DNA from: a virus | Lineage: Duplodnaviria > Heunggongvirae > Uroviricota > Caudoviricetes | Direction: 5' to 3' (one strand) | Virus record (IMG/VR): IMGVR_UViG_2923339551_000001 | DNA length: 37,127 bases | The notes under the pieces: generated by a model | Seen by the model: the letters and a program-made list of their open reading frames with translations, nothing else | What the model was told of the DNA's origin: nothing | The model's database searches: none | Translations under genes and position numbers: made by a program | Shown here: positions 1-37,127 of the stretch, piece by piece | Layout of the letters: each line of letters begins with the position of its first letter | Numbering within the stretch: the first letter of the stretch is position 1

Positions 1-996
1 TTAACGAACCAGCCAGACCAGCATCAGGATAATCGCGACTAACAGTATCCACAGCGCGGGACGCGTTGCCATATTTTGCAACGTGTCCATCATCGGTGGA
101 AAAGGATTAAGCAGCGGTTGCATATCACGCGGATCAATCCCTTTAACCCGCCGTTGATAAAGCTGATTAAGAATATCCTCGGCCTGGGCAGAAGAAAGCG
201 ATGATTGCGCAGAAAGGCCATATTTTTGCTGGATATATGCCGATAACGCCGCCAGTTCACTGGCATCTAAAGGTTGTTTCAGCGCCATCTGTAGTGATTC
301 AAGCGTCGGCGTATTTTGCTGGCTTAGCGTCTGACGCGCCTGCAGCCAGGTCACCAGATGGTTAAACAGTTTCGCTGGAATTAACTCGCCATCTTTCACC
401 CCGGAAAGTTCCAGCATCGATTGCCAGATCTGTTTGCTGGGTTCTCCCGTTGCCGCCGCAAGTTTGGTCACCAGCTGTTTGAGCGCATTGTGCTCCGCCG
501 GTAATAACGGACGGTCGGTCGCCTCGCGCTGCTGCGGTTGCGGAATAACCATCTTCCCTTCCTGCAACAGGGTTAGAATGGTTTTTAATTGCTCCGGTGA
601 GAGCTGATTCAGCGGCGTCTGACCAAAGTTATGACGGATATAATCCGTGACCGCCTGACGATTATTCCCCAGACGTAAATACTCCCCTAATTGCGCTAAA
701 AGCTGGCGGGCAGAATGGCTTTTTTGCGCGGCCAGCAGACGTTGCGCCAGATTGTGCTCAGCGGCAGGGAAGTGACGCGAAAGCAGCGGTGAATCTCCCG
801 ACAGACCAATATCGTGCCTGATACCCGCCCACAGTTCTGCTCTTTGCTGTTGCGTCAGTGAGGTCACTTTCGTCATTAAGCTTTCCAGCGAAGTACGTTG
901 CTGACTGGATAAAGGCTGATTGCCCGCGCCAGACGGCAGGTTATCTCCCTGACCTGGTGGTTGCCCAGGAGGAGGGCCGGAAATAGGTTGTATCAT
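1..996 (-). CDS. flk: Flk-like flagellar regulator, C-terminal membrane anchor (host gene)
   Basis: 331-aa ORF; ATG at 994-996 verified; Pro/Gln-rich N-terminus and hydrophobic C-terminal tail (ALWILLVAIILMLVWLV) match my recollection of enterobacterial Flk. Confidence 0.7.
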   Translation of the reverse strand: MIQPISGPPPGQPPGQGDNLPSGAGNQPLSSQQRTSLESLMTKVTSLTQQQRAELWAGIRHDIGLSGDSPLLSRHFPAAEHNLAQRLLAAQKSHSARQLLAQLGEYLRLGNNRQAVTDYIRHNFGQTPLNQLSPEQLKTILTLLQEGKMVIPQPQQREATDRPLLPAEHNALKQLVTKLAAATGEPSKQIWQSMLELSGVKDGELIPAKLFNHLVTWLQARQTLSQQNTPTLESLQMALKQPLDASELAALSAYIQQKYGLSAQSSLSSAQAEDILNQLYQRRVKGIDPRDMQPLLNPFPPMMDTLQNMATRPALWILLVAIILMLVWLVR

Positions 997-1195
997 TACG
1001 TATCCTTATACCTGAAATCTTCGCAAGTATGCCTGGCCGCGAGATTATGGCACACTTGTCCGGTTAACTCTCGTCTCATACAGGTAACACAAACGTGAAA
1101 ATCCTTGTTGAGGAAAATAATAGTGGTTTAATCTTTTGATATAAAAGGATTTATATCATCGTATGTCCACGCAATGACCACATTTTCGAGTTACA

Positions 1196-1233
1196 GATGA
1201 CAAAACGCCCGTTTTCACGGGCGTTTTGTCATC
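1196..1233. terminator. Perfect 16-bp-stem hairpin downstream of the 1254-2147 gene
   Basis: gatgacaaaacgcccg / ttttca / cgggcgttttgtcatc read directly; no clean U-tract on either side, so function as a terminator is uncertain. Confidence 0.4.
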
Positions 1234-1253
1234 TGATATTGGGGAGGTATATA

Positions 1254-2147
1254 CTATTTCCAGTTACAAGCATCTTGAAGCGGTTTTAGTGCATTTGACA
1301 GGCCGCTTAAATTGAAAGTTGCACTTACAGGGCTTTCATTATAAGGGGTTATTTTTGTGTACATTTTATGTGAGTTGGCAAGTTTTCTTATGAAATCAAT
1401 ATCATTACCTTTATAAAAAACAGCCTTTGTATCTGTAGATATTAGCCAGTTTCTTTCAACTGCTTTCTGTTTATCAAGACGATACAGCATGCTGGTTTGT
1501 TCAAGGCCTAAATATACATCCCAACTAAGAAATACTTCGGTTTTCTTTTCTCGGCAAGCTATAAACAGAGTGGGAGTAACAGCTTCTCCAAATGGAGTTC
1601 TGATATAATCATCACTTTCTAACGATAAAATTATATTTTTCGAATCATCAATTGGCGATGTAGTAATGGACGTGTGCCATTTTCCTGCATCTGTGGCTTT
1701 CTCTAATTGTGATTCAGATTGAACAGCTTCATCCTGTGGGAATAGTTTATCGTAGCAGTTTAGTCTGGCTTCTTTATCATTTTCTGCTCGGCATTTAGAT
1801 ATTTCAGAAAGATTTGGTTGCTGAGCCTTTGTTGTTACTAGCTTTTCCGTTTTAGATTTTGAGTTTACAGATGGAGTAAATGTTGGAGAAAAAAAACGAT
1901 CATAACAAGATAAACGTTTGTCATCATCTTTCTCATCAGGGCATTGATCCCTGCTTTCAAATTTTTCAGCAACTTTCGTTCGAGTCGGTTGTATTGACTT
2001 ATCGTAACAAGAAAGTCTGTCTTTATTGTTTTCTATCGCTCGGCACTGGAGCACTGCATTGAAATTCTTATGTTCAGTTGCTGCATGAACAGGCAGTACA
2101 CTAATTGATATAAATAATGCACCTATAGAAAAAATCATATTTTTCAT
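1254..2147 (-). CDS. Hypothetical secreted protein with three Cys-containing repeats
   Basis: 297-aa ORF, AT-rich; N-terminal signal-peptide-like segment (MKNMIFSIGALFISISVLPVHA); three repeats of C-x8-9-RLxCYD(K/R)xF; family not recognised. Confidence 0.6.
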   Translation of the reverse strand: MKNMIFSIGALFISISVLPVHAATEHKNFNAVLQCRAIENNKDRLSCYDKSIQPTRTKVAEKFESRDQCPDEKDDDKRLSCYDRFFSPTFTPSVNSKSKTEKLVTTKAQQPNLSEISKCRAENDKEARLNCYDKLFPQDEAVQSESQLEKATDAGKWHTSITTSPIDDSKNIILSLESDDYIRTPFGEAVTPTLFIACREKKTEVFLSWDVYLGLEQTSMLYRLDKQKAVERNWLISTDTKAVFYKGNDIDFIRKLANSHKMYTKITPYNESPVSATFNLSGLSNALKPLQDACNWK

Positions 2148-2151
2148 TTTA

Positions 2152-2484
2152 TTATCCCTTTGGTTTAGTAAGAAATACTAAAATTCCGATAATGATATCG
2201 CCAATAACCCATAAGCCTCCAATGACAATTAAACCTAAGCCCGTACCAATAACTGCCCCAGCTTTTTCGGCATCGGATGTGGTATTGTTTATTATTTCAT
2301 CAGCGCCTCCTAGTCCAACTAAAAGTGTATAGATCATAAAAATATTAAAAAATATAAAAGTCCATTTAATGAGTTTTCCAAAAAATGAACGCTTAAGTTT
2401 TTTCAGTTGTTTACCACAAGCAGGGCAACATAATGCTGAATCGCTTACCTCTTTCTGGCATTCAGGACATTTGATTAATGTCAT
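2152..2484 (-). CDS. Hypothetical zinc-ribbon membrane protein
   Basis: 110-aa ORF; N-terminal CPEC-x10-CCPAC zinc-ribbon motif followed by two hydrophobic helices; 4 nt upstream of the secreted-protein gene, likely one operon. Confidence 0.6.
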   Translation of the reverse strand: MTLIKCPECQKEVSDSALCCPACGKQLKKLKRSFFGKLIKWTFIFFNIFMIYTLLVGLGGADEIINNTTSDAEKAGAVIGTGLGLIVIGGLWVIGDIIIGILVFLTKPKG

Positions 2485-2683
2485 GTAATCCGTCTCCTTT
2501 GGAACACTACAAGCTGAAATTTGTTACAAAACATTTTGATTTTATCAGATTTTTTGTTGTTGATAAGTGCCAATTGATTAACTGGTTTAGAGTGATACAT
2601 ATAGAAAGGTAGAGCAGTGTCAGTGTGTGATGAAATACCCACAGTTTCATGGGATTTTTGCATTTAGAGCTGTGAGATAGGGT

Positions 2684-2790
2684 AATGTAGTTCAGTTAAG
2701 GAATTGAGGTTCGATAGCTCGAACCTCGCGCAGAGGCAAGATGACTGAAAGCCTGATTCCTTAATGCACAAAAATGAGTCTCTATTCATA
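2684..2790. repeat. Left terminal inverted repeat of the cassette
   Basis: Reverse-complements to 4056-4166 at roughly 93-95% identity (hand alignment); contains nested internal palindromes ttaaggaat/attccttaa and gaggttcga-tagc-tcgaacctc. Confidence 0.6.
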
Positions 2791-2996
2791 GAAGTGTATT
2801 AACTAATCGACATCGCCTGTTGTGTGGATTGCCCCCATAAACACGGGCTTTCTGCTTGTTTAGTAGTCACAGTATGTCTAAGCTTTCTCGTTAGCTTCTT
2901 CTGAAATGACCTGCACTACAAGCCCGCGCTTCCCATACACCACATGCAGTGCAAACTGACGCATCGGTTTTTCAATCAGCTAACTAAAAGTTTGGC

Positions 2997-3830
2997 TCAC
3001 CAAACGATGCGCCCATCTGATGTATGTCCTTTGGCTTGTTTTACTATACTGAAATCTACTATTCCATATGGATAAATTTTATTTACTTTAAACACAAGAT
3101 TAGCAACTAAATGCATTCTCGATTTAACTGTTTCTGTGCGCAAAGCGATATTTGAGGCCCCTTTTATTTTAGCGCTAGGATAAATGAGACCATCAACATC
3201 AGGGTATTTATCAAGAAGAAGACGGCAAAAAATTCTTGAGTAAATATAATTTACCTCATGGGCATTGATACTATTAAGCAACTCAGCAGAAAGGGCATCC
3301 ATATACAAATATGATAGCAAAGCACGGATGTCGTCCTTACCAATTCTGCTAATGATGCCACGAATTTCATTAAACACTTCAATTGAAATTGTATTTACAC
3401 CGTGATACACATTAAAGACCTCACCGATAGCAAAACATCGCATTCCAGACTCTGAATTTTCCGGCATCTTAAAGTGAGCTATGTGAACATAATCCCCTTC
3501 TTTTGCATTAATTTCGGCTAAAGCTGTTCCGATACTATAAGCGCCATAGAAGATAGCTTGTCCATCATCATTCATTCGGCCTATTTTACATTTTTCTGGT
3601 GGAGGGGGATATATTTCACTGATGTTATTATATCCGCATTCATTTGGGCACTTTCGCGCTCTAAAAATTGGTCTGTCATAACCGAACTTGAAATTAACAC
3701 CGCCATATGATTGAAGATACCATCTAAGTAATCTCTCTACTTTCTCTGGCTTTATAGTAGTTAGTAATTCTTTACGAAACAGATCAAGACTATTTAACTC
3801 AATTACCTTTAGCTTATTATTCATGACCAT
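2997..3830 (-). CDS. RES-domain protein (putative NAD+-targeting toxin), no adjacent antitoxin gene
   Basis: 277-aa ORF, AT-rich; motifs FRAR, GRMNDDGQAIFYGAYSIGTALAEI and GLIYPSAKIKGASNIAL match the Arg/Glu/Ser signature regions of the RES family as I recall them; no Xre-like partner ORF in the cassette. Confidence 0.55.
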   Translation of the reverse strand: MVMNNKLKVIELNSLDLFRKELLTTIKPEKVERLLRWYLQSYGGVNFKFGYDRPIFRARKCPNECGYNNISEIYPPPPEKCKIGRMNDDGQAIFYGAYSIGTALAEINAKEGDYVHIAHFKMPENSESGMRCFAIGEVFNVYHGVNTISIEVFNEIRGIISRIGKDDIRALLSYLYMDALSAELLNSINAHEVNYIYSRIFCRLLLDKYPDVDGLIYPSAKIKGASNIALRTETVKSRMHLVANLVFKVNKIYPYGIVDFSIVKQAKGHTSDGRIVW

Positions 3831-4055
3831 CCCTATAATTTTAGAGTTTCGTTATTCACTTTACACTTCATGCTGACCAGTTACCGCCACTGAGTCTACT
3901 GCACAGGCTAACAATTTATGGTTATTTTTCAATGTACAAGTACAAAAAATCAAGGCGTTCTAGAACTAGAAGTCGTCAGTTGACCGCGAAAGGTAAGAGG
4001 CGGCATTCAGACAATGCGGGGGATACACCGCCAATGTCGAGTAGTTAAGCGCTTT

Positions 4056-4166
4056 TATGAATAGAGACTCATCTTGGGCATTAAGGAATCAGGCTTTCGG
4101 TCATCTTGCCTCTGCGCGAGGTTCGGGCTATCGAACCTCAATTCCTTAACTAACTGAACGGCATTG
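4056..4166. repeat. Right terminal inverted repeat of the cassette
   Basis: Reverse complement matches 2684-2790; followed by the 12-bp direct repeat. Confidence 0.6.
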
Positions 4167-4239
4167 GTGAGATAGGGTGCCTTATCGACCTTACCCTGGC
4201 AACCGATTGACGGGGGATTGCTCCCCCGTCGCGGTTTCC

Positions 4240-4380
4240 TTACTGCTTACACTGTAAGAACGCCGCAAACTCCGCTCCCCAGAAGCTCATCCGTATTTCG
4301 CACAGCGAACCGTGCAGCATCCAGATGATGAGGATTGCCGTCACGCAGAACGTGATGGCCGTAAGCGATTTTTGCGACAT
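4240..4380 (-). CDS. hok: Hok/Gef-family type I toxin (small membrane peptide)
   Basis: 46-aa ORF not in the track (under 60 aa); hand translation MSQKSLTAITFCVTAILIIWMLHGSLCEIRMSFWGAEFAAFLQCKQ; SLCEIR and E-x-AAF motifs and the TM segment fit Hok/Gef; AAGGAG Shine-Dalgarno 8 nt upstream. Confidence 0.6.
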   Translation of the reverse strand: MSQKSLTAITFCVTAILIIWMLHGSLCEIRMSFWGAEFAAFLQCKQ

Positions 4381-4570
4381 AGCGCTTGCTCCTTTTTCAG
4401 GGAGGCGCTAACCTATCACTTGCTAAGGTTAGACGGTTAGGGCCTCGGTTAAACAGAAATGTTTTCCGGGGCCTTTCCACATCTGGCCTTCGGGTATTCC
4501 CTCCGACCATCAGCCGAAAGGCACCCGCGCGTAATCTATCGCTTTTTTGTTACTCCGGCAATTCTGCCTG

Positions 4571-4831
4571 TTAATTCTGAGATAAAGGCAAACTCATCTG
4601 ATTGTTTCCCCTGTGTGAAGCTGGCAACTCATGCCACGGGATACCTTCTGAAGAGTGAACGCCGGGGGCGTGTTTCGATGTGAATTTATGGAAAGCTTCC
4701 AGTGTTGAGAAACTTATGCCGCATTCCAGGTTGTTACACTGGTAATATTTTTTCCGTACGGTGTTTGAATCATTTTCCGAACGACTGGTGCGGATACGGG
4801 CAGATGCGCCACAAAGCGGACAACGGAACAT
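4571..4831 (-). CDS. ogr: Ogr/Delta-family zinc-finger late transcription activator
   Basis: 86-aa ORF; CPLC-x19-CNNLEC zinc finger and N-terminal similarity to P2 Ogr; position next to D. Confidence 0.8.
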   Translation of the reverse strand: MFRCPLCGASARIRTSRSENDSNTVRKKYYQCNNLECGISFSTLEAFHKFTSKHAPGVHSSEGIPWHELPASHRGNNQMSLPLSQN

Positions 4832-4873
4832 AGCGACCTCCCTTAACGTGGTGCTGCTGCTATTCTAAGTTGC

Positions 4874-5983
4874 TCACTCTGTTTCTGCTATCCATTCCGG
4901 GATTTTTGCTTCAAGCTCAAGCTGCGTGGTAAAGCCACTGTTATCAATGGTGTGCTCGGCTTTCGCAATAATCCAGTCCTGATTATCAATCTCGCTTTTA
5001 AATCCTGTTACCGTGCCATGCATTTCGGGGTAGAGTTCTGCGCGTCCACGAGCCAGTGTGATGGAGAATGATGCGGCTCCGCGTTGTAGCTGCTGCCACT
5101 TTGCCGCCGCTGCGCGTCTTGCTGCCAGCTCGTTCTGATAAGTCTTGCGTAACACAAACACATTGCCATCCGCGCCTTCCATATAGTCACCTTCACGGCT
5201 GCTGCTTTTCTCCTTTTTGGGTTTTGGCGGTTTACGGCGTTTCACGCTGACTTTTTTCTTTTTCCCGTAATTAAGATCAAGCCAGTAGGCGCGTACCCCC
5301 GTATACGCCTCGCGGTCAGCAATACGGAATTGATGGCGATCGCCGCTGCTGCGTGTAATGGCGAACGAGGGCAACGGCTGGCCCTGTGCGTTCACGCCAC
5401 CACCTGGCATGATGAATAACAGATTACCGCTTTTTACCGTGGTGATTGCGCCCAGCATTTCCGCCATGCGCGTAAGGAAAGACATGTCGCTTTCTTCGGT
5501 CTGGTCGGCGTGGTCGATTTCGATATCCATCAGCATTTCGCTGATTTGCGGTTTCAGGCCGTACCGATGAGCGATGGCGGATACCACGCGCTCAACGGTC
5601 ACATCATGCCAGGATACTTCACGTTTAACGTTAAATTCATCCCGAAAATCTGCGCTTCTGGCTGAAACAGTCAGCCTGTCCGGCGGTCCTTCGTGAGCGA
5701 TTTCATCAACAATGTAAGTGCCTTTTTCTGTCAGCGGTTCTCCTTTCCAGCCAATGAGAACCGTCAGGCGCGCGCCCCGTGGCGGTAGCTGCAACTGACC
5801 ATCCGCATCATCCAGCGTGATGGTGAGCTGGTCCGCTTCAAATCCCCGGTTGTCGGTCAGTGACAGGTTCATCAGGCGCTCTGCCACGCCGGACAGCGTT
5901 TTACCCTCCGCGAAAATATCCAAATCCGGCATTTTCACGGGGTCTGTGCCCTGACTGAGCAATTGCATGGTGGTATCGGTCAT
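4874..5983 (-). CDS. D: Tail protein D (late control gene D family)
   Basis: Track ORF 4874-6115; I place the start at the internal ATG at 5983 (MTDTTMQLLSQG) because of a GGGAGGG Shine-Dalgarno 6 nt upstream; gpD-like sequence throughout. Confidence 0.8.
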   Translation of the reverse strand: MTDTTMQLLSQGTDPVKMPDLDIFAEGKTLSGVAERLMNLSLTDNRGFEADQLTITLDDADGQLQLPPRGARLTVLIGWKGEPLTEKGTYIVDEIAHEGPPDRLTVSARSADFRDEFNVKREVSWHDVTVERVVSAIAHRYGLKPQISEMLMDIEIDHADQTEESDMSFLTRMAEMLGAITTVKSGNLLFIMPGGGVNAQGQPLPSFAITRSSGDRHQFRIADREAYTGVRAYWLDLNYGKKKKVSVKRRKPPKPKKEKSSSREGDYMEGADGNVFVLRKTYQNELAARRAAAAKWQQLQRGAASFSITLARGRAELYPEMHGTVTGFKSEIDNQDWIIAKAEHTIDNSGFTTQLELEAKIPEWIAETE

Positions 5984-6140
5984 CTGTTCCCTCCCTGTGC
6001 GGCATGGTCGCATGTGCGTGCGGAAGGGGTTACTGCTTTTTGTTGTCGCCGAATCGGGAGAACGGCGCAGGGGTGAGATTACGCGCGTGGTGGGTGATGA
6101 TTGTTGCCGAATCATTTAACGGATACAAGGGGCTGAAGCT
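5984..6140. promoter_or_regulatory. Divergent intergenic region between D and FI (putative late promoters)
   Basis: 157 bp between divergent starts; contains direct repeats TTGT(C/T)GCCGAATC at about 6042 and 6098; no clean TGT-N12-ACA late-promoter motif identified by eye. Confidence 0.3.
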
Positions 6141-7325
6141 ATGAGTGAAACTCGTTTTCATGGTGCCCGTGTTACGGAAAATACCGACCTGGTAACAGCG
6201 ATTAACGATGTTGATTCCAGCGTTATCGGTATCGTGGCAACGGCGGATGATGCGGACGCGAAGCTGTTCCCGCTGAACAAGCCCACACTGCTGACCCGCG
6301 TCAATGACGTGCTGGGAAAATGCGGAACAACGGGGACGCTTTATCGTGCGCTTAAGGCCATCGCAGACCAGGTGAGCACAAAGGTGATCGTCGTTCGCGT
6401 GGCTGAACACAAAGAAGAAGACGGAAAGACGCAGGATCAACTGGTTATCGGTGGTTCTGAGGATGACGGCAGCTATACGGGGATGTATGCGCTGCTTGTT
6501 GCAGAGCAGGATGAAAGCATCGGATACCGTCCGCGTATTCTGGCCGCGCCGGAGCTGGACACGGAGGCGGTAACGAAATCCCTGTGCGTGATTGCAGGTA
6601 AACTGCGCGCGTTTGTGTATGCCTCATGTCACGGCTGTAACACGATGGCTGAGGCGATTACCTACCGCCAGAAATTCAACGAACGTGAGGTGATGCTCTT
6701 ATGGCCGGACTTCATCGCCTACAACCCGAAAAGTGGCAAAAACGAAACGTTCCCCGCGCCTGCCTATGCGTGCGGCCTTCGTGCGTACATTGACCATGAA
6801 CAGGGATGGCACAAATCACTGTCCAACGTTCCGGTTAAAAATGTGCTGGGGATGTCGAGGCATGTGTTCTGGTCGTTGCAGGCCGAAGACAGCGATGCCA
6901 ACAGCCTCAACAACAAAGAAATCACGACCATTATTCGTCGTAACGGGTTCCGCTTCTGGGGTAACCGCACACCGGAAACGAACGCCTACATCTTTGAGGT
7001 GTATACCCGAACCGCACAGGTGCTGGCTGATTCAATTGCGGAAGCGCAGTTTGAAACCATCGACAGTCCACTGACGCCTGCGAACGTGAAGGATGTTATC
7101 AGTGCCATCAGAGCAAAACTGGATTCGCTGGTTACTGCCGGGAAACTGATTGGCGCGGAGTGCTGGTATGACGTGGTGGATAACGGCACCACGGATTTAC
7201 GTCAGGGGCGTGTGCGTATTCGCTACAAATATACGCCCGTTCCCCCGCTGGAAGACATGGAGCTTTACCAGACGTTTACTGATGAATTCTTTGGTCCCGC
7301 ATTTGCGGTGCTGGGAGGTGCCTGA
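6141..7325 (+). CDS. FI: Tail sheath protein FI
   Basis: 394 aa; clear similarity to P2 gpFI (for example ADDADAKLFPLNKP...GTTGTLYRALKAI); ATG at 6141 verified. Confidence 0.9.
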   Translation: MSETRFHGARVTENTDLVTAINDVDSSVIGIVATADDADAKLFPLNKPTLLTRVNDVLGKCGTTGTLYRALKAIADQVSTKVIVVRVAEHKEEDGKTQDQLVIGGSEDDGSYTGMYALLVAEQDESIGYRPRILAAPELDTEAVTKSLCVIAGKLRAFVYASCHGCNTMAEAITYRQKFNEREVMLLWPDFIAYNPKSGKNETFPAPAYACGLRAYIDHEQGWHKSLSNVPVKNVLGMSRHVFWSLQAEDSDANSLNNKEITTIIRRNGFRFWGNRTPETNAYIFEVYTRTAQVLADSIAEAQFETIDSPLTPANVKDVISAIRAKLDSLVTAGKLIGAECWYDVVDNGTTDLRQGRVRIRYKYTPVPPLEDMELYQTFTDEFFGPAFAVLGGA

Positions 7326-7837
7326 TGGCTGTACCAAAACATCTTCGCTTTTTTACGTTGTTTGTGGATGGTGAAAACGAAGTGGGTAAAGTGACATCCG
7401 TCACGCCGCCCAAACTGACGCGCAAAACCGACAGTTATCGTGGTGGTGGCATGATGGGGGCGGTAAGTATTGATCTCGGTCTGGACGACTCTGCGCTTGA
7501 TGCGAGCTTTGTCATGGGTGGAGCTGTTCGTGCACTGTTTCTTAAGTATGGCGGCACGATTGACGGCACGCTGCTGCGTTTTGCGGGTGAATATTACACC
7601 GATGCAGAAAGCGATCTGTATGAAATCGAGATGCGCGGGCGTGTGACGGAAATTGATATGGGGGAGGCCAAACAGGGCGAAGCCACATCACACACATACG
7701 CTGTCAAAAACACCTACTACAAGCTGAGTGTTAACGATCGCCCGCTGTGGGAAATCGACCTGTTGAACCACATCTACCGGAAGGACGGCAAGGATATTGT
7801 GCCCGATCGCATCCGTTCCGCGCTTGGGCTTGGCTGA
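7325..7837 (+). CDS. FII: Tail tube protein FII
   Basis: 170 aa; similarity to P2 gpFII (KLTRK..YRGGGM.GA..IDLGLDD). Confidence 0.9.
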   Translation: MAVPKHLRFFTLFVDGENEVGKVTSVTPPKLTRKTDSYRGGGMMGAVSIDLGLDDSALDASFVMGGAVRALFLKYGGTIDGTLLRFAGEYYTDAESDLYEIEMRGRVTEIDMGEAKQGEATSHTYAVKNTYYKLSVNDRPLWEIDLLNHIYRKDGKDIVPDRIRSALGLG

Positions 7838-7891
7838 TAAGTAATATGCAGGCGACGCAGTGCGTCGCCTCTGACTGAAAGGAGTTTCCTG

Positions 7892-8257
7892 ATGAAAGAG
7901 ACGAAAAACATCGATACCGAAAACACGGTAGTTACTGACACTGTGAAAGAAACCAGTGAGCGTGGCGTAAAACTTACCCAACCCATTGAGCGAGGCGGCG
8001 AAAAAATCACGTATGTGGAGATCACCGGGGCTATTGAGCAGGCTGGATCTCTGCGAGATTTGTCGCTGTCTGATGTGCTGAATCTGAAAGCGGAATCCAT
8101 GTTTACGCTGCTGTCACGCGTGACATCACCGCGACTGGATGAAGTGACGATCAAAAAAATGGCATCCCGTGACTTTATTCAGTTATGTGTGGTTGCCGTA
8201 AATTTTTTGAGCGGTGCGGACTCTGGCGGGAAGAACGAACAGGCGACGGAAGCCTGA
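7892..8257 (+). CDS. E: Tail assembly chaperone E (zero-frame product)
   Basis: 121-aa ORF immediately upstream of the tape-measure gene; contains the TTTTTTG slippery site. Confidence 0.75.
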   Translation: MKETKNIDTENTVVTDTVKETSERGVKLTQPIERGGEKITYVEITGAIEQAGSLRDLSLSDVLNLKAESMFTLLSRVTSPRLDEVTIKKMASRDFIQLCVVAVNFLSGADSGGKNEQATEA

Positions 8258-8421
8258 TCACGGTTGTGTGCTTTGAGCACATAGAAGACTTTGTGGCGGA
8301 TATTGCCGCCATTTTTAACTGGTCGCCCGCCGAAATCTTCATGATGACGCCCGGCGAAGTGGTTAGCTGGCGTGAGCGGGCGGCACTTCGCAGCGGGAAT
8401 GCAGACAATGAAGACTCTTGA
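7892..8421 (+). CDS. E+E': Tail assembly chaperone E+E' (programmed -1 frameshift product)
   Basis: Slippery heptamer T_TTT_TTG at 8203-8209 in the E frame; the -1 frame continues as the track ORF 8185-8421; same arrangement as P2 E/E'. Confidence 0.65.
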
Positions 8422-11215
8422 TATCCGGGTCGCTTTCAGCGCCGTTGACAGGCTGACCCGACCTGCCGAAAACGCCCGCCGCCTGATGGGGCAGTTTGGT
8501 GACTCCATCCAGCGAACGCAGGGGGCGATCAAAAATCTCGAGCGTCAGGCGCGATCATTTGAGCGCGCCCGCGACGCTGTCAGTAAAGCGGATGCTGGCG
8601 TCGTGAAAGCACGACGCCAGCTTAACGCCCTTAATCAGTTACAACGCACGGGTACAGTGCTCAGCGAAAAACAACAAAAGCTGATGCAGCAGTTAAGCAC
8701 CCGGCTTGAACGCCTGAATGAATCGCGTACACGGGAAATTCAGAAAATGCGGGAGCTTGGCGGAGAGCTGAAACGCCACGGCATTTCCCTGACAGGCAGC
8801 GATAACACCATCCAGCAGGCCATCAGACGCACCGAACAGTACAACAACCAGCTTGAACGCGAACGGCAGGCGCTTGCGCGTGTAACGCGGGCGCGTGAGC
8901 GGTATTCGCGCGCGCAGGAAACCGCGGAAAAACTGAAAACAGGTGGTGCGCTGGCAATTGGTGCGGCAGCGGCTGGCGGCTATGCTGCCGGGCGTTTTTT
9001 GCAGCCTGCGATCGGGTTCGGGAAAGAGATGTCCCGCGTTCAGGCACTGACGCGAATCGACCAGAACAGCCCGCAGTTTAAGGCGCTGCGTGAGCAGGCG
9101 TTAAAACTTGGCTCTGAAACGCAGTTCACCGCAGGCGATGCCGCCAGTGGGCAGGCATTTCTTGCAATGGCTGGCTTCACACCGCAGGCCATTCAGGCTG
9201 CGCTTCCGGGCGTGCTGAGCATGGCAACGGCTGGCGGCATGGATCTCGGCGAGACGGCGGATATTGGCTCAAATATCCTGACGCAGTTCGGCCTTTCTGC
9301 TGACCAGATGGACCGGGTTGGCGACACGCTCACCGCAGCGTTTACCCGTACCAACACTGACCTTCGCGCACTGGGCGAAACCATGAAATATGCAGGTCCG
9401 GTGGCGGGTAAGCTGGGAATATCGCTGGAGCAGACCGCAGCGATGGCGGGCGTGCTGGCGAATATGGGTATCAGAGGGAGTGATGCCGGGACGGCAATGC
9501 GTGCCAGCCTGGCTCGTCTGGCATCACCGCCAAAGGCAGCAGCAGAGGCGCTGAAAGAGCTTGGTGTGGCAGTCTCTGACGCGAACGGCAAAATGCGCCC
9601 GATGGAGGATGTGCTGGCTGACCTTTATAAAGCCACCCGCAAATACGGGGAAGTTGACCGGGTATCGTTCTTTAAGGACATTGCCGGAGAAGAGGCTTTC
9701 ACATCGTTTATGGCGCTCGTTGATGCAGCGGGTGACGGTTCCTTACCCAAACTGAGAAAAGAACTTGAAGGCGCGCGCGGTGAGGCTGAACGCACAGCAA
9801 AGGTTATGGCCAACAACCTTGACGGCGATCTGAAATCACTCGGCAGTGCATGGGAAGGGTTGCGCATCCGCATTGCAGATCTGATTGACGGTCCGCTGCG
9901 TTCTGTCACGCAGTGGCTCACGCGGGTGGTATCAAGGGTGACGGCGCTGGCGCAGGCCCATCCGGTACTGACGCGCCAGCTACTGATAGCAGGCGGTGTG
10001 TTGCTGGCAATGACTGCAACGGTTGGCTCGTTGTCGCTGGCTATTGGTGTGCTTGCTGGCCCGCTGGCAAAACTGCGTCTTGGTTTTTCTCTCCTGACCG
10101 GATCAATGAATGCTGTCAGGGTCCTGCCAGCACTATGGGGAATGGTGACGGGTTCCGTTTCTTTGCTGGGAGGTGCTATCGGGGCGCTATTCAGTCCGGT
10201 TGGTCTTATCGTGGCTGCGCTTGCCGGAGCTGCCGTTCTTATCTCGAAATACTGGGATCCCATCAGGGCATTTTTTGCCGGGGTGTTCAGCGGGATTATG
10301 GAAAGGCTGATCCCGTTGCGCGAAACCTTTGAACAGTTTGGTCCTGTTTTTGACGCAATCGGAAGCGGGATCAGCCAGGTGTTTAACTGGTTTAAATCGC
10401 TGCTGTCACCGATGGAGTCCAGCAAGGAAACGCTGGATAAATGTACCAGTGCTGGCGAGATATTCGGTAACGTTCTTGGTGGCGCGTTACAGCTTGTTCT
10501 GACGCCTGCAAAAATGTTGCTGGATACGCTGGCGTGGATACTTGAAAAACTCGGTGTTCTTCCGGATGAAGCGGAAAGGGCGAGAAAGAAAATCGAAGAC
10601 GCACAGCGTGCGGCCATTCTTCAGGACAAGGTTGCCTTGCTTCAGGGGGACCTGGCGAAAATCAATCCGCCGAAGCCTGTGGAAAATGGCAATGGCACCG
10701 GAGGTGATAAACCCAAAGACAATAAACCGCTCACAGACAGCAATACCGGGACGCTACGCAGACTCAGCAAAATTGCTGATAACACAGGTAAGCTGGTTGA
10801 TGAGACGAAAAAACGCATTGGCCCCGGCGATATTGTCTTTAAGAACCTGCCCCGCGCACTTGTTGTTCGTGGGGAGTGGCAGGAGCGGAAGATTGCGCAG
10901 GTCAGTAAGCCTGCCACCGCAATTAATATCACACCCGTGGTTCCGGCTCCGCTGCCTCCGGCGCTGGTCCCTGTTGTTGCGGCCAGCTCCCGCCCGGTGG
11001 CGGAGGCCATACGATCGCCAGTGGCATCAGTTCCTGCAACTTCCCGTAACCGGGAACCTGTTGCCTCCGGATTTGGTGGTGAAATTCATGTTCATCTGCA
11101 TAACGTTGTGACGCAGAATCCCCGCGAACTGGCGAAACTGGTCGGTGAAATGGTCAGGGCAGAAATGGAACGGCGCGCCCGTGCCGGGCGTGGCAGTTTT
11201 TACGATAAAGATTGA
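8372..11215 (+). CDS. T: Tail tape measure protein T
   Basis: 947-aa ORF (GTG at 8372; in-frame ATGs at 8399 and 8408 are alternative starts); coiled-coil N-terminus, Gly/Ala-rich hydrophobic middle; position between E' and U. Confidence 0.85.
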   Translation: MSGRHFAAGMQTMKTLDIRVAFSAVDRLTRPAENARRLMGQFGDSIQRTQGAIKNLERQARSFERARDAVSKADAGVVKARRQLNALNQLQRTGTVLSEKQQKLMQQLSTRLERLNESRTREIQKMRELGGELKRHGISLTGSDNTIQQAIRRTEQYNNQLERERQALARVTRARERYSRAQETAEKLKTGGALAIGAAAAGGYAAGRFLQPAIGFGKEMSRVQALTRIDQNSPQFKALREQALKLGSETQFTAGDAASGQAFLAMAGFTPQAIQAALPGVLSMATAGGMDLGETADIGSNILTQFGLSADQMDRVGDTLTAAFTRTNTDLRALGETMKYAGPVAGKLGISLEQTAAMAGVLANMGIRGSDAGTAMRASLARLASPPKAAAEALKELGVAVSDANGKMRPMEDVLADLYKATRKYGEVDRVSFFKDIAGEEAFTSFMALVDAAGDGSLPKLRKELEGARGEAERTAKVMANNLDGDLKSLGSAWEGLRIRIADLIDGPLRSVTQWLTRVVSRVTALAQAHPVLTRQLLIAGGVLLAMTATVGSLSLAIGVLAGPLAKLRLGFSLLTGSMNAVRVLPALWGMVTGSVSLLGGAIGALFSPVGLIVAALAGAAVLISKYWDPIRAFFAGVFSGIMERLIPLRETFEQFGPVFDAIGSGISQVFNWFKSLLSPMESSKETLDKCTSAGEIFGNVLGGALQLVLTPAKMLLDTLAWILEKLGVLPDEAERARKKIEDAQRAAILQDKVALLQGDLAKINPPKPVENGNGTGGDKPKDNKPLTDSNTGTLRRLSKIADNTGKLVDETKKRIGPGDIVFKNLPRALVVRGEWQERKIAQVSKPATAINITPVVPAPLPPALVPVVAASSRPVAEAIRSPVASVPATSRNREPVASGFGGEIHVHLHNVVTQNPRELAKLVGEMVRAEMERRARAGRGSFYDKD

Positions 11216-11221
11216 GGAGTC

Positions 11222-11716
11222 ATGGTCATGATGATGATCTACGGCATGTTTGTTTTTGAGTTGCGCACATTGCCGCATCAGCAGTTACAGCAAAACAAAA
11301 GCTGGCGGCATGTGAAGAATGAACGCGTTAACCGCTCAGCAAGCTGGCAGTATATCGGTGCAGGTGATGATCGCATCGTGCTTTCTGGCGTGCTTTATCC
11401 TGAAATTACAGGTGGCGAAGTGTCGCTTTCGTTGCTGACCACGCAGGCATATACAGGACGCCCCTGGCCTCTGATTGATGGTGTCGGGCAGATTTACGGC
11501 ATGTATGTACTGACTGAAACGAATACGACCCGCTCCGAGTTTGATCGCTACGGTAAGGCGAAAAAGATAGAGTTTTCACTGACTCTTGAACGCTGTGATG
11601 AGGATTTGCGGGAGCGCCTGCAATCCTCATCGTTCAGCGATATGCTGTCCGGCTTCAAAGATAAGGTGACAGCATCCATTAACAACGCAGCCAGTTCAGT
11701 TAAAGGGCTGTTCTGA
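11222..11716 (+). CDS. U: Tail protein U
   Basis: 164 aa; similarity to P2 gpU (GMFVF...LPHQ...AGVLYPE.TGG). Confidence 0.85.
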   Translation: MVMMMIYGMFVFELRTLPHQQLQQNKSWRHVKNERVNRSASWQYIGAGDDRIVLSGVLYPEITGGEVSLSLLTTQAYTGRPWPLIDGVGQIYGMYVLTETNTTRSEFDRYGKAKKIEFSLTLERCDEDLRERLQSSSFSDMLSGFKDKVTASINNAASSVKGLF

Positions 11717-11886
11717 TTTAATGCTGGCCACTCATACCCTCATACCTGGTAATAAGTGGCCTGTCTTAACACTCACCATTTGATTGCACCCGTGTTGACG
11801 ATTTGTTACTGGATATCAGACACGCTGGATAGCCAGTAGAAACATACCATTAAAATTATTACAATAATTGGTCACATGATTATCTT

Positions 11887-12450
11887 ATGCTGAATAATAG
11901 AGATATGAATATTAATGAACTTAAAGACTGTATTCACTATGAAGTAATCGGTAGCGAGCGTCCTTTCTCCTGGCGAAAGGCAATTGTTCGCGCAATAAAA
12001 CATAGAAGAGTTCGTTATTTATTTTGGTGGCGCATAGCCAAATACCTTTTTGATAAAGGCGGATACTGTCGGAAGATTGCGGGGAAAATAGAACGTTTCA
12101 TTCTTGATAAATATAATGTAACAGTCCCTTTAACTGTAAATATAGGGAAAGGCTTTGATATTTCTTATCTCAACAGTGTTGTTATCGGTCACAAAGTAAC
12201 CATCGGTGAAAATTGTTCAATAAAACCAGGGGTAACTATTGGGCTACGTGGTGATTTTAATGATATGGATATTGTTATAGGACATAATGTGACCATTGGT
12301 TGTAATGCCACCATTCTTGGTGGCAAAGTGCGTATAGGAAACAATGTCACAATAGGTGCTCATGCATTGGTATTGCATGATATTCCTGATGATTCAACAT
12401 TCATCACTAAATTTCAGTCTGAAGTTATCTGCTCGTCCTCCCGCACATAA
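11887..12450 (+). CDS. Hexapeptide-repeat (left-handed beta-helix) acetyltransferase, WcaB/CysE-like; cargo gene at the G/FI (Z/fun) hotspot
   Basis: 187 aa, AT-rich; repeated [LIV]GxxxxIG hexapeptide motifs ([55 protein letters not shown]); 3' end overlaps the 3' end of G by about 37 nt. Confidence 0.7.
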
Positions 12451-13031
12451 CCCTGATTCATCAGCTCTGGCCATACGATATCCGGAGCTGTACTGGTGTC
12501 AATTCGACTCACTAATACTCTGTATTTTCTCCAGGAATCCAGTTGTGAAGTTTCCTCGTTTGTTGCTATTTCAAGATTAACTGCATCCTGCAGAATTGCG
12601 ATGTTATCTGTTGCCTCCTGGATCAACCTTGCCTTTTTCTCTTCCGCTTCCCGTATACGAAACAGTTTTTCTGCCTCCTCATCCTTCACCCAGGATACGC
12701 CGTCCCACTTCTGATACTCCCCTGCTGGCGACAACCAGGTGACATTCCCGGGTAGCGGGCCGGGTTCAGAAATGAACAACGCGTCCCCCGATGCCACGTC
12801 ATAGACCGTTTTACCACGATGGTCTTCAACAATATTCCACGACTCATTTTCACTGTTAAAAACTGCCACAAAGCCAGCCGGAATATCCGGTGGGGCGATA
12901 TCTGTAGAATTAGCTGGCAGCCCTGTATGAGCTGGAATATATGCGTCACCTTCACCAATAAACTCATTAGTTCCGGCCAGCAGGTTATAAATTTTTACAG
13001 TACGTGATTGTTCACTCATTCTGAATGCCAT
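12414..13031 (-). CDS. G: Tail fiber assembly protein G
   Basis: 205 aa directly downstream of the tail fiber gene; Tfa-like sequence. Confidence 0.8.
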
Positions 13032-15031
13032 TATGCAAGCCTCACAATATAATTAAATGCGATGTTTTTAACGGTGTTTTCCGTGTTACCAGTAGCGTTA
13101 ACAGTGATGGTGTGTCCATGTGAACCAATCGCAACGGAGTGTGTATGAGCGCCAATACCAACTGTATGTGCATGCGCCCCTGCACTTGCAGCAGTGCCTG
13201 ATACTGAGTGGGTGTGTGCACCAGAAGAAGGCACTGTTCCATTCCCCACGACCGTGCCACTTGATGCACCATCAAGCCAGTCGAAATTCATACCTCCACT
13301 GTTTGGTCTCCTTAATGGAACGGTATGAGTATGTGCGCCAGCACTATTTGCAGTACCAGATACATTATGGGTATGTGCACCTGTGTTATTCGTTGATTTA
13401 GTACCGTAATCAAACGACGATGTGGTTTTCGTACCCAAATCCGTACTGGATGCGCTGGCACTGTGGGTGTGCGATTTAATGCCATCCTGTTCCTGAGACA
13501 ATACGGCTCGACCACTTGCGGGTTTGCCCTTGATTGTCCAGCCACGCATATCGGGGAGTACACCAGAGGGATAAGCTGCTGCAAGCAGGGGATAGGTTGT
13601 TTTATCAAAAGTCTGCCCCTGCATAACGGCATAACCTGTAGGCACTGAATCAGATGGCCACGGAATCGCCGCACCTACAGGAAATGAATCCTGCGGCGTC
13701 CATGGTGTCCAGCCCCCCGTTGAGGGCTGGCTGCGGGTATAGCTTCTGGATGTGTTATACACATAGTAAATCTGTGTTATCCCGGCATTTTTAAGCACAA
13801 CCAGTGTACCCGCAAAATTCTCTGGGTATTTCAGCGCTGCACTTGTATTGGCATTCAGGGGCTGATGGTACAGCCCCGGCGTTTTGTAATTATCCAGATT
13901 CTGGTTTGCACCAATCTCAATACTCTGACCGTTAAAAATATCCTGTGATGTAACATTGACATCATTGGTCAGTGGTTTGCCATTAACCTTACGTCCAGAG
14001 GGCACACGCCCGTTTGCATTGTCATTAGCAGCTTTAACCGCTTTCGGGGTCGCGGCAAGCGTTTCAGACGTGCTGTTGGTTGCACTAGTAAGCTGGACTA
14101 TCCCTTTTTGTGCTGTTGTTGCATCCTGTGCGGTGTATTTGCCATTAGCAAGGTCATATGCTGCCTTTACCGCCTTTGGCGTTGCCGCCAGCGTTTCAGA
14201 ATCGCTGTTGGTGGCACTACTGAGCTGGACAAGACCTTTTCGCGCTGTGGTAGCGTCCTGTGCGGTATATTTCCCGTTAGCAAGGTCATTTACTGCCTTT
14301 ACTGCTTTTGGCGTTGCAGCCTGTGTTTCAGACACGCTGTTAGTGGCGCTACTGAGCTGAACAAGGCCTTTTCGCGTCGTGCTGGCATCCTGCGCAGTAT
14401 ATTTCCCGTTAGCAAGGTCATACGCGGCCTTTACTGCTTTCGGCGTTGCAGCCTGTGTTTCAGACACGCTGTTAGTGGCGCTGCTAAGTTGAACAAAGCC
14501 TTTTGCGGTCAGCGAGGCGTCCGGGTGACGTCGTGACTGTTCATGCTCTTTCAGTTTGTCATCCACGTAATCCACTGTGGCCATCACCATGGTGTTATCC
14601 ACGGTAAGCGCCACAGTGGCAGTGCTGGATACGGTCAGAATGGTGCGAAATGTTTGTGCACGCCCAGACCCTTCGGCAACGGTTGGCTTGTAACTTTCGG
14701 CAGTATTGCCCACCGCGATTAAATCGCCGTGCTCATCAAACACACCAATTTCCCGGATCCAGAATCCGCCCGTTTCAGGAGGAATAACCAGCTCTGCAAT
14801 AATGCGGTTCTGATGTGTTGCGTCCAGGATGATGCGATTAACAGTGTGTCGCCACACCTCATGAACCAGACGGGTCTGCTTACTGTCTGGTGTGGGCAAC
14901 GCGCCGCCACCGTCGCCCACGGCCATATGAGTCAGGCGGACAGGCTTACCATCTGGCGCGGCTGCCTGAGCTAATTTTTTTGCACCCGTATCGGTGATAA
15001 CGGTTTTAAATTTTCGTGTTGTGGTACTCAT
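13031..15031 (-). CDS. H: Tail fiber protein H
   Basis: 666 aa (P2 gpH is about 669); conserved N-terminus, four tandem ~41-aa repeats in the shaft, His-rich HxH-containing C-terminal tip. Confidence 0.85.
14000..14510. repeat. About four tandem ~120-bp coding repeats within tail fiber gene H
   Basis: DNA repeats visible by eye, encoding repeated KG(L/F)[39 protein letters not shown] units. Confidence 0.6.
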
Positions 15032-15033
15032 GC

Positions 15034-15564
15034 TTAATCGCCTGGATAAATGGTAATAACTTCACCGTCATAAGTTGCCGCCGCTGCGAAAATATCCCCC
15101 GGAATTTCCTGAATGATATTCAGCCCTGTCATGTGGCGGCTGACCGGGCGGGCATCAGCAATCAACCGCTCCATTTCCAGATACATTTCCTCCGTCACGC
15201 CACTGTCCAGCGTGCCGACTTCAACGGTAAATGTTCCCGGTTCTCCGCCGAACTCCCACCACTCAGACACGCGAATGAGGTATCCCAGCGGCTCAATGGC
15301 CCGGCGTAGTGCGCTGATGGTCCCTTTGTGTCGGTGTATCAGCCATGCATCACGAATAACCTGTCGCTTTGTCTCTTCCGGCCAGTTGCGATCCCAGCGG
15401 TCAACGGAAAACGCCCAGGCGAGATAAGGCAGCAGATGCACCGGGCAGGTGTCCGGCGACCACAGCGTGTTGAGGTCTACCGGAATGTCTGTAATGCGCG
15501 CTCCGACAGCTTCGGCGCAACGCATGAAACTGCTGGCTGATGGCGGTAACAGTGAATTACTCAT
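15034..15564 (-). CDS. I: Baseplate/tail protein I
   Basis: Track ORF 15034-15597; start placed at the ATG at 15564 (MSNSLLPP...), giving 176 aa as in P2 gpI and an 8-nt overlap with J. Confidence 0.8.
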
Positions 15565-16453
15565 TACGCCCACCTTCGCTGATGGTGAATGACTCACAGC
15601 GCGCCGCCTGTATGTCGCTGATGGCCATATTCTGTGTGGGTTCGATTATCTCCACGCGTTGCACACCGTGCACATGCAGTGCGGCAGCAATGGCGGACAA
15701 CGCCACGTCCTGACCGATAAGCCCCTGCTCAGCCAGCCACTTCCTGAACGACGATTCAGCCGCAGCCAGAATAGGTTCGGATTCCGGGCCGGGATAAAAG
15801 TACAGTTTTGCATTCAGCCGCCATGTCACGATTCTGGCACTCTGTACGGTCAGGCGGTCGGCCACCGGGCGGGTATCCTCTGCATTCAGAACGGCGCGAA
15901 CGGTATTAAGCAACGCCTCCGTTGCTGTGCCGTCGCCCTCAGTGGACAGGATGGAAACCGTCACATTTGCCGGAGACGGGCTGATGGCCCGCGCATCACG
16001 CACCAGACCGCTGGCGCTGCGGGCAAAATACTCGTATGCACCTGACGGGCCAGCAACACTCAGGCCGTCGTACGCCCGCTGCGCCCGCAGTCTCAGTGAG
16101 GTGTCGCTCTCCATCACCGCGTCGGTGGTATCCGTTGCCGGAGTGATAACCAGGCGCTTTGTGTTCATATTGCCCGCGAGGTTGTCCAGGTTTGTCCCTG
16201 AACCGTGGCTTAACATGCAGGCGCGTGCGCCCTCGTTAACCCGCTGGCGTAACAGCATTTCACGAAAAGACATGGTTTGAGCGATAACGTTCAGGGGTTC
16301 CGATTCCAGCTCCAGCGCGGCGGAGACGGCTTCACGCTGTTCGGCAGGATAGGACGCAATCATCATGGCCTTTGTGTCAGCCAGAATTGCTTCAAAATCA
16401 GGCTCCGCGATGATGGCGGGTTCCGGTAACTGTGAAAGGTCAACGGCGGGCAT
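15557..16453 (-). CDS. J: Baseplate assembly protein J
   Basis: 298 aa; gpJ-like; position between W and I. Confidence 0.85.
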   Translation of the reverse strand: MPAVDLSQLPEPAIIAEPDFEAILADTKAMMIASYPAEQREAVSAALELESEPLNVIAQTMSFREMLLRQRVNEGARACMLSHGSGTNLDNLAGNMNTKRLVITPATDTTDAVMESDTSLRLRAQRAYDGLSVAGPSGAYEYFARSASGLVRDARAISPSPANVTVSILSTEGDGTATEALLNTVRAVLNAEDTRPVADRLTVQSARIVTWRLNAKLYFYPGPESEPILAAAESSFRKWLAEQGLIGQDVALSAIAAALHVHGVQRVEIIEPTQNMAISDIQAARCESFTISEGGRNE

Positions 16454-16456
16454 GAT

Positions 16457-16807
16457 TTACTCCCTCAGCGTGATGGTTAATTCAACATTCTGCATGGTCT
16501 GCATGACAGTGCCCGACAGCGTCACCCCGGCGCGGCCTCCCGCTTTCCAGACAACGTCGATGGCATCCAGGGCAATGCGGGGTTCCCATCGTGTCAGCGC
16601 AATCACGGCAGCACTCATGCATTGCAGACGCGTGGTGTTATTCATGGGTTCGTCAATCAAATCAGGCACAAGGCTGCCATATTCCCGTCGCATAACCCGG
16701 CTTGCCAGCGGGGTGGTCAGGATGTCCCTGACTGACTGTTTCAGGTGCTCCATATCGTTCAGGTTTCCCGTTCCGTCCGGGTTCATTCCTGTGTAGCGGG
16801 TTGTCAC
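16457..16807 (-). CDS. W: Baseplate protein W (gp25/GPW family)
   Basis: 116 aa; size and position as P2 gpW. Confidence 0.85.
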   Translation of the reverse strand: MTTRYTGMNPDGTGNLNDMEHLKQSVRDILTTPLASRVMRREYGSLVPDLIDEPMNNTTRLQCMSAAVIALTRWEPRIALDAIDVVWKAGGRAGVTLSGTVMQTMQNVELTITLRE

Positions 16808-17385
16808 TGCGGGCCTCCTGTCGAATCGCTGCCACCTTTAACGCCACCGTGCTTATGCGTATGCACTGTGATGCCGTTTGAGGTGAAATCGCCGCCGCTG
16901 TGCGTGATATTGCCGCTCATCTTTCCCCCTTTTGTGACGTCAATCTCGGCTGTTTTCAGAAGGTTTGTGCATTCCACGACGGGCGTATCCAGTGTCACGC
17001 TGACGGATGCCTGCAGGGTGGCCGTTTTCATGCCGCTGGCGCTCAGTGCGCCTGCGTCCGCGTCGTAGCGGAACACCGCGCCATCCGGCGCGCTGACCAC
17101 GATTTCTTTCAGGCTTTTGCCGGGGGCCGGACTGGCATCACTCCACAGGCTGCCAATTATCATGGCGGTTTCCGGGTTGCCGCCAATGCAGGCAATTACC
17201 ACCTGTTCGCCGGGTGATGGCGGCAGCCACACATTGAAGGCTCCCGCGCGCGTGGTGTTCCAGCGTAACCAGCCTGTTTCCAGTTCGCCGCTGCGAACGC
17301 GCACGCACCAGGACTTCTCATCAACTTCAGAGATGATCCCGGTGCGGATGACATTGCTCAGCAGTCGCATGAGTTCTGCGCTCAC
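16804..17385 (-). CDS. V: Baseplate spike/assembly protein V
   Basis: 193 aa; gpV-like; overlaps W by 4 nt. Confidence 0.8.
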   Translation of the reverse strand: MSAELMRLLSNVIRTGIISEVDEKSWCVRVRSGELETGWLRWNTTRAGAFNVWLPPSPGEQVVIACIGGNPETAMIIGSLWSDASPAPGKSLKEIVVSAPDGAVFRYDADAGALSASGMKTATLQASVSVTLDTPVVECTNLLKTAEIDVTKGGKMSGNITHSGGDFTSNGITVHTHKHGGVKGGSDSTGGPQ

Positions 17386-18026
17386 CGTACAGCCTCCGCA
17401 ATCCGGCCCAGCACCGTGTTATAAATCAGGCGCTCATCTGCCTGGCTGATACCCAGCAGCTCACGTACCGGGTAATCGGTGAAAATGCCCGGCGCAACCT
17501 GATCGCGCTCACCGAACTGATGAACGCGTGCAATACGTGCGGCCACGCCGCTGTAACCCACCGTCACACCGGATGCATCTGCACGGGCTTTCAGGTAGCG
17601 GGCGGTGCGCAGTTTTACGAACATGGGGACGTGCCTGGTGCTGTCCTGGTCGATGCGCCGGGTGCGTATTTCCAGAAAACGGTCGATGTCATCCCGGTAA
17701 AACGTGCGGATGCTGTTTTTATCCTCATCCCACCCGGTGATGGTTCGCCCGTATTTCCCCGTGTCGTGATGCCAGTTTTTCAGCGTGCGTGCTTCGTTAT
17801 TCCAGATAAAACGAATGCGCTCCTGTATCCGGGTTACGCGGCGTCTGCGTGGTGTCCACGCGGTCCCGTCCGGCGCTTTCTGTGACCGGATACGCGCCTG
17901 CTGGGCGCGACGTAAATCCTGTGCCAGCTTTCTGGCGATGTTATTGATGGCCTGCTGATTCAGGCTGTCGCGGATGGCCTCAAAGGTTTCATCCACGCGG
18001 ATGAATGCCTTATCCATCGCTTTCAC
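17382..18026 (-). CDS. S: Tail completion / virion morphogenesis protein S
   Basis: 214-aa ORF at the gpS position between R and V; exact start uncertain. Confidence 0.65.
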   Translation of the reverse strand: MKAMDKAFIRVDETFEAIRDSLNQQAINNIARKLAQDLRRAQQARIRSQKAPDGTAWTPRRRRVTRIQERIRFIWNNEARTLKNWHHDTGKYGRTITGWDEDKNSIRTFYRDDIDRFLEIRTRRIDQDSTRHVPMFVKLRTARYLKARADASGVTVGYSGVAARIARVHQFGERDQVAPGIFTDYPVRELLGISQADERLIYNTVLGRIAEAVR

Positions 18027-18477
18027 CCCACGTCACATCCTGGAATACATGCGACCAGTCGCCTTCGGAAGAGGGCAGACGGGGTTTTGGCTCCGGCAGG
18101 TGTTCTGCCTGCGGTGTGCCCTGATTGCTGTGCGTGATGCGAACGCGTTCCCGCAGGGGGAGCGTAAACAGGAGATCGGCGCTGTCATCGTCATTGATAA
18201 CGGCGGAAAATTTGATGTCCTGATTACGCTCCGGATTGAGCAACAACTGCGGCTGATTTTCGGATAACCACGCCAGCAGCGGTAGCGTGAGGTCGTCCAG
18301 CTCTCCGGCGTAATCCATGACAAACATCACCATCTGATAGCGGTAAACAAACGAGGGCGTTTCTCCGGTCGTTTCAATGTTGCCGCTCTCCACGAAAATG
18401 GTGAATTTTTCCGGGTTAGCCTGACACCATCGGCATGAACGGGTCATGGCTTCACGCAGGGAATCAGTTTTCAGCAT
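18010..18477 (-). CDS. R: Tail completion protein R
   Basis: 155 aa, same length as P2 gpR, at the expected position. Confidence 0.8.
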   Translation of the reverse strand: MLKTDSLREAMTRSCRWCQANPEKFTIFVESGNIETTGETPSFVYRYQMVMFVMDYAGELDDLTLPLLAWLSENQPQLLLNPERNQDIKFSAVINDDDSADLLFTLPLRERVRITHSNQGTPQAEHLPEPKPRLPSSEGDWSHVFQDVTWGESDG

Positions 18478-18784
18478 GGTTGTTGTCCTCGTTGTTCAGC
18501 CGTTGCAGCCTGCGCTGTTCCAGTAATTCAATGGCCCGTTTGTCCGCGTTACAGGTTTCCAGTGCATCCAGAAGGCGGTCGCCCCATATACCGAGATTTC
18601 CCCATGTGGGAGTATCAGGGAAGGGGGGAGACGTCACCGGTATGGTCAGCGTCTGCGGTATAAGCCGGACTGACGGCGCTGGCCGTGGCGCGTTCTGTGT
18701 GCCTGCGCAACCTGTCAGTAAAACGAGCGTCAGGCAAAGCGTGGGCGCATTCATCTTTTGCAATATCGTTGCGTAGCTGTTCAC
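18464..18784 (-). CDS. lysC: Outer-membrane lipoprotein spanin (LysC/Rz1-like)
   Basis: Lipobox LLTGC after a short signal sequence, Pro-rich; starts inside and extends beyond the i-spanin gene (overlapped architecture); true start probably the internal ATG near 18754. Confidence 0.7.
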   Translation of the reverse strand: MNSYATILQKMNAPTLCLTLVLLTGCAGTQNAPRPAPSVRLIPQTLTIPVTSPPFPDTPTWGNLGIWGDRLLDALETCNADKRAIELLEQRRLQRLNNEDNNHAEN

Positions 18785-19022
18785 GTCTGGCCTCTCCGTC
18801 CTGATTTCGCTGTTGATTTTCCACGCGGAGTTGCGCCAGCACCTGCTGCATATCCTGTACCCCGGTGCTGATGATATTCAGGGTGTCGGCGGTACTTTTC
18901 AGGGCGCTGGCCTGCGCTTCGTTTCTGGCGTTCTCCCGGCCCAGCGACCATGACAGACGCATGGATGTTCCCCATGCGGCAATCAGAAGGAAAGCGACGC
19001 CCAGCGTGGGCCAGAGCTTCAT
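18615..19022 (-). CDS. lysB: Inner-membrane spanin (LysB/Rz-like)
   Basis: Track ORF 18615-19166; start placed at the ATG at 19022 (MKLWPTLGVAFLLIAAWG...), giving an N-terminal TM helix plus coiled coil and an ATGA-type overlap with the endolysin stop. Confidence 0.7.
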   Translation of the reverse strand: MKLWPTLGVAFLLIAAWGTSMRLSWSLGRENARNEAQASALKSTADTLNIISTGVQDMQQVLAQLRVENQQRNQDGEARREQLRNDIAKDECAHALPDARFTDRLRRHTERATASAVSPAYTADADHTGDVSPLP

Positions 19023-19411
19023 GCCGGATAGGCTCCGTGTGGTAACTGAAAATGCGGTCCGTCTTTCAGGGTCTTCCAGTCGCCGCCCCATTCCACCGGA
19101 ATATTCAGTTCCCGGCTGGCCTGTCTGAATGCTGTTGCGATTTTTTCGTACAGCGGCCATTCCCATGACACCTGGCTGCCGATATAAGCCACAACATCCA
19201 CGGCATGTCCCGTAAGGTGGCGGCTGTTCATGGTCTGGCTCTTACCCGTGGCCACCAGTTGCTTCTGGCGGTAACGGCTGCGCAACCCTTCGGTGATACC
19301 AAAATCCACTTCCGAGATTTCCAGTGCCCGTCGGGTCACTTTTACCAGATCAGGATTTACGCCCTGCAAATTCTTTTCGCTCCGGCTGCTGAATTTAAAT
19401 GTGTTGCTCAT
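19019..19411 (-). CDS. Endolysin, peptidase M15-type
   Basis: 130 aa; motifs SRHLTGHAVDV and DGPHFQL fit M15 (L-Ala-D-Glu peptidase-like) endolysins; sits between holin and spanins. Confidence 0.7.
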   Translation of the reverse strand: MSNTFKFSSRSEKNLQGVNPDLVKVTRRALEISEVDFGITEGLRSRYRQKQLVATGKSQTMNSRHLTGHAVDVVAYIGSQVSWEWPLYEKIATAFRQASRELNIPVEWGGDWKTLKDGPHFQLPHGAYPA

Positions 19412-19731
19412 TCGTCCTTCTCCTTCACCCTGCGATTAAAGGCCGCAATAACCTTGTCGCGTGCTTTCTCTGCCCCCATAAAACCGATTGATGCGCCGAT
19501 AAACGTCACGGCATCTTCAGGAAACCCGAAGAAGCGCAACGACCCGGCCACGGCCATGGCAAGAACGCCGCACGCCAGCGATCCCGTTACGGTCTGAACC
19601 AGTGTTCGTCCGTCATAAAGACTCATCAGCGCGGAAATGCTGACCGCCGCGCCTACTGCATACACCGTTGGCAGGTGGTCAAAGAGCCACGCAATAACCT
19701 GCTCTGTGATCCCTGTTTGAATGGTGCTCAC
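19408..19731 (-). CDS. Putative holin
   Basis: 107 aa from a GTG at 19731 preceded by a GGGGGAG Shine-Dalgarno; two or three hydrophobic helices, charged C-terminus; between X and the endolysin as holin Y is in P2. Confidence 0.5.
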   Translation of the reverse strand: MSTIQTGITEQVIAWLFDHLPTVYAVGAAVSISALMSLYDGRTLVQTVTGSLACGVLAMAVAGSLRFFGFPEDAVTFIGASIGFMGAEKARDKVIAAFNRRVKEKDE

Positions 19732-19733
19732 TG

Positions 19734-19934
19734 CTACTCCCCCCACAACTGAATCATTTCTCGTTTCTTCTTCTCCGGCTCCGGCATCTCCACTTCCTGC
19801 CCGGCGTCCAGAAATACCTGCTGACAGAGTCCGGGGTTGGCATCCAGCACCTTTTCGGTGACGCCCTGCGTCGTGCCGTAGTACCGGAAACAGAGCGAAT
19901 CCACGGTGTCGCCTTCCAGTGCCTTCACTTTCAT
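19734..19934 (-). CDS. X: Tail protein X
   Basis: 66 aa from the ATG at 19934; similarity to P2 gpX (ALxGDTxDxxCxRYYG...ANPGL). Confidence 0.8.
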   Translation of the reverse strand: MKVKALEGDTVDSLCFRYYGTTQGVTEKVLDANPGLCQQVFLDAGQEVEMPEPEKKKREMIQLWGE

Positions 19935-20437
19935 CAGCACAACTCCGCAAAGATTCGCGGGCGGCACAGAATGTCAGAGATGGCCCAGCTCACATCGCGC
20001 CACAAATCTGATGTCTGTATATCCAGTGCGTCCGCCCGGCGGTCGCCCTTGTCCGTTGTGTCCGCATCGCGGTAACGCTCCAGAATCAGGGCGCGTGTGG
20101 CGGTATAAACAGCATTGCGCCAGTGCCAGAGATTGACGCTTTCTCCGTTAATTACGGGTGCCGGAACATCGGCCAGCGTCTGATGGCCAGCCGCCTGCTG
20201 TTCCTGCTGCCATGCTTCCAGCTCGCGGGTAACGTGAGCCACCGCCCCGGTGGCGGTATGCAGCAGGCGGGAGGTGGTCACACGGCCCGGCAGTCGTATC
20301 GCCAGACGCAGCTCACGCAGCACAATATCCGGCCAGAATGCGCCCGCTGAAATACGGGTCTCACCATCATCGGTATCGGTGATGTCGTCCTCTGCGGGGC
20401 CGGGGTTGGTTCTGGCAACCATACTCATGGGGTTCAC
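19934..20437 (-). CDS. L: Head completion/stabilisation protein L
   Basis: 167 aa (P2 gpL about 169) between M and X. Confidence 0.8.
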   Translation of the reverse strand: MNPMSMVARTNPGPAEDDITDTDDGETRISAGAFWPDIVLRELRLAIRLPGRVTTSRLLHTATGAVAHVTRELEAWQQEQQAAGHQTLADVPAPVINGESVNLWHWRNAVYTATRALILERYRDADTTDKGDRRADALDIQTSDLWRDVSWAISDILCRPRIFAELC

Positions 20438-20530
20438 TCCTGAAAAAAATCGGGCGGTGGGTGCGCGGTGTAAACGGTCACGGAGTCAAACCGGAACACC
20501 GCGTACGCCGCCCGCTGACGGGGTCAGTCG

Positions 20531-21331
20531 TTAACCGCGCTTCGCCTTCTGCGTCGCGGTGGTTTTTCGTGTTGCAGGCTTCCGCGTTGTCTTTTTACTT
20601 TTGCTGCTTTCGTCCTGCGCCTGCTGTGCGCTGGCGTCTTCTGGTGCTGCTGCGGAATCGGCTTTTTTCAGGGCGCGGGAAAGGGTTGCAATCTCGCGTT
20701 TCACACCTGCGTTCGGGTTCAGGTGCATTGCTTCGCGCAGCAGCTTCAGTGACAGGGCCATGCTGTCCGCATCGCTCAGGCCACGGCGGGCAAAGGCGCA
20801 CGCCTTGCATAATTTGGCGCGCACTTCGTCCGGCATGTCCTGGTCGGTGACAATCTCCCGGAGGGTATCCAGTGGTTCGATAAAGGCGGACAAATCCGCG
20901 TCGGCATCCGTCCCGGTCTGCGTCAGTACCGGGTTGCAGATTTCTTCGGTCAGCACTGTGGCAGCAGTACGGCCAAAGTTATCCGGCATAATGAGGTTAT
21001 GACGGACCACATACGCACCAATACGCAACGCCAGCGGAAGATCGCCGCAGTCAATCGCCCACACCATCAGCGTGGCAATCACTTCATCCTGCTGCCCGCC
21101 GTCAGCCTCCAGCGTTCCCTCAATCCAGCCGGAAAAATCCGGTAACAACTCTTTTTTGATGGCGGCTTTCGCGCTTCTGGCCTGTACGCCCTTAAGCCGG
21201 GCCTGTGCCAGACGCAGACGATACAGCACCTCTTCATGCGCGGTACGCGCGGCGTGGTCCACGCCTTCATTCGCCCGGCCTGCGCGCTGTGCCATCACGT
21301 TCTGCCAGTGTTGTTGTGCAGGAGTAATCAT
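20531..21331 (-). CDS. M: Terminase endonuclease (small) subunit M
   Basis: 266 aa; gpM-like; basic K/T-rich C-terminal tail. Confidence 0.8.
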   Translation of the reverse strand: MITPAQQHWQNVMAQRAGRANEGVDHAARTAHEEVLYRLRLAQARLKGVQARSAKAAIKKELLPDFSGWIEGTLEADGGQQDEVIATLMVWAIDCGDLPLALRIGAYVVRHNLIMPDNFGRTAATVLTEEICNPVLTQTGTDADADLSAFIEPLDTLREIVTDQDMPDEVRAKLCKACAFARRGLSDADSMALSLKLLREAMHLNPNAGVKREIATLSRALKKADSAAAPEDASAQQAQDESSKSKKTTRKPATRKTTATQKAKRG

Positions 21332-21348
21332 TTTTTCTCTCCGTTACA

Positions 21349-21367
21349 GGCGGGCATGATGCCCGCC
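21349..21367. other. Perfect palindrome/stem-loop between capsid gene N and terminase gene M
   Basis: ggcgggcat-g-atgcccgcc read directly; possible attenuator or processing site. Confidence 0.3.
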
Positions 21368-21376
21368 GTGAGTTGA

Positions 21377-22429
21377 TTAGCTGTCGGCGAACTTCAGGCC
21401 AGTGACCATCGCGCACTTGCCATAGTCTTCAACGACATAAGCGTCATTGATGGACTGGTAGGTGGCGATGCGGTTGTATTCCGGCTCGTCTTTCATCAGG
21501 CGACGCATTGAACCTTTCTGCCAGTAAATCGACAGGTTGTTGAACGAGGTGATCAGCATCGTTGCATCCGGGAAGAACGGCGCAAGGAACACGCCCAGCC
21601 CGCCAATGGTGCGCGATGACAGGATGAGCTGCCCGGCGAGTAATTCCGCATTGGGATTCTGGCCGCTGATGCTGTTCAGCACGGGCAGACGCAGCGAGTT
21701 AAACAGGTTGCGCCCCATAATCACCACGAGGTCGTCAGCTTCCTTGTGCCATTCATCCAGCAGGGATGAACGCGCGTCCTGTACCAGTGCATCAGCGTTC
21801 GCATACTTACCCGCGTGCGCCACGGTGTTGTCCATGTTGCGGGAGGTCAGCGTCACGTCATTCATAACGCGTTCGCTGGCGTCGGTTCTGATGTGCTCCA
21901 GCCATCCCACGTTAACGTCCTGAAGCAGTTTGTTAGTGCTGAAGTTGGACTCATCTGCGTGAGACGTGCCGTTGAAACCGATCATGATGCGGTCAAGCGC
22001 CACCTGTCGGGCAATCTGTGCGCTGATGCGGGACTGAAAATCGCTGTGTGCCGACCAGGCATCAAGCTGCGGATACGAAATAAAGGTGTCGTAGTTCACC
22101 TGTTCGCACTGGTATTTGCGGTTTTTCAGATCAACCACGTTATTCGGGTTACGGCGTTTTGTGCCGTCATAACTGGTATTCGTGCGCGCAATTGGCCCGG
22201 TGGTGTTCAGGAGGATTTTTTCGCCTTTCTGGTCGGTCACGCCGATCACGTTAATTCTTTTTGTAAATTCGGTGCTTTCCTTTGAGGCGTTTTCAAAACG
22301 CTGCTGTACCGAGGGTTCCACGGTAAATCGCGATACCAGTGCGGAAACCGGGATATTGTTAAGCGACGCCTGCTGCGCCATATAGCAACCCAGCTTGTTG
22401 CGGGTAATATCTGACATCACCAGATTCAT
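21377..22429 (-). CDS. N: Major capsid protein N
   Basis: 350 aa; strong similarity to P2 gpN (FTVEPSV..., LQDV.VGWL, DYVVEDY). Confidence 0.9.
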   Translation of the reverse strand: MNLVMSDITRNKLGCYMAQQASLNNIPVSALVSRFTVEPSVQQRFENASKESTEFTKRINVIGVTDQKGEKILLNTTGPIARTNTSYDGTKRRNPNNVVDLKNRKYQCEQVNYDTFISYPQLDAWSAHSDFQSRISAQIARQVALDRIMIGFNGTSHADESNFSTNKLLQDVNVGWLEHIRTDASERVMNDVTLTSRNMDNTVAHAGKYANADALVQDARSSLLDEWHKEADDLVVIMGRNLFNSLRLPVLNSISGQNPNAELLAGQLILSSRTIGGLGVFLAPFFPDATMLITSFNNLSIYWQKGSMRRLMKDEPEYNRIATYQSINDAYVVEDYGKCAMVTGLKFADS

Positions 22430-22452
22430 AAAAAATTTGCTCCTTTGTCTTA

Positions 22453-23289
22453 TCAGAAGTCAGCCAGCTGGTCGGAGGCTGCACCTGTTGCGGTGAACCG
22501 GTTCTGCGGATCGCCGTCCTGCGTGCGCAGTTTTTCCTTCAGTGCTGCCAGCTCTGTGGTCAGTGACGTAATTTTCTGGCTGTCCTGCTGATGGCGGGTT
22601 TCCAGCACATTAAAACGGTCGATAATGTCGGCCTGTGACGTTGCGACGCCTTCCACCGCTTCCTGAATACGGGAAAAACTGGCGTCATCCGCTTTGCGGC
22701 CACGGCCAATAATCCCCATTACGCGGTTAAACCACTGGGTGCCTTCTTCCTGGCGTTGTTCTGCCATTTCGATGATTTCAGACTCGATGGCTTCGGAGAT
22801 AAGCGGCGCTTCACCCTGGATACTGTTGAACGTCATCACCGCCTGACGTTGCTGTGCCGTGAATTTCAGGCGCTCAGTGCCCAGGCTTGCCGGGGTGTCG
22901 GTCATCGCCAGCCCGACCAGATAGGCGCGCCCGTTAACGGAGAACTGCGGGTGCAGTTCGATACTGGAATAGATTTTCTTGCCGTCCGCGACAAGCTGCT
23001 TCATGCGCTCGGTCGGTTCGATTTCTGCATACAGCGCAGTACGTCCGGCCAGCGGACCTTCCGTAATGTCTTCCGTACTCAGTGCGGTGACATCGCCCAT
23101 TGCGGAAAATTCGCTTGACGGGCATGGCGAGAGATAGTGCTCAACGTTCACGCGGGCAGCGTAAACATCCGGGTTGAAGTTCTCGGCGGCTTCACGCAGA
23201 TGCACCGGACTGATTTCACGGCCATCAACAGTTGATCCGGAGACAGCCACGCGAAACTTTTTGCGGGATGTCTTTTTTTCATTAGCCAT
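22453..23289 (-). CDS. O: Capsid scaffolding protein O
   Basis: Track ORF 22453-23322; start placed at the ATG at 23289 (MANEKKTSRKK...) with a GAGGGG Shine-Dalgarno; gpO-like. Confidence 0.85.
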   Translation of the reverse strand: MANEKKTSRKKFRVAVSGSTVDGREISPVHLREAAENFNPDVYAARVNVEHYLSPCPSSEFSAMGDVTALSTEDITEGPLAGRTALYAEIEPTERMKQLVADGKKIYSSIELHPQFSVNGRAYLVGLAMTDTPASLGTERLKFTAQQRQAVMTFNSIQGEAPLISEAIESEIIEMAEQRQEEGTQWFNRVMGIIGRGRKADDASFSRIQEAVEGVATSQADIIDRFNVLETRHQQDSQKITSLTTELAALKEKLRTQDGDPQNRFTATGAASDQLADF

Positions 23290-23443
23290 AGTTTTTGCCC
23301 CTCTGACTGGTTCTTCAGTCATGATGGCAAAGCGTAACAGGCTGATACAAAGGGCTTTTGTTGTAAGAAAACGGCCAGAACAGGGGGTTAAGGAGAACAG
23401 TTTCGCGCGCGGGTAATCTTCCTGTAATTACTCAGGGGGAGCA
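23290..23443. promoter_or_regulatory. Divergent late promoter region between O and P
   Basis: Inferred from P2 organisation; no canonical TGT-N12-ACA element confirmed by eye. Confidence 0.35.
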
Positions 23444-25195
23444 ATGATTCAGGACGCTTTTGTGCGCCAGCGTGCGCGGCAACTTTACTGGCAGGGTTAT
23501 CCGCCCGCAGAAATATCACGTCTGATGGGAATAAACCCGAACACGATTTATGCGTGGAAAAAACGTGACCAGTGGGATGAAACGCCACCCGTGCAGCGTG
23601 TCACGCAGTCCATCGATGCGCGCCTCATCCAGCTTACTGAAAAACAGAATAAAACAGGCGGTGACTTTAAGGAAATAGACCTGCTGACCCGGCAGCTTAA
23701 AAAGCTGCATGATGGCCAGCCGGATGTGATGGCCGCAGGAAAGAAAGGCCGGGCGAAAAAACTCAAAAATCATTTCACGCCGGAACAGATTGCCGCACTG
23801 CGGGAAAAAATCATCAGCAGGCTGGAGTGGCATCAGCGGGGCTGGTTTGACTCCCTGACCCTTTGCAGGGAAGCCGGGATACGTAACAGGATGATCCTGA
23901 AATCCCGACAGATTGGGGCGACCTGGTATTTTGCACAGGAAGCGCTGCTGATGGCGCTGCGTGACGATGTGGCGCAACCTTACCAGCGTAACCAGATTTT
24001 TTTGTCTGCGTCGCGTCGTCAGGCGTTCCAGTTTAAAAGCATTATTCAGAAGGCCGCGGCTGAAGTTGATGTGGAGCTGAAAGGGGGCGATAAAATCATC
24101 CTCTCCAACGGCGCAGAGCTGCATTTTCTCGGCACTTCTGCTGCGTCGGCACAGTCCTATACGGGCAATTTTTATTTTGATGAATTTTTCTGGGTCAGTC
24201 GCTTTGCTGAACTGCGCAAGGTGGCTGGCGCTATGGCAACCCTCAGCGGACTGCGGCGCACCTACTTCTCCACGCCATCCACCGAAACGCACGAGGCATA
24301 CGCCTACTGGAACGGCGACCGCTGGAACGAGAAAAAGGCCTCGCATAAACGCCAGCGTTTTTCTGTGGACTGGAAAACGCTGCATAACGGGCTTATCTGC
24401 CCTGACCGGACGTGGCGGCAAATTGTCACGCTGGAAGATGTGGTTAATCACGGCTGGAAACACACCGATATCGACGAAATTCGTGATGAAAACACCGAAG
24501 ACGAGTTCCTCAATCTCTATATGTGTGAGTTTGTCCGCGAAGGGGAATCGGCATTTAACCTGAATATCCTGATTGGCTGCGGTGTTGACGGATACGACGA
24601 CTGGAAAGACTGGAAACCTTTTGCTCCCCGCCCGATGGGGAATCGTCTGGTATGGATTGGGTATGACGCAAACGGCAGTAGTGGCAACGGCGACAGCGGC
24701 GCTGTGTCCGTGGTGGTTCCTCCGGCTGTTCCTGGTGGCCGTTTTCGAACGGTGGAGACGCGACGCGTTCAGGGGCTGGAGTTTGAAGAACAGGCCAGAG
24801 TCATTGAAGAGTTCACGTATCGCTACAACGTGGAACACATCGGCATTGATGTGACGGGCGGGAACGGGGAGGCTGTTTATCAGATAGTGAAACGGTTTTT
24901 CCCTGCTGCTATTCCGTACACCTTCACGCTGTCATCAAAACGGTCGCTGGTACTGAAAATGCTGCAAATAATGCGTGCCGGGCGGTGGGAATACGATCGC
25001 GCCGAACGCGAGCTGGTCGCGGCCTTTAACGCCGTGCGTAAGGTGAAAACACCGGGCGGCTTTATCACTTACGAAACGGACCGCGCGAGGGGGATCAGCC
25101 ACGGCGACCTTGCGTGGGCAACCATGCTTGCTGTCATTAACGAACCGATTGGCGGCGAAGGAGAAAACGAGCGTTTCACGGTTATGGAGTTCTGA
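23444..25195 (+). CDS. P: Terminase ATPase (large) subunit P
   Basis: 583 aa (P2 gpP about 590); gpP-like sequence. Confidence 0.9.
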   Translation: MIQDAFVRQRARQLYWQGYPPAEISRLMGINPNTIYAWKKRDQWDETPPVQRVTQSIDARLIQLTEKQNKTGGDFKEIDLLTRQLKKLHDGQPDVMAAGKKGRAKKLKNHFTPEQIAALREKIISRLEWHQRGWFDSLTLCREAGIRNRMILKSRQIGATWYFAQEALLMALRDDVAQPYQRNQIFLSASRRQAFQFKSIIQKAAAEVDVELKGGDKIILSNGAELHFLGTSAASAQSYTGNFYFDEFFWVSRFAELRKVAGAMATLSGLRRTYFSTPSTETHEAYAYWNGDRWNEKKASHKRQRFSVDWKTLHNGLICPDRTWRQIVTLEDVVNHGWKHTDIDEIRDENTEDEFLNLYMCEFVREGESAFNLNILIGCGVDGYDDWKDWKPFAPRPMGNRLVWIGYDANGSSGNGDSGAVSVVVPPAVPGGRFRTVETRRVQGLEFEEQARVIEEFTYRYNVEHIGIDVTGGNGEAVYQIVKRFFPAAIPYTFTLSSKRSLVLKMLQIMRAGRWEYDRAERELVAAFNAVRKVKTPGGFITYETDRARGISHGDLAWATMLAVINEPIGGEGENERFTVMEF

Positions 25196-26241
25196 TGAGC
25201 AGAAAAAATAAAAAAGTGCGCATGAGTTCACGCATTGATCTCGCTGATGCGCTCAGGAAAGAATCATCGCTCAGTGCATTCACATTTGATGGTCCTTATC
25301 GCCTGACCGGGCATGACCTGCTGGACAATATGTACTGTGCTGATAACGGGCGGTGGTATGAAACCCCGGTGGACTGGTACGGTCTGGCAAGAGCTGCCCG
25401 GCAAACGTCCTGGCATCAGTCTGCGCTTTACTTTAAGCGCAATGTATTACTCGGTTGCTACATCCCGCACCCGCTGCTTTCCCGGCAGGATTTCTCGGCG
25501 CTGGCGCTGGACTGGTTTGTGTTCGGTAACGCATTCCTTGAGCTTCGAAGCAATATGCTCGGCGAACCGCTTAAATTACGGCACGCACTGGCGAAATACA
25601 TGCGACGCGGAAGCGATCTTGAATCATGGTGGTATGTGCAGGATGGCAAGGACGCGTTTCAGTTTCGCCCTGGCAAAGTGTGCCACCTGATGAATCCGGA
25701 CATTAACCAGGAAATTTACGGCATGCCGGAATATCTTGGCGCATTACTCTCGGCCAGCCTGTCTCATTCGGCGGACATGTTCAGAAAACTGTATTACGAC
25801 AATGGATCCCACGCCGGGTGCATCATCTACATCGGTGCAGCGCAGGTAAACCGCGAAAGCATGGACTCCCTGAAAGAAACGTTACAGGGTGCGCGTGGTG
25901 GTGGTGCGTTTAAAAACGTGCTCATCCATGCGCCCAACGGGGGCAAAGAGGGGGTGCAAATTTTGCCGTTCCAGCAGATCACCGCAAAGGATGAGTTCAT
26001 GAATGTTAAGGCGGCATCCCGTGATGATGTGCTGGCTGCGCACCGCGTTCCGCCGCAACTGATGGGGGCGATGCCGGGCGAAAAAAGTGCGTTTGGTGAT
26101 GTGGAGAAGGCCGCGCGGGTTTACGCAATTAACGAGCTGATGCCCGTCATGGAGGCTATGAAGCACATCAATGACTGGCTTGGCGAAGAGGTGATCCGCT
26201 TTAACCCTTACGCACTGCTGGACACCCAGCCCACATCCTGA
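25195..26241 (+). CDS. Q: Portal vertex protein Q
   Basis: 348 aa (P2 gpQ about 344); overlaps the P stop. Confidence 0.9.
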   Translation: MSRKNKKVRMSSRIDLADALRKESSLSAFTFDGPYRLTGHDLLDNMYCADNGRWYETPVDWYGLARAARQTSWHQSALYFKRNVLLGCYIPHPLLSRQDFSALALDWFVFGNAFLELRSNMLGEPLKLRHALAKYMRRGSDLESWWYVQDGKDAFQFRPGKVCHLMNPDINQEIYGMPEYLGALLSASLSHSADMFRKLYYDNGSHAGCIIYIGAAQVNRESMDSLKETLQGARGGGAFKNVLIHAPNGGKEGVQILPFQQITAKDEFMNVKAASRDDVLAAHRVPPQLMGAMPGEKSAFGDVEKAARVYAINELMPVMEAMKHINDWLGEEVIRFNPYALLDTQPTS

Positions 26242-26767
26242 CGCGCTTCGCTTGTCTGCTGCTTCGCCGGGGCATAAAAAATTTATGCCCCGACTCTCCA
26301 GCTCCTGTATCAATCAGATAATTTCACGACGCTTTCCTGCTTATTGCCATCATCGACAGTTAGACTCTTACGCAATCCCACCGCGTTGACTGCATGTTCT
26401 CGCCGTCTCAGTGCGATTTTGACGGCCTTTTCACCCCATCAAATCAAAAGCCCTCACGTCTTTTTCACGCTCAGCGTGAGAAATACAGCCATTCTGTTGT
26501 GTCGCTGCGACATCGTTCAGGGGATGCTATTTACCCCCTGAAACGCGGGCTGTTCCCCCGTCACCTGCGCGCAGAAAAAACGCGTTTTTTTGTGCATGCA
26601 CGGATCCTTGACGGATCCAGCCGCCATGCGGGCCGGAAGGGTAAAAAGTCGTTCAAAAAAATTGTGCAAATTTGTGCACTGTCGTGCAGTGTGCATCGTG
26701 CTGTTTTCTGCGCAAAAAACGGATGGTAAATTTGTTCGTAGCAGGGAAATTTTAATGAGCGCAAGAC
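26242..26767. other. cos/packaging region (expected by synteny), palindrome-rich
   Basis: Noncoding stretch between the Q 3' end and the tin/old-position cargo; contains GGATCC-TTGAC-GGATCC and a GTGCA repeat array; the exact cohesive end was not identified. Confidence 0.35.
26263..26290 (+). terminator. Stem-loop downstream of Q
   Basis: ccggggcat-aaaaaattt-atgccccg hairpin read directly. Confidence 0.45.
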
Positions 26768-27298
26768 ATGAAGAAAGATTCATATCCTTATTTGATTTGC
26801 ATGACTGTTTCAGTGCTAGGGATTATTTTCCTCTTTTACTGGTGGAGGGCAGATATCTACAGGATTACATATCTTAATTCGCGTATATCCAATTATTACA
26901 TCTTGTGTAGTATGGGTATGTCCTTTTTCTTCTCCTTGTTTCTGGTGAAGAGGGGGGTAGTGAAGCAAAGTGGCTGGAAAGGACTGTCGGAATACCTGAA
27001 GGTTTATGCTGGCTCTTGCATTCTTACAGGGATATTCCTGATTATCCCTCTTATGATGGTGACTTATTTTTTACCAGGAGTAACATCATCATATGTTGCA
27101 CCGTATGAGTATACATCCGGTAGTTCAAGAAGCTGTTCCGGAGCGTTTGTTGATGATCCCGATCTGCATAAAAATATTCTTATTTGCTATCCGTATGGTA
27201 ACTATGAATATGACAATATTATCTATGTTGAAAAGAAAACTAATGCATTGGGCGTTGTTGTGACGTATGCACAGACTGCACGAGACGATGCTGAATAA
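26768..27298 (+). CDS. Hypothetical 3-TM membrane protein with Cys/Tyr-rich C-terminal domain; cargo at the P2 tin/old hotspot
   Basis: 176 aa, strongly AT-rich versus the phage backbone; three hydrophobic helices then a soluble tail; occupies the position and orientation of tin/old in P2. Confidence 0.65.
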   Translation: MKKDSYPYLICMTVSVLGIIFLFYWWRADIYRITYLNSRISNYYILCSMGMSFFFSLFLVKRGVVKQSGWKGLSEYLKVYAGSCILTGIFLIIPLMMVTYFLPGVTSSYVAPYEYTSGSSRSCSGAFVDDPDLHKNILICYPYGNYEYDNIIYVEKKTNALGVVVTYAQTARDDAE

Positions 27299-27388
27299 GA
27301 TACTACAGAGATAGTCCACTTTTTTGTTTATTTGTCGGGATAAAAACAAATTACCCCGACTCACCATGTATTAATCTTCCGCTTTAAG

Positions 27389-27772
27389 TTAGTCTTGTAG
27401 CTGCGCTGTCCTGCTATGCAGCAAAGCGGCGTACTTTAATGCGTCCTGTGCTTTCTGGAATTTAAGTGCATAGTCAGTGGCGATTTTTTCCAGTTCAGCG
27501 ATTCGGTTGTCTTTGGTTTCCAGCCAATCAAGTAGCGCCAATACTTCAGGATCCCCGACATCCAACACTGTTACGCGTGATTTTTCATAATGTTCGTCGG
27601 CAAGAGTTCGACCAATTTTGAAATCTCCATCATCACCATAACCGGAGCAGCCATAAACAACCTGTGCTCCAGATATTCGCTGAATTGACATTTCTTCGCC
27701 GCAAATAGGGCATTTTGGTACTGGTGCAGGTGAATAACGTTCACGTAATGCCTGATAGTTGATTTTGCTCAT
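27389..27772 (-). CDS. Zinc-ribbon protein (topoisomerase-type C4 zinc finger) with coiled-coil tail
   Basis: 127 aa; CPICG-x14-GCSGYG motif resembling the zf-C4_Topoisom ribbon; last gene of the A-parM-parR transcription direction. Confidence 0.6.
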   Translation of the reverse strand: MSKINYQALRERYSPAPVPKCPICGEEMSIQRISGAQVVYGCSGYGDDGDFKIGRTLADEHYEKSRVTVLDVGDPEVLALLDWLETKDNRIAELEKIATDYALKFQKAQDALKYAALLHSRTAQLQD

Positions 27773-27835
27773 TAAGTCGCTCTTCTTGTTTATGTTCTGA
27801 GATGGAGATCAGGGCGAACTCGCCCTGACGTTGTG

Positions 27836-28147
27836 TTATTCAGGAAATAACGCCCTGATATTTCCGGCCATCTGACTGGTTATCTGTGCGGTTGGTACTG
27901 GCTGTGACAGGGGGCGTTCTGTCCTGGTTTGTGTCACTGATAACGCCTCATCGTCAGCCCATGCTGCCAGTCGGTAAGCCTCTGCCGGATTCATTTTCAG
28001 AAGCGCCAGCCCAGCCAGAAAAGCCACGCGTTGGCCGTTTTTACGGGCTTCTGGTGTAAGGCTGTCCAGCCAGGCGCATGCTTCGCCTTCGTTCTTGACG
28101 GCGGCGGGCTTCAGATAGAAACTTATTCGTCTGGTTGGTGTCGTCAT
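27836..28147 (-). CDS. parR: ParR/StbB-like partition adaptor
   Basis: Track ORF 27836-28282 overlaps parM; start placed at the internal Met (MTTPTRRISFYLKP..., about 103 aa); resembles plasmid R1 ParR (ISFYLKP / LDSLTPEAR / AFLAGLAL); immediately downstream of parM. Confidence 0.6.
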   Translation of the reverse strand: MTTPTRRISFYLKPAAVKNEGEACAWLDSLTPEARKNGQRVAFLAGLALLKMNPAEAYRLAAWADDEALSVTQTRTERPLSQPVPTAQITSQMAGNIRALFPE

Positions 28148-28151
28148 TGGT

Positions 28152-29111
28152 TTACTCCTTGTCCATTGCGTACAGCCCATTAACCAGAGCAAACTGTGGC
28201 ACCCCGTCCGCGATGAAAGTCGCATTAACTCCGCAGGCTTCGCGGATAGCGGGTGCCACAATCTCCGCCCCGCCACCGACAACCATCACCCGCCCGTAAC
28301 CCGAAAAACCCGCCAGCGCGCGGATCACGCGTTGTTTCAGTGTTTCTTCCTTTTCACGAATAACCGCCATCAGGCTGGCGTAATGCGCGTCATTGTGGAT
28401 GTGCTGGCGCAGCCAGGCTTCATCATGGCGATGTTCGATAATGGTATTGGCGATGTGGTGACTGGTACGCATACCGTTAGTGGCCATCACCGACAGTACT
28501 GCATCGGCCATCAGGGAAACGCCTACGTGTGGATCGCAAAACACCTGGCTGATACCTGCCAGTTGTCCCTGAACCTTTGCCACATCCAGCGTGGTTCCAC
28601 CTAAATCCACAATCAGCAGGGATTCAAACGGACTCATGTCAGCCAGTGCTTTAAAGCCAGCCGGAATGGATTCAGGCATAACCCGTACATTACGGATAGT
28701 GAATGCTTCGCCGTTCTGGTATTCCACCGGGCGCATAACGTTTGCTTTTTTGCGGTTGATGTTGGCCATGTCCGGCTGTGCGTTTGTGTCGAAATACTCG
28801 CTCAGTGGCAGGGTGACAACCACATCCACCTCCTGTGGCGTGATGCCTGATTTGACCAGCGCGTGATGAATGGCAATGACATTCACATCGCTGTACTGGT
28901 ATTGCGTGTCGGTCGTCTGGACAAAGCGATCGCTGACCGGATCAAAACCATAGCGCACGCCATCAAGCATGTAGTTCGCGGGCTGCGTGCCACCGAACGG
29001 CGCAGACCATTCCGACTTGAAGCTGTTCGGGCTGATGGCGTTGCGGCGTTCGCCGTTCTCAGTCCATGCCAGCTTGATGTTGGTGGAGCCGTCGTCGATA
29101 CAAATTTTCAT
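28152..29111 (-). CDS. parM: ParM/StbA-like actin-family partition ATPase
   Basis: 319 aa; N-terminal MKICIDDGSTNIKLAW, LIVDLGGTTLDVA and VVGGGA motifs closely match plasmid R1 ParM as I recall it. Confidence 0.8.
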   Translation of the reverse strand: MKICIDDGSTNIKLAWTENGERRNAISPNSFKSEWSAPFGGTQPANYMLDGVRYGFDPVSDRFVQTTDTQYQYSDVNVIAIHHALVKSGITPQEVDVVVTLPLSEYFDTNAQPDMANINRKKANVMRPVEYQNGEAFTIRNVRVMPESIPAGFKALADMSPFESLLIVDLGGTTLDVAKVQGQLAGISQVFCDPHVGVSLMADAVLSVMATNGMRTSHHIANTIIEHRHDEAWLRQHIHNDAHYASLMAVIREKEETLKQRVIRALAGFSGYGRVMVVGGGAEIVAPAIREACGVNATFIADGVPQFALVNGLYAMDKE

Positions 29112-29146
29112 GTCGATTTTCCTTATGTTGATTAATTAATCGTTTA

Positions 29147-29255
29147 GGGGATTCTGAAATCCCGTTTTTGCCTGTTTTGTGCGCGCTTCATATATCACTG
29201 CGCGTTTTTTGCTCATTTACGGGATTCGTGAGTCCCGTTTCTGTCTGTTTTTTGT
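29147..29255. repeat. Two ~34-bp direct repeats, each a GGGATTC...GA(A/G)TCCC hairpin plus T-run, straddling the A stop and parM start
   Basis: ggggattctgaaatcccgtttttgcctgttttgt (29147-29180) and cgggattcgtgagtcccgtttctgtctgttttttgt (29220-29255) read directly. Confidence 0.45.
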
Positions 29256-32010
29256 TTCCACTGGTCAGGCCACCCCGCAGCAGGTCTGCTTTGCGGCGGG
29301 CGCGTTCAGTGGTTTCACTGATTCTCTGTGCGTGCTCTGCGTCGCGGATGGCGCGCAGCATGTCAGAAAGCACGGTAACGGGTGTTTTCATGGTGTTCTG
29401 GTCTTGCTGAAGTGTGGATGCCAGGCGTGCGGCGGCTTCGGGGTCTGATGCCGCCAGCTGTTCCAGATAGCTGGCGACCGGGTTATGGCGGATCTCCGTG
29501 CTGCTTACGCCGTGGTTACGGCTCAGGCGCTGCCAGAGCTGCGTGATCCGGCTGTCCGGTCGGGTATCCGGTTTGCGTACAATTTCAAATCCCTGCGGTG
29601 CAATGATGCTGCCGTCAACGTACAGACTGCCGCCCCGTAACAGGTGCTGCATCTGCTGTTCACCGATATGCAGGCCGAGAGATTCAGCAGACTCCCGCCA
29701 TTCTTTAGCGAGTAATTCGTGGTTATCAGGCAAAGGCCGCTGCTGTTTGCGGCTCTGTGTCCAGCTCTGCATTTCATCACTGCTGTTTTTTGCCTGTTTG
29801 TCACGAAGCGAACGCATCAGCGCCCGGCGTTCGTGCCGTTTCAGTGAGCGCATCCATTCGTTCACTTCAACGCCGTCAGGGAGCTGCGGCCACGGTGCTG
29901 GCCGTTCTTCCGGCTGTTCTGTCCCGTTGTTGTCCGTTTCCTGTACACGGGGACAGTTATTGCCACGAGTCCAAGGGGCGGCAGGGCCGCCCTGAAGGTC
30001 AAAACCATTTTCGTGGGCGCTGTCTTCCGGTTCTGGTTTACGTCTTACCAGCTTCCAGTTATCCGGATGCGTGCACACACGGGAGGATTCCCCGATGAGT
30101 GGTGACCAGATCCCGTAAATCTGTACGCTCTGTTCGCCGTAATCGTTCAGCTCATCTGCGAGGTCGTAGGCGGTGCGAATCAGGTAGTCTTTGCGTGGAA
30201 CAAGCACGCCGCCCTGTTTCTCTATGTAGGTGGCAAAACATCCGGCATCAGCGGCAGCAAGAACCGCATCCATTGCGTCATTTTCCAGACGTTGCGGTCC
30301 CTGTGGGTTACGTGCCATCTGACAGGCAAGGCGGCGCAGTTCACGCCACACCTGACGGGAAGGGATGCCAAAGAACTGGAACTGGCGGACCCGGTGAAGG
30401 CGCGCCCAGCCGATGGCGCGTTCCACGCTTTCTGCCATCGTCTTTCCTGATTCGTCGTCGATGCGCGGTTTGCCTGTTTTCGGGTCAATGCCATCCACGG
30501 CGCGGCTGTCCAGGTTCTTTCCGATGTAGGTGGCGATGTAGCTGGTCGGCGTACCTTTCGAACCGTCGACGTACTCTGCCTTAAAGCGCGGAGTTATGTC
30601 ATTGCCCAGCTCGTGGCGGTCTTCGCGAATGGCAATATCACGGGTGATGTCCACGATGCTGTCGATTTCTTCAGGATGTGCAAAGACCATCATGTGCCAG
30701 TGCACGGTGCCGTCATGGTGAGGCTCCACCGTGCGAATGCCATACCAGCGCAGGCCGTCGCGGTTCAGTTTTTTGCGGACCGCCTTAAAAAACGTGTTAA
30801 CCAGGTAATCGCTGGAATCGCGCATGGTGGCCCCGTTCCATTTGGGGTTCGGATGACCGTTCTCCGTTGTTGCGTGGTACTTCGAAGGGGTAGTGACAGT
30901 CAGAAACACCGCTTTGTCGCCACGGGCTTCGGCCAGAAGTTCCAGCCCCTTCATGGTGGCCATCATTTCTGCCTTACGGTGAACCGGGTTACTTACTCCC
31001 GCGTAATACACCGTCTCGAGATCAATCGTGAACCCGTCTTCATTTTCCAGCATGAAACTTTTCAGGAAATCGCGTGTTTTCTCGCGCTGTGCGCGAAACT
31101 CGCTTAACGCGTCCTGGCTCAGATAGGGTGATGTTTTTCTGGAAACCAGACAGGCGGCGCGGAGTTGTTCTTCTCTCCACTCGCAACGTAACAGCCACAG
31201 TTTGCGTTTCCACCATTCCGCACAGGTCAGGCGAAGGATTGCGCCCGGCAGCAGCTCCGTGTCCGGTTCGTTCCTCCGGTCTTTGTCTGTTGTCAGTGCG
31301 TCATAATGTGAAGGCATGGCGTGCAGGTGTAACGCCATGCGGGCCAGCATCTGATACGCCTTCAGCGTCACCTCCATGGTCAGCTCTCCATCGGTCGCGC
31401 CAAAGCCATCGCAGAGTTTTTCGAAGGTGCTGCTGAACATCGCCGCCGTCATGGTGGCCAGCGTCTGTATCTGGTGTTTGTTGAGTTGCGGCAGGTAAAG
31501 CAAATCGTCCAGGCGTTCGCGTCCGGCAAGGGAGCGATAACCCGGTGTCAGCCAGCGGTGATCGGTGCGGTCCAGACGTTCGAATATTTTGCGCAGGGTT
31601 CCGCGTGCGTAGCGTTCAGCCTGCCAGCTCTTTTTGCCTTTCCGGCGATCGGCTTCCTGTTTTTTGCGCAGGAAGGAGAGGTGGCGAATAAGCGGATCGC
31701 GCAGATAGGACGGCAGTAGGCGCAGCGAGGCCATGGCTTCATCCACCGCGCCGCGTGCCTGTTTTCTGGCGTCTCCTGCCAGTGTGATGGTTTTGTCCTG
31801 TTTTTCCTGTGCGTCCAGGCTTTTATTAATCAGGTTGCCCAGCGGCGTTGCGGAGAACGCCGCATCAGCCATTTCCTGGCGGCGCTCGTTCTCTGCCCGG
31901 TAGGCATCCAGCCAGGAGGAAAGCGCGGATTCAGGAGCGGGGATCCCCGTTCCTTCACGCCCCACTGCGTGGCGCGGTTGTTGCCAGTCCCTGATGTACT
32001 CTGCCGTCAT
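29188..32010 (-). CDS. A: Replication initiation endonuclease A (rolling-circle Rep)
   Basis: 940-aa ORF; long block of similarity to P2 gpA (SPY.S...LTVTTPSKYH...VEPHHDGT.HWHMM...YIAKYI.KN.D); true start and C-terminal extent uncertain. Confidence 0.85.
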   Translation of the reverse strand: MTAEYIRDWQQPRHAVGREGTGIPAPESALSSWLDAYRAENERRQEMADAAFSATPLGNLINKSLDAQEKQDKTITLAGDARKQARGAVDEAMASLRLLPSYLRDPLIRHLSFLRKKQEADRRKGKKSWQAERYARGTLRKIFERLDRTDHRWLTPGYRSLAGRERLDDLLYLPQLNKHQIQTLATMTAAMFSSTFEKLCDGFGATDGELTMEVTLKAYQMLARMALHLHAMPSHYDALTTDKDRRNEPDTELLPGAILRLTCAEWWKRKLWLLRCEWREEQLRAACLVSRKTSPYLSQDALSEFRAQREKTRDFLKSFMLENEDGFTIDLETVYYAGVSNPVHRKAEMMATMKGLELLAEARGDKAVFLTVTTPSKYHATTENGHPNPKWNGATMRDSSDYLVNTFFKAVRKKLNRDGLRWYGIRTVEPHHDGTVHWHMMVFAHPEEIDSIVDITRDIAIREDRHELGNDITPRFKAEYVDGSKGTPTSYIATYIGKNLDSRAVDGIDPKTGKPRIDDESGKTMAESVERAIGWARLHRVRQFQFFGIPSRQVWRELRRLACQMARNPQGPQRLENDAMDAVLAAADAGCFATYIEKQGGVLVPRKDYLIRTAYDLADELNDYGEQSVQIYGIWSPLIGESSRVCTHPDNWKLVRRKPEPEDSAHENGFDLQGGPAAPWTRGNNCPRVQETDNNGTEQPEERPAPWPQLPDGVEVNEWMRSLKRHERRALMRSLRDKQAKNSSDEMQSWTQSRKQQRPLPDNHELLAKEWRESAESLGLHIGEQQMQHLLRGGSLYVDGSIIAPQGFEIVRKPDTRPDSRITQLWQRLSRNHGVSSTEIRHNPVASYLEQLAASDPEAAARLASTLQQDQNTMKTPVTVLSDMLRAIRDAEHAQRISETTERARRKADLLRGGLTSGNKKQTETGLTNPVNEQKTRSDI

Positions 32011-32016
32011 AGTGAT

Positions 32017-32382
32017 TTACTTCGTCATGCCATTCAGGGTGTCGCGGCAGACTGTAGCCAGCCGCTGAATTTCCAGCACGGTGTCTTCTGTGTCGGCATG
32101 GCGATGTGTGATGCGGATGCTGTCGGCAATCACATCGACGATTGCAGAGGATGGGCGCTGGTAAATGCCAATAACGGACGGGGTGCCACCTTCAATGCGG
32201 TAAAGCCTGTAATTTCCCTCATGGCTGTCGATCACGTAGCGACCATCAATAACAATTTTTCCGTCAGCGAGCTGCGGTACAGGCAGGGATTTCAGGTACA
32301 TGTCATAACGATCACGCACGCGAGCGGCAAGATCACGTTCTGTGTTGAGCAGGTATTCAAGAAAGTCGTTGGCGAGAATCAT
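32017..32382 (-). CDS. Hypothetical early-operon protein
   Basis: 121-aa ORF immediately upstream of A on the same strand. Confidence 0.5.
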   Translation of the reverse strand: MILANDFLEYLLNTERDLAARVRDRYDMYLKSLPVPQLADGKIVIDGRYVIDSHEGNYRLYRIEGGTPSVIGIYQRPSSAIVDVIADSIRITHRHADTEDTVLEIQRLATVCRDTLNGMTK

Positions 32383-32454
32383 TGCGGCAATCCTCTTGTT
32401 ACAGATGTGCGAAGGCCTCCCGCCGCAAGGTGCAGGAAAGGCCCGGAACAGGAA

Positions 32455-32685
32455 TTAATGGAGTTTGTTTTGCTGCTGGATGAGCTGTTGAAGCTCGTGC
32501 AGATCATCCGCCAGATAGCTGAAAACAGAGGCGGAATAAATGTTTGATAGTGCGTGGCTGCGTTCATGCAACATATTGATGTGCATGATTTGCGCGACGC
32601 GTGATGCGCGGGAAAGTCTGCGGTTGATTTCAGTCTGGATGTGACGACGCTCCGCGATAGCGCGGTGTGGTTTGCGGTTTGCCAT
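32455..32685 (-). CDS. Hypothetical small early-operon protein
   Basis: 76-aa ORF with protein-like composition, unlike the overlapping 205-aa frame. Confidence 0.4.
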   Translation of the reverse strand: MANRKPHRAIAERRHIQTEINRRLSRASRVAQIMHINMLHERSHALSNIYSASVFSYLADDLHELQQLIQQQNKLH

Positions 32686-33007
32686 GGTGTGGCCCCTTGT
32701 GTAGTAAGTTGTGAAAACTCACCATCCAGAGCTGCGAAACTGTGGGTGGCGAGACGTACGAGGTTCGCAGTACCGGCTACACAAGAACCCGGCCCGACCG
32801 AAGTCGGCCCCGTACGCCCCGCCATAATTCTGACGCGAAAAAAACGTGGCAATACAGTACGCACAAAAAAACCGCTGGCGCGGTTGTGCGCTTGTGTAGT
32901 CAGCAGGCTGCGAAACCCGGCACCCGTTTTGTGAGGTGCAGCGGAAATGTAACCTGACTGATTGCGGCATGGCAAGCGGTTTTTTTGTGTGTGCATGTTC
33001 TGGTTTC

Positions 33008-33307
33008 TTAGTGGTTCAGAAAAAAATCAAAAACCTTGTCAATGCGTTGCAGCAGCTCTTTCTGTATTGCTTCCGGCGTTTCCGGTTCGCCTGGCGCCTC
33101 CAACGTCGCGCAGAAATCCTCGATTTCATGACGGAGCGTCAGGCGAATGGCGAGAGGTGTGGTTCTGGCGTGCTCCAGCTCATCCAGCAGCGCCAGCACA
33201 GCAGACGGCGAGAGCATTGCGCGAAACGCCAGTAATTTTTGAGGCGTTGCCATTCGTTGCAGGTCAGTCGCCAGTTCGCGTAATTCCTTGTGGTTGATGG
33301 CGCTCAT
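33008..33307 (-). CDS. Hypothetical early-operon protein
   Basis: 99-aa ORF with stop/start overlap with the next gene. Confidence 0.5.
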   Translation of the reverse strand: MSAINHKELRELATDLQRMATPQKLLAFRAMLSPSAVLALLDELEHARTTPLAIRLTLRHEIEDFCATLEAPGEPETPEAIQKELLQRIDKVFDFFLNH

Positions 33308-33549
33308 GCTCTGGCTTCCTTCAGTAGCTGGTTAAACATGTTGGTAAGTGGATTGCCGCACCCGAACGGCATCGGGTTTATCTGGTAAAAAAAGCGACCG
33401 CCTGTTTTGCGCTCTTTTCTTATGACTGAACCGCTGCGCCAGAGTCGGCGTAACTCCGCATTAATGGCTGTGGTTGGGGTATTCAGTGCTGCGGCGATTT
33501 CTCCACCGCTACACCCCGGATTGGCGGCGATATAGTCCAGAATGGTCAT
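33304..33549 (-). CDS. Hypothetical small protein, possibly winged-helix DNA-binding
   Basis: 81-aa ORF, translationally coupled to neighbours. Confidence 0.5.
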   Translation of the reverse strand: MTILDYIAANPGCSGGEIAAALNTPTTAINAELRRLWRSGSVIRKERKTGGRFFYQINPMPFGCGNPLTNMFNQLLKEARA

Positions 33550-33749
33550 CTGCGTGACTCCTGTACCTGTCGGATAAGGTTCACCCGCACCACATTCGTG
33601 GCGCAGAAGTAAGTGCCGTCAGTGAGATAGATGTGATGTGCATCCTTTTCTGAACGGTGTTTGTCGATTGTGGTAATCAGGCGTTCGTCGACTTCGTATT
33701 CACGCCCTCTGGAGGTAAAACGAACGACAGGAAAATGCTTAATTGCCAT
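33546..33749 (-). CDS. Hypothetical small early-operon protein
   Basis: 67-aa ORF; AAGGAGG Shine-Dalgarno upstream of the ATG. Confidence 0.5.
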   Translation of the reverse strand: MAIKHFPVVRFTSRGREYEVDERLITTIDKHRSEKDAHHIYLTDGTYFCATNVVRVNLIRQVQESRR

Positions 33750-33945
33750 TACGCCTCCTTGGCGTGTGCGAATACCTCCGCGAATGCGGATTGTTTTTAC
33801 ATTTTCTTATTTAATCTGTGGTTTTATTTGCTCTGTTATTCGCCAGTGAAAAAGCGTTCAATCTTTTTTATTGAATGAATAATTCGCATAATCCCAATAG
33901 CGCAGGCCACCGAAATAATCAGAACAAGCCATGAGATAAATATAC

Positions 33946-34191
33946 TCATGCGATATTCCCCAGCTTATACGGTTCAATATGTTCCCCGCATTCTGCGGCA
34001 CAGATCAGCTCGGAAAGTTCGTTAAGTGCATCCAGATCATCAGCGTAAAAAGCCACGTCATACAGACTTCGGATTGCTCTGGTCAATGAGTCACGGGCCG
34101 CACGTTCAGCATGAGCGCCTGATGCACTTAAGCGAAAATAAAAACGCTCAAGCGCTTTGTTAATGAGAGTTTTATATTCTTTGCCCATCAC
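33946..34191 (-). CDS. Hypothetical small early-operon protein
   Basis: 81-aa ORF. Confidence 0.5.
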   Translation of the reverse strand: MMGKEYKTLINKALERFYFRLSASGAHAERAARDSLTRAIRSLYDVAFYADDLDALNELSELICAAECGEHIEPYKLGNIA

Positions 34192-34199
34192 AACGCCCT

Positions 34200-34487
34200 T
34201 TAATCTGCATTCTGTATTTCAGCTTCTGAATCCATACAAATAATTTCGATATAGGGTTCATCGCCATTAACCTGGCGTGCCTTTTCAGCTTCGCTAATGA
34301 TTTCTCGTACGGTCTGGTACGGAAGTTCCACAAGCAGTCGCGTGCCGTTCAGATAAACGTAAGTGGCTTCGTCGGCTCCGTTTTTACCCGCCGGAGTCAC
34401 TCCGTCAATAGCGGATGCACGTAATAACAGTTCACCGCGAAAATCAATAAAACGGATAAATACACCTTGTGCATGGTCTTTGGTCAT
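34200..34487 (-). CDS. Hypothetical early-operon protein
   Basis: Track ORF 34200-34601; start placed at the internal ATG (MTKDHAQG..., about 95 aa) to avoid overlap with the upstream gene. Confidence 0.45.
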   Translation of the reverse strand: MTKDHAQGVFIRFIDFRGELLLRASAIDGVTPAGKNGADEATYVYLNGTRLLVELPYQTVREIISEAEKARQVNGDEPYIEIICMDSEAEIQNAD

Positions 34488-34497
34488 AAAGCACCTG

Positions 34498-34839
34498 TTA
34501 TAAATCAGCCTGTTTAATAAAACTTTGCCCGCGAAGCAGACGATCAACCGTGCGAAGTGCTTCGTATAATGTGAAATCCTGCCCGAACTGATTGTCGCCA
34601 CTGCTTAGAGCAAAAATGCGGTTTCCGGTAAACGGATTGCGTGGGCATTTGTGGATCACGATTCCAGCTTTCTCAATCAGCCAGGCATGCTCGCCGATTT
34701 GTTTTACTGGGTAGCCATCCGGCGTTGCGTGTGTATCACTCAGGCTGTAGCGGATGTTGCTGCGTGATGCACTGGTAGCAAAACGGTTAGCGTGGCGTTC
34801 TGCACCATTGCGAAAGCGTGAATTACGTTGCTGTTTCAT
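34498..34839 (-). CDS. Hypothetical early-operon protein
   Basis: 113-aa ORF. Confidence 0.5.
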   Translation of the reverse strand: MKQQRNSRFRNGAERHANRFATSASRSNIRYSLSDTHATPDGYPVKQIGEHAWLIEKAGIVIHKCPRNPFTGNRIFALSSGDNQFGQDFTLYEALRTVDRLLRGQSFIKQADL

Positions 34840-35091
34840 GTTAAAGACTCTGTACAGATTTAATTATTCCGGCATAGAGGCCGAACTCAAAATATTTGCG
34901 ATTAAATCGCATCGCATTGTTTTCACGTTTTGCGGACTGCTGGTTCATTTTCGTTTACCTCCGCACATGAGAATTGCGCCGCTTAAGAGGTAACCGAAGT
35001 TAATTGATAGTATTACAATTAACATAAGGTCCAATTTGTCCATGCCACACATAATTACCCTCATTGCAGTAGTTGTGGGTTGTCAGGTTTC

Positions 35092-35298
35092 TCACCCGAT
35101 AAACCAGATAACAAACGCTATAAACATCGCCCCAATAGCTGCCGGGAAAAGTCCTTTGGTATAAGCGGCGATATATTCAATGCTGAGTTCAATAAAGCGT
35201 TCTTCATGTCCCGTTAACTTGCGAAACAAATAGATCGCTATTACGCCTATCTCAATAAAAACAAGGGTCAGAATGGCGCTGATGATATGGCTGGTCAT
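35092..35298 (-). CDS. Small two-helix membrane protein downstream of cox
   Basis: 68-aa ORF with two hydrophobic segments; occupies the orf78 position of P2. Confidence 0.45.
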   Translation of the reverse strand: MTSHIISAILTLVFIEIGVIAIYLFRKLTGHEERFIELSIEYIAAYTKGLFPAAIGAMFIAFVIWFIG

Positions 35299-35304
35299 TT
35301 ATGA

Positions 35305-35592
35305 CTAAAGTCCCAGCCACAACAACCATGCGTCGCGGCGTTCTTTCGGTTGCTCAAAAAACGCTTTGCGCATGCCTTCGTTAAATGCTGGCAGATATAC
35401 CCAGTTTTCTGATGCACGCGTCTTTACTGAACCTGGTTTCACAAAGTCAATTGTCGGTAGCTTTGCTGCGTCAATCATGGTTCTGACTGTGGATTCCTTG
35501 CGGCCGATCATCTTGGCGAATAGTTGATATGGCACCGCTTCAAGTGGATATGGTGCTACCTGAATGAACCCCCCAAGCTCTGATTCGCTCAT
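35305..35592 (-). CDS. cox: Cox excisionase / early repressor
   Basis: 95 aa; clear similarity to P2 Cox (PYQ.FAK.IG....VR.MID..KLP.ID...WVYLPA.N.G...WL.WLGL). Confidence 0.8.
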   Translation of the reverse strand: MSESELGGFIQVAPYPLEAVPYQLFAKMIGRKESTVRTMIDAAKLPTIDFVKPGSVKTRASENWVYLPAFNEGMRKAFFEQPKERRDAWLLWLGL

Positions 35593-35720
35593 TGTGGTAA
35601 TCTCCCTAATTCGTTCGAATGGCTCAAAATGGCTTATATCGGCTTATTTGAGTGTTTTTATGTTTGTGCCCGATGTGGCATGTTTCGATGGAGGATATGC
35701 CCGATATGGCATCTTTGTCA
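35593..35720. promoter_or_regulatory. Lysis/lysogeny switch region with two ~20-bp direct repeats (candidate C operators)
   Basis: tgcccgatgtggcatgtttcg (35667-35687) and tgcccgatatggcatctttg (35698-35717) read directly; the second overlaps the C start codon. Confidence 0.45.
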
Positions 35721-36026
35721 AGCATGGGTGAAAAATTTCGCCTGATTCGTGAAGCAGAAGGTATGACCCGCCAGGAGTTTGCGGATTGTGTTGGGCTGCC
35801 TTATGGGACGGTAACTAACTATGAGGTGAGGGGGAAGCAAGTAACAGAGGGTGCCTTACTTAAGGTTACGAAACACCCTAAATTTAAGAAGTATGCTTAT
35901 TGGTTATCAACAGATGAAACGATGCCGGAGGTCGGGCAAATTTCTCCGGCTCTCTCTCTTGATGGTTCCTGCAATTCGGAGGGAGATCGCGTTTCAACCG
36001 AAACAATCCAAAAATTATCCCGCTGA
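35706..36026 (+). CDS. C: Immunity repressor C
   Basis: Track ORF 35652-36026; start placed at the ATG at 35706 with a GGAGGA Shine-Dalgarno; similarity to P2 C (GVPYGT..YE...GALLK....P.F.KY..W..T....PE.GQI.PAL). Confidence 0.8.
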   Translation: MASLSSMGEKFRLIREAEGMTRQEFADCVGLPYGTVTNYEVRGKQVTEGALLKVTKHPKFKKYAYWLSTDETMPEVGQISPALSLDGSCNSEGDRVSTETIQKLSR

Positions 36027-36122
36027 GGCCAGAAAACTGGTTAGACCTGCTTTTTGTCTGGTCTGATTATTGCTGGAAAGAGGCTGGAGAAATTGTAGAG
36101 CGGTTCATTGGAGGGCTTCGTA

Positions 36123-37127
36123 ATGTCGATTAAGAAGCTCGAAGATGGTCGTTATTTGCTGGACATCAGGCCGAACGGACGCAAGGGAAAGCGCGTGCGT
36201 AAGGTATTTGACAAAAAATCGGTAGCGGTGGCCACTGAACGCTACATCATGGCGAACGCTGAAAAGCGGGAATATATACAGGGCTACCGTGATCGTCGAA
36301 CGCTAAATGATTTGCTTGAGTTGTGGTGGATGTATCACGGCCAGCACAGGCGTAAGGCGGAAGAAGACCGAAAACAACTGCGCAACATAATCAATGAGCT
36401 TGGCGCTGATATGCAGGCTGTGGATCTTGATAAGCTGAAAATTATCGCGTGGCGTTCTCAAAAGATAGCTGAAGGATTGAAACCGTCATCTGCTAACAGG
36501 TACATGAATCGGTTATCCGGAATGTTTACCGTGCTGAAAAAAATAGGTCTTTGGGATGCAGAACATCCAGTAAGGGGAATTTCTATTCTTTATGTATCTC
36601 CACGAGAAATGGCGTTCCTGTCACAGAAGGAAGTGGCGCTATTGCTCGATACACTGGAGGGCGACTACTGGCGTGTTGCGCTTTTGTGTTTAAGCACAGG
36701 GGCGCGCTGGAGTGAAGCTTGTAAGCTTCGTGGTGAACAGATAGTTCATAACCGTGTAACGTTTCTTGAAACCAAAAATGGCCGGAAGAGAACAGTGCCA
36801 ATTTCGCAGGCAGTTTGTGAGGCGATCAAAACCAGAGAAACAGGCGGCTTGTTTGAGGTGAAGTACCGGGAATTCTGCCTGGCGCTGAAAAGAGTTAAGC
36901 CCGATTTACCAAAAGGCCAGGCTGCACATGTGCTGCGGCATACGTTCGCCAGCCATTTTGTGATGAACGGAGGAAACATTATTGCGCTTCAGAAGATTCT
37001 TGGTCACGCAACCATTCAGCAAACAATGGCATATGCGCATTTTGCACCGGATTACCTGCAGGATGCGGTGGCCCTTAATCCGCTGAAAGGTGGCGTAAGT
37101 GTCCACGCAGTGTCCACGGGGGATTAA
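36123..37127 (+). CDS. int: Tyrosine integrase
   Basis: Track ORF 36108-37127; start placed at the ATG at 36123 (GGAGGG Shine-Dalgarno), about 334 aa; C-terminal HxxR...Y catalytic region (VLRHTFASH...MAYAHF); ends at the window edge. Confidence 0.9.
   Translation: MSIKKLEDGRYLLDIRPNGRKGKRVRKVFDKKSVAVATERYIMANAEKREYIQGYRDRRTLNDLLELWWMYHGQHRRKAEEDRKQLRNIINELGADMQAVDLDKLKIIAWRSQKIAEGLKPSSANRYMNRLSGMFTVLKKIGLWDAEHPVRGISILYVSPREMAFLSQKEVALLLDTLEGDYWRVALLCLSTGARWSEACKLRGEQIVHNRVTFLETKNGRKRTVPISQAVCEAIKTRETGGLFEVKYREFCLALKRVKPDLPKGQAAHVLRHTFASHFVMNGGNIIALQKILGHATIQQTMAYAHFAPDYLQDAVALNPLKGGVSVHAVSTGD

Follow-up and report, generated by a model that had tools for sequence, protein, structure and literature searches.

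Envelope proteins that exclude superinfecting phages include T4 Imm and Sp, HK97 gp15 and Glo of Vibrio K139. P22 SieA is described as a prophage superinfection-exclusion protein of the envelope (PMC10883804). [quoted passage not shown] Residue T89, within the YTRPRP tail of DrpB, is needed for Rcs induction (PMC11709261). A 2026 review of the accessory factors of the T6SS enters the function of TagO/VasI as "unknown" (PMC13584744). The locus analyzed here links these families: TagO/VasI, DrpB (only multicopy and synthetic phenotypes) and IalB (no mechanism). In it, a secreted protein with a VasI/IalB fold and a membrane protein with a DrpB-like hairpin are persistently coupled, by operon and by fusion, and are spread by P2-like phages. 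Both families, both PHROGs and the RefSeq annotation of the genes are already known. We found no description of a DrpB-like hairpin coupled with VasI, of the variant with the triplicated hairpin, or of the systematic ogr-att placement in P2-like phages, and literature searches on Shae_phiSM, PF11319, TagO in P2-like phages and TM2-domain exclusion yielded nothing on the pair.

The window, by which we mean the entire stretch of 37,127 nucleotides that was analyzed, opens with the E. coli chromosomal gene flk (1-996, minus strand), and a P2-like prophage extends from about 1100 to the window end. Toward flk, all on the minus strand, the prophage carries D (4874-6115), ogr (4571-4831), hok with a sok-like RNA (4240-4526), a gene for a RES-domain protein (2997-3830) and then the two genes of interest. 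The rest of the prophage consists of tail, head and replication genes, beyond which cox, C and a truncated integrase close the far end. The first of the pair (2152..2484, minus strand) encodes a 110-residue zinc-ribbon inner-membrane protein, ZnR, and the second (1254..2147, minus strand) a 297-residue protein of the VasI/TagO family. The stop codon TAA of ZnR (2152-2154) and the ATG of the VasI-like gene (2145-2147) are separated by the 4-nt gap TAAA. The initial annotation had described this arrangement correctly, both the minus-strand pair 4 nt apart and its neighbors, namely flk, the RES gene and a prophage end. It was also right that the DNA is AT-rich, as the module has 35.3% GC against about 53% for its flanks (52.7% in flk and 53.1% in the prophage body).

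That annotation further placed the genes, as acquired cargo, in an accessory islet beside the prophage end. The acquired cargo stands. The pair is found in 239 of 5426 complete E. coli genomes (4.4%), and most strains lack it between flk and pdxB; it is thus no part of the core at this locus, and its base composition, low frequency and absence from most flk-pdxB loci mark it as accessory and horizontally acquired. The separate islet does not stand, as the genes lie within prophage DNA. Homology to other E. coli chromosomes, in which pdxB is normally next to flk, covers the flk-pdxB intergenic region and stops at 1119. Homology to the attP region of phage P88_4B11 runs from the stop codon of the VasI-like gene, through a hairpin, to about 1098. 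The overlap of the two, 1098..1119, approximates the attR core, and the module is 135 bp from it. Because P88_4B11 has the same gene order and the phage homology reaches about 1098, the two genes are, as judged from these alignments, phage DNA inside the P2-like prophage.

The order D-ogr-hok-[variable]-ZnR-VasI-attP-int is that of P88_4B11 (Xuanwuvirus; gp36 and gp37) and recurs in Escherichia 500465-2 and PhiR44_2, in Citrobacter Shae_phiSM, and in Klebsiella 3LV2017 and its relatives, with protein identities of 63-99% to the pair in the window. The pair adjoins ogr in P2-like phages of Escherichia, Klebsiella, Citrobacter, Dickeya and Brenneria. Among the best 80 matches of the VasI-like protein in IMG/VR, ogr is present in 71 loci and the hairpin gene stands directly upstream, on the same strand, in 66. 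All close relatives that were examined reside in P2-like prophages, at different att sites; an inverted-repeat arm beside the module is not multicopy in E. coli, occurring once in each of 65 genomes. The gene orders indicate that the operon is transmitted with the phage. Carriers come from human and animal isolates. In most of the E. coli genomes the pair is intact; it is frameshifted in one lineage, which includes nine plasmid copies located in a P2 remnant. A preprint (10.1101/2024.10.15.618418) describes a third P2-like hotspot between a tail gene and CI, and this is the position of the pair. With the location, the variability, the atypical composition and the signals of its own that characterize P2-like cargo between ogr and att, the pair constitutes one cargo operon (a "moron") of P2-like temperate phages, situated in their ogr-attP hotspot.

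The location also bears on a role in lysis, wherein ZnR would be a two-TM protein of the holin or antiholin kind and its secreted partner would modulate the timing of lysis. Class II holins are small two-TM proteins with both termini inside and a charged C-terminus. ZnR resembles them by analogy, and a secreted partner would indeed be periplasmic. We nonetheless consider a lysis accessory quite unlikely. The pair is at the att end, far from the phage late genes; it is AT-rich, variable among P2-like phages and carried by only a subset of them; and its homologues occur as chromosomal fusions and as lone genes.

The operon appears to be equipped with signals of its own and to be maintained. A Shine-Dalgarno sequence, AGGAG (2494..2498, minus strand), conserved and identified by reading of the sequence, is located 9 nt before the ZnR start, and AAGGGA is present within the last ZnR codons, ahead of the VasI-like start. 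A consensus scan picked out a candidate sigma-70 promoter at 2539..2566 (minus strand; TTATCA-16-TAAAAT with a TG, followed by a conserved TTTTGTAACAAAT), although such matches are no more frequent than in shuffled sequences. Escherichia, Klebsiella, Raoultella and Pantoea all retain, ahead of ZnR, the arrangement TT(A/G)TCA-spacer-TGATAAAAT with TTTTGTAACAAAT after it. Consensus match and conservation together make the site promoter-like. Inspection of this region by eye gave no convincing Fur, Cpx or Rcs box. H-NS often silences AT-rich cargo in E. coli. On the distal side, 19 nt past the VasI-like stop, is a hairpin shaped like an intrinsic terminator (1194..1235, minus strand), with a perfect 19-bp stem, a 4-nt loop and a G+C-rich core that is followed by TTTTG on both strands. 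It is identical in P88_4B11, hence phage DNA, and it was not listed by the consensus terminator scan. Against the 95%-identical allele of phage 500465-2, dN/dS is 0.16 for the VasI-like gene and 0.20 for ZnR, and on these values the pair is under purifying selection; the dN/dS of the VasI gene against the Klebsiella allele was set aside on account of indels and sequences without codon alignment. The VasI-like gene of two unrelated phages, Brucella BiPBO1 and Klebsiella ST11-VIM1phi8.1, comes immediately after the gene for the repressor and has the same orientation, as is expected of genes expressed in the lysogen.

The initial annotation had recognized neither protein family, which our searches amend for both. 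ZnR matches phrog_6586 (E 5e-38) and shows weak but recurrent matches to the DrpB model. As had been described, it comprises an N-terminal zinc ribbon and two TM helices. The ribbon (residues 4-27; 2404..2475, minus strand), predicted to be cytoplasmic, has the pattern CPEC-x9-CCPAC with AF2 strands at 3-5 and 12-14, and is matched by Pfam Zn_ribbon_3, Zn_Ribbon_1 and DZR, in every case below cut-off. The remainder, residues 28-110 (2155..2403, minus strand), is identified by the DrpB model, hhalign and a profile search as a DrpB-like membrane hairpin of two hydrophobic helices (34-66 and 71-105 in the AF2 model). Basic residues flank the helices on both sides, so that the positive-inside rule predicts cytoplasmic N and C termini. 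The model of ZnR thereby has the topology of the DrpB type, with two TM helices, both termini inside and a short periplasmic loop. The family is almost always 110 residues long, with a mean column identity of 72% across genera. The periplasmic loop SDAE(K/R)AGA and the C-terminal T(K/R)PK, with an invariant T106, are conserved, as are the polar residues N47 and D96 within the helices.

The NCBIfam model for DrpB (YedR), NF038392, gives ZnR 18.5 bits, which by its 50-bit cut-off leaves ZnR outside the family; it matches 20 of the 24 members of the ZnR family (best E 7e-7), all of them below 50 bits. Alignment of the ZnR family to E. coli DrpB by hhalign (E 0.0012) pairs the same motifs and puts T89 of DrpB opposite T106 of ZnR. 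We also searched 1.84 billion representatives with a profile of the hairpin only, which returned 763 cluster representatives at E <= 0.001 (256 at E <= 1e-10), some with a zinc ribbon and others without. Among the best 150 matches of this profile, 144 representatives were newly found, of which 65 also touch the DrpB model. The similarity to DrpB lies under the curated cut-offs, and membrane helices can inflate scores of this sort. We read the kinship of ZnR and DrpB as probably real but distant, with DrpB a divergent branch of a larger hairpin family. ZnR genes also stand alone in Haemophilus and, between cueR and copA, in Pantoea, and in some viral contigs the hairpin gene is followed by that of another small, secreted, Cys-rich protein. 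For these two reasons the hairpin is the more general platform of the two components.

The 297-residue protein passes the Pfam VasI model (PF11319; 90.8 bits against a cut-off of 26.5, with residues 118-296 on profile positions 1-184) and matches phrog_1848 (E 3.5e-37). Its N-terminus, MKNMIFSIGALFISISVLPVHA/A, has by sequence and hydropathy the form of a Sec signal peptide (residues 1-22; 2082..2147, minus strand; predicted cleavage after VHA), which agrees with the signal peptide proposed at the outset; inspection of this segment disclosed no lipobox cysteine. The initial annotation had also reported three copies of C-x8-9-RLxCYD(K/R)xF. The number is right, but the spacing is x8 in every copy and the first copy ends in I, not F; the exact pattern, C-x8-RLxCYD[KR]x[FI], is matched by regex at residues 35, 69 and 119. 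Repeat 1 (CRAIENNKDRLSCYDKSI, residues 35-52; 1992..2045, minus strand) falls on an AF2 helix-turn-helix at 29-51, and repeat 2 (CPDEKDDDKRLSCYDRFF, residues 69-86; 1890..1943, minus strand) on AF2 helices at 66-85. Repeat 3 (CRAENDKEARLNCYDKLF, residues 119-136; 1740..1793, minus strand), also defined by homologue alignment, is nearest to the C-terminal domain and is the copy common to single-repeat and canonical VasI proteins; C119, R128, L129, C131 and D133 are invariant across 46 homologues. The repeats are not a chance occurrence, as the motif is kept in 91 of 93 homologues, in one, two or three copies. Each repeat is modeled by AF2 as a helix-turn-helix, with its two cysteines on separate helices. 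Low-confidence linkers join the repeats and lead to a beta-sandwich at pLDDT >90 (residues ~150-297; 1257..1700, minus strand), which is the C-terminal domain of about 150 residues noted earlier. It contains the conserved pair Cys198/Cys294. The eight cysteines of the mature protein thus amount to three hairpin pairs plus C198/C294; disulfides probably form at all four sites, and this natural pairing fits a periplasmic protein. Signal-peptide form, C-x8-RLxCYD motif (here triplicated) and beta-rich domain with a Cys pair are all present, and export is predicted.

RefSeq names this protein "TagO", and the score above the Pfam VasI threshold agrees with the name. Both would suit a T6SS accessory, in which the phage supplies a periplasmic TagO/VasI component or regulator to the T6SS of the host. 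We deem this very unlikely. The score with the TIGR03360 equivalog model (78.9 bits) is under its cut-off of 124.2, which leaves the protein outside that family. There are no T6SS genes in the window, that is, in flk and the P2-like prophage, and every close relative examined is in a P2-like prophage. The 184 ORFs surrounding 25 more distant relatives encode integrases, Abi, TIR, GmrSD, restriction-modification and housekeeping families; the 25 commonest families in each half of these ORFs include none of the T6SS, although rarer ones could lie below that rank. On these grounds T6SS membership was rejected. The function of TagO is, moreover, itself unknown (PMC13584744). The RefSeq name "T6SS-associated protein TagO" is accordingly misleading for the phage copies.

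A search of the PDB by sequence gave no significant match. Structure prediction, which had been proposed as a check, gave a two-helix hairpin for the membrane protein and an IalB-like fold for the secreted C-terminal domain, the closest solved fold being that of IalB (PDB 3dtd; 17% identity). Viral models with this fold belong to uncharacterized proteins of temperate and T4-like phages. The resemblance raises the prospect of a virulence or host-interaction factor, which would alter the dealings of the lysogen with its animal host as does Bartonella IalB, and the human and animal origin of the carriers would accord with it. We regard such a factor as highly improbable. The likeness is one of fold only, at 17% identity, and Pfam IalB (PF06776) scores 19.4 bits against a cut-off of 22.1, short of membership. 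The mechanism of IalB is itself unknown, and relatives are known also from marine and plant-associated bacteria and from the phages of these bacteria.

Three independent lines of evidence, conserved adjacency, an alternative partner of the same design and gene fusions, argue for functional coupling of the two proteins. The ZnR-VasI junction, with a 4-nt gap or an overlap, is kept across genera of Enterobacterales, while the number of VasI repeats varies from one to three. In other P2-like prophages of E. coli, a variant VasI of 250 residues with two repeats adjoins a protein that consists of a zinc ribbon and TM2 (PF05154). This protein shares the architecture of ZnR and the equivalent position beside the VasI gene, and the ZnR profile recognizes its zinc ribbon with a probability of 90.6%; its membrane part belongs, however, to another Pfam family, and its gene is convergent, whereas that of ZnR is co-directional. 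The idea that repeat number is tied to partner type was rejected, as two-repeat forms accompany ZnR in Brenneria and Pectobacterium and TM2 in E. coli. Lastly, 9 of the 144 newly found representatives among the best 150 hairpin-profile matches are fusions of the hairpin to a VasI domain. The nine, which are unrelated proteins, have the hairpin first, then one or three further TM helices and then the C-terminal VasI domain (local HMM E 1e-40 to 8e-13), which is corroborated by Pfam and TIGR03360 scans, and for two of them by the Pfam calls of the database itself. The extra TM helix stands in for the signal peptide, and the fusion therefore mirrors the geometry that is expected of the two-gene version. 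Thus, the fusions make it most likely that ZnR and the VasI-like protein act together, and the two very probably form one membrane-periplasm complex. The RLxCYD hairpin might conceivably be the element that docks on ZnR. In favor of this, it is missing from all nine fusions; against it, the Pasteurella phage homologue lacks it too, and canonical VasI, for which no hairpin partner is known, possesses it. The contexts of two fusion proteins contain unremarkable chromosomal genes and are uninformative, owing to the shortness of the contigs.

We propose the following course of events. ZnR would insert in the inner membrane with both termini inside, the zinc ribbon in the cytoplasm and the short conserved loop on the periplasmic side. 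Exported by Sec, the VasI-like protein would present three helical hairpins, joined by flexible linkers and each probably held together by a disulfide, and the IalB-fold beta-sandwich; it would dock on the ZnR hairpin or work beside it. The complex would not be a component of a T6SS. Made in the lysogen, it would alter the envelope to the benefit of the prophage, the likeliest effect being a periplasm or inner membrane that is refractory to injection machines, such as those of superinfecting phages and possibly tailocins or the T6SS. This could come about by direct interference near the peptidoglycan and the division zone, or, by analogy with overproduced DrpB, by the switching on of an envelope-stress response such as Rcs.

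The reading that we tentatively prefer, with a probability of roughly 0.4, is that the pair shields the lysogen from incoming injection machines, whether directly or via the envelope-stress response. It is favored by the hotspot, the RES and hok neighbors, the repressor-linked relatives and the defense-rich neighborhoods. The defense models of PADLOC-DB 2.0 gave no match to either protein at E up to 1. This null result, the lone ZnR genes and the fusions in ordinary chromosomal contexts speak against protection; the unremarkable contexts of the fusions imply that the ancestral role may be envelope housekeeping rather than defense.

Housekeeping of this kind is the substance of the main rival, in which the module is a phage copy of a host accessory for the envelope or for division, a DrpB-like hairpin with an IalB-like adaptor, that helps the lysogen to grow and divide under envelope stress, for instance at low osmolarity, with no anti-phage role. 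The resemblance of the ZnR hairpin to DrpB suits it, as do the hairpin-VasI fusions and lone ZnR genes in ordinary chromosomal contexts. A precedent is RgsG, an IalB-domain protein of the periplasm that is essential in S. meliloti and sits at its growth pole (PMC7327166). However, the pair has RES and hok as neighbors in an accessory hotspot of phages, phage relatives come directly after repressor genes, and lytic T4-like phages, which have no interest in the long-term fitness of the host, possess the same fold. On balance we hold this rival to be doubtful, and the protection of the lysogen remains our preferred reading. A more far-reaching proposal, to which we lend only limited credence, is that the DrpB-like hairpin and the VasI/IalB-fold domain make up an undescribed two-part envelope system, encoded by an operon in phages and by fused genes in bacteria, whose phage version is a new exclusion or defense device at the level of the periplasm or a phage-encoded trigger of Rcs. 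Were this so, its solution would also tell for the first time what T6SS TagO/VasI and the DrpB family do. In either event the locus offers a tractable two-gene system in E. coli with which to probe the VasI, DrpB and IalB families.

The comparison with the known systems can be drawn as follows. With VasI/TagO, the T6SS-associated periplasmic protein, the secreted protein has in common the signal peptide, the C-x8-RLxCYD motif and the C-domain Cys pair, which ends in C-x-W. It differs in having three copies of the motif instead of one, in scoring below the equivalog cut-off, and in its gene, which a P2-like phage carries next to that of a membrane partner, outside a T6SS cluster. IalB (PDB 3dtd) and the N-terminal domain of MotY are 14-17% identical to its C-terminal domain, but are without the helical Cys repeats. 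ZnR and DrpB are both two-TM hairpins with cytoplasmic ends and share the motifs RS..GK..W.F, SD..AG and T(R/K)P(R/K). ZnR is set apart by its N-terminal zinc ribbon, by scores that reach about E 1e-7 yet stay under 50 bits, and by the pairing of its hairpin with, or its fusion to, a VasI domain. To our knowledge, DrpB has no VasI-type neighbor. No relation in sequence or fold was found to Imm, Sp, SieA, gp15 or Glo; what the pair does share with these superinfection-exclusion proteins is its character as small, non-essential membrane or periplasmic cargo, carried near the immunity or att region.

Between the hok gene and the zinc-ribbon gene ZnR lies a 1.5-kb element that carries a RES gene (window 2683-4166), bounded by inverted repeats of approximately 100 nt (arms at 2694-2794 and 4052-4151) and by an 11-nt direct repeat, GTGAGATAGGG, at positions 2672-2682 and 4167-4177. 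The 11-nt repeat looks like a target duplication. The Escherichia phage 500465-2 and the Citrobacter phage Shae_phiSM lack the RES element and have an empty site with a single copy of the 11-mer. The phage P88_4B11 shares the ZnR-proximal repeat arm with the window, and two other genes replace RES there. No transposase was found within the element (2683-4166), and its inverted-repeat arm is a single-copy sequence that is present in only 65 E. coli genomes. The RES-domain protein itself (277 aa, minus strand, 2997-3830; Pfam E-value of 5e-12) has an N-terminal extension of 76 residues, and no ORF for an Xre-type antitoxin was seen adjoining its gene. Between ogr and the cargo, on the minus strand (4240-4526), is a toxin gene of the hok family accompanied by a sok-like RNA. 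The RNA matched Rfam RF01794 at 43.6 bits, which is below the gathering score of 59. The hok gene is kept in the members of this phage group from E. coli and is missing from those of Klebsiella.

The prophage of the window probably carries further cargo in four ORFs: a hexapeptide-repeat acyltransferase (11887-12450, plus strand), an ORF without a significant family match, its one Pfam match being far under the cut-off (26768-27298, plus strand), an Ead/Ea22-like protein (27389-27772, minus strand) and a ParM-like actin (28152-29111, minus strand). Those of the four that were compared with PADLOC matched no model. The ORF at 13031-15031, a large one on the minus strand that presumably encodes the tail fibre, contains a 132-nt unit repeated three times in tandem (14009-14504), with 75-80% identity between copies over an overlapping 232-nt register.

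Copies of the ZnR-VasI pair are also found outside this prophage, nine of them on E. coli plasmids. The copy on plasmid p120899_146 is located in a P2 remnant with ogr, hok and a truncated D, and the VasI gene is split by a frameshift both there (locus L002, 8151-9061) and in its relatives of 90% identity. In the GenBank record of Shae_phiSM (OR565851.1), the name tagO is misplaced on the zinc-ribbon gene, the actual VasI-like gene is listed as hypothetical, and a CDS of 1110 nt bears the ogr label. The Pasteurella phage Pmp14 (locus L021, 1497-3420) has a VasI-like gene without the RLxCYD motif. This gene is the last in a series of ORFs resembling secreted or membrane proteins, which comes after genes for tail assembly (tail tube, chaperone). 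An ORF of 652 aa follows the VasI-like gene.

Upstream of ZnR, between a candidate -10 element and the ribosome-binding site, the near-palindromic sequence TTTTGTAACAAAT (2510-2535, minus strand) is conserved in Escherichia, Klebsiella, Raoultella and Pantoea, and is a possible operator. Many Pantoea genomes have a lone ZnR gene between cueR and copA (6001-6333 in loci L017-L019), with 69% identity and the same promoter-like sequence as in the window. In one Pantoea genome a P2-like prophage is integrated immediately adjacent to this gene, and the lone ZnR may be a relic kept from an old prophage end. In three viral contigs in which the hairpin gene lacks VasI downstream, the gene that comes next encodes a small secreted protein (L165, 3317-3625; L169, 5333-5680; L175, 1387-1602). 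These proteins have in common the motif HC..(V/I)ASFGG, and may represent a second family of periplasmic partners for the hairpin.

Follow-up and report, generated by a model that had tools for sequence, protein, structure and literature searches.

How did a RES-domain gene come to lie between two long inverted arms, each abutted by the same short direct repeat, in a temperate P2-like E. coli phage (P88-like, Xuanwuvirus)? A first-pass annotation of the window, i.e., the whole 37,127-nt stretch of phage DNA analyzed here, had read this locus as a non-autonomous cassette moved in trans, with the flanking 12-mers as a target-site duplication, or possibly as an invertible segment. The first of these readings is now supported by four lines: precise empty-site alleles that hold a single 12-mer, tips and a duplication length that fit the IS4 subgroup of insertion sequences (IS), a second site with its own ~12-bp duplication in a terminator found uninterrupted elsewhere, and a cassette and window that both lack a transposase. 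Taken together, these results make it highly likely that the ~1.5-kb cassette belongs to the IS4 subgroup of the IS4 family as a non-autonomous transposon, i.e., a mobile insertion cassette, presumably moved in trans. We infer transposition itself from the sequence alleles on which the mobility of the cassette rests.

Architecture of the cassette

A repeat search of the window recovered an exact 12-nt direct repeat, GTGAGATAGGGT, at 2672–2683 and 4167–4178, directly abutting the tips of the two arms, as had been claimed; an exact 12-mer match at fixed positions is expected by chance with a probability of about 4^-12. The twelfth base of the left repeat is polymorphic among copies, being T in the window and C in copies of the P884B11 type (L003, L004, L021, L037, and L048), so that the duplication measures either 12 bp or, with the element tips then symmetric (CAATG...CATTG), 11 bp (GTGAGATAGGG). 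The inverted arms were recovered as a 78-nt match at 96% identity (2694–2771 and 4074–4151), a second match of 24 nt at 92% identity (2771–2794 and 4052–4075), and a third at the arm tips (2684–2698 and 4151–4165). Initially placed at 2684–2790 and 4056–4166, the arms proved longer, reaching inward to ~2825 on the left and ~4025 on the right, for a length of ~132–142 nt. The left arm, downstream of the RES gene, is a MITE-like unit of ~132 nt with internal palindromes (2684–2815, plus strand), beyond which weaker repeat similarity continues to ~2825, and the right arm, upstream of the RES gene, spans ~135 nt (4032–4166, minus strand). Nested palindromes, already reported in the first reading, are present in the arms, e.g., a stem TTAAGGAAT/ATTCCTTAA around the hairpin GAGGTTCG..CGAACCTC, and DNA folding z-scores are negative for both the left (−3.1 to −3.9) and the right arm (−1.4 to −1.8). 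A scan of the whole window at Rfam gathering thresholds yielded no match between 2000 and 5000, the only matches being C4 and isrK near 32.8 kb.

As first described, the only open reading frame of at least 60 aa inside the cassette is the RES-domain gene, an intact frame of 277 aa (2997–3830, minus strand; Pfam PF08808, E=5e-12). It is preceded by a presumed promoter and 5′ leader (3831–4031, minus strand), ~80% conserved relative to Enterobacter-type elements, although a scan with a strict promoter consensus called no RES promoter. On the far side of the right repeat lies a hok-type toxin gene (4240–4380, minus strand), and the insertion, ~62 nt beyond the end of the hok reading frame, falls at the 3′ edge of this module. 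The region from 1000 to 4000 forms a low-GC moron block, with a GC content of 0.32–0.40 against 0.50–0.57 in the phage.

Ends and target duplication of the IS4 type

The sequence at the cassette tips, (C)AATGCCGTTCAGTTAAGGAAT, corresponds to that of the terminal repeats in E. coli IS4 (TAATGCCGATCAGTTAAGGA). In K-12, the IS4 ends are TAATGCCGATCAGTTAAGGA and TAATGCCAGTCAGTTAAGCA, flanked by a 12-bp duplication, ATCTTGGTTCTG; the cassette tip differs from the right end of IS4 at one of 19 positions (first tip base excluded), while the two ends of IS4 differ from each other at three. Members of the IS4 subgroup are characterized by ends of the form -AATR--------WTW---- and direct repeats of 10–13 bp (PMC2266710, Table 1). 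The same end consensus is found in the cassette tips, CAATGCCGTTCAGTTA[GTTA]AGG and (T/C)AATGTAGTTCAGTTAAGG, and the duplications fall within the same range, at 11–12 bp here and ~12 bp at a second site. Both tips of the window cassette carry lineage-specific changes: the left outer repeat (AATGTAGTTCAGTTAAGGAAT, 2684–2704, plus strand) has two mismatches to AATGCCGWTCAGTTAAGGA, with a CC>TA change compared to the tip conserved elsewhere, and the right outer repeat (CAATGCCGTTCAGTTA[GTTA]AGGAAT, 4141–4166, minus strand) holds a lineage-specific 4-nt GTTA insertion, the insertion-free tip being seen in L005, L022, and L071.

The same 21-nt tip bounds elements from metagenomes that encode InsG-like transposases (27–36% identity, E down to 9e-72). 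It also bounds elements with InsG-like transposases on enterobacterial plasmids, one of them an E. coli IncF element that has CAATG tips and is flanked by an 11-bp duplication, the other a K. pneumoniae IncC element flanked by a 13-bp duplication. An identical tip boundary is common to L005, L070, and L022. Neither the cassette, as initially observed, nor the rest of the window encodes a transposase: a tblastn search with InsG against the whole window gave nothing below E=0.6, and the cassette lacks the DDE-transposase domains of the IS4 family (PF13006 and PF01609), both of which are matched by InsG itself. Since it has no transposase, the cassette is non-autonomous and does not qualify as an IS. 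A transposase could be available in trans, as 2479 of 5426 complete E. coli genomes contain IS4 at ≥80% coverage and other IS4-subgroup elements occur on enterobacterial plasmids. Conservation of the tip throughout the IS4 subgroup means that it does not point to any single mobilizing enzyme. Readings as an integron attC, Xer/dif module, casposon, or Tn7-type element were dropped after the IS4 tip match.

Each arm also tends to carry a degenerate, inward-facing terminal repeat at its inner end (2797–2815, minus strand, 6/19 mismatches in the left arm; 4032–4050, 5/19 mismatches in the right arm). These inner repeats occupy a conserved position in five of six arms, with 4–6 mismatches over 19 nt, and none was detected in the L071_up arm; the corresponding shuffle probability per arm is ~1.5e-4 for ≤4 mismatches and 1.4e-3 for ≤5. 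The overall architecture appears to be that of a small Tn10/Tn5-style composite, in which the arms would be ~135-nt MITE-like units instead of full insertion sequences.

A second insertion site and an inversion between lineages

A complete two-gene version of the element, 2.4 kb long with both tips present, was found in L071, where RES is followed by a 305-aa zinc-ribbon partner. This copy interrupts an ogr terminator, that of an Enterobacter-type P2-like phage, and its flanks, TCGTTTTTGCGA and CCGCTTTTGCGG, are identical at 9 of 12 positions, corresponding to a decayed 12-bp duplication. In phage ENT4 the same terminator is uninterrupted (GCCCCGCATTTGCGGGGC), this match covering only the ogr-side half of the site. 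The ogr-terminator site is filled in L071, L005, and L070; a search for a second tip in L005 found none, this copy being truncated. Two filled sites with their own duplications imply at least two independent insertions, and L022 probably represents a third, after the spike gene. Collinear alignment with L071 further indicates that the window copy is without the partner gene, ~0.9 kb (L071 1836–2732) having been deleted with a junction at 2950/2951; a relic of the 3′ end of the partner gene remains at 2875–2950 (minus strand), as identified by this alignment and by blastn to L011–L015. Arms are confined to the clade of RES genes at ≥88% identity, and none were found around more distant RES homologues, i.e., those in Lelliottia, Citrobacter, an E. 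coli ICE copy, and an rcnB-adjacent island (L011–L015).

Comparison of these copies also bears on whether the cassette is a programmed switch, in which the ~140-nt inverted repeats would be invertase substrates and the RES segment would flip to control its expression. Beyond the length of the inverted repeats, two observations are in its favor: between L071 and L005/L070, whose flanks are identical, the RES segment lies in opposite orientations, and arms are homogenized within an element, a pattern of concerted evolution that sequence exchange between the two arms would explain. However, each of the 65 copies from complete E. coli genomes, and each phage record, gives one unbroken alignment to the window in the same orientation, no gene for a recombinase or for an invertase of the Hin/Gin/Cin type adjoins the cassette, and the region upstream of RES lies inside the segment, so that flipping it would provide no obvious switch. 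A programmed switch is accordingly very improbable. What stands of the suggested invertible segment is a single inversion between two Enterobacter-type lineages, which fits occasional homologous recombination between arms, and E. coli copies show no sign of it.

Empty sites and distribution of the cassette

Among 5426 complete E. coli genomes, 65 contain the cassette, each time at one site and with both arms. As anticipated for a mobile element, empty-site alleles were found: an uninterrupted site with one 12-mer occurs in 124 of these 5426 genomes, and in PhiR44_2 and Shae_phiSM, two related phages, the same site is empty, to the base and with a single 12-mer. Homology to the hok module stops at the 12-mer in other E. 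coli prophages. A 70-bp "mini" allele seen in L065 was found in none of the 5426 E. coli genomes; it is unconfirmed and may reflect a misassembly at the inverted repeat.

These alleles speak against an ordinary phage moron gained through illegitimate or homologous exchange, with the arms acting as terminator or insulator and the 12-mer as chance microhomology. The placement of the cassette within a low-GC moron block and the hairpins formed by the arms would both be compatible with such an origin. However, the empty sites are base-precise, the duplication length suits the IS4 subgroup at two independent sites, and the tips are nearly identical to IS4-subgroup repeats and also bound transposase-bearing elements, leaving this scenario very little credibility.

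An even less plausible scenario is site-specific recombination, with the 12-mers as an attL/attR-like crossover core for an integrase, Xer, or integron-type recombinase. Identical flanking 12-mers that are single at the empty site would be consistent with such a core, and the phage does have a tyrosine integrase elsewhere, yet the cassette neither contains nor adjoins a recombinase gene, and its ends are inverted repeats matching a DDE-transposon family. More directly, the flanking repeat at the ogr terminator is CCGCWTTTGCGG, unlike GTGAGATAGGGT in the window; since the repeat differs between sites, it is derived from the target and there is no fixed core.

The distribution of the arms was restricted. 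Exactly two arm copies occur in each of the 65 E. coli genomes, always in this cassette; both cassette and arm are absent from 72,556 plasmids, and among phage records the arm is found only in Xuanwuvirus P884B11 (two database entries). Searches of E. coli genomes, plasmids, phages, IMG/VR, and GTDB species representatives identified no arm standing alone. Nor did a parent IS or solo MITE with the ~120-nt subterminal arm sequence come up in E. coli genomes, plasmids, phages, or one genome per GTDB species. A scan of 185,579 species-representative genomes with a 19-mer from the inner arm returned three hits (Hadarchaeota, Hyphomicrobiales, and Acidobacteriota), which were taken as chance since none came with an IS4 tip or an InsG-like ORF. 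Although the arms are palindromic and non-coding, their restriction to this one cassette, in just 65 genomes and a single phage, together with the absence of any Rfam match and of more than chance 19-mer matches across species, makes a widespread enterobacterial intergenic repeat pair (REP, ERIC, or MITE family) flanking the gene by chance a virtually negligible explanation for the collections searched, and of the two findings that would have spoken against a mobile cassette in the first-pass annotation, a widespread intergenic repeat and missing direct repeats, neither was made.

RES cargo and its lost partner

The RES protein belongs to a family of ADP-ribosyltransferase-fold NAD+ phosphorylases/NADases and is labeled "RES family NAD+ phosphorylase" in RefSeq. 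A PDB search with its sequence gave no significant match, and only the fold search succeeded: for the AF2 model (pLDDT 86.7), the best Foldseek matches in the PDB were the toxins 6gw6, 6d0i, and 8gug, with a probability of 0.98 and a target TM of ~0.5. A dN/dS of 0.12–0.19 relative to other lineages indicates purifying selection between lineages. In the ancestral element, RES is followed downstream by a zinc-ribbon protein of 291–305 aa whose only Pfam match, Zn_Ribbon_TF, is below cutoff (23 bits, for a cutoff of 29 bits). PADLOC and NCBIfam gave no match for either RES or its partner. Judging from family membership only, the cargo is most likely a prophage-borne toxin or abortive-infection-type gene that would deplete NAD+.

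Known RES-Xre modules, including P. putida RES-Xre, ParST, and VPA0770/0769, share with this cargo the RES/ART fold and a Pfam RES match, and phage-borne RES toxin–antitoxin modules have been reported (PMC9503650). In contrast to RES-Xre toxins of ~145–160 aa, the cargo protein is 277 aa long, with an extra N-terminal helical part, and it has no Xre/HTH antitoxin: no ORF of this type (DUF2384-like) is found in the cassette, and the ancestral partner is a zinc-ribbon protein without family assignment.

Proposed history of the window copy

In the scenario that we favor, an IS4-subgroup DDE transposase acting in trans would have recognized the terminal repeats at the two outer ends, (C)AATGCCGTTCAGTTAAGGAAT, released the unit, and joined it to a target opened by an 11–12-bp staggered cut. 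The cassette entered a P88-like (Xuanwuvirus) temperate phage at the 3′ boundary of its hok module, where both the insertion and the duplication of GTGAGATAGGG(T) can be observed directly. Comparison between elements shows that the original cargo combined a RES-family, NAD+-consuming toxin with its 291–305-aa zinc-ribbon partner, the latter being lost from the window copy at a later stage. The two arms would have exchanged sequence, and probably mediated at least one inversion in a sister lineage. With its partner lost, its tips mutated, and only one site occupied, the window copy is probably now fixed, i.e., inherited with the phage and likely no longer mobile; it may never have moved within E. 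coli.

Comparison to known elements and implications

Relative to IS4 (the insG element), the cassette shares 18 of 19 terminal-repeat positions with the right end and a similar duplication (11–12 bp compared to 12 bp for K-12 IS4), and, like IS4 and related elements, it has a tip that takes part in a local hairpin. It differs from IS4 by having no transposase, by inverted repeats of ~135–140 nt instead of ~18 nt, by carrying one or more passenger genes, and by a subterminal sequence unrelated to K-12 IS4. Another counterpart is MIC231, which is mobilized in trans by IS231A. MIC231 is an IS231-derived mobile insertion cassette of the IS4 family from Bacillus cereus (PMC2266710, citing Chen et al. 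1999 and De Palmenaer et al. 2004), and likewise consists of IS4-family repeats around a passenger gene, without transposase and with direct repeats of 10–12 bp. Features that define such cassettes were found here, i.e., IS-type repeats flanking a passenger gene, no transposase, a duplication of the parent-IS type, insertion polymorphism, and more than one site. In contrast to MIC231, however, this cassette falls in the IS4 rather than the IS231 subgroup, resides in Enterobacterales phages, has far longer arms, and carries a different cargo. According to a 2008 review of the IS4 family (PMC2266710), modular elements of this kind were restricted to the IS231 subgroup; with our results, the range of mobile insertion cassettes would also take in the IS4 subgroup and phages of enterobacteria.

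The bracketing of cargo by two inverted arms is also reminiscent of Tn10 and Tn5. The arms of these transposons, IS10 and IS50, belong to the IS4 family, and in composites of this type arms have both outer and inner ends, with the outer ends sufficient to move the unit. A similar bracketing is seen in TIME-COMP (PMC4133298) and in Tn3-type mobile insertion cassettes of Xanthomonas (PMC4337579). In the cassette, by contrast, the arms are non-coding and ~135 nt long, with degenerate inner ends, and no solo arm copy was found.

The element is thus of a known kind and reveals no new mobility mechanism. Its interest lies in providing a base-precise case of moron acquisition by a temperate phage, which would have taken place by transposition of an IS4-type cassette without its own transposase, and in allowing filled, empty, and decayed alleles to be compared. 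It also brings to light an uncharacterized RES and zinc-ribbon module, a candidate toxin or anti-phage system, and an orphan RES derivative of it, as cargo spreading among Peduoviridae. A more speculative reading, which we consider rather unlikely, is that the element is a dedicated vehicle shuttling this RES NAD+-toxin or defense module among P2-like phages and targeting the ends of transcription units, with an extra role for the arms. Insertion may then be aimed at the middle of the terminator hairpin of ogr and at the hok mRNA where its 3′ end folds back, and the unusually long (~140-nt), concertedly evolving arms may have been retained for roles beyond transposase binding, candidates for which include transcriptional insulation of the cargo, a regulatory RNA replacing the lost partner, and orientation flipping.

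A transposase-less IS4-subgroup cassette in a P88-like phage

The window is an essentially complete P88-like temperate Escherichia coli phage of the genus Xuanwuvirus (family Peduoviridae), and its positions 2600-4260 are 99.2% identical to Xuanwuvirus P884B11 (37,100-bp genome). The element at 2684-4166 is a mobile insertion cassette (MIC) of the IS4 subgroup that lacks a transposase and carries a RES module. The first-pass annotation was thus correct in reading it as a non-autonomous mobile cassette, given its IS4-type tips (outer terminal repeats), duplications, empty sites and missing transposase. Filled, empty, inverted and decayed states of this cassette were all seen in P2-like phages. 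The mechanism of mobility is conventional and the case unusually clean; it extends the known class of MIC-type elements to a new IS subgroup and to moron acquisition by phages.

A repeat search recovered both the inverted and the direct repeats described previously, although the arms are longer than the ~105 bp first proposed: comparing each arm with the reverse complement of the other, similarity runs inward to about 2825 and 4025, and the arms therefore measure about 132-142 nt. The 12-mers GTGAGATAGGGT (2672-2683 and 4167-4178) abut the arm tips directly, and the 277-aa RES gene is, as claimed, the only real ORF inside. The left junction reads GGGC|AATG in P884B11-type copies vs GGGT|AATG in the window, so that the element can be taken to run CAATG...CATTG if the duplication is 11 bp long, or AATG...CATTG if it is 12 bp long.

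The cassette has the tips of the IS4 subgroup within the IS4 family. The IS4 copy of E. coli K-12 (L027:17091-18516) ends in TAATGCCGATCAGTTAAGGA and TAATGCCAGTCAGTTAAGCA, flanked by the 12-bp duplication ATCTTGGTTCTG. Leaving out the first position, the tip kept in sister copies of the cassette, CAATGCCGTTCAGTTAAGGAAT, shares 18 of the next 19 bases with the IS4 right end, while the two ends of IS4 itself show three mutual differences. Both the end signature of the subgroup (-AATR--------WTW----) and its 10-13 bp direct repeats (De Palmenaer et al., PMC2266710, Table 1) are found in the cassette. Scanning metagenomes for AATGNNGTTCAGTTAAGGAAT gave 42 loci that differ widely in their flanks and often lie at contig ends; in 13 of them an InsG-like (IS4 transposase) protein is encoded directly inward of the tip (27-36% identity, E down to 9e-72). 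Enterobacterial plasmids hold further IS4-subgroup elements with the same tip, including an E. coli IncF element (39% to InsG; CAATG tips, 11-bp duplication TTCAGTTCGGG) and a K. pneumoniae IncC element (53% to InsG; 13-bp duplication). No InsG-like coding sequence was detected anywhere in the window. IS4 occurs in 2479 of the 5426 complete E. coli genomes, and the host species thus often carries a candidate helper; the tip cannot single out the mobilising transposase, because it is conserved throughout the subgroup. A separate 281-bp transposase-less element (L036 991-1271, metagenome Ga0123355_10000925) has the same IS4-type repeats at both ends, and its inverted repeat continues outward for another 13 nt; this MITE belongs to the same subgroup but is unrelated.

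In five of six arms compared, the inner end carries a degenerate, inward-facing copy of the terminal repeat, with four mismatches of 19 in the Enterobacter-type locus L005 (CAATGTCGATCGGTTAAGC) and 4-6 across these arms (shuffle probabilities about 1.5e-4 to 1.4e-3). Hence the arms resemble MITEs of ~135 nt, and the entire element a Tn10-style composite with MITE arms. This reading is no more than suggestive, as none of the collections searched contained a solo copy of the arm.

Empty and filled sites

The cassette is an insertion. In phage PhiR44_2 and Citrobacter phage Shae_phiSM the alignment is unbroken over the site, with a single GTGAGATAGGGT and nothing more between the flanks. Such empty alleles, suggested earlier as a check, also occur in 124 of the 5426 E. 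coli genomes, and the cassette in 65. The arm is present in the same 65 genomes, in exactly two copies each, is absent from 72,556 plasmids and, among phage records, is carried by P884B11 only, which excludes a dispersed intergenic repeat. Neither finding named beforehand as counting against mobility, a widespread intergenic repeat or missing direct repeats, was made.

At this E. coli phage site, all copies examined (the window, L003, L004, L021, L023, L037, L048 and L065) read AATGTAG instead of AATGCCG in the left tip and have 4 extra nucleotides, GTTA, inserted in the right one. Elsewhere, in elements ranging from those of Enterobacter phages to insertion sequences from soil, the 21-nt tip does not vary. 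These changed tips and the single E. coli site suggest that the window copy has become a fixed fossil, passed on with the phage.

The cassette lies immediately downstream of a hok-type toxin gene (4240-4380, minus strand; 46-aa ORF) within a hok-type locus at 4167-4570. Folding of the putative hok mRNA gives a long-range 5'-3' fold-back in which GGGUGCCUU pairs with AAGGCACCC (z = -5.8), its 3' element within a few nucleotides of the cassette. Hok-module homology in >1000 E. coli genomes stops at the 12-mer, and the insertion may therefore change how the 3' end of this mRNA is processed.

Relatives, further sites and rearrangements

The same arm is carried by RES homologues of 88-92% nucleotide identity. 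The most complete version is L071, a 3.1-kb contig with tips at 612 and 3008, in which RES (957-1790) is followed by the gene for a 305-aa protein (1891-2808). Aligned with it, the window cassette keeps the same order but lacks L071 1836-2732, and has therefore lost the partner gene apart from a relic of its 3' end of about 76 nt (2875-2950). In more distant loci without arms (L011-L015), RES is followed by a 291-aa zinc-ribbon gene whose 3' end this relic also matches. The flanks of L071, TCGTTTTTGCGA and CCGCTTTTGCGG, are 9/12 identical, and joining them restores a terminator hairpin that is intact 3' of ogr in Enterobacter phage ENT4, as AAAAAAGCCCCGCATTTGCGGGGCTTTCTTTT. L071 is thus a second, independent insertion with its own ~12-bp duplication. 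In an HP1-like peduovirus (L022) the same tip adjoins a small palindrome of similar kind past the spike gene, probably a third site.

The ogr insertion falls at the exact centre of the terminator hairpin CCGCATTTGCGG (ENT4 L084 ~400-430 vs L071 599-611, 3009-3020), a K. pneumoniae IS4-type element duplicated the near-palindrome GGCGCTAAGCGCC, and in many soil copies YTAR lies some 4 nt away from the tip; together these hint at a symmetric target preference in the subgroup.

Two truncated relatives, L005 and L070, share the ogr-side junction of L071 to the base, but there it abuts the RES-upstream arm vs the downstream arm in L071, and their far-side gene is reversed, so the RES segment is flipped with respect to its flanks. 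A subsequent deletion eliminated the partner gene together with the opposite arm and a piece of the adjacent gene. The outer ~100 nt of the arms are 86% identical within the window element vs 71-76% between corresponding arms of different elements, whereas inner arm ends stay orthologous as upstream or downstream arms, a pattern expected of gene conversion or flip-flop recombination between inverted repeats. No inversion was seen among the 65 E. coli copies, and we therefore regard inversion, the alternative raised earlier, as an occasional by-product rather than a programmed switch.

On metagenome contig OLNN01001643.1 (L065 2967-3036), the E. coli phage site holds only a 70-bp palindrome, the two tips fused at an internal hairpin (GAGGTTCG..CGAACCTC) and both 12-mers kept. 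None of the 5426 complete E. coli genomes has this allele, which may thus be either an artefact of assembly or a scar left by a rare deletion.

The RES cargo

The RES ORF is intact in the window and in five of six other sampled copies, with dN/dS of 0.12-0.19 between lineages. P884B11 has a 1-nt frameshift; in its record (NC_049391; L003 4398-5224) a 1-nt gap against the window sequence breaks RES into two CDSs, so that the gene there is a pseudogene unless the sequence is in error. An AF2 model (pLDDT 86.7, 31-sequence alignment) best matched the RES toxins 6gw6, 6d0i and 8gug in the PDB, then diphtheria toxin. Since the family acts by NAD+ phosphorolysis or as NADase (PMC9503650), the cargo likely consumes NAD+, and a role as prophage toxin or in superinfection exclusion is plausible. 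Canonical RES toxins are shorter, and RES-Xre modules include an Xre antitoxin that the cassette lacks.

In the ancestral module, a 291-305-aa protein with a C-terminal zinc ribbon is encoded directly 3' of RES (L071 1891-2808; L015 6943-7818). It matched no family in Pfam (above cutoff), NCBIfam or PADLOC and may be an uncharacterised RES partner or antitoxin. RES persists without it in the window and in the truncated L005 and L070 copies, and is therefore evidently tolerated alone.

Surroundings of the cassette

The ogr, gpD and tail sheath genes lie on one side of the cassette, and a zinc-ribbon membrane protein, a VasI/TagO-like protein and the integrase on the opposite side. GC is 0.32-0.40 in the block holding the cassette (about 1000-4000) vs 0.50-0.57 in structural genes. 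The adjoining low-GC gene pair (1254-2484, minus strand) encodes the VasI/TagO-like protein (PF11319, E=1e-25) and the 110-aa zinc-ribbon membrane protein, a T6SS-accessory-like moron between integrase and hok that is kept in PhiR44_2 and Shae_phiSM. At 32742-32939 (minus strand), adjacent Rfam matches at gathering level, to C4 antisense RNA (83 bits) and to isrK (64 bits), mark a P1/P7-type immunity RNA module within a P2-like phage.

Follow-up and report, generated by a model that had tools for sequence, protein, structure and literature searches.

The classical arrangement pairs a RES toxin with an Xre antitoxin (PMC6436930; PMC9503650), and a RES-domain gene that lies by itself inside an inverted-repeat-bounded cassette of a prophage raises the question of what such a gene does without its partner. 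A preliminary description of this locus had offered three answers, namely an orphan or degenerate toxin, a toxin neutralised in trans, or a defence effector. The window, that is, the whole stretch of 37,127 nucleotides that was analysed, is E. coli chromosome, with flk at positions 1–996 and a P2-family prophage making up the remainder. The prophage genes comprise ogr, D (4874–6115), FI, FII, E, T and U and then the tail-fibre genes, with replication gene A followed by cox, C and int toward the right window edge; a search for tRNA and tmRNA genes found none. Beside ogr (Table 1) lies a hok-family gene (4240–4380, annotated by PGAP as 'Hok/Gef family protein') with a sok-like region (4367–4526; 43.6 bits and E = 6e-8 for the Rfam sok family, short of its gathering score of 59), and the cassette is inserted about 60 nt past the hok stop codon. 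Just downstream of the RES-domain gene (hereafter RES) lie genes for a VasI/TagO-like protein and a zinc-ribbon membrane protein. The same region is contained in NC_049391 (Escherichia virus P88_4B11, Xuanwuvirus, Peduoviridae, 37,100 bp), in which the order is ogr, hok, RES cassette, zinc-ribbon protein, VasI-like protein and int. This gene order places RES in an accessory region between ogr and attP, the G+C content of which is 37%, compared with 50–60% in the phage body. RES is cargo of a P88-like (Xuanwuvirus, P2 family) prophage adjoining flk. In the deposited P88_4B11 genome, RES is frameshifted and split into two CDS, and the only match obtained when RES was used for a fold search of BFVD was the split N-terminal fragment from this phage.

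Table 1. Features of the RES cassette and its immediate surroundings (positions in the window).
Feature	Position	Strand	Remarks
Left target-site duplication copy, GTGAGATAGGGT	2672..2683	.	Single copy at empty site
Left terminal inverted repeat	2684..2794	.	Inverted-repeat pairs and alignment to IS4 K-12 ends
3' non-coding part of cassette	2795..2996	-	
RES-domain gene	2997..3830	-	Longest ORF 277 aa; ATG at 3824 gives 275 aa
5' non-coding region of RES within cassette	3831..4051	-	
Right terminal inverted repeat	4052..4167	.	Upstream of RES
Right target-site duplication copy, GTGAGATAGGGT	4168..4179	.	Single copy at empty site
hok-family toxin gene and sok-like antisense region	4240..4526	-	Outside cassette
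ogr/delta late activator of P88-like prophage	4571..4831	-	Pfam Ogr_Delta, E = 1e-15; outside cassette

The assignment of the gene to the RES family, made in the preliminary description from motifs, was borne out: the protein matched PF08808 with E = 5e-12 and 46.6 bits (cut-off 23.2), and fold comparison gave the RES/ART fold for the 275–277-aa product; a search of NCBIfam gave no match to a RES model. The true start is probably the ATG at 3824, the third codon of the longest ORF, since an AGGGA Shine-Dalgarno sequence lies 5 nt upstream of it and the same start is found in PGAP and in all homologues; a consensus scan upstream of RES revealed no convincing σ70 promoter. In a 27-sequence alignment with homologues down to 53% identity, R57, R59, R85, Y95, E106, N108, S219 and N227 were invariant, and the Arg, Glu and Ser residues expected at the active site are thus retained. 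The putative catalytic residues are R57/R59, R85, Y95, E106 and S219; the order and spacing of R59-R85-Y95-E106-S219 parallel those of R27-R47-Y58-E69-S126 in the toxin MbcT, in which R27, R47 and Y58 are needed for toxicity and R27 for NAD+ phosphorolysis (PMC6436930). The loop bearing R85 coincides with a low-confidence segment of the structure model (residues 76–92) that is presumably mobile, and is analogous to the MbcT loop bearing R47 (PMC6436930). Two further parts of the protein are a two-helix hairpin at the N-terminus (aa 12–42) and a helical insert (aa ~137–208).

Close homologues (n = 46, down to 53% identity) are each approximately 275 aa long, carry RES (PF08808) as their sole Pfam domain and occur in Escherichia, Enterobacter, Lelliottia, Leclercia, Citrobacter, Buttiauxella, Salmonella, Aeromonas, Alkalimonas, Rheinheimera, Neptunomonas and other hosts, and the cluster of near-identical RES proteins has 258 members. 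A profile search of 1.84 billion representatives returned 2,177 clusters (50% identity) at E ≤ 1e-3 and 368 at E ≤ 1e-10, mostly of 265–330 aa and aligned from about residue 5–25 through the C-terminus; this near-full-length alignment indicates that the N-terminal helical hairpin belongs to the RES family. Among ten distant relatives tested, Pfam showed RES (PF08808) alone in all ten. Pairwise comparison of RES with five homologues gave dN/dS values of 0.08–0.19, indicating at the level of the sequence that the gene is under purifying selection. The missing clear promoter, the frameshift in the deposited P88_4B11 genome and the existence of a deletion derivative (see below) could be taken as signs of a decaying, non-functional passenger, i.e. 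a pseudo-toxin that is inactive or unexpressed. Of all the alternatives considered here this is the least probable, given the low dN/dS, the invariance of the active-site residues, the size of the near-identical cluster and the broad full-length conservation; the suggestion of a degenerate toxin is likewise at odds with the invariant catalytic residues, the dN/dS values and a full-length architecture maintained in hundreds of 50%-identity clusters.

The inverted repeats around RES proved to be real, as previously described, and the cassette between them was further identified as an IS4-type mobile insertion cassette (MIC) in a P88-like prophage. The two arms share a 78-nt core at 96% complementarity, to which extensions are added. 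The outer ~24 bp of the left arm, AATGTAGTTCAGTTAAGGAATTGA, are an IS4-subgroup end, and a hairpin with a 9-bp stem (GAGGTTCGA-TAGC-TCGAACCTC) is found inside this arm; on the minus strand, the outer end of the right arm is CAATGCCGTTCAGTTA(GTTA)AGGAATTGA. Each arm aligns over its outermost ~24 bp with both ends of the K-12 IS4 element, TAATGCCGATCAGTTAAGGATCAGT and TAATGCCAGTCAGTTAAGCAACTGA, and the cassette ends AATGTAGTTCAGTTAAGG and CAATGCCGTTCAGTTA... match the end consensus of the IS4 subgroup, -AATR--------WTW, a subgroup with 10–13-bp duplications and a size of 1400–1650 bp (PMC2266710 Table 1). The target-site duplication, GTGAGATAGGGT, measures 12 bp (or 11 bp if a T is counted to the element), and a 12-bp duplication also borders IS4 in K-12; the insertion between the two copies is 1484 bp long, IS4 itself 1426 bp. 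The arms run ~90 bp past the IS4-like tips. When the cassette was scanned for a transposase none was detected, the sole substantial ORF being RES. In view of the IS4-like tips, the target duplication, an empty site (see below) and the lack of a transposase, the inverted-repeat cassette is a transposase-less (non-autonomous) IS4-type MIC that has RES as its passenger. Interpretations of the arms as an invertible segment, an attachment site or a structured RNA were considered and dropped, as the tips match IS4 and both an empty site and a duplication were found.

Within the non-coding parts of the cassette, a terminator-like hairpin (3005–2990) overlaps the RES stop codon, and the segment 2795–2955 has no counterpart in the Enterobacter loci. 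For homologues of at most 83% identity, DNA similarity to the window stops at the ORF borders, the sole exception being a 66-nt A/T-rich block (3885–3950) that the Lelliottia homologue shares in its upstream region and that is presumed to be a promoter or operator. These parts bear on the possibility that an RNA antitoxin (type I or type III-like) is encoded in cis, in the repeat arms or the 5' UTR. Both arms, each of ~115 nt, form stable multi-stem folds (left arm z = -3.4 and -3.1), and the Enterobacter copy retains the 9-bp stem through changes that are G-U-compatible in the RES-sense direction. On the plus strand, however, folding of the right arm is no stronger than that of shuffled sequence (z = -0.6), the arms consist of IS4 ends in their outer parts, and an Rfam search over the cassette at E ≤ 5 gave no match in the arms or the UTR. 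Moreover, the arms and the 5' region are missing from all homologues below ~85% identity and are thus not a required partner of the RES family, so that we regard an RNA antitoxin in cis as very unlikely.

Among 5,426 complete E. coli genomes, 65 contained the cassette, at the same site in every one, and 142 contained the contiguous empty site; in E. coli C9 and AH21F008, for example, the same prophage is present with the flanks joined and GTGAGATAGGGT in single copy. In these genomes the arms were found only together with RES, in two copies per genome. Full-length IS4, a possible source of transposase, is present in 2,479 of the 5,426 genomes (46%), and the cassette may have been mobilised in trans by the IS4 transposase, although the complete MIC occupies one site in all 65 genomes and current mobility is therefore unproven. 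Outside the complete E. coli genomes, the arms were found in four IMG/VR contigs (with RES in all four) and three metagenome contigs (all from the same prophage), in P88_4B11 as the only phage, and in none of the plasmids or GTDB representatives searched. Neither a parent IS with such long ends nor other cargo between the arms was found in E. coli genomes, phages, plasmids, IMG/VR, GTDB representatives or metagenomes, and no long inverted repeats or IS4-like ends surrounded the more distant RES homologues. In Enterobacter P2-like prophages, a RES gene with 88–91% identity directly follows ogr and is preceded by one copy of the same end. There the similarity to the window breaks off at 4166, at most one base from the right terminus, and the right end forms another junction, 25 bp after ogr; the presence of this end at two distinct junctions suggests, as far as sequence comparison goes, more than one insertion event. 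The cassette has also been lost: in metagenome contig L036 only a 72-nt palindromic scar remains at the cassette site, enclosed by the two target-site copies and produced by a deletion between copies of the 9-bp direct repeat TCGAACCTC that lies within the arms. This scar is absent from the complete genomes; it is probably real rather than an artefact of the assembly path, because the full element contains none of its junction k-mers. Taken together, the 142 empty sites and the 72-nt scar show that this prophage freely acquires and loses RES.

The empty sites also bear on a role of RES as an interbacterial or phage-benefit toxin, be it a cargo effector of a contractile, T6SS-like system or a host-takeover factor. 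NADase toxins are common among T6SS effectors, the VasI/TagO-like and zinc-ribbon membrane proteins are encoded just downstream, and the Lelliottia homologues adjoin an orphan Hcp cluster. Prophages with an empty site nevertheless retain the VasI-like pair without RES, showing that the pair and RES are independent, and in Lelliottia the Hcp genes run on the opposite strand. With no immunity gene, no secretion or adaptor domain in the 275-aa protein and T6SS genes absent from most of the other loci, we consider such a toxin decidedly unlikely.

A search for a partner gene confirmed that RES has no antitoxin in cis. Besides RES, the cassette contains no ORF of at least 60 aa; the largest others have 50, 46, 43, 43, 41 and 41 aa, and four of these six lie wholly within the RES ORF in other frames, one over its 3' end and one in the left arm. 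The region 3831–4051 contains no credible partner ORF, the largest (38 aa) being on the opposite strand. The neighbours of the RES homologues differed across all 12 distinct loci examined, none being conserved. These contexts included a MobA/TraD/PilS element in E. coli and Erwinia, the guaA side adjoining an IS in Aeromonas, an e14-like region with SRAP, UmuDC and DinI in Citrobacter, a position convergent with the orphan Hcp cluster in Lelliottia, a prophage in Leclercia, an integrase in Pseudocitrobacter, a group II intron remnant in Paraglaciecola, the interval between FKBP and a TonB receptor in Rheinheimera, and, in a viral contig, the interval between a retron-type RT with DUF5677 and a YaaC-like gene. 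As judged from these loci, RES stands alone, without any conserved partner.

An orphan type II RES toxin could still be held in check by an antitoxin in trans, either a host or prophage Xre-type protein or the C repressor, and serve prophage addiction or stabilisation. The classical pairing of RES toxins with Xre antitoxins speaks for this, as do the hok/sok addiction module adjoining the cassette and the HTH_3 repressor encoded by the prophage. This C repressor (35652–36026) was the sole HTH_3 protein among the scanned prophage ORFs, and no domain of the PF09722 (Xre_MbcA_ParS_C) type was found among the scanned candidate small and regulatory ones. Furthermore, the family occurs with unrelated neighbours and elements in Aeromonas, Rheinheimera, Paraglaciecola, Erwinia, Citrobacter and others, so that a dedicated trans partner would need to co-travel unseen, and its free gain and loss in the same prophage, documented by the 142 empty-site genomes and the scar, likewise argues against dependence on such a partner. 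In addition, stand-alone RES proteins are tolerated in E. coli (bioRxiv 10.64898/2026.01.28.702374). A trans-acting antitoxin is in our estimate unlikely, and the proposal that RES is neutralised in trans gained no support from the prophage regulators or from the 12 contexts. Most likely, to go by its residues and conservation, the RES protein represents a catalytically intact, conserved ~275-aa family that works without a protein antitoxin.

Stand-alone RES proteins termed aRES, from E. coli, Klebsiella and Enterobacter, have been reported to protect against phages; on infection they deplete NAD+ with production of ADPR-1P and cause growth arrest, and mutations in the active site abolish defence (Osterman et al., bioRxiv 10.64898/2026.01.28.702374). 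Since these proteins act alone, the premise that a RES protein normally needs an Xre partner is outdated. For comparison, three aRES sequences (Table S4 of the preprint) were used. BLASTP of RES against them gave 43% identity over 46 aa in the PPP-GRMN-FYGA-AE segment (E = 7e-9), and hhalign of the RES family against aRES gave 96.3% probability and E = 1.6e-9 over 156 columns, aligning residues 49–223 of the RES protein with 174–338 of aRES and pairing R85/E106/S219 with R215/E236/S334. By the published definition, aRES proteins have 300–600 aa and contain both RES and PF18870, as found by profile-profile search against Pfam (bioRxiv 10.64898/2026.01.28.702374). PF18870 gave no match at E ≤ 1 in the RES protein and none at E ≤ 0.01 in ten relatives; the aRES of E. 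coli UC5, used as positive control, matched with E = 3.6e-4. Thus, by analogy, the RES protein most probably works like aRES, though it is not a member by the published criteria, and it is most likely a short relative of the aRES defence proteins and not a broken toxin-antitoxin pair. Of the three options offered at the outset, the defence effector is, by this homology, the best supported.

The reading that we favour, with modest confidence, is that RES is a self-contained NAD+ phosphorylase/NADase that was brought into the prophage as cargo by the 1484-bp IS4-type MIC and provides the lysogen with abortive-infection defence. For this, we infer NAD+ phosphorolysis, autoinhibition, a phage trigger and a defence phenotype by analogy. 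The lysogen would express the enzyme in a latent state, presumably silenced in uninfected cells by its own hairpin (aa 12–42) and insert (aa ~137–208), the two parts being its only regulatory candidates; the 275-aa protein shows no obvious trigger or sensor domain. [quoted passage not shown] The contexts that count toward defence or mobility are P2-like prophages (E. coli, Enterobacter), another prophage, MobA elements, integrases and the locus with retron-type RT, DUF5677 and YaaC; as other homologues are found among housekeeping genes (e.g. Rheinheimera), this enrichment in defence islands is anecdotal rather than statistical. More tentatively, the ~275-aa RES family as a whole may be a minimal single-gene abortive-infection system, a 'mini-aRES', that uses its own helical hairpin and insert to sense infection in place of the PF18870 sensor domain, and one copy of which would have been carried into phage genomes by an IS4-type MIC.

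Defence by stand-alone RES proteins and MICs are both already known; the novelty lies in a compact ~275-aa RES family that falls outside the aRES definition, and in a RES copy that is the passenger of an IS4-type MIC in a temperate phage genome. If the short family defends against phage, the aRES class widens to proteins that were excluded by a search for at least 300 aa plus PF18870, and it becomes important how a 275-aa NAD+ phosphorylase without sensor domain or antitoxin stays off and is then switched on. NADases that produce ADPR-1P escape the NARP1 counter-defence of phages (bioRxiv 10.64898/2026.01.28.702374), so that further enzymes of this kind matter for phage-host arms races, and they would be relevant to phage therapy against E. 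coli and Enterobacter lysogens. The IS4-type cassette with its clean empty site is a concrete example of a defence-like gene entering a temperate phage genome, and the 72-nt scar points to a route by which it can be lost again. If the more tentative reading is true, IS-borne MICs would be a means of loading immune genes into the accessory regions of prophages.

RES can be compared with several known systems. The RES-Xre toxins (MbcT, ParT, NatT, P. putida Res and VPA0770) have an upstream Xre/PF09722 antitoxin, and since this defining component is absent from the cassette, RES is not a RES-Xre module. The protein is also ~100 aa larger owing to the N-terminal hairpin and helical insert, the solved RES-Xre toxins being compact, single-domain proteins of 144–250 aa compared with its 275 aa. 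Neither phmmer nor hmmsearch of PDB sequences with RES found a RES toxin, and fold comparison is the sole link to these toxins, with Foldseek E-values of only 0.015–0.065. In PADLOC (2023), no model covers RES; together with its two downstream neighbours it gave only chance matches to Cas8b (E ~0.01). The MIC class was first described for IS231/MIC231 of the IS4 family (cited in PMC2266710), and the cassette resembles MIC231 of Bacillus cereus in having IS-type terminal inverted repeats around passenger DNA and no transposase, whereas MIC231 derives from IS231, a member of another IS4 subgroup, in Firmicutes. From IS4 it differs in its repeats, which are ~115 bp long and contain hairpins absent from IS4, the ends of IS4 being ~18–25 bp. 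With the defence morons of the P2 family (P2 old, tin and fun/Z; P2/P4 hotspots), RES shares a low G+C content, an accessory nature and a fixed variable position, further accessory modules alongside it (hok/sok and the VasI-like pair), and its occurrence, at 88% identity, at the same ogr-proximal position in Enterobacter P2-like prophages. Its arrival by IS-type transposition instead of hotspot exchange sets it apart, and we take its position (ogr–attP) and gene family to differ from those of the classical P2 loci. The closest likeness is to aRES. These proteins have an N-terminal ~170-aa Zn-finger domain (PF18870), where the RES protein has a ~50-aa helical hairpin instead, and with 275–277 aa the latter lies outside the 300–600 aa of the preprint's own search criteria. 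Both share the FRAR...PPP...GRMN..G..FYGA.S...A.AE signature and a long insert that separates the E and S motifs, and both are single-gene, partner-less systems in defence or mobile regions of Enterobacteria.

A metagenome contig, OLNN01001643.1 (L036), carries a 72-nt palindromic remnant of the RES-bearing cassette and nothing else of it, lying between two copies of the target-site duplication GTGAGATAGGGT at the prophage site equivalent to that of the window. A 9-bp direct repeat, TCGAACCTC, is present within both cassette arms, and the remnant is the result of a deletion of RES between the two copies of this repeat, the product being a MITE-like scar; the 72-nt scar was found in 0 of 5,426 complete E. 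coli genomes. P2-like prophages of the Enterobacter type have one IS4-like end with its arm, located 25 bp past the ogr stop codon and followed by a RES gene 88-91% identical to that of the window; a second such end was not found within 5 kb. This arrangement looks like a decayed cassette with a junction differing from the one in the window.

A hok-family gene has its stop codon approximately 60 nt upstream of the cassette insertion point, and a sok-like antisense RNA was detected nearby (Rfam, 43.6 bits, under the gathering score). The 3' end of hok mRNA is important to fold-back inhibition in hok/sok systems, and insertion of the cassette might have altered it.

Positions of the features described (window, or comparison loci L015 to L036 from other genomes, phages and metagenome contigs)
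Feature	Position	Strand	Remark
Cassette remnant	L036 2961-3046		window 2672-2727 fused to 4140-4179
IS4-like end and arm	L015 4649-4776		likewise in L016, L019/L025 and L026
hok-family gene and cassette insertion point	window 4168-4380		
sok-like antisense RNA	window 4367-4526		
Two low-GC morons	window 1254-2484	-	
gpD ORF	window 4874-6115	-	
Acetyltransferase gene	window 11887-12450	+	
ParM/StbA and Plasmid_stab_B genes	window 27836-29111	-	
C4 antisense RNA and IsrK	window 32742-32939	-	
Ash-family ORF	window 32379-32996		
Split RES	L017 5165-5991		phage NC_049391 24164-24990
RES homologue and neighbours	L027 1164-5862		

Two more low-GC morons are present at the prophage end, coding for a VasI/TagO-like protein of 297 aa (PF11319, E=1e-25; under the TIGR03360 cut-off) and a zinc-ribbon protein of 110 aa whose C-terminal half is hydrophobic; prophages with the empty site have both of them too. 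A T6SS-associated VasI inside a phage is odd. An inserted hexapeptide-repeat acetyltransferase gene separates gpU from the tail-fibre assembly gene; G+C drops locally to 43-47%, and the gene is likely a lysogenic-conversion moron. The prophage also has genes for an actin-like segregation ATPase of the ParM/StbA type (E=2e-82) and for a Plasmid_stab_B protein, which make up a plasmid-type partition module in an integrating P2-family phage. In the early region, a C4 antisense RNA (83 bits) adjoins the Hfq-binding sRNA IsrK (64 bits), both overlapping an Ash-family ORF.

Comparison of gpD in the window with loci L001 and L003 showed that the divergent D/FI junction appears to be variable: counted from the first ATG, the window's gpD has 413 aa and starts 25 bp away from the FI start, the annotated length in strain C9 is 369 aa, and two further strains are annotated with a truncated 266-aa protein and a pseudogene.

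In the deposited genome of Escherichia virus P88_4B11, either a frameshift or a sequencing error divides RES into two CDS of 80 and 192 aa, and of these BFVD contains the N-terminal fragment only. On a viral contig (L027, IMG/VR UViG_3300002464_000036), a RES homologue with 72% identity is flanked on one side by genes for a retron-type reverse transcriptase (PADLOC RT_V, E=2e-161) and a DUF5677 protein and on the other by a YaaC-like gene, a group that resembles a small defence cluster.

Follow-up and report, generated by a model that had tools for sequence, protein, structure and literature searches.

A probable Hok/Sok-family type I toxin-antitoxin module without mok, carried as a moron of a P88-like prophage

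Does a 46-codon frame lying between an IR-bounded cassette and the ogr gene of a P2-like prophage encode a genuine Hok toxin, and is it accompanied by the mRNA folds and the antisense RNA known from hok/sok (parB) of plasmid R1, the paradigm of type I toxin-antitoxin systems? The question is raised by a viral DNA of 37,127 nucleotides (IMG/VR record IMGVR_UViG_2923339551_000001; this whole stretch is called the window below), in which a sequence-only reading had proposed a small minus-strand ORF with a Shine-Dalgarno (SD) sequence and a single-transmembrane (TM) product of the Hok type. From the evidence set out here, we consider it very probable that the locus is a Hok/Sok-family type I toxin-antitoxin module, with a toxin nearest to HokA and belonging to PHROG 251, residing as a moron in a P88-like prophage.

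The proposed ORF is present at exactly 4240..4380 on the minus strand. It opens with ATG, comprises 46 codons followed by TAA, and has the SD AAGGAG (4389..4394, minus strand) 8 nt ahead of the ATG; this SD is kept across our alignment of homologous loci, taking the form GGAGG in the lambdoid copies. The encoded peptide of 46 aa, MSQKSLTAITFCVTAILIIWMLHGSLCEIRMSFWGAEFAAFLQCKQ, contains one hydrophobic stretch at residues 8-22 (KD mean 2.55 versus 3.12 for R1 Hok), as do R1 Hok and K-12 HokA, in agreement with the single TM segment assigned earlier, and both parts of the Hok signature named in the same reading are in place, SLCEIR at residues 25-30 and EFAAF at residues 37-41. The features of the Hok/Gef family are found together in this peptide, namely small size, a single N-terminal TM segment and a periplasmic C-E ... 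E-x-A-x-F pattern, and the residues C12, T14, C27, E28, E37, A39 and F41 do not vary in an alignment to which HokC and R1 Hok were added. The family assignment is borne out by profile searches: Pfam HOK_GEF (PF01848) matches with 29.9 bits (E 4.1e-7) over profile positions 5-42 of 42, above its gathering score of 22, and PHROG 251 matches with 80.6 bits (E 1.3e-22).

Since the frame has only 46 codons and is overlapped by further small ORFs on either strand, it might be a chance ORF without coding function. The substitution pattern argues against this possibility. The dN/dS of the hok ORF is 0.13-0.55 when compared with homologues whose DNA is 74-98% identical, and within the close group the summed differences amount to 57 synonymous versus 3 non-synonymous changes, which marks the ORF as a coding gene that has been maintained, as opposed to a frame arisen by chance. 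Together with the Pfam and PHROG matches, the strong SD at ideal spacing and the conservation in about 1,750 genomes, these values leave a chance origin with a practically negligible probability. Judged from its sequence, the ORF is a genuine gene for a Hok-family membrane toxin, the toxicity of which is predicted. Within the family, the best NCBIfam match is the HokA equivalog NF007290, at 34 bits versus a cutoff of 89, and the Hok subfamily NF007279 gives 21.6 bits versus a cutoff of 73. Because the score falls far under the HokA equivalog cutoff, we place the peptide in a separate clade and do not regard it as a HokA orthologue.

The genomic setting identifies the replicon. Over positions 4150-4560, the 411-bp hok region that was searched, the window matches Escherichia virus P88_4B11, a P2-like prophage classified as Xuanwuvirus in the Peduoviridae, with 100% identity, and the equivalent region in E. 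coli chromosomes is a prophage adjoining flk. The order of elements is gpD (4874-6115), ogr (4571-4831), hok, cargo and prophage end; the hok promoter described below starts 10 nt past the ogr stop codon, and in strain M10 and phage P88 hok is the final gene ahead of the attachment site. The module, flanked by ogr and by the right prophage end, is a moron of this P88-like (Xuanwuvirus, P2-like) prophage.

A 394-bp module (window 4167-4560) is present in 1,749 of the 5,426 complete E. coli genomes and occupies up to nine places in a single genome. More divergent copies are located in lambdoid and Stx prophages, in the interval between lom and the tail-fibre genes, as well as in an O-island close to ure. 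An alignment-based search of species-representative genomes returned 6 loci only, from Escherichia, Salmonella and probable contaminants, and the IMG/VR search gave 80 loci, in all of which the peptide is identical. Hok genes as such are abundant in E. coli, with 14 in O157 Sakai (PMC2887945). The ORF had been remarked upon as absent from the ORF track of the window; public annotation of it does exist. The identical protein WP_000078916.1 is labelled 'Hok/Gef family protein' by RefSeq/PGAP, the record of phage P88 carries the note 'hok/gef family protein', and PHROGs also label the peptide as Hok, while PHROG 251 and several Stx-phage records say MokW-like. As the RefSeq, P88 and PHROG labels precede our analysis, the gene call is already known and adds nothing new. 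Among the PADLOC models, none fits Hok or the neighbouring cargo, and full-text literature searches with the peptide motifs and for hok in Peduoviridae returned nothing relevant. What is added here is the RNA anatomy of the locus, the absence of mok, the allele-like variation in Sok recognition, and the insertion of a cassette at the fbi boundary.

To describe the RNA anatomy, we aligned 7 divergent loci first and then 26 distinct full-length sequences. The hok promoter is predicted at 4533..4561 on the minus strand, with the -35 element TTGCCG (4561-4556), a 17-nt spacer and the -10 element TAGATT (4538-4533). The TTGC and the -10 are kept in the 7 divergent loci, and the predicted position agrees with that of the hokC and R1 promoters relative to GGGTGC/GGCGC. 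In a consensus promoter scan, neither this promoter nor the Sok promoter described below reached threshold; both assignments are made from conservation and from analogy with hokC, R1 and sokW. The conserved mRNA module extends over 4167..4526 (minus strand), with G4526 as the predicted +1, and the homology with all other loci stops at about 4167. Like the transcripts of hokC and R1, the predicted transcript opens with GGGUGCC.

The search with Rfam/Infernal suggested by the sequence-only reading gave a partial answer. At gathering thresholds, no hok or sok match was returned in the window; the leader emerged in a permissive search only, where RF01794 ('sok') aligned to 4526-4367 through model positions 1-157 with 43.6 bits and E 2.7e-8, the gathering score being 59. 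A control run demonstrates that RF01794 models the sense leader, as its K-12 match is on the hokC strand and not on the annotated sokC strand. Other members of the clade score 42-51 bits with the same model, compared with 118 for hokC and 87 for R1-type loci.

Two alternative folds are predicted for the hok mRNA. The tac element, GGGUGCCUUUCGGCU (4512..4526, minus strand), forms the 5' end of the mRNA and is near-invariant in the alignment. Complementary to it is fbi (4175..4190, minus strand), with the core AAGGCACCC at 4183-4175, and in the full-length MFE fold (nt 1-367) nt 1-15 of tac pair with nt 337-352 of fbi through 15 bp. The alternative partner of tac is ucb, GGAAAGGCCCC (4468..4478, minus strand), which the full-length fold engages with the GAGG region instead. 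Upon removal of the 3' end, tac is predicted to switch to ucb, and GAGGC at 4446 pairs with GCCUC. A Sok-target hairpin (4401..4446, minus strand) is thereby formed in the 3'-truncated mRNA, with GAGG (4446-4443), which is homologous to the SD of mok, paired to GCCUC (dcb) and the variable target of the Sok tail in the loop. A further stable hairpin (4208..4231, minus strand) is located just past the hok stop codon, and its R1 counterpart protects the 3' end of the truncated mRNA (PMC9841398). The scheme of tac/fbi, tac/ucb and target hairpin agrees with the R1 model in the same source.

Both structures were evaluated against the 26 sequences. The full-length structure has 95.2% of its cells paired and 22 compensatory pairs, versus 7.8 +/- 1.9 in shuffled controls, and the truncated structure has 96.0% paired and 19 compensatory pairs, versus 7.3 +/- 1.7, the percentages being inflated because the tested structures were derived from the window sequence itself. 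Slid controls for the full-length structure are 37-44% paired. By the same inflated measure, pairing is 95.6% for the tac/fbi helix, 99.7% for the tac/ucb helix (with one compensatory pair), 91% for the GAGG/dcb target hairpin (helix 6) and 100% for the post-stop hairpin (with 4 compensatory pairs). The tac/fbi helix displays one-sided compatible changes in 7 pairs; double changes are absent, the 5' end being invariant. The RNAalifold consensus chooses tac/ucb. In the full-length structure, a helix between the Sok target and the 3' UTR just upstream of fbi (helix 5) contains 7 covarying pairs, and this helix fits the competition of Sok with the hok 3' end announced in the title of Thisted et al. 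(1994). Both alternative folds of the hok mRNA, as modelled, hold as conserved across the 26 distinct homologues. The Hok-family profile match, the conserved fold and the antisense promoter, the lack of which would have refuted the sequence-only reading by its own terms, are all found at the sequence level, the last together with a conserved hairpin.

That promoter is predicted on the plus strand at 4386..4414, with the -35 element TTGCTC (4386-4391), a 17-nt spacer and the -10 element TAACCT (4409-4414). Its hexamers and spacer length are invariant in the 26 sequences, and lambdoid copies have TTGCCT. The -10 element agrees with the consensus at 3 of 6 positions only; in phage 933W an identical TAACCT precedes the annotated sokW 5' end by 6 nt, and the sokW promoter was reported as functional by Takada et al. 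(PMC8621323). The predicted Sok-like RNA would extend over 4421..4477 (plus strand; about 57 nt, with inferred ends), comprising an 18-nt single-stranded 5' tail, a stem-loop at 4439-4475 and a terminal UUUC. Across 17 alleles, this stem-loop has -20 to -27 kcal/mol on the antisense strand versus -12 to -16 kcal/mol on the sense strand, and it is more stable by 6-15 kcal/mol on the antisense strand in every one of the 17. The stronger hairpin on the antisense strand originates from G-U pairs there, which correspond to C-A mismatches on the other strand. At the sequence level, therefore, the locus has an antisense Sok-type RNA with its own promoter, 5' tail and terminal stem-loop, all as predicted elements. 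A Sok-like RNA and a mok frame had both been expected earlier in 4380-4570; the former is placed there at about 4421-4477, and the latter, as described below, does not exist.

Among near-identical loci, the variation clusters in the leader complements of the Sok loop (mRNA nt 61-78) and of the Sok tail (nt 89-107), with the Sok stems and promoter invariant. Two examples of Sok alleles are CGTCTAACCTTAG and CGCATTACCTTGA. A variable tail and loop beside fixed stems is the pattern expected of antisense RNA recognition elements, as far as the alignments indicate. Prophage copies that otherwise differ little seem to have come to carry distinct alleles of the Sok 5' tail and loop.

The mok frame of R1, hokC and hokW begins a few nt past GAGG and extends hok in frame at its N-terminus, and in R1 the translation of mok is required for Hok synthesis (PMC9841398). 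In the window, a Mok-type extension is closed by an in-frame TAG (4408..4410, minus strand) located 10 codons upstream of the hok ATG. This TAG lies, at 4410-4408, within the invariant block AGGTTAGCGCCTC, which is the complement of the invariant Sok -10. Following GAGG (GAGGCCCUAACCGUCUAACC), the window has no ATG, GTG, TTG or near-cognate start 4-13 nt downstream. When leader ORFs were searched in all frames of the 26 distinct loci, 11 had none within 25 nt of the hok start, and the leader ORFs that reach hok in the others are not conserved. In one Sok-tail allele only, which is not that of the window, an ATT opens a frame that extends to the hok SD. Two candidates for mok were rejected. A 37-aa ORF at 4397-4510 has no SD, falls within the tac stem and is not retained by close relatives; an out-of-frame mok is at odds with the K-12 and 933W annotations, which show an in-frame extension, and our search spanned all frames and near-cognate starts. 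The clade is without mok.

Since no mok frame is available, Hok must be initiated directly at its own SD. The predicted structures give the following picture of this step. In all states, the predicted partner of the hok start region is the stretch of codons for GAEFAAF, so that the hok TIR is largely paired in every state, and the unpaired probabilities do not discriminate between states. In all 8 loci modelled, the truncated state has the smallest opening energy for the TIR, by about 2 kcal/mol only, with mean values of 11.7 kcal/mol for full-length, 9.8 for truncated and 12.1 for truncated mRNA with Sok. A clean SD-sequestration switch would predict this order of opening energies, but with states that are alike by unpaired probability and about 2 kcal/mol apart by opening energy it is at best a tentative reading. 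Translation might be gated by a direct SD/anti-SD switch or by a mechanism of the standby type.

By homology with R1, the module would operate as follows. The full-length mRNA from G4526 would be closed by tac/fbi as an inert form, and trimming of its 3' end would let tac re-pair with ucb, giving an open form. The stable folded hok mRNA would accumulate, and the short-lived Sok would pair with the open form, causing its silencing and decay. Should Sok synthesis halt, whether by prophage loss or induction or because an infecting phage shuts off host transcription, Hok would be made and would depolarise the inner membrane. Sok presumably works via degradation or by holding the anti-SD GCGCCUCC on the SD, which is our conjecture. 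We tentatively propose, with somewhat less than even confidence, that the clade represents a naturally mok-less form of Hok/Sok. Hok would be translated from its own SD or by way of a standby site further upstream, within the Sok-target loop, in the manner of tisB/IstR-1, and Sok would act in another way than by blocking a leader-peptide RBS; in the same proposal, the Sok tail and loop would have diversified into discrete alleles that let up to nine copies per genome coexist without cross-neutralising.

The 3' flank of the module bears on whether it is intact. Immediately 3' of fbi is an IR-bounded cassette of 1,483 bp (2684..4166), which had been noted before as ending about 60 bp past the hok stop; the cassette is there, at a distance of 74 nt from the last base of the stop codon. 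Its IR arms (about 2684-2820 and 4030-4166) are imperfect repeats of about 135 bp each and are 96% complementary over a 78-nt core pair. The sole ORF of the cassette is a RES-domain gene (2997-3830, minus strand, the same as hok; Pfam RES 46.6 bits), and neither the ORF list nor the Pfam search gave a transposase gene inside it. The cassette is framed by a 12-bp target-site duplication, GTGAGATAGGGT, whose left copy is at 2672-2683 and whose right copy, at 4167..4178, covers the last 4 nt of fbi. The flanks joined with one repeat copy match 168 genomes contiguously, corresponding to the empty site; in strain RM10740, for instance, hok is followed by a single copy of the 12-mer and then by a zinc-ribbon gene. 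The inverted repeats, the duplication and the empty sites together identify the cassette as an insertion, and because the insertion duplicates its target, fbi stays intact.

The IR arm folds with -45.8 kcal/mol (z -2.5) and occurs in 65 E. coli genomes only, with exactly two arms in each; a search of plasmids gave no match. Without a plasmid match or extra copies in E. coli, the arm is not assignable to an IS family, and the cassette is a transposase-less IR element, not an IS. The sequence-only reading had compared the cassette with insertion sequences on the 3' side of K-12 hok loci. The comparison is apt for hokC, which has IS186 19 nt 3' of it, but IS150 at hokA is on the 5' side, inside mokA, and the window's cassette is a transposase-less RES element with its 12-bp duplication. 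A parallel is offered by the mobile insertion cassettes (MICs, e.g. MIC231), which are transposase-less, IR-bounded elements with a passenger gene. The RES cassette resembles them in its long terminal inverted repeats, one passenger gene (RES), missing transposase, 12-bp duplication and empty sites; it differs in having no matching IS ends in E. coli genomes or plasmids.

The insertion has separated the module from its terminator. A terminator-like hairpin on the hok strand, AAAAAUCCCAUGAAACUGUGGGUAUUUC (2632..2659, minus strand), follows fbi after about 25 nt in the empty-site alignment, and analogous terminators are present in three other loci (L002, L009 and L004). In the window this hairpin is displaced to 1.5 kb past fbi, and a search for intrinsic terminators between fbi and the RES gene found none. 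In the window's copy, the native hok terminator is parted from fbi by the RES cassette.

It is at this point that a relic has to be considered: the locus might be inactive like the chromosomal hok loci of K-12, with its hallmarks kept and Hok no longer producible. The split between fbi and the terminator is as such a reading predicts, as are the insertion sequences close to hokC and hokA in K-12, the predicted closure of the hok TIR in all states, and the missing mok start with an in-frame stop upstream, given that R1 needs mok translation. However, the peptide is under purifying selection among loci 74-100% identical in DNA, and compensatory changes preserve both folds. All RNA elements are kept in three unrelated contexts, i.e. 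P2-like prophages, lambdoid prophages and the O-island, and the variable recognition elements beside invariant stems and promoter suggest ongoing selection on Sok-hok pairing. Even the cassette duplicated its target on insertion and left fbi intact. We therefore regard an inactive relic as unlikely, and retain the reading of the locus as a Hok/Sok-family module.

The implications of such a module are several. This mok-less Hok/Sok clade is found in about a third of the complete E. coli genomes, and at its gathering score the Rfam hok-leader model detects no member of it. Since mok is deemed essential in the R1 paradigm and is missing here, the clade offers a natural test of Hok translation control that is free of a leader peptide. 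The allele-like diversity of Sok recognition bears on how co-resident prophage copies of a toxin-antitoxin system avoid cross-talk. Finally, the RES cassette at the fbi boundary is a clean insertion of a passenger gene, echoing the insertion sequences beside the K-12 hok loci.

With R1, the window's locus shares features of the toxin and, as predicted, of the two RNAs. Both peptides are small, with a single TM segment and the pattern C...T...LCE...E-AAF; both mRNAs combine a tac that pairs with fbi or ucb, a GAGG/dcb hairpin and a stable hairpin past the stop codon; and both antisense RNAs have a single-stranded 5' tail, a stem-loop and a promoter overlapping the hok SD region. The differences are that the peptides are 33% identical in direct comparison, with 46 aa here versus 52 aa in R1, that the window's peptide has a second periplasmic Cys near the C-terminus, and that the mok start is missing, with the in-frame TAG 10 codons upstream of hok. 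R1 hok/sok is plasmid-borne, whereas the window's locus resides in a prophage and its leader scores under the Rfam threshold.

Two K-12 Hok proteins were compared with the window's peptide, and HokA is closer, at 43% identity, than HokC, at 26%. HokA and the window's peptide share the MxQK N-terminus, a W in the TM segment, SLCE, the C-terminal AAFLxCK and two periplasmic cysteines, and hokA also has a GCACCC fbi-like motif past its stop codon. Unlike the window's locus, hokA comes with an open mokA in its frame, into which IS150 has inserted, and its genomic context is different.

The remaining comparison is with hokW-sokW of the Stx phages 933W and Sp5. To our knowledge, HokW is the sole prophage Hok with a tested role: it is produced on prophage induction and doubles Sp5 phage release (PMC8621323). 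If the window's locus were hokW-sokW, its job would be earlier lysis and more phage release on induction. The MokW-like labels in PHROG 251 and in several Stx-phage records point in that direction, as does the Sok -10 TAACCT, identical to that of sokW, and the two loci also have in common a prophage location and a GGGUGC...GCACCC tac/fbi pair. The proteins, in contrast, are distinct: HokW has 51 aa, resembles HokC and is 31% identical to the window's peptide over 35 residues. 933W has a canonical in-frame mokW, absent from the window, and its hokW is annotated between L0139 and L0136; the homologues that Stx phages have of the window's peptide are found between lom and the tail-fibre genes. 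Identity with hokW is refuted by the 31% identity over 35 aa, and the layout with mokW is not shared; we accordingly give this reading a very small probability, and the 'MokW-like' labels on the window's clade are loose. By analogy, a lysis-helper role is possible for the window's Hok. In the same comparative sense, phage release at the time of induction, exclusion of T4 as described for R1 hok/sok (cited in PMC8621323) and prophage addiction are candidate roles for this Hok/Sok-family module.

Among the hok loci compared with the window (L002-L096), those encoding an identical Hok peptide have leaders that sort into discrete alleles precisely at the predicted 5' tail and loop of Sok, the antisense RNA expected to face the hok mRNA leader. 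The site of variation is window 4418-4466, corresponding to nucleotides 61-107 of the mRNA as counted from its predicted start, and is exemplified by the alleles CGTCTAACCTTAG, CGCATTACCTTGA, ATATCTACCTTAAG and CATCTACCCTAGA. Neither the stems nor the promoters vary among these same-peptide loci. The leader alleles may represent specificity diversification between co-resident hok/sok copies.

The ogr stop codon is separated from the start of the -35 element of the hok promoter by 10 nt (window 4571-4561), and no terminator is present between them. Because the gap is this short and lacks a terminator, ogr transcription may read through into the hok leader. On the other side of the gene, a hairpin follows the hok stop codon at 4208-4231, which in the plus-strand reading consists of a stem and then CGGTTTCCTT. 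It is the sole terminator-like site called by a scan of 3800-4900 in that reading, and could halt antisense transcription entering hok from the cassette side.

The cassette 3' of hok is a transposase-less element of 1,483 bp (2684-4166), bounded by terminal inverted repeats of about 135 bp, and its sole gene is a RES-domain gene (2997-3830, minus strand) with no Xre-type partner beside it. Together with the flanking duplications the element spans 2672-4178, the 12-bp target-site duplication being GTGAGATAGGGT. Among E. coli genomes the site is empty in 168 and filled in 65, and searches of E. coli and of plasmids turned up no further copies of the element ends. The interval between the cassette and flk (1254-2484, minus strand) holds two more cargo genes, encoding a 297-aa protein named 'TagO' by PGAP (phrog_1848, labelled unknown function in PHROG) and a 110-aa zinc-ribbon protein (phrog_6586); PADLOC gave no match for either protein.

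Elsewhere in the prophage, in its early/immunity part, adjoining Rfam matches to the C4 antisense RNA (32742-32829, 83.2 bits) and the Hfq-binding RNA isrK (32865-32939, 64.1 bits), both on the minus strand, score over their gathering scores. The O-island copy of the hok locus (L004, close to the ure genes in strain 350) has two Rfam matches on the minus strand, one to STAXI RNA (L004:1177-1328, 134 bits) and one, about 2 kb from hok, to EFASI RNA (L004:548-701, 48.9 bits, under the gathering score of 51.2).

The gathering score of RF01794, the Rfam family named 'sok antitoxin', misses the entire clade to which the hok locus of the window belongs. When tested on L006 and L010, RF01794 matches the hok/mok strand, not the annotated sokC strand; in effect it models the leader of the hok mRNA, beginning at +1 and ending at the hok AUG.

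Follow-up and report, generated by a model that had tools for sequence, protein, structure and literature searches.

Gene order and strands around the FI-U block

The window, by which we mean the whole 37,127-nucleotide stretch of viral DNA that was analysed, carries the P2-type gene set Q, P, O, N, M, L, R, S, V, W, J, I, H, G, FI, FII, E, T, U, D and ogr (tblastn, 25-73% identity; Pfam), together with an A-type replication protein and int, C and cox (tblastn against P2; Pfam). FI, FII, E/E', T and U span 6141-11716 on the plus strand, and the genes on either side, D/ogr (4571-5983) and H/G (12414-15031), are both on the minus strand. These gene identities and strands, as given by the first-pass annotation, were confirmed with Pfam and PHROGs, and the distance of 157 bp that it placed between the divergent starts of FI and D is exact (5984-6140). 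The genes and the right-hand junction are as follows.

4571-4831, minus strand: ogr, Ogr/Delta zinc-finger late activator (Pfam PF04606 Ogr_Delta, E = 1e-15; 39% identity to P2 Ogr)
4874-5983, minus strand: D, tail/baseplate hub protein gpD, 369 aa, opening the predicted D-ogr unit (Pfam Phage_GPD; PHROG 52; 48% identity to P2 D)
6141-7325, plus strand: FI, tail sheath (Pfam sheath domains; 45% identity to P2 FI)
7325-7837, plus strand: FII, tail tube (Pfam Phage_tube, E = 2e-45)
7892-8257, plus strand: E, tail assembly chaperone (PHROG 103 tail protein; 32% identity to P2 E)
8203-8421, plus strand: E' extension in the -1 frame, open to 8421, with slippery heptamer T TTT TTG at 8203-8209 (sequence; PHROG 1756)
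8408-11215, plus strand: T, tape measure protein, 935 aa from the ATG at 8408 (Pfam PhageMin_Tail; start as in the P88 and PhiR44_2 annotations)
11222-11716, plus strand: U, last gene of the inverted F operon (Pfam Phage_P2_GpU, E = 5.5e-39)
11717-11886, no strand: right breakpoint region and cargo insertion hotspot, with homology to most relatives ending at 11721
11887-12450, plus strand: cargo, hexapeptide-repeat O-acetyltransferase of low GC content (Pfam Hexapep; PHROG 2154)
12414-13031, minus strand: G, tail fibre assembly protein, ending the long O to G late operon (Pfam Caudo_TAP)
13031-15031, minus strand: H, tail fibre (Pfam tail-fibre domains; N-terminus 73% identical to P2 H)

The start of D was placed at the ATG at 5983, which is preceded by the Shine-Dalgarno sequence GGGAGGGA and gives a protein of 369 aa as in the PhiR44_2 GpD annotation; the start at 6115 of the longer open reading frame was rejected. 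The ogr gene follows downstream of D after a gap of 42 nt. The heptamer at 8203-8209 lies in the E frame upstream of T, where it is predicted to direct a -1 frameshift yielding E and E+E'. The block genes are intact and full length, all being equal in length to their P88 and PhiR44_2 counterparts.

On the right, the cargo acetyltransferase overlaps the 3' end of G by 37 nt. Its NCBIfam matches are EpsC/CysE/WcaB-like and all fall under the cut-off, and PADLOC returned no defence-system matches for the cargo genes. A terminator scan gave nothing convincing at either breakpoint; no clear intrinsic terminator was found after U, where the hairpin is no better than shuffled sequence (z = -0.85).

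When searched by tblastn, all of the late genes of the window matched the plus strand of P2, while in the window FI to U are on the plus strand and D, ogr and the genes from G and H to O on the minus strand. The segment inverted relative to P2 corresponds to P2 17652-22791, which is exactly FI to U, bearing out the earlier suggestion of a genuine rearrangement relative to that phage. The P2 annotation gives the collinear order G, fun(Z), FI, FII, E, T, U, D, ogr. The window resembles the P2 F operon (FI-FII-E-E'-T-U-D with promoter pF, then ogr) in its genes, in the E/E' frameshift heptamer and in the distance from the pF box to FI. The canonical pattern with FI-FII-E-T-U-D on one strand is absent, however: FI-U is inverted, and D lies outside the F operon on the opposite strand, forming with ogr a predicted unit of its own that diverges from FI. 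In P2, U overlaps the start of D, a coupling that D of the window lacks. Identity to P2 is 45% for FI, 43% for FII and 46% for U inside the block, and 48% for D, 44% for P, 47% for Q and 42% for N outside it.

Relatives and distribution of the inverted order

By blastn, the window matched phage P88 (NC_026014) at 96.4% identity over 4169-11721, 97.1% over 14163-26691, 96.0% over 27785-32989 and 92.3% over 32990-34818, amounting to 92-97% across about 27 kb of the window. In megablast, 4402-11721 aligned as one collinear piece at 94-96.5% identity to P88, PhiR44_2, P884B11, Citrobacter ΦSM and others. These four phages share with the window 94-97% nucleotide identity, the order and orientation of ogr-D-FI-FII-E-E'-T-U and the D/FI spacer. 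They differ from it in the distal tail fibre and in what lies between U and G, where P88 has a DNA invertase and an alternative fibre cassette and PhiR44_2 has no cargo, in contrast to the acetyltransferase of the window. The right junction with identical cargo was found in 135 genomes. P88 forms plaques, with a burst size of about 65 and contractile tails visible by EM (PMC5285337), and ΦSM is plaque-forming and lysogenises K-12 (PMC6456863).

The strand pattern of the window is repeated in the annotations of P88 and PhiR44_2 as well as in those of SEN4 (Salmonella, Senquatrovirus) and 3LV2017 (Klebsiella, Reginaelenavirus). The latter two phages have the inverted FI-U block, with D and FI reading away from each other across a spacer of about 136-171 bp, and in each the D/FI box matches the phage's own O/P box. 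They differ from the window in that D is only 62-70% identical, the box is a full TGT-N12-ACA, and the cargo and replication modules are other ones. A literature search retrieved the phage papers, and those searched neither describe the inversion nor mention gene order.

Of 5426 complete E. coli genomes, 1354 contain the D/FI junction (5500-6700) as a single uninterrupted match of 95-99% identity, and it is also present in at least eight independently sequenced phage genomes. Among 80 D-anchored loci from GTDB species genomes, the inverted order was seen in 48, with D at 61-98% identity, and the loci whose D was at most 55% identical were collinear. Tree-based scoring of 85 loci, comprising these 80 and five reference phage loci, placed 49 in the inverted and 34 in the collinear class and left 2 unclassified. 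Of these two, L030 was inverted by separate locus scoring, bringing the inverted loci to 50, and L066, with J immediately upstream of D, seems to be a remnant. More than 20 Enterobacterales genera are represented among the 50 prophage loci with the inverted order, which SEN4 and 3LV2017 have too and which is conserved down to about 60% protein identity.

The order is inverted in all three of the genera Xuanwuvirus, Senquatrovirus and Reginaelenavirus and has stayed collinear in P2, phiCTX and PHL101, so that the first-pass statement of collinearity in P2 and its known relatives holds for the latter three phages and fails for the former three genera. Simple distance trees by neighbour joining (NJ), built for D, FI and U with phiCTX as the root and carrying no support values, group the inverted loci in an exclusive clade; a J tree was left out because the phiCTX locus has no J and could not provide a root. 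Since P2, phiCTX and PHL101 are collinear and the inverted loci form one exclusive clade, the sequence comparisons point to a single old inversion followed by vertical inheritance.

The D/FI spacer and its predicted divergent promoters

Since the F operon of the window cannot end with D, this gene needs a promoter of its own, as the first-pass annotation had anticipated, and it appears, from the conserved geometry of the D/FI spacer, to have one there (pD). The features of this spacer and of the O/P spacer used for comparison are as follows.

5984-6140, no strand: divergent D/FI spacer, 157 bp, predicted bidirectional late promoter region with pD leftward and pF rightward (sequence; clade-wide alignment; geometry tests)
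6004-6009, minus strand: predicted pD -10 hexamer GACCAT, with a predicted TSS at about 5997 (from nAnnnT conservation)
6015-6023, no strand: GC-rich element TGCGTGCGG between the dyad and the pD -10, at least 80% conserved in the spacer alignment
6044-6061, no strand: predicted P2-type activator (Ogr) box TGT-N12-AGA, centre 6052.5 (sequence pattern and conservation)
6096-6101, plus strand: predicted pF -10 hexamer GATGAT, with a predicted TSS at about 6108 (nAnnnT conservation; geometry as in P2 pF)
23362-23379, no strand: comparison activator box TGT-N12-AGA in the divergent O/P spacer, centre 23370.5 (pattern search)
23414-23419 and 23326-23321: -10s of the O/P spacer, TAATCT on the P side and CATCAT on the O side, respectively (sequence comparison)

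A strict search of the window for TGT-N12-ACA gave only chance-level matches, none of them in late spacers, and a sigma-70 promoter scan gave nothing convincing at either breakpoint. The AGA-type box was found by comparing the two divergent spacers, D/FI and O/P. The extended match TGTTGT-N12-AGAAC occupies 6041-6063, and this 23-nt pattern occurs only twice in the window, once in each of these spacers. The right half-site is AGA in the window versus ACA in most relatives, and within each phage the D/FI and O/P boxes vary together in sequence. The dyad, as TGT-N12-A(C/G)A, is kept in 35 of 38 clade spacers, and the distance from the box centre to the FI ATG has a clade median of 82.5, the same value as for P2 pF. 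The position of TGCGTGCGG reads CGCGCG in most relatives, and the O/P spacers of the window, P88, SEN4 and 3LV2017 have a similar CGCGCG separating the dyad from the P-side -10.

An nAnnnT hexamer lies 43.5 nt from the dyad centre in 95% of 37 unique clade spacers on the FI side and in 89% on the D side, compared to at most 19% at all other offsets, these spacers being related, so that each does not count as a separate event. In 16 collinear relatives, the hexamer is present on the FI side in 15 and at the mirror position in one. The conserved -10 spacing would put starts about 55 nt from the dyad centre on each side, which is a prediction only; the annotated pP and pO TSSs of P2 are 55.5 nt either side of their shared box. 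The window pD -10 is weak, and the predicted D leader is short, at about 14 nt. An ogr homologue is encoded in the window, and its product is predicted to activate the spacer; we infer that Ogr would bind at 6044-6061 and that transcription would start near 5997 on the minus strand and 6108 on the plus strand.

The predicted arrangement resembles P2 pP/pO in having one TGT-N12-NNA dyad midway between divergent late genes, in the predicted placing of the -10s and TSSs at about 55 nt to either side of the dyad centre, and in GC-rich DNA between box and -10. It differs in its location between D and FI as the product of an inversion, in the AGA half-site of the P88 group, and in being a prediction from sequence.

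Origin of the inverted order and alternative explanations

The first-pass annotation had raised the possibilities of an assembly artefact and of a disabled prophage. That FI-U was mis-oriented during assembly would account for the difference from P2 and for nothing more; as the junction is collinear and unbroken in 1354 complete E. coli genomes and recurs in at least eight phages sequenced independently and in 50 loci from other genera, and the right junction with the exact cargo is found in 135 genomes, we give this explanation practically no credence. A recent, disabling rearrangement that split D from the F operon and its promoter could be argued from the loss of translational and transcriptional coupling to U, whose P2 counterpart overlaps the D start. 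It is very improbable all the same, given that functional P2-like relatives, the plaque-forming phages P88 and ΦSM, have the same order (PMC5285337, PMC6456863), that the block genes are all full length, that the arrangement is kept to about 60% protein identity and that promoter-like architecture is conserved upstream of D. The DNA invertase gene directly downstream of U in P88 might suggest a programmed segment flipped by a site-specific, for example Gin/Cin-type, enzyme. That invertase lies beside an alternative tail-fibre cassette, however, which is what it would usually act on, and the window has the acetyltransferase and no invertase at this position. An inverted-repeat search found only short, chance-like pairs, none pairing 5984-6140 with 11717-11886, and a single orientation was seen across the 1354 E. 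coli genomes and 50 loci, making an invertible segment extremely improbable.

Acquisition of FI-U from another phage and its insertion in the opposite orientation would be in keeping with the mosaicism of P2-like phages, whose adjoining tail-fibre/cargo region is clearly exchanged among phages. Such a replacement is quite unlikely because divergence from P2 is similar within and outside the block, D groups the inverted loci in one exclusive clade just as FI and U do, and the pF box-to-FI geometry is the same as in P2. As for the promoter of D, it could be an ordinary constitutive or otherwise regulated one, independent of the shared Ogr box; the weak D-side -10 is in favour of this, as is the motif CGCGCGTAATCT (minus strand, 6087-6076), a possible leftward promoter of the P88 subgroup. 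This motif is limited to few lineages, however, while the mirror-position -10 occurs in 89% of the spacers and is missing in collinear relatives (all but one), at a spacing equal to that of P2 pP/pO, and we regard a box-independent promoter as unlikely. As a general mark of D promoters, CGCGCGTAATCT (three copies) was rejected, its orientation relative to the box differing between the two spacers and its occurrence being confined to those few lineages.

The window is thus very probably an intact P88-like prophage (Peduoviridae, genus Xuanwuvirus) in which the inverted block is the normal functional order, reached through an ancestral inversion, with one Ogr box most likely serving divergent pF and pD. 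This inversion turned round a stretch with one end a little upstream of the pF activator box and the other at the U/D boundary, and the resulting order, H-G | U-T-E'/E-FII-FI | D-ogr, has since been passed on vertically. It severed D from the F operon and left its start about 70 bp from the pF activator box, so that a single box most likely serves two divergent late promoters, like the shared pP/pO box of P2. Predicted pF would drive FI-FII-E/E'-T-U rightward, and a new pD would drive D leftward, and ogr too by read-through. On balance it seems probable that one ancient inversion made pF a second bidirectional Ogr-dependent promoter (pD/pF), creating a new D-ogr late unit with direct positive feedback of Ogr on its own gene and defining a clade of at least three ICTV genera found in about one quarter of E. 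coli genomes.

For this common and functional prophage lineage the inverted block is standard, being neither damage nor misassembly, and the use of P2 as the sole reference would mislead on it. The comparative data also lead to a testable prediction, that an essential gene, once an inversion had separated it from its operon, came to share the activator site of its neighbour and was thereby rescued, and the predicted D/FI design would repeat the pP/pO design used elsewhere in the same genome.

Gene order, identity and cargo of the prophage

Gene identities and strands were assigned with Pfam, PHROGs, and NCBIfam and matched those of the first-pass annotation, which had been made from the sequence without database searches. 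The late genes around the block FI-FII-E/E′-T-U are as follows.

4571-4831, minus: ogr
4874-5983, minus: D
6141-7325, plus: FI
7325-7837, plus: FII
7892-8257, plus: E
to 8421, plus: E′ extension
8408-11215, plus: T
11222-11716, plus: U
11887-12450, plus: hexapeptide acetyltransferase
12414-13031, minus: G
13031-15031, minus: H

The longest D open-reading frame extends to 6115; the true start is the ATG at 5983, preceded by GGGAGGGA, with a product of 369 aa as in the PhiR44_2 annotation, and the divergent D/FI spacer is therefore 5984-6140, exactly the 157 bp originally reported. Positions 8203-8209 of the E frame are a P2-type slippery heptamer, T TTT TTG, and the −1 frame stays open as far as 8421. 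In tblastn of the window proteins against P2, all late genes matched the P2 plus strand, and the P2 annotation runs G, fun(Z), FI, FII, E, T, U, D, ogr in one orientation throughout. The segment flipped relative to P2 is precisely FI to U, which bears out the inversion first proposed, and the window, as expected, does not have the collinear F operon of P2.

Megablast against phage genomes gave a single unbroken alignment over 4402-11721, at 94-96.5% identity, to Escherichia phage P88, PhiR44_2, Xuanwuvirus P884B11, Citrobacter phage ΦSM, Chuche, 520873, 500465-2, and 503458, and ~27 kb of the window aligned to the entire P88 genome by blastn at 92-97% identity. P88 and PhiR44_2 have the strand pattern of the window, with D and ogr opposite to FI-U and with H and G oriented like D. 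Given these P88-group alignments and the common strand pattern, the window is an ordinary member of Xuanwuvirus (Peduoviridae), and the element tested positive both as a P2-like phage and as a Xuanwuvirus. Inside this integrating prophage lie genes for an actin-like segregation protein, ParM (28152-29111, minus), and an StbB-like plasmid-stability protein (27836-28282, minus; region 27836-29111), both likewise found in P88. The 940-aa GPA-family replication protein (29188-32010, minus) is homologous to P2 A over residues 77-744 at 31% identity, so both of its termini reach beyond the similarity.

U ends at 11716, and the 3′ ends of U and G converge across a variable cargo site, as the first-pass annotation had described; this site is the counterpart of fun(Z) in P2. 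It is occupied in the window by a gene for a low-GC hexapeptide O-acetyltransferase and in P88 by a DNA invertase gene next to an inverted pair of alternative tail-fibre and assembly genes, together a host-range shufflon (8251-10399 of L001, the P88 locus); PhiR44_2 and SEN4 have no cargo. No convincing intrinsic terminator was found after U. The acetyltransferase gene shares 37 nt with the 3′ end of G and occupies this site in only 135 of ~1370 E. coli genomes with this prophage type; together with a tail-fibre-assembly module it is also present in phage vB_EcoM-613R2 and E. coli plasmid NZ_CP021729. The gene may serve lysogenic conversion by modifying surface polysaccharide; its NCBIfam matches all fall below cut-off. 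Cargo at the prophage end (1254-3830, minus) is also low in GC (36-38%) and gave no match in PADLOC.

1254-2147, minus: VasI-domain protein, also in PhiR44_2 as a hypothetical protein
2152-2484, minus: zinc-ribbon protein, also in PhiR44_2 as a hypothetical protein
2997-3830, minus: RES-domain protein

Origin and spread of the inverted order

An assembly artefact or a rearrangement disabling the prophage had been suspected. Of 5426 complete E. coli genomes, 1354 have a single collinear piece spanning the D/FI junction (window 5500-6700) with 95-99% identity, and the order is no assembly artefact. The right junction with the window's own cargo was found in 135 genomes; elsewhere, homology ends at the U stop codon because the cargo differs. 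A disabling event is contradicted by working P2-like relatives with the same order, the very finding that the first-pass annotation had named as refuting its reading: P88 is inducible and plaque-forming, with a burst size of ~65 and a contractile tail by EM (PMC5285337), and ΦSM, which is released spontaneously, also makes plaques and lysogenizes K-12 strains (PMC6456863). The block genes of the window are all equal in length to those of P88 and PhiR44_2.

One genome per GTDB species was scanned with an alignment of D, and the 80 loci returned were sorted by tblastn; the sorting was then repeated on 85 loci, these 80 plus five from reference phages, and gave 49 inverted, 34 collinear, and 2 unclassified. 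One of the latter, L030, was inverted in the first-round tblastn, bringing the inverted loci to 50, while in the other, L066, J lies immediately upstream of D and the locus resembles a remnant. The inverted order is J-I-H-G (plus), U-T-FII-FI (minus), D-ogr (plus), and its hosts span more than 20 genera of Enterobacterales, among them Salmonella, Serratia, Erwinia, Pantoea, Klebsiella, Enterobacter, Citrobacter, Edwardsiella, Pectobacterium, Xenorhabdus, Photorhabdus, Providencia, Morganella, Hafnia, and Yersinia. D of the inverted loci is 61-98% identical to that of the window, and all loci at or below 55% D identity are collinear as in P2. Salmonella phage SEN4 (Senquatrovirus) and Klebsiella phage 3LV2017 (Reginaelenavirus) are inverted like the window, whereas Pseudomonas phiCTX and Mannheimia PHL101 are collinear. 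One prophage region, L006 (NZ_JBQPOM010000071.1), lies on a contig of a Gram-positive assembly, 'Vagococcus sp. WN89Y'; its D is 97% identical to the enterobacterial D of the window, and the contig is probably contamination of that assembly.

The inverted loci form a single exclusive clade in neighbour-joining trees of D, FI, and U rooted on phiCTX, and genes inside and outside the block show similar divergence from P2. The simplest reading is a single in-situ inversion in an ancestor of this enterobacterial sublineage, then fixed and inherited. A switch or a recurrent event was rejected in favour of this single inherited inversion; no inverted repeats pairing the left and right breakpoints were found, and the element does not behave as a site-specific invertible segment in tests for one. 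The arrangement is that of the published, annotated, and classified phages P88, SEN4, and 3LV2017, and no remark on the inversion was found in the searchable papers, which do describe these phages. The inverted block is real but ordinary.

The D/FI spacer and a predicted promoter for D

Alignment of the D/FI spacers of 37 loci and the window showed flanks diverged beyond recognition around a conserved core, the P2-type activator (Ogr) dyad TGT-N12-A(C/G)A, perfect in 35 of 38 spacers. Two Providencia loci, L034 and L043, carry the symmetric variant TCT-N12-AGA in place of TGT-N12-ACA, a matched change of both half-sites that suggests their co-evolution with that lineage's Ogr protein. The dyad centre lies 78.5-88.5 nt from the FI start codon, with a median of 82.5, the corresponding distance at P2 pF, and 66.5-80.5 nt (median 71) from the D start codon, with L047 (55.5) as the sole exception. 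With up to one mismatch, the 37-kb window has just two copies of TGTTGT-N12-AGAAC, one in the D/FI spacer and one at 23359-23381, within the divergent O/P spacer homologous to the P2 pP/pO region. The two boxes of one phage are alike in lineage-specific detail, being TTGTTGT...AGAAC in the window and P88, GTTGTGGCA...TCACAAC in 3LV2017, and TGT...ACA in SEN4.

6044-6061: activator dyad, centre 6052.5
6096-6101, plus: FI-side hexamer GATGAT, predicted start ~6108
6009-6004, minus: D-side hexamer GACCAT, predicted start ~5997

In a positional scan of 37 unique D/FI spacers at offsets 25 to 59, an nAnnnT hexamer began 43.5 nt from the dyad centre on the FI side in 95% and on the D side in 89%, compared to at most 19% at the remaining offsets. 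The controls were 16 collinear relatives whose pF box could be recognised; the hexamer was present on the FI side in 15 of them and at the mirror position in 1. A GC-rich element (mostly CGCGCG) is conserved between the box and the D-side −10, and a similar one lies between the box and the P-side −10 of the O/P spacer. Three copies of the motif AGATTAC(C)CGCGCG, as such or as its complement, lie in the window, just downstream of ogr (4526-4537, minus), in the D/FI spacer (6076-6087, plus), and in the O/P spacer (23404-23419, plus); the first is upstream of a hok/gef-like gene annotated in P88 (~4248-4388), and the two spacer copies are not oriented alike with respect to the activator box.

The first-pass annotation held that D would need its own promoter, and the conserved box and mirror −10 supply a candidate, a leftward pD opposite the rightward pF of FI. 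At P2 pP/pO, one annotated activator site serves both promoters, with mapped starts 55.5 nt either side of its centre; the predicted pD/pF would work in the same way, its membership of that class being by sequence geometry only. Since ogr begins 42 nt after D, it is probably co-transcribed late from the predicted pD, as from pF in P2. We infer the whole pD/pF arrangement from comparison among these loci. The inversion would have moved the pF box to within ~70 bp of D, a leftward −10 would then have evolved at the mirror position of the box, and the outcome would be a bidirectional late promoter of the pP/pO type for D and FI. The one mildly new element is the prediction, a well-supported one, that a bidirectional promoter with a shared box rescued D after the inversion.

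What the first reader, a model, noticed from the sequence alone, without database searches (positions are those of the whole stretch)
11717..12450. AT-rich hexapeptide-repeat acetyltransferase at the G/FI (Z/fun) cargo hotspot
The slot that holds the exclusion gene Z/fun in P2 carries a 187-aa left-handed beta-helix acetyltransferase resembling WcaB/CysE/NeuO-type O-acetyltransferases, in AT-rich DNA and on the strand opposite to G, as Z/fun is. Candidate roles are surface-polysaccharide modification (seroconversion or receptor masking), xenobiotic acetylation, or a defence function not yet described.
Basis: partly seen in the sequence, partly recalled or inferred. Interest (0 to 1): 0.6.

Follow-up and report, generated by a model that had tools for sequence, protein, structure and literature searches.

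The report
Phage acetyltransferase-like gene riding a tail-fibre cassette
A P2-like E. coli prophage carries a small sugar-acetyltransferase-like gene that moves between unrelated phages together with the tail-fibre tip and its chaperone. It probably alters a cell-surface sugar, but its function is untested, and its lineage has replaced the histidine that such enzymes normally use for catalysis.

Summary
An AT-rich ORF at 11887-12450 (+) encodes a left-handed beta-helix, serine-acetyltransferase-like protein. The likely true start is 11905, giving 181 aa. The gene is under strong purifying selection (dN/dS about 0.07).

- The phage is a Xuanwuvirus (P88-like), so the left neighbour is gpU, not FI.
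- In P88 the same slot holds a DNA invertase and alternative fibre tips.
- The gene is not free hotspot cargo. It is the end of a 1.85-2.06 kb cassette (acetyltransferase + tfa + last ~217 aa of fibre H) that is 94-95% identical in Xuanwuvirus prophages, 47-kb RepA phage-plasmids and P1-like phage-plasmids.
- It is not CysE, WcaB, EpsC, Vat/CatB or NeuO by score or by defining residues, and it matches no PADLOC defence model.
- Three non-phage relatives that I sampled all lie in polysaccharide gene clusters.

The unexpected point is at the catalytic histidine column (CysE His158). This monophyletic clade has Tyr94, almost always with Pro114 in place of Gln.

Best reading (about 0.4): a lysogenic-conversion or receptor-masking enzyme acting on a surface-glycan precursor, with altered chemistry. 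A non-catalytic role cannot be excluded. Published papers call the function unknown. Interest is moderate.

The parts
11222..11716 (+). gpU tail gene. It is the left neighbour of the slot and the last backbone gene before the variable region.
   Evidence: PF06995 Phage_P2_GpU at E 5.5e-39. Homology to P88-like phages stops at window position 11721-11725.
11717..11886 (+). AT-rich intergenic leader. It holds a sigma-70-like promoter candidate (TAGAAA-17-TACAAT, 11837-11865), which lies inside the transferred cassette.
   Evidence: Promoter scan (6 sites found against 3.5 expected, so this is weak evidence). The cassette's left edge is at 11817 in P1-like plasmids and 11836 in L116.
11887..12450 (+). 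Left-handed beta-helix, serine-acetyltransferase-like acyltransferase homologue. It is 187 aa as the longest ORF; the probable start is ATG 11905, giving 181 aa.
12166..12168 (+). Codon TAT = Tyr94, at the alignment column of the catalytic general-base histidine (E. coli CysE His158, WcaB His).
   Evidence: HMMER alignments to solved SATs put 'isYlns' against 'ldHatg'. Alignment A1 agrees. The sequence was read.
12226..12228 (+). Codon CCA = Pro114. The His-bearing relatives have Gln or His here among the fetched loci; Pro also occurs with His in the wider library. Pro114 is coupled with Tyr94.
   Evidence: Among 115 unique homologues from fetched loci, 20 are Y+P and 95 are H+Q or H+H. The one intermediate is P0013, with Y+Q.
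12414..13031 (-). Tail-fibre assembly chaperone (gpG/Tfa), convergent with the acetyltransferase gene and overlapping it by 37 nt.
   Evidence: PF02413 Caudo_TAP at E 3.9e-39. phrog_105 'tail fiber assembly' at E 3.4e-93.
13031..13684 (-). 3' end of tail-fibre gene H (the whole gene is 13031-15031). It encodes the C-terminal ~217 aa fibre tip that travels with tfa and the acetyltransferase gene.
   Evidence: Pfam domains of H.
11817..13684 (.). Mobile cassette (acetyltransferase + tfa + fibre tip) shared at 94-95% nucleotide identity by three different phage backbones. The left edge extends to 11626 in the 47-kb plasmids and phage 613R2.
   Evidence: blastn of the window against L002, L003, L004, L105 and L112.

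Best explanation
The gene is a single-gene accessory gene ('moron') of a temperate P2-like phage (Xuanwuvirus). It encodes a cytoplasmic, presumably trimeric, left-handed beta-helix acyltransferase of the short polysaccharide-cluster type (EpsC/WcaB-like). It is not a cysteine-biosynthesis enzyme.

It is physically bound to the receptor-recognition module. Fibre tip, fibre chaperone and this gene form one cassette that recombines between P2-like prophages, 47-kb phage-plasmids and P1-like phage-plasmids.

Proposed mechanism, all inferred:
1. The gene is expressed from its own promoter in the lysogen, and possibly also by read-through from the FI-U tail operon late in infection.
2. The protein acylates a sugar of a surface glycan while that glycan is still being built on the cytoplasmic face of the membrane. 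Candidates are the LPS core or O unit, ECA, colanic acid or a capsule.
3. This changes what phage fibres see on the cell surface. The result would be superinfection exclusion, protection of progeny from re-adsorption, or seroconversion.

The active site is not canonical. The general-base His is Tyr94 and its neighbour Gln is Pro114, and both are fixed in a monophyletic clade under strong purifying selection. The chemistry is therefore probably altered. One option is transfer to an amine, which needs no base, as in His-less LbH N-acetyltransferases. Another is use of a different base such as Asp128, which sits at the position of SAT His193.
For: Shown:
- Hexapep domain and SAT-like fold.
- The best NCBIfam models are EpsC, CysE and WcaB.
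- Three of three sampled non-phage relatives (P0085, P0025, P0028) sit among glycosyltransferase, sialic-acid and UDP-sugar genes.
- Proteus relatives lie between cysE and trmL, with ugd the next gene after trmL.
- The cassette is 94-95% identical in three backbones.
- Homologues at 37-53% identity are also convergent with tfa in Hafnia phage yong2, Citrobacter phiNP, P1-like JL22 and Ro157c2.
- 41 of 42 Tyr-type copies lie within 300 nt of a Caudo_TAP gene. Many of these copies are near-identical, so this represents at least four independent backbones.
- dN/dS is about 0.07.
- The same slot in phage Chuche holds a PHROG 'glycosyltransferase' moron.

Precedent and context:
- The prophage-borne LbH enzyme NeuO acetylates the K1 capsule (PMC3046976).
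- Putative prophage acetyltransferases were among the strongest predictors of two Klebsiella K-loci, KL30 and KL111 (PMC13123978).
- His-less LbH N-acetyltransferases exist (own knowledge: QdtC, WlbB). WlbB (3mqg) is a weak PDB match.
Against: - There is no direct evidence of any substrate, of expression in the lysogen, or of a phenotype.
- The catalytic His required in characterised LbH O-acetyltransferases is absent (PMC3046976; PMC13391359).
- E. coli carriers span many serotypes (O121:H19, O166:H15, O6:H16 and others), so the target cannot be one particular O antigen.
- The best-known phage seroconversion acetyltransferases are membrane acyltransferase-3 proteins, not LbH proteins (own knowledge; acyltransferase-3 proteins reviewed in PMC9558356, abstract only seen).
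- Related fibre tips and tfa genes (78-86% nt) occur with a His-type acetyltransferase of only 37% identity (JL22), and in lambdoid phages with none. The enzyme is therefore not strictly matched to the tip.
- 51 of 62 His-type relatives in species-representative genomes show no phage neighbours by a crude test.
Confidence: 0.4

Rival explanations
1. It is a pseudoenzyme. The beta-helix trimer has lost acyl transfer and acts by binding, for example by sequestering a nucleotide sugar, an acyl-CoA or a host polysaccharide enzyme, or by serving another structural or regulatory role linked to the fibre module.
For: - Tyr94 replaces the catalytic His and Pro114 replaces the coupled Gln.
- His is present in 125 of 131 short cluster representatives. 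Tyr occurs only in this clade plus one unrelated protein.
- The clade is nevertheless under strong purifying selection, as expected for a retained non-catalytic function.
Against: - The loops around the former active site (86-100, 110-131) are among the best conserved parts within the Tyr clade. The glycine/asparagine scaffold of the cofactor tunnel is kept across the family. Both fit a working pocket.
- No partner gene is carried in the cassette.
- His-less LbH transferases that are active are known (own knowledge).
Confidence: 0.2
2. It is a new single-gene anti-phage defence or exclusion function unrelated to surface glycans, placed in the post-G slot as Fun(Z) is in P2.
For: - It sits downstream of G on the opposite strand in AT-rich DNA, as fun(Z) does.
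- This is a variable slot in Xuanwuvirus.
Against: - No PADLOC model matches at E <= 1.
- A full-text search combining P2-like, hotspot, acetyltransferase and anti-phage found no papers.
- Relatives sit in polysaccharide clusters and in plain chromosomal sites.
- The other contents of the slot are fibre-related or glycan-related, not defence systems.
Confidence: 0.12
3. It acylates a small molecule (xenobiotic or antibiotic, or a free sugar as Maa/LacA do) and gives the lysogen a metabolic or resistance benefit.
For: - Weak matches to LacA, Maa, Vat and CatB models and structures.
- P1-like phage-plasmids often carry resistance cargo (PMC9600943 abstract).
Against: - Scores are 22-32 bits against cut-offs of 300-475.
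- The N-terminal helical domain and the fold are SAT/WcaB-like, not Vat/Maa-like.
- The catalytic His of those enzymes is missing.
- The tight linkage to the fibre module is unexplained by this reading.
Confidence: 0.08
4. It is a serine O-acetyltransferase that boosts cysteine supply or O-acetylserine signalling, which is what the database name 'serine acetyltransferase' implies.
For: - Depositors and RefSeq name it so.
- The best PDB sequence and fold matches are SATs.
Against: - TIGR01172 scores 70.5 against a cut-off of 210.65, and PRK11132 scores 44 against 397.
- There is no SATase_N domain, whereas a true CysE has one.
- Every CysE residue I could place at the acceptor and catalytic site is changed: D143->T79, D157->S93, H158->Y94, R192->M127, H193->D128. 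The mapping comes; the residue roles are from my own knowledge of the SAT structures.
Confidence: 0.02

Closest known systems
NeuO, the polysialate O-acetyltransferase of prophage CUS-3 (E. coli K1)
   Same: It is a prophage-encoded, cytoplasmic, trimeric left-handed beta-helix acetyltransferase that modifies a surface polysaccharide of the lysogen (PMC3046976). This is the best functional analogy.
   Different: - NeuO belongs to the MAT/GAT-like branch, with catalytic His147 and Trp171.
- NeuO has a 5' heptanucleotide VNTR that gives phase variation.
- Here there is no VNTR and NeuO is not among the PDB matches.
- Here the N-terminal domain is SAT-like and the catalytic His is Tyr.
Short SAT-like polysaccharide acetyltransferases (EpsC NF041874, WcaB TIGR04016/PRK10191)
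   Same: - Similar size (about 160-190 aa).
- A helical N-terminus followed by a beta-helix.
- These are the best-scoring curated models.
- Non-phage relatives sit in glycosyltransferase clusters.
   Different: - Scores are far below the equivalog cut-offs: 80.7 against 150, and 60-62 against 195.
- WcaB and the cluster relatives keep His at the catalytic column.
- This protein is phage-borne and tied to a fibre cassette.
Serine O-acetyltransferase CysE
   Same: The overall fold, and the best solved-structure matches. The database name also comes from here.
   Different: - No SATase_N domain.
- No C-terminal tail (own knowledge of CysE; not tested here).
- The mapped CysE acceptor and catalytic residues are all replaced.
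Same gene family as noted in the literature: 'sacF' of P1-like phage-plasmid JL22 and 'sat' (ORF4) of Citrobacter phage phiNP
   Same: They are homologues at 37-39% identity and are also convergent with a tfa gene. The papers list them as cargo of unknown or 'fitness' role (PMC9603915, PMC6456863).
   Different: Those copies keep the catalytic His and Gln. JL22 keeps cin and the alternative fibre genes beside it.
Fun(Z) slot of phage P2
   Same: It lies downstream of G, on the opposite strand, in foreign-looking DNA, and is non-essential lysogenic-conversion cargo.
   Different: - I found no sequence relation. Fun(Z) is much larger (its ORF spans about 1.6 kb).
- Here the far side of the slot is gpU, not FI.
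- The gene moves with the fibre tip rather than alone.
His-less ('class II') LbH sugar N-acetyltransferases such as QdtC and WlbB
   Same: They are beta-helix acyltransferases that work without a histidine base because the acceptor is an amine (own knowledge). WlbB (3mqg) is a weak match.
   Different: - They have no SAT-like N-terminal domain.
- They are only distantly related.
- Nothing here shows that this protein has an amino-sugar acceptor.

Membership tests
Hexapeptide-repeat / left-handed beta-helix acyltransferase superfamily | Hexapeptide repeats detected above the curated threshold | tested here: met
   PF00132 scores 47.5 bits against a cut-off of 27.
Hexapeptide-repeat / left-handed beta-helix acyltransferase superfamily | Predicted beta-helix fold similar to solved members | tested here: met
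   AF2 pLDDT 91. Foldseek probability 1.00 and TM-score (query-normalised) 0.6-0.74 to SAT structures.
Hexapeptide-repeat / left-handed beta-helix acyltransferase superfamily | Catalytic histidine in the loop that protrudes from the helix (stated for all members crystallised up to 2011, PMC3046976) | tested here: not met
   Tyr94 aligns with CysE His158 and the WcaB His. His is present in 99 of 121 sequences (120 database hits plus the query) and in 125 of 131 cluster representatives.
Hexapeptide-repeat / left-handed beta-helix acyltransferase superfamily | Homotrimer with acyl-CoA bound between subunits | not testable with these tools
Serine O-acetyltransferase (CysE) | Score above the NCBIfam equivalog cut-off | tested here: not met
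   TIGR01172 scores 70.5 against 210.65. PRK11132 scores 44.2 against 397.
Serine O-acetyltransferase (CysE) | SATase_N domain | tested here: not met
   There is no PF06426 hit. The genuine CysE of Proteus penneri has it at E 1.2e-37.
Serine O-acetyltransferase (CysE) | Serine-binding and catalytic residues (E. coli D143, D157, H158, R192, H193) | tested here: not met
   They map to T79, S93, Y94, M127 and D128. The roles of these residues in CysE are from my own knowledge of the SAT structures.
Colanic acid acetyltransferase WcaB | Score above the equivalog cut-off | tested here: not met
   PRK10191 scores 62.2 against 196. TIGR04016 scores 59.8 against 194.65.
EpsC-type EPS acetyltransferase | Score above the equivalog cut-off | tested here: not met
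   NF041874 scores 80.7 against 150. It is the best model and covers residues 30-173.
NeuO/OatWY polysialate O-acetyltransferases | Sequence relatedness to NeuO/OatWY, with the His/Trp active-site pair | tested here: not met
   Neither is among the 53 PDB sequences matched at E <= 0.001. The His is absent.
NeuO/OatWY polysialate O-acetyltransferases | 5' heptanucleotide VNTR giving phase variation (NeuO) | tested here: not met
   Tandem Repeats Finder reports only an 8-nt x 2 repeat, in the intergenic region.
Vat/CatB xenobiotic acetyltransferases | Score above the NCBIfam cut-offs | tested here: not met
   Scores are 22-27.5 bits against cut-offs of 300-475.
Known anti-phage defence proteins (PADLOC-DB 2.0) | Match to any defence-system model | tested here: not met
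   0 families at E <= 1.
P2 G/FI (Z/fun) cargo slot | Downstream of G, on the opposite strand, with atypical composition | tested here: met
   The P2 record shows fun(Z) on the strand opposite to the late genes.
P2 G/FI (Z/fun) cargo slot | Flanked on the other side by FI and its promoter | tested here: not met
   The flank is gpU (11222-11716). FI lies at 6141-7325, at the far end of an inverted FI-U block.
PHROG 2154 (phage protein family, function unknown) | Full-length match to the family profile | tested here: met
   E 4e-79, residues 5-186 on profile positions 2-184 of 185.

The most novel reading that the evidence does not exclude
The Tyr94/Pro114 clade may be a re-tooled or catalytically dead beta-helix 'acetyltransferase' that has become a dedicated companion of one tail-fibre-tip/chaperone cassette. 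It might work by a mechanism not known for this fold. Examples would be blocking or redirecting a host glycan pathway by binding, or using a Tyr/Asp-based chemistry on a new acceptor. Either way it would give the incoming cassette its own receptor-masking or exclusion function wherever it lands (P2-like, P1-like or 47-kb phage-plasmids).
Probability: 0.15. Interest if true: 0.7.

Novelty: new variant of a known kind. Interest (0 to 1): 0.4.

Why it matters
If the protein changes a surface glycan, then the swapping of tail-fibre tips between P2-like phages, P1-like phage-plasmids and other phage-plasmids carries a host-surface modifier with it. Host-range determinant and receptor modifier would then travel as one unit. 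That matters for phage typing, for phage therapy against E. coli (the gene is in 183 of 5426 complete genomes, including the O121:H19 STEC genomes in the top hits) and for serology.

The clade also offers a natural experiment on whether a left-handed beta-helix acyltransferase can work without its histidine.

The database name 'serine acetyltransferase' is misleading and should not be used for metabolic inference.

Tried and rejected
1. Housekeeping or auxiliary SAT: rejected on scores, the missing SATase_N domain and the changed active-site residues.

2. NeuO-type phase variation: no VNTR.

3. Known defence system: no PADLOC hit. A literature search on P2-like hotspots, acetyltransferase and anti-phage returned nothing.

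4. Inverted repeats 11843-11880 / 12254-12306 as a regulatory or recombination element: not conserved in the 82%-identical cassette L116 or in L005 and L131, and weak against shuffles. I treat them as chance.

5. 'The whole family is tfa-linked': rejected.
- Only 24 of 102 His-type copies have a Caudo_TAP gene within 300 nt.
- Downstream neighbours of the rest are mostly host genes, integrases or transposases.
- 51 of 62 species-representative loci show no phage-like neighbours.
- The tight linkage holds for the Tyr clade and for several phage-borne His-type copies.

6. 'The acetyltransferase co-varies strictly with the fibre tip': rejected. JL22 and Ro157c2 have a tfa/tip 78-86% identical in DNA but an acetyltransferase only 37% identical in protein.

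7. Chuche 'glycosyltransferase': Pfam gives no hit and only the PHROG name supports it. I use it as weak context only.

8. Literature: three papers mention family members (PMC9603915, PMC6456863) or a distant Streptococcus phage homologue (PMC6213268, not read), and none that I read tested a function. PMC9603915 says the reason for its presence 'is still unknown'.

Full report
**1. What is there**

The window is a P2-like prophage of the genus Xuanwuvirus (P88-like). The tail genes T and U are 95-96% identical in DNA to phages P88, P884B11, 503458, 520873, PhiR44_2 and Citrobacter phage phiSM.

The ORF map and Pfam give the following layout.
- FI (6141-7325), FII, E, T (8372-11215) and U (11222-11716) are on the + strand.
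- D (4874-6115), G/tfa (12414-13031), H (13031-15031), I, J, W and V are on the - strand.
- GPA replication protein and integrase lie at the right end of the window.

Compared with P2, where FI-FII-E-T-U-D follow G on the same strand and fun(Z) lies between G and FI on the opposite strand, the FI-U block is inverted here. The space after G is therefore bounded by the end of gpU, not by FI.

In that space lies the ORF 11887-12450 (+, 187 aa). GC content is 0.36-0.37 over 11750-12349, against 0.50-0.60 in the tail genes to its left. The 3' end overlaps that of tfa by 37 nt in convergent orientation.

Homologues and RefSeq annotations begin at Met7. I therefore take ATG 11905 as the likely start, giving 181 aa. 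A promoter-like site (TAGAAA-17-TACAAT) lies at 11837-11865, but the scan is only weakly above shuffles.

**2. Is it a real gene, and of what family?**

- Pfam Hexapep scores 47.5 bits against a cut-off of 27.
- phrog_2154, a family of unknown function, matches at E 4e-79 over the full length.
- AlphaFold2 with a 94-sequence alignment gives pLDDT 91. The model has four N-terminal helices followed by a beta-helix.
- All top Foldseek PDB matches are serine acetyltransferases, and so are the top sequence matches.
- dN/dS against cassette copies with 95% and 90% protein identity is 0.073 and 0.074. That is as low as, or lower than, the neighbouring tfa gene (0.16 and 0.11).

The gene is therefore functional and constrained.

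**3. What it is not**

It is not CysE.
- NCBIfam CysE models score 70.5 against 210.65 and 44 against 397.
- There is no SATase_N domain, while a real CysE scanned in the same way has one.
- The residues that bind serine and catalyse transfer in E. coli CysE map to T79, S93, Y94, M127 and D128 (alignments). The CysE residues are D143, D157, H158, R192 and H193; their roles are from my own knowledge of the SAT structures.

It does not pass the WcaB cut-off (62 against 196) or the EpsC cut-off (80.7 against 150), although these are the nearest curated models.

Vat and CatB models score 22-27 bits against cut-offs of 300-475.

NeuO and OatWY are not among the 53 PDB sequence matches, and the gene has no 5' tandem repeat.

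No PADLOC defence model matches.

**4. Surroundings and mobility**

The region from about 11817 to 13684 comprises the promoter region, the acetyltransferase homologue, tfa and the last ~217 codons of fibre gene H. It recurs at 94-95% nucleotide identity in three kinds of element (annotated contexts).
- 47-kb RepA phage-plasmids and phage vB_EcoM-613R2. Here the shared stretch starts at 11626 and so includes the last 90 nt of gpU, placed next to repA.
- P1-like phage-plasmids of 94-119 kb. Here the cassette occupies the place that cin and the alternative S'/U' fibre genes occupy in P1-like JL22.
- Xuanwuvirus prophages.

In complete E. coli genomes the gene is present in 183 of 5426 genomes, at 158 chromosomal and 59 plasmid places. 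Carriers include many O121:H19 strains as well as O166:H15 and O6:H16. PLSDB holds 58 plasmids with it, 55 of them non-mobilizable.

The U|G slot of other Xuanwuviruses holds different contents.
- A DNA invertase plus an invertible fibre-tip/tfa segment in P88, phiSM and 503458.
- No annotated gene in PhiR44_2.
- A gene of phrog_1962 'glycosyltransferase' in Chuche. It has no Pfam hit.
- A His-type homologue 52% identical to this protein in IMG/VR contigs L131 and L132.

More distant homologues (37-53% identity) are also convergent with a tfa gene in Hafnia phage yong2, Citrobacter phage phiNP and the P1-like phages JL22 and Ro157c2.

The association with fibre modules is therefore old and recurrent, but it is not universal.
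- P0020 (E. coli) sits at the edge of a P2-like prophage, about 4 kb beyond tfa.
- In the ESSI2 phage record ev015 the gene lies just after the integrase gene.
- Of the His-type copies in one-genome-per-species loci, 51 of 62 have no phage-like neighbours by a crude blast test.
- In Proteus the gene sits between the genuine cysE and trmL; ugd is the next gene after trmL.

**5. The active site**

In alignments to solved SATs, and to WcaB and CysE, the general-base histidine column holds Tyr94.
- Across 121 sequences (120 database hits plus the query) the column is His in 99, Tyr in 18 and Asn in 4.
- Across 131 short representatives of 50%-identity clusters it is His in 125. It is Tyr only in this clade (3 representatives) plus one unrelated protein.
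- Among 115 unique homologues from fetched loci, Tyr94 always comes with Pro114, and His always comes with Gln or His at position 114.
- One database protein, P0013, has Tyr with Gln and branches at the base of the clade.
- In a neighbour-joining tree the Tyr clade is monophyletic and nested inside the His-bearing enterobacterial family. This suggests the path H,Q -> Y,Q -> Y,P.

Within the Tyr clade (down to 53% identity) the loops around the former active site are among the most conserved segments.

The NeuO structure paper states that all LbH members crystallised by then share a catalytic histidine (PMC3046976). A 2026 study again found the active-site His to be required in Maa-like enzymes (PMC13391359). 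His-less LbH N-acetyltransferases are known (own knowledge: QdtC, WlbB). So the substitution may mean a change of chemistry rather than a loss of function. I could not inspect model coordinates, so the idea that Asp128 or Lys113 assists Tyr94 is inference only.

**6. Function**

The three non-phage relatives I sampled (P0085, P0025, P0028) all lie inside clusters of glycosyltransferases, sialic-acid or CMP-sugar genes and UDP-sugar dehydrogenases.

Several observations point the same way:
- the EpsC/WcaB-like profile;
- the NeuO precedent;
- the Klebsiella genome-wide association result that putative prophage acetyltransferases were among the strongest predictors of two K-loci (PMC13123978);
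- a putative glycosyltransferase in the same slot of a sister phage;
- the physical coupling to the receptor-binding module.

Together they support modification of a surface-glycan precursor that alters phage receptors or serology. I rate this at about 0.4.

Points against this reading:
- the missing catalytic His;
- the wide range of carrier serotypes;
- the lack of strict co-variation with the fibre tip. JL22 has a tip/tfa 78-86% identical in DNA but an acetyltransferase only 37% identical in protein;
- the complete absence of experimental data. Papers that mention the family list it as cargo, and one says its role 'is still unknown' (PMC9603915, PMC6456863).

Rivals and my ratings: pseudoenzyme 0.2, new defence or exclusion function 0.12, small-molecule acylation 0.08, true SAT 0.02.

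**7. Verdict**

This is a previously annotated but uncharacterised phage accessory gene. What is new here is:
- its membership of a mobile fibre-tip/tfa cassette shared by three phage backbones;
- the conserved replacement of the catalytic His and its coupled Gln by Tyr and Pro, under strong purifying selection;
- the demonstration that the name 'serine acetyltransferase' is wrong.

I class it as a new variant of a known kind, of moderate interest (0.4).

Noticed in passing
window 4874-11716: The FI-FII-E-T-U tail block is on the strand opposite to D, G, H, I, J, W and V. It is therefore inverted relative to P2, where all of these genes share one strand. P88 shows the same FI-U versus G/H orientation, and the sister Xuanwuviruses examined also have U convergent with G/H.
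   Followed up: partly
window 1254-2147 (-), 2997-3830 (-), 28152-29111 (-): There is other probable cargo in the same prophage. One protein has a T6SS VasI-like domain (PF11319). One is a RES-domain protein, which may be a toxin. One is a ParM-like actin segregation protein.
   Followed up: no
window 11843-11880 versus 12254-12306: The promoter/leader region is partly complementary to a stretch inside the coding region about 400 nt away (14 nt at 93% and 23 nt at 83%). The pairing is not conserved in diverged copies and is probably chance.
   Followed up: yes
window 12424-12450: The last 7-8 residues of the protein (CSSSRT) differ from the 'IPKK...' tails of homologues. They are encoded antisense to the 3' end of tfa. 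This suggests that the original stop codon was lost at a recombination joint.
   Followed up: partly
L003 5896-6000 (plasmid p853EC2, NZ_CP040921.1): The 47-kb RepA phage-plasmids keep the last ~90 nt of a Xuanwuvirus-type gpU gene upstream of the cassette, between repA and the acetyltransferase gene. It is a footprint of where the cassette came from.
   Followed up: partly
L008 773-5120 (phage JL22, ON018986.2): In P1-like JL22 the His-type homologue lies between the alternative fibre genes (cin, S, U) and the expressed stf-tfa pair. It may therefore lie inside or at the edge of the invertible C segment.
   Followed up: no
L016-L019, L023, L028, L030, L033, L067 (Proteus species): I checked the full gene order in L019. 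There, a 185-aa His-type homologue sits directly after the genuine cysE (gpsA-cysE-homologue) and is convergent with trmL and ugd. There are no phage genes within 6 kb. The other Proteus loci fall in the same clade of the tree, and several show the same 167-aa and 388-aa convergent ORFs downstream.
   Followed up: partly
L010 4010-4537 (Streptococcus phage 9871, NC_031069.1) and about 20 other S. thermophilus phages: A distant homologue (31% identity) annotated 'serine acetyltransferase' sits between the last virion structural gene and the holin genes.
   Followed up: no
L050 5387-5935 and 6001-6564; also two loci each in Salmonella enterica s1 (L014, L046), Buttiauxella massiliensis (L032, L043), Proteus columbae (L017, L045) and Intestinirhabdus alba (L015, L035): One genome (L050, a Buttiauxella MAG) carries two tandem paralogues of the family, and several genomes carry two unlinked copies.
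   Followed up: no
L128 6486-6977 (IMGVR_UViG_2721755712_000003): This Xuanwuvirus copy keeps the acetyltransferase gene (homology runs to window 12372, just short of its 3' end) but has lost tfa, H and part of the baseplate genes. Homology resumes at window 15646, so the prophage is degraded.
   Followed up: no
window 14011-14545: Fibre gene H contains about four tandem ~132-nt repeats (Phage_fiber_2 repeats). These cross-match one another in blastn against relatives.
   Followed up: no

Follow-up and report, generated by a model that had tools for sequence, protein, structure and literature searches.

The window analysed here, a stretch of DNA of 37,127 nucleotides in all, carries a prophage in which a reading frame of 176 codons, hereafter ORF176, lies between the portal gene Q and the replication gene A. 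The genes and features of this interval and its borders are as follows:

23444-25195, plus strand: terminase gene P
25195-26241, plus strand: portal gene Q, left border of the hotspot
26300-26690: conserved cos-proximal DNA, 91-95% identical to P88-like phages (Xuanwuvirus, Peduoviridae)
26768-27298, plus strand: ORF176 coding sequence, with an ATG start and 176 aa plus stop, beginning MKKDSYPYL
26952-26957, plus strand: homopolymer of six G residues (G6) inside ORF176, codons 62-64
27389-27772, minus strand: fragment of an Ead/Ea22-like gene of lambdoid type, 127 aa (Pfam PF13935, E 3e-29)
27836-29111, minus strand: StbB-like and ParM (StbA) partition genes, cargo of the hotspot (Pfam PF10784, PF06406 and PF21523)
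29188-32010, minus strand: replication gene A, 940 aa, right border of the hotspot (Pfam PF05840, E 7e-129)

The initial annotation had assigned ORF176 to the slot and orientation of the exclusion genes tin and old of P2, and in agreement with this the gene is located between Q and A, on the strand of Q and convergent with A. However, ORF176 does not fill the slot alone, as had been supposed, but shares it with the Ea22-like fragment and the ParM/StbB partition pair. Similarly, the prophage is indeed P2-like, but it is not P2 proper and belongs with the P88-like phages. The proposal that ORF176 is far more AT-rich than the prophage backbone was borne out: its GC content is 0.39 (GC3 0.40), and 400-nt windows across 26801-27600 had a GC content of 0.40-0.42 compared to 0.52-0.60 in the neighbouring prophage genes. 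The presence of a ParM/StbB-like pair in a prophage hotspot hints at a possible plasmid-like state.

The gpQ-gpA interval of Escherichia coli P2-like phages is a hotspot that holds many anti-phage systems, with experimental support (Rousset et al., 2022; PMC9122126), and the same hotspot harbours partition systems in about a quarter of phages as well as toxins, including cytolethal distending toxin (PMC9122126). ORF176, situated between gpQ and gpA and beside cos, has the location of hotspot cargo. Its position is nevertheless an incomplete argument for a function in defence, because the cargo of the hotspot also includes partition systems and toxins.

ORF176 is an intact gene under purifying selection. 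Compared with the copy in phage 434 its dN/dS ratio (Nei-Gojobori) was 0.10, and compared with one from Salmonella 0.15; synonymous sites were saturated (dS above 1). ORF176 is thus not a chance open reading frame. All relatives of ORF176 share the start MK(K/N)(D/Y)SYPYL, and when read from this family-wide start the gene is intact in eight of nine P2-borne copies. The exception is an allele with seven G residues in the homopolymer (G7), in which the frame is shifted and a stop is reached at amino acid 113. G7 was present in one of eight IMG/VR copies and G5 in none of the eight; phase variation at the G6 tract was considered, but one G7 copy in eight and no G5 are too little to claim a switch. 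The exact ORF176 protein is recorded on at least 1000 contigs, and the whole arrangement from 26300 to 27800 was found in 61 of 5426 complete E. coli genomes.

In contrast to these results, in all three E. coli genomes that were inspected RefSeq/PGAP calls the P2-borne copy a pseudogene and marks it "frameshifted" (window equivalent 26727-27302). Taken at face value, this label implies that ORF176 is a decaying pseudogene or remnant that was brought in with the Ea22 fragment, and both the truncation of the adjoining Ea22-like gene and the existence of the G7 frameshift allele would be in keeping with such decay. However, the intact reading frame in nearly all P2-borne copies, a dN/dS of about 0.1 and the occurrence of an identical protein on so many contigs make decay extremely improbable. 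Furthermore, the PGAP call traces to the lambdoid reference protein, which is annotated at 200 aa and carries an N-terminal extension of 24 aa. This extension is encoded by a conserved promoter-like block that it overlaps, has no counterpart in the Salmonella, Enterobacter and Phytobacter proteins, and is probably spurious. As a result of the label, RefSeq gives the P2-borne copy no protein record, consistent with ORF176 having been missed by protein-based surveys of the hotspot. Thus, a pseudogene call on an intact, selected gene takes ORF176 out of protein catalogues, and surveys of defence hotspots may under-count cargo of this kind.

ORF176 is embedded in a segment of DNA that is shared with lambdoid phages and that contains the following candidate signals:

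26640-27385, plus strand: approximate extent of the mobile cassette common to 434-type lambdoid phages, from DNA alignment
26655-26679, minus strand: terminator-like hairpin (26664-26679) followed by a T-run, reported by a scan, just upstream of the candidate promoter
26704-26732, plus strand: candidate promoter, with a -35-like TTTTCT (26704-26709), a 17-nt spacer and an extended -10 TGgTAAATT (26724-26732)
27334-27360, no strand assigned: hairpin 36 nt past the ORF176 stop codon, GTCGGGATAA...TTACCCCGAC

Besides ORF176 itself, the shared DNA comprises about 150 nt on its upstream side and 85 nt on its downstream side, and homology ends where the convergent Ea22-like gene has its stop codon. 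Using tblastn, ORF176 copies of 79.5% identity were found in the lambdoid phages 434, 2B8 and mEp332, where the gene lies between xis and exo-bet-gam on the strand opposite to the pL operon. A cassette held in common with lambdoid phages at about 80% identity directly demonstrates transfer, and the horizontal acquisition that had been proposed from position, orientation and composition is thereby well supported. In the window, the cassette is abutted by the truncated lambdoid-type Ead/Ea22-like gene, here inside a P2-like prophage; its Pfam match spans profile positions 1-111 of 139, and RefSeq annotates it as incomplete. The arrangement suggests that the ORF176 cassette and the Ea22-like fragment were recombined in from a lambdoid phage as one segment.

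A weak promoter match upstream of ORF176 is one that we infer from sequence conservation: the block TGnTAA(A/T/G)TT is preserved across the copies of E. coli P2-like, lambdoid, Salmonella and Enterobacter origin, while a consensus promoter scan of the region reported no promoter for ORF176. In the minus-strand hairpin, the block AAAAAAATTGTGCAAATTTGTGC is likewise conserved in other copies, although its fold is weak. The hairpin downstream of the gene had a folding energy of -10.1 kcal/mol (z -2.1) on the plus strand and -15.4 kcal/mol (z -3.3) on the minus strand, and phage 434 retains it through a compensatory G:C to A:U exchange; the copy in the window has no clear U-tract. Upstream of the candidate promoter, between 26640 and 26700, we also observed GTGCA-type motifs at spacings of about 7-11 nt (TTGTGCA, TTGTGCA, TCGTGCA and GTGTGCA). 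Some conservation of these motifs is seen in other copies, and they might act as an operator or just belong to the minus-strand hairpin.

To place the cassette in its wider context, marker proteins were used to class 79 IMG/VR loci and two genome loci; a scan of species-representative genomes yielded only two loci. Of the 81 loci classed, 66 were lambdoid and 14 P2-like, and one was without a marker within 6 kb. In 65 of the 66 lambdoid loci, TraR-like and almost always exo-bet genes followed the gene on the other strand, with int-xis upstream wherever the contig extended so far; the exception (L106) showed nothing more than a weak TraR-like match some 5 kb upstream. Among 24 E. coli contigs examined, the lambdoid copy was in a prophage integrated beside ybhC in 17. 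All 14 P2-like loci showed the order P, Q, ORF176 homologue on the plus strand, ..., gpA on the minus strand, and this order also held on backbones with a portal only 45-73% identical to the portal here. Across the P2-like carriers, ORF identity to the copies here ranged from 57 to 100% and portal identity from 45 to 100%, and because of this span in the portal the carriers are not one lineage. Diverged homologues of 57-67% identity fill the Q/A slot of other P2-like prophages, among them ones from Salmonella and Enterobacter. In NCBI assemblies, Salmonella homologues of 66% and 55% identity and an Enterobacter-assigned homologue of 57% identity occupied the same Q/A slot in the same orientation.

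The slot itself varies in content. The cos region is common to P88-like phages as far as about 26690, beyond which they differ, P88 and vB_EcoM-705R2 carry other genes in the Q-A interval, and ORF176 is absent from most P88-like and P2-like phages. Thus, comparing the slot across relatives, which the initial annotation had named as a check, revealed an interval with variable content among P88-like phages. ORF176 is present or absent between genes that are otherwise adjacent in related phages, and its composition is distinct from that of its flanks; for these reasons, the cassette is a mobile moron in a published defence hotspot. Its candidate signals, the promoter-like block and the flanking hairpins, would agree with an autonomous unit. 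Its occurrence in both P2-like and lambdoid prophages is a clean example of the movement of an accessory gene between unrelated families of temperate phages.

This distribution also bears on the possibility that ORF176 serves the cycle of its own carrier phage, through the timing of lysis, protection of the lysing cell against re-adsorbing progeny or maintenance of a plasmid state together with ParM/StbB. Small membrane proteins are often holin or antiholin partners, and in the prophage studied here ORF176 lies near partition genes. However, there is no linkage to ParM in the lambdoid or Salmonella contexts, ORF176 and the early and replication genes are on opposite strands, and the prophage already has a set of holin, endolysin and spanin. 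Moreover, the gene is dispensable, given that most P88-like and P2-like phages lack it. A role in the cycle of the carrier is therefore very unlikely.

No neighbouring gene was conserved across the contexts of the ORF176 family that were compared, and ORF176 is for this reason regarded as a single-gene unit. In Salmonella P2-like prophages (L005, L008, L009, L010 and L012; at about 5100-5890), two small genes on the same strand, encoding 81 or 123 aa and then 119 aa, often precede the homologue. Neither Pfam nor PADLOC gave a match to these small genes, and they were rejected as obligatory partners because they are present in some loci and missing in others. The more distant family members in Phytobacter (43% identity) and Proteus are chromosomal and not visibly in prophages. 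The Proteus homologue is in an unremarkable region, while the Phytobacter homologue adjoins two DUF4062-STAND/TPR proteins. On the Phytobacter metagenome contigs (L013/L014; 1-6510 and 7688-8539) these two proteins are large, and one variant also has an Apyc1-like protein of metallo-beta-lactamase fold. This neighbourhood may be a chromosomal defence island; an association of the family with such an island was not retained, since PADLOC returned only a generic TPR match and weak MBL matches, which are suggestive at most.

We searched for relatives of ORF176 in several libraries. ORF176 is a member of PHROG 1416, with residues 90-175 aligned to profile positions 2-87 of 90 (E 1.6e-45), and this family of unknown function was the only library match. 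The 90 positions of the PHROG profile cover only the third transmembrane helix and the C-terminal barrel described below, and not the three-helix architecture of ORF176. This is probably because many annotations start at internal codons, giving forms of 112 aa and 81 aa. Indeed, many database entries for the family are C-terminal fragments of these two lengths, for which slippage or alternative start calls are possible sources. In an exhaustive HMMER profile search of 1.84 billion representative proteins, 59 were found at E up to 0.001; the named members are from Escherichia, Shigella, Salmonella, Enterobacter, Citrobacter, Phytobacter, Proteus and Pseudomonas, and all are annotated as "hypothetical".

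No Pfam or NCBIfam family and no PDB or BFVD entry matched ORF176, and 29 family members searched against Pfam gave only scattered transmembrane noise below threshold. A search with PADLOC, suggested at the outset as a check of the locus for defence genes, went against a known system, with no match to ORF176 among 5027 models (v2.0.0; library dated 2023). Two apparent leads were rejected. An ECF S-component, the best PDB-sequence match of the family profile (E 0.033), was judged to be transmembrane noise. An adhesin-type repeat domain was considered since a narrow family profile matched two giant proteins (P0104, in 11 stretches, and P0117, in a PKD region), but these matches were treated as compositional artefacts because a broader family profile finds nothing in either protein. 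In the literature on mEp332, phage 434, P2 hotspots and superinfection exclusion, we found nothing on the ORF176 protein. Thus, no relative of known function was found by sequence or structure, in keeping with the initial failure to recognise the family. ORF176 represents a small, uncharacterised family of a kind that is already known, namely prophage morons that encode envelope proteins.

We next considered the predicted structure of ORF176. AlphaFold2, run on an alignment of 11 sequences, gave a model with a mean pLDDT of 84.5, in which helices span residues 5-33, 38-61 and 69-101 and five strands lie between residues 105 and 171; when the C-terminal domain was modelled in isolation with 33 sequences, the pLDDT was 90.8. 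On the basis of the AlphaFold2 helices and charge counts, the protein is divided as follows:

26786-27073, plus strand: membrane part
Residues 7-27 (26786-26848, plus strand): transmembrane helix TM1
Residues 28-41: loop 1, short, predicted periplasmic
Residues 42-60 (26891-26947, plus strand): transmembrane helix TM2
Residues 61-79: loop 2, basic, predicted cytoplasmic
Residues 80-102 (27005-27073, plus strand): transmembrane helix TM3
Residues 103-176 (27074-27295, plus strand): C-terminal domain, a small five-strand beta-barrel of 74 residues, predicted periplasmic

The three transmembrane helices that had been proposed are thus also predicted by AlphaFold2, as three long hydrophobic helices. 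The tail had further been described as rich in Cys and Tyr; Tyr is indeed abundant (nine of 74 residues), but Cys occurs just twice, as C123 and C140. Averaged over 29 family members, the loop between helices 2 and 3 (about 16 residues) had 4.4 K/R versus 0.9 D/E, the N-terminus (about seven residues) 1.5 versus 0.3, and the loop between helices 1 and 2 (about 14 residues) 1.3 versus 1.0. By the positive-inside rule, these counts place the N-terminus and loop 2 in the cytoplasm and loop 1 and the barrel in the periplasm, and the predicted topology of ORF176 is therefore N-terminus in and C-terminal barrel out. C123 and C140 are invariant or nearly so across the family and are sited at the two ends of a beta-hairpin in the model, which fits a disulfide between them in the periplasm. 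Other conserved motifs (YFLPG, SCSGA, ICxP and KRSNxLG) are found at the end of helix 3 and in the barrel. Furthermore, omega was lower for the barrel than for the membrane part, at 0.076 versus 0.114 against the phage 434 copy and, with a smaller difference, 0.133 versus 0.153 against the Salmonella copy. A conserved barrel with two invariant Cys is as expected of a periplasmic binding module, should the predicted topology hold.

ORF176 resembles tin and old of P2 in lying in the cos/Q-to-A interval, in its low GC content, in being dispensable and in varying between related phages. However, Tin and Old are soluble proteins of the cytoplasm whose action follows the entry of DNA, whereas ORF176 is predicted to be an integral membrane protein and has no PADLOC match. 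T4 Imm and Sp and HK97 gp15 are small proteins of the inner membrane or facing the periplasm that block genome entry, and HK97 gp15 is also a moron. None of the three surfaced in the PHROG, PADLOC and BFVD searches with ORF176, and they are set apart by description in that, to our knowledge, they are shorter and have no barrel domain. The closest known membrane-anchored small beta-barrel proteins include DUF1093 (3npp and 2k5q), the DUF2500 protein YhhM and the C-terminal OB-fold of NfeD; for the last of these, ORF176 gave neither a Pfam NfeD match nor a close structural match to the NfeD C-domain.

The nearest documented functional analogue is SieA of phage P22, an inner-membrane protein of 162-164 aa with three predicted transmembrane helices that blocks DNA injection (PMC10883804). 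SieA has a promoter of its own, is expressed from the prophage and is encoded on the other strand from the adjacent virion genes (PMC10883804). ORF176 is similar in being a single gene, in size and in the number of predicted transmembrane helices. However, an hhalign comparison of the broader family profile with P22 SieA gave a probability of 2% over 11 aligned columns, and the SieA motif FxRYPxEAxxFNK is absent from the ORF176 sequence. This motif is C-terminal and predicted to be cytoplasmic in SieA, whereas ORF176 ends in the predicted periplasmic barrel. In addition, SieA occurs only in P22-like prophages, where it lies between genes 16 and 9, whereas ORF176 is found at Q/A or xis/exo. Thus, ORF176 is an analogue and not a homologue of SieA.

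By analogy with SieA, we tentatively propose that ORF176 acts in superinfection exclusion at the envelope, a role to which we give a little less than an even chance. The cassette would be transcribed in the lysogen from its own promoter, and the three-helix protein would reside in the inner membrane with its N-terminus in the cytoplasm and its disulfide-stabilised barrel in the periplasm. Anchored at the periplasmic face of the inner membrane, the barrel would bind a component of the genome-delivery apparatus of the incoming phage or, alternatively, a host factor of the inner membrane or periplasm that phages need. The superinfecting DNA would then fail to reach the cytoplasm and the lysogen would survive. 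Several observations weigh against this proposal. The family is found in prophages of both siphovirus (lambdoid) and myovirus (P2-like) type, and hence it cannot simply target relatives of its carrier; its distant members in Phytobacter and Proteus are chromosomal; the promoter is a weak match; and neither PADLOC nor the comparison with SieA gave a homologue of known function.

Alternatively, ORF176 could act by abortive infection. It would then be a membrane-toxin effector whose three helices form or regulate a pore, which would collapse the membrane potential when infection is sensed and kill the cell before phage are released. Defence systems commonly use small membrane proteins as effectors (Rousset et al.), ORF176 resides in the gpQ-gpA defence hotspot (PMC9122126), and the DUF4062-STAND/TPR neighbours of the Phytobacter homologue would suit such a function. 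However, the match of these neighbours in PADLOC was only generic, no sensor partner is conserved in any context, and ORF176 would be made constitutively from an autonomous cassette. With no partner gene conserved, a constitutive blocker made of one protein is a better fit than a sensor-effector system. Moreover, the barrel is conserved as much as the helices or more, which is unexpected if the helices are the business end. Killing of the infected cell by ORF176 is therefore quite unlikely. It appears less likely than exclusion at the envelope, which we favour because the best-conserved part of the protein, the disulfide-bearing barrel, is predicted to be periplasmic.

The same layout could serve a purpose unrelated to phages. 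Many immunity proteins are likewise built from an inner-membrane anchor and a periplasmic binding domain, and ORF176 might be a lysogenic-conversion factor that confers immunity to a bacteriocin or to a periplasmic toxin of contact-dependent or T6SS type, tolerance of envelope stress or an advantage in host colonisation. The chromosomal location of the distant members in Phytobacter and Proteus would agree with this, as would the virulence effectors among the morons of phage 434 and the non-defence cargo of the P2 hotspot, namely cytolethal distending toxin and partition genes (PMC9122126). However, no similarity to any immunity or virulence family was found and no cognate toxin gene is nearby, and the strict retention of ORF176 in the accessory slots of two phage families points to a benefit relevant to phages. 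We regard lysogenic conversion as somewhat unlikely.

Returning to exclusion at the envelope, the fuller reading would be that ORF176 defines a new family of single-protein exclusion factors, in which the barrel intercepts an entry step common to unrelated phages, and that its cassette has been traded between P2-like and lambdoid prophages and missed by protein-based surveys. This combined reading is conceivable but less likely than not. If true, ORF176 would be a structurally new single-gene blocker of genome entry, a stage of infection that is poorly understood and at which few exclusion proteins have known targets.

Other low-GC cargo was observed elsewhere in the window:

1254-2147, minus strand: VasI-like protein
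2152-2484, minus strand: zinc-ribbon protein
2997-3830, minus strand: RES-domain protein

These three genes have a GC content of 0.33-0.41 and lie between the chromosomal flk gene (1-996) and the ogr-like gene of the prophage (4571-4831). PADLOC gave no match to the trio, which might represent further cargo, placed at the opposite prophage end. Finally, a hexapeptide-repeat O-acetyltransferase gene (11887-12450, plus strand) was located in a low-GC pocket (0.37-0.41) beside the tail-fibre genes. Its best NCBIfam matches were EpsC, CysE and WcaB-like, all below cut-off, and it looks like another moron, possibly one that modifies surface polysaccharide.
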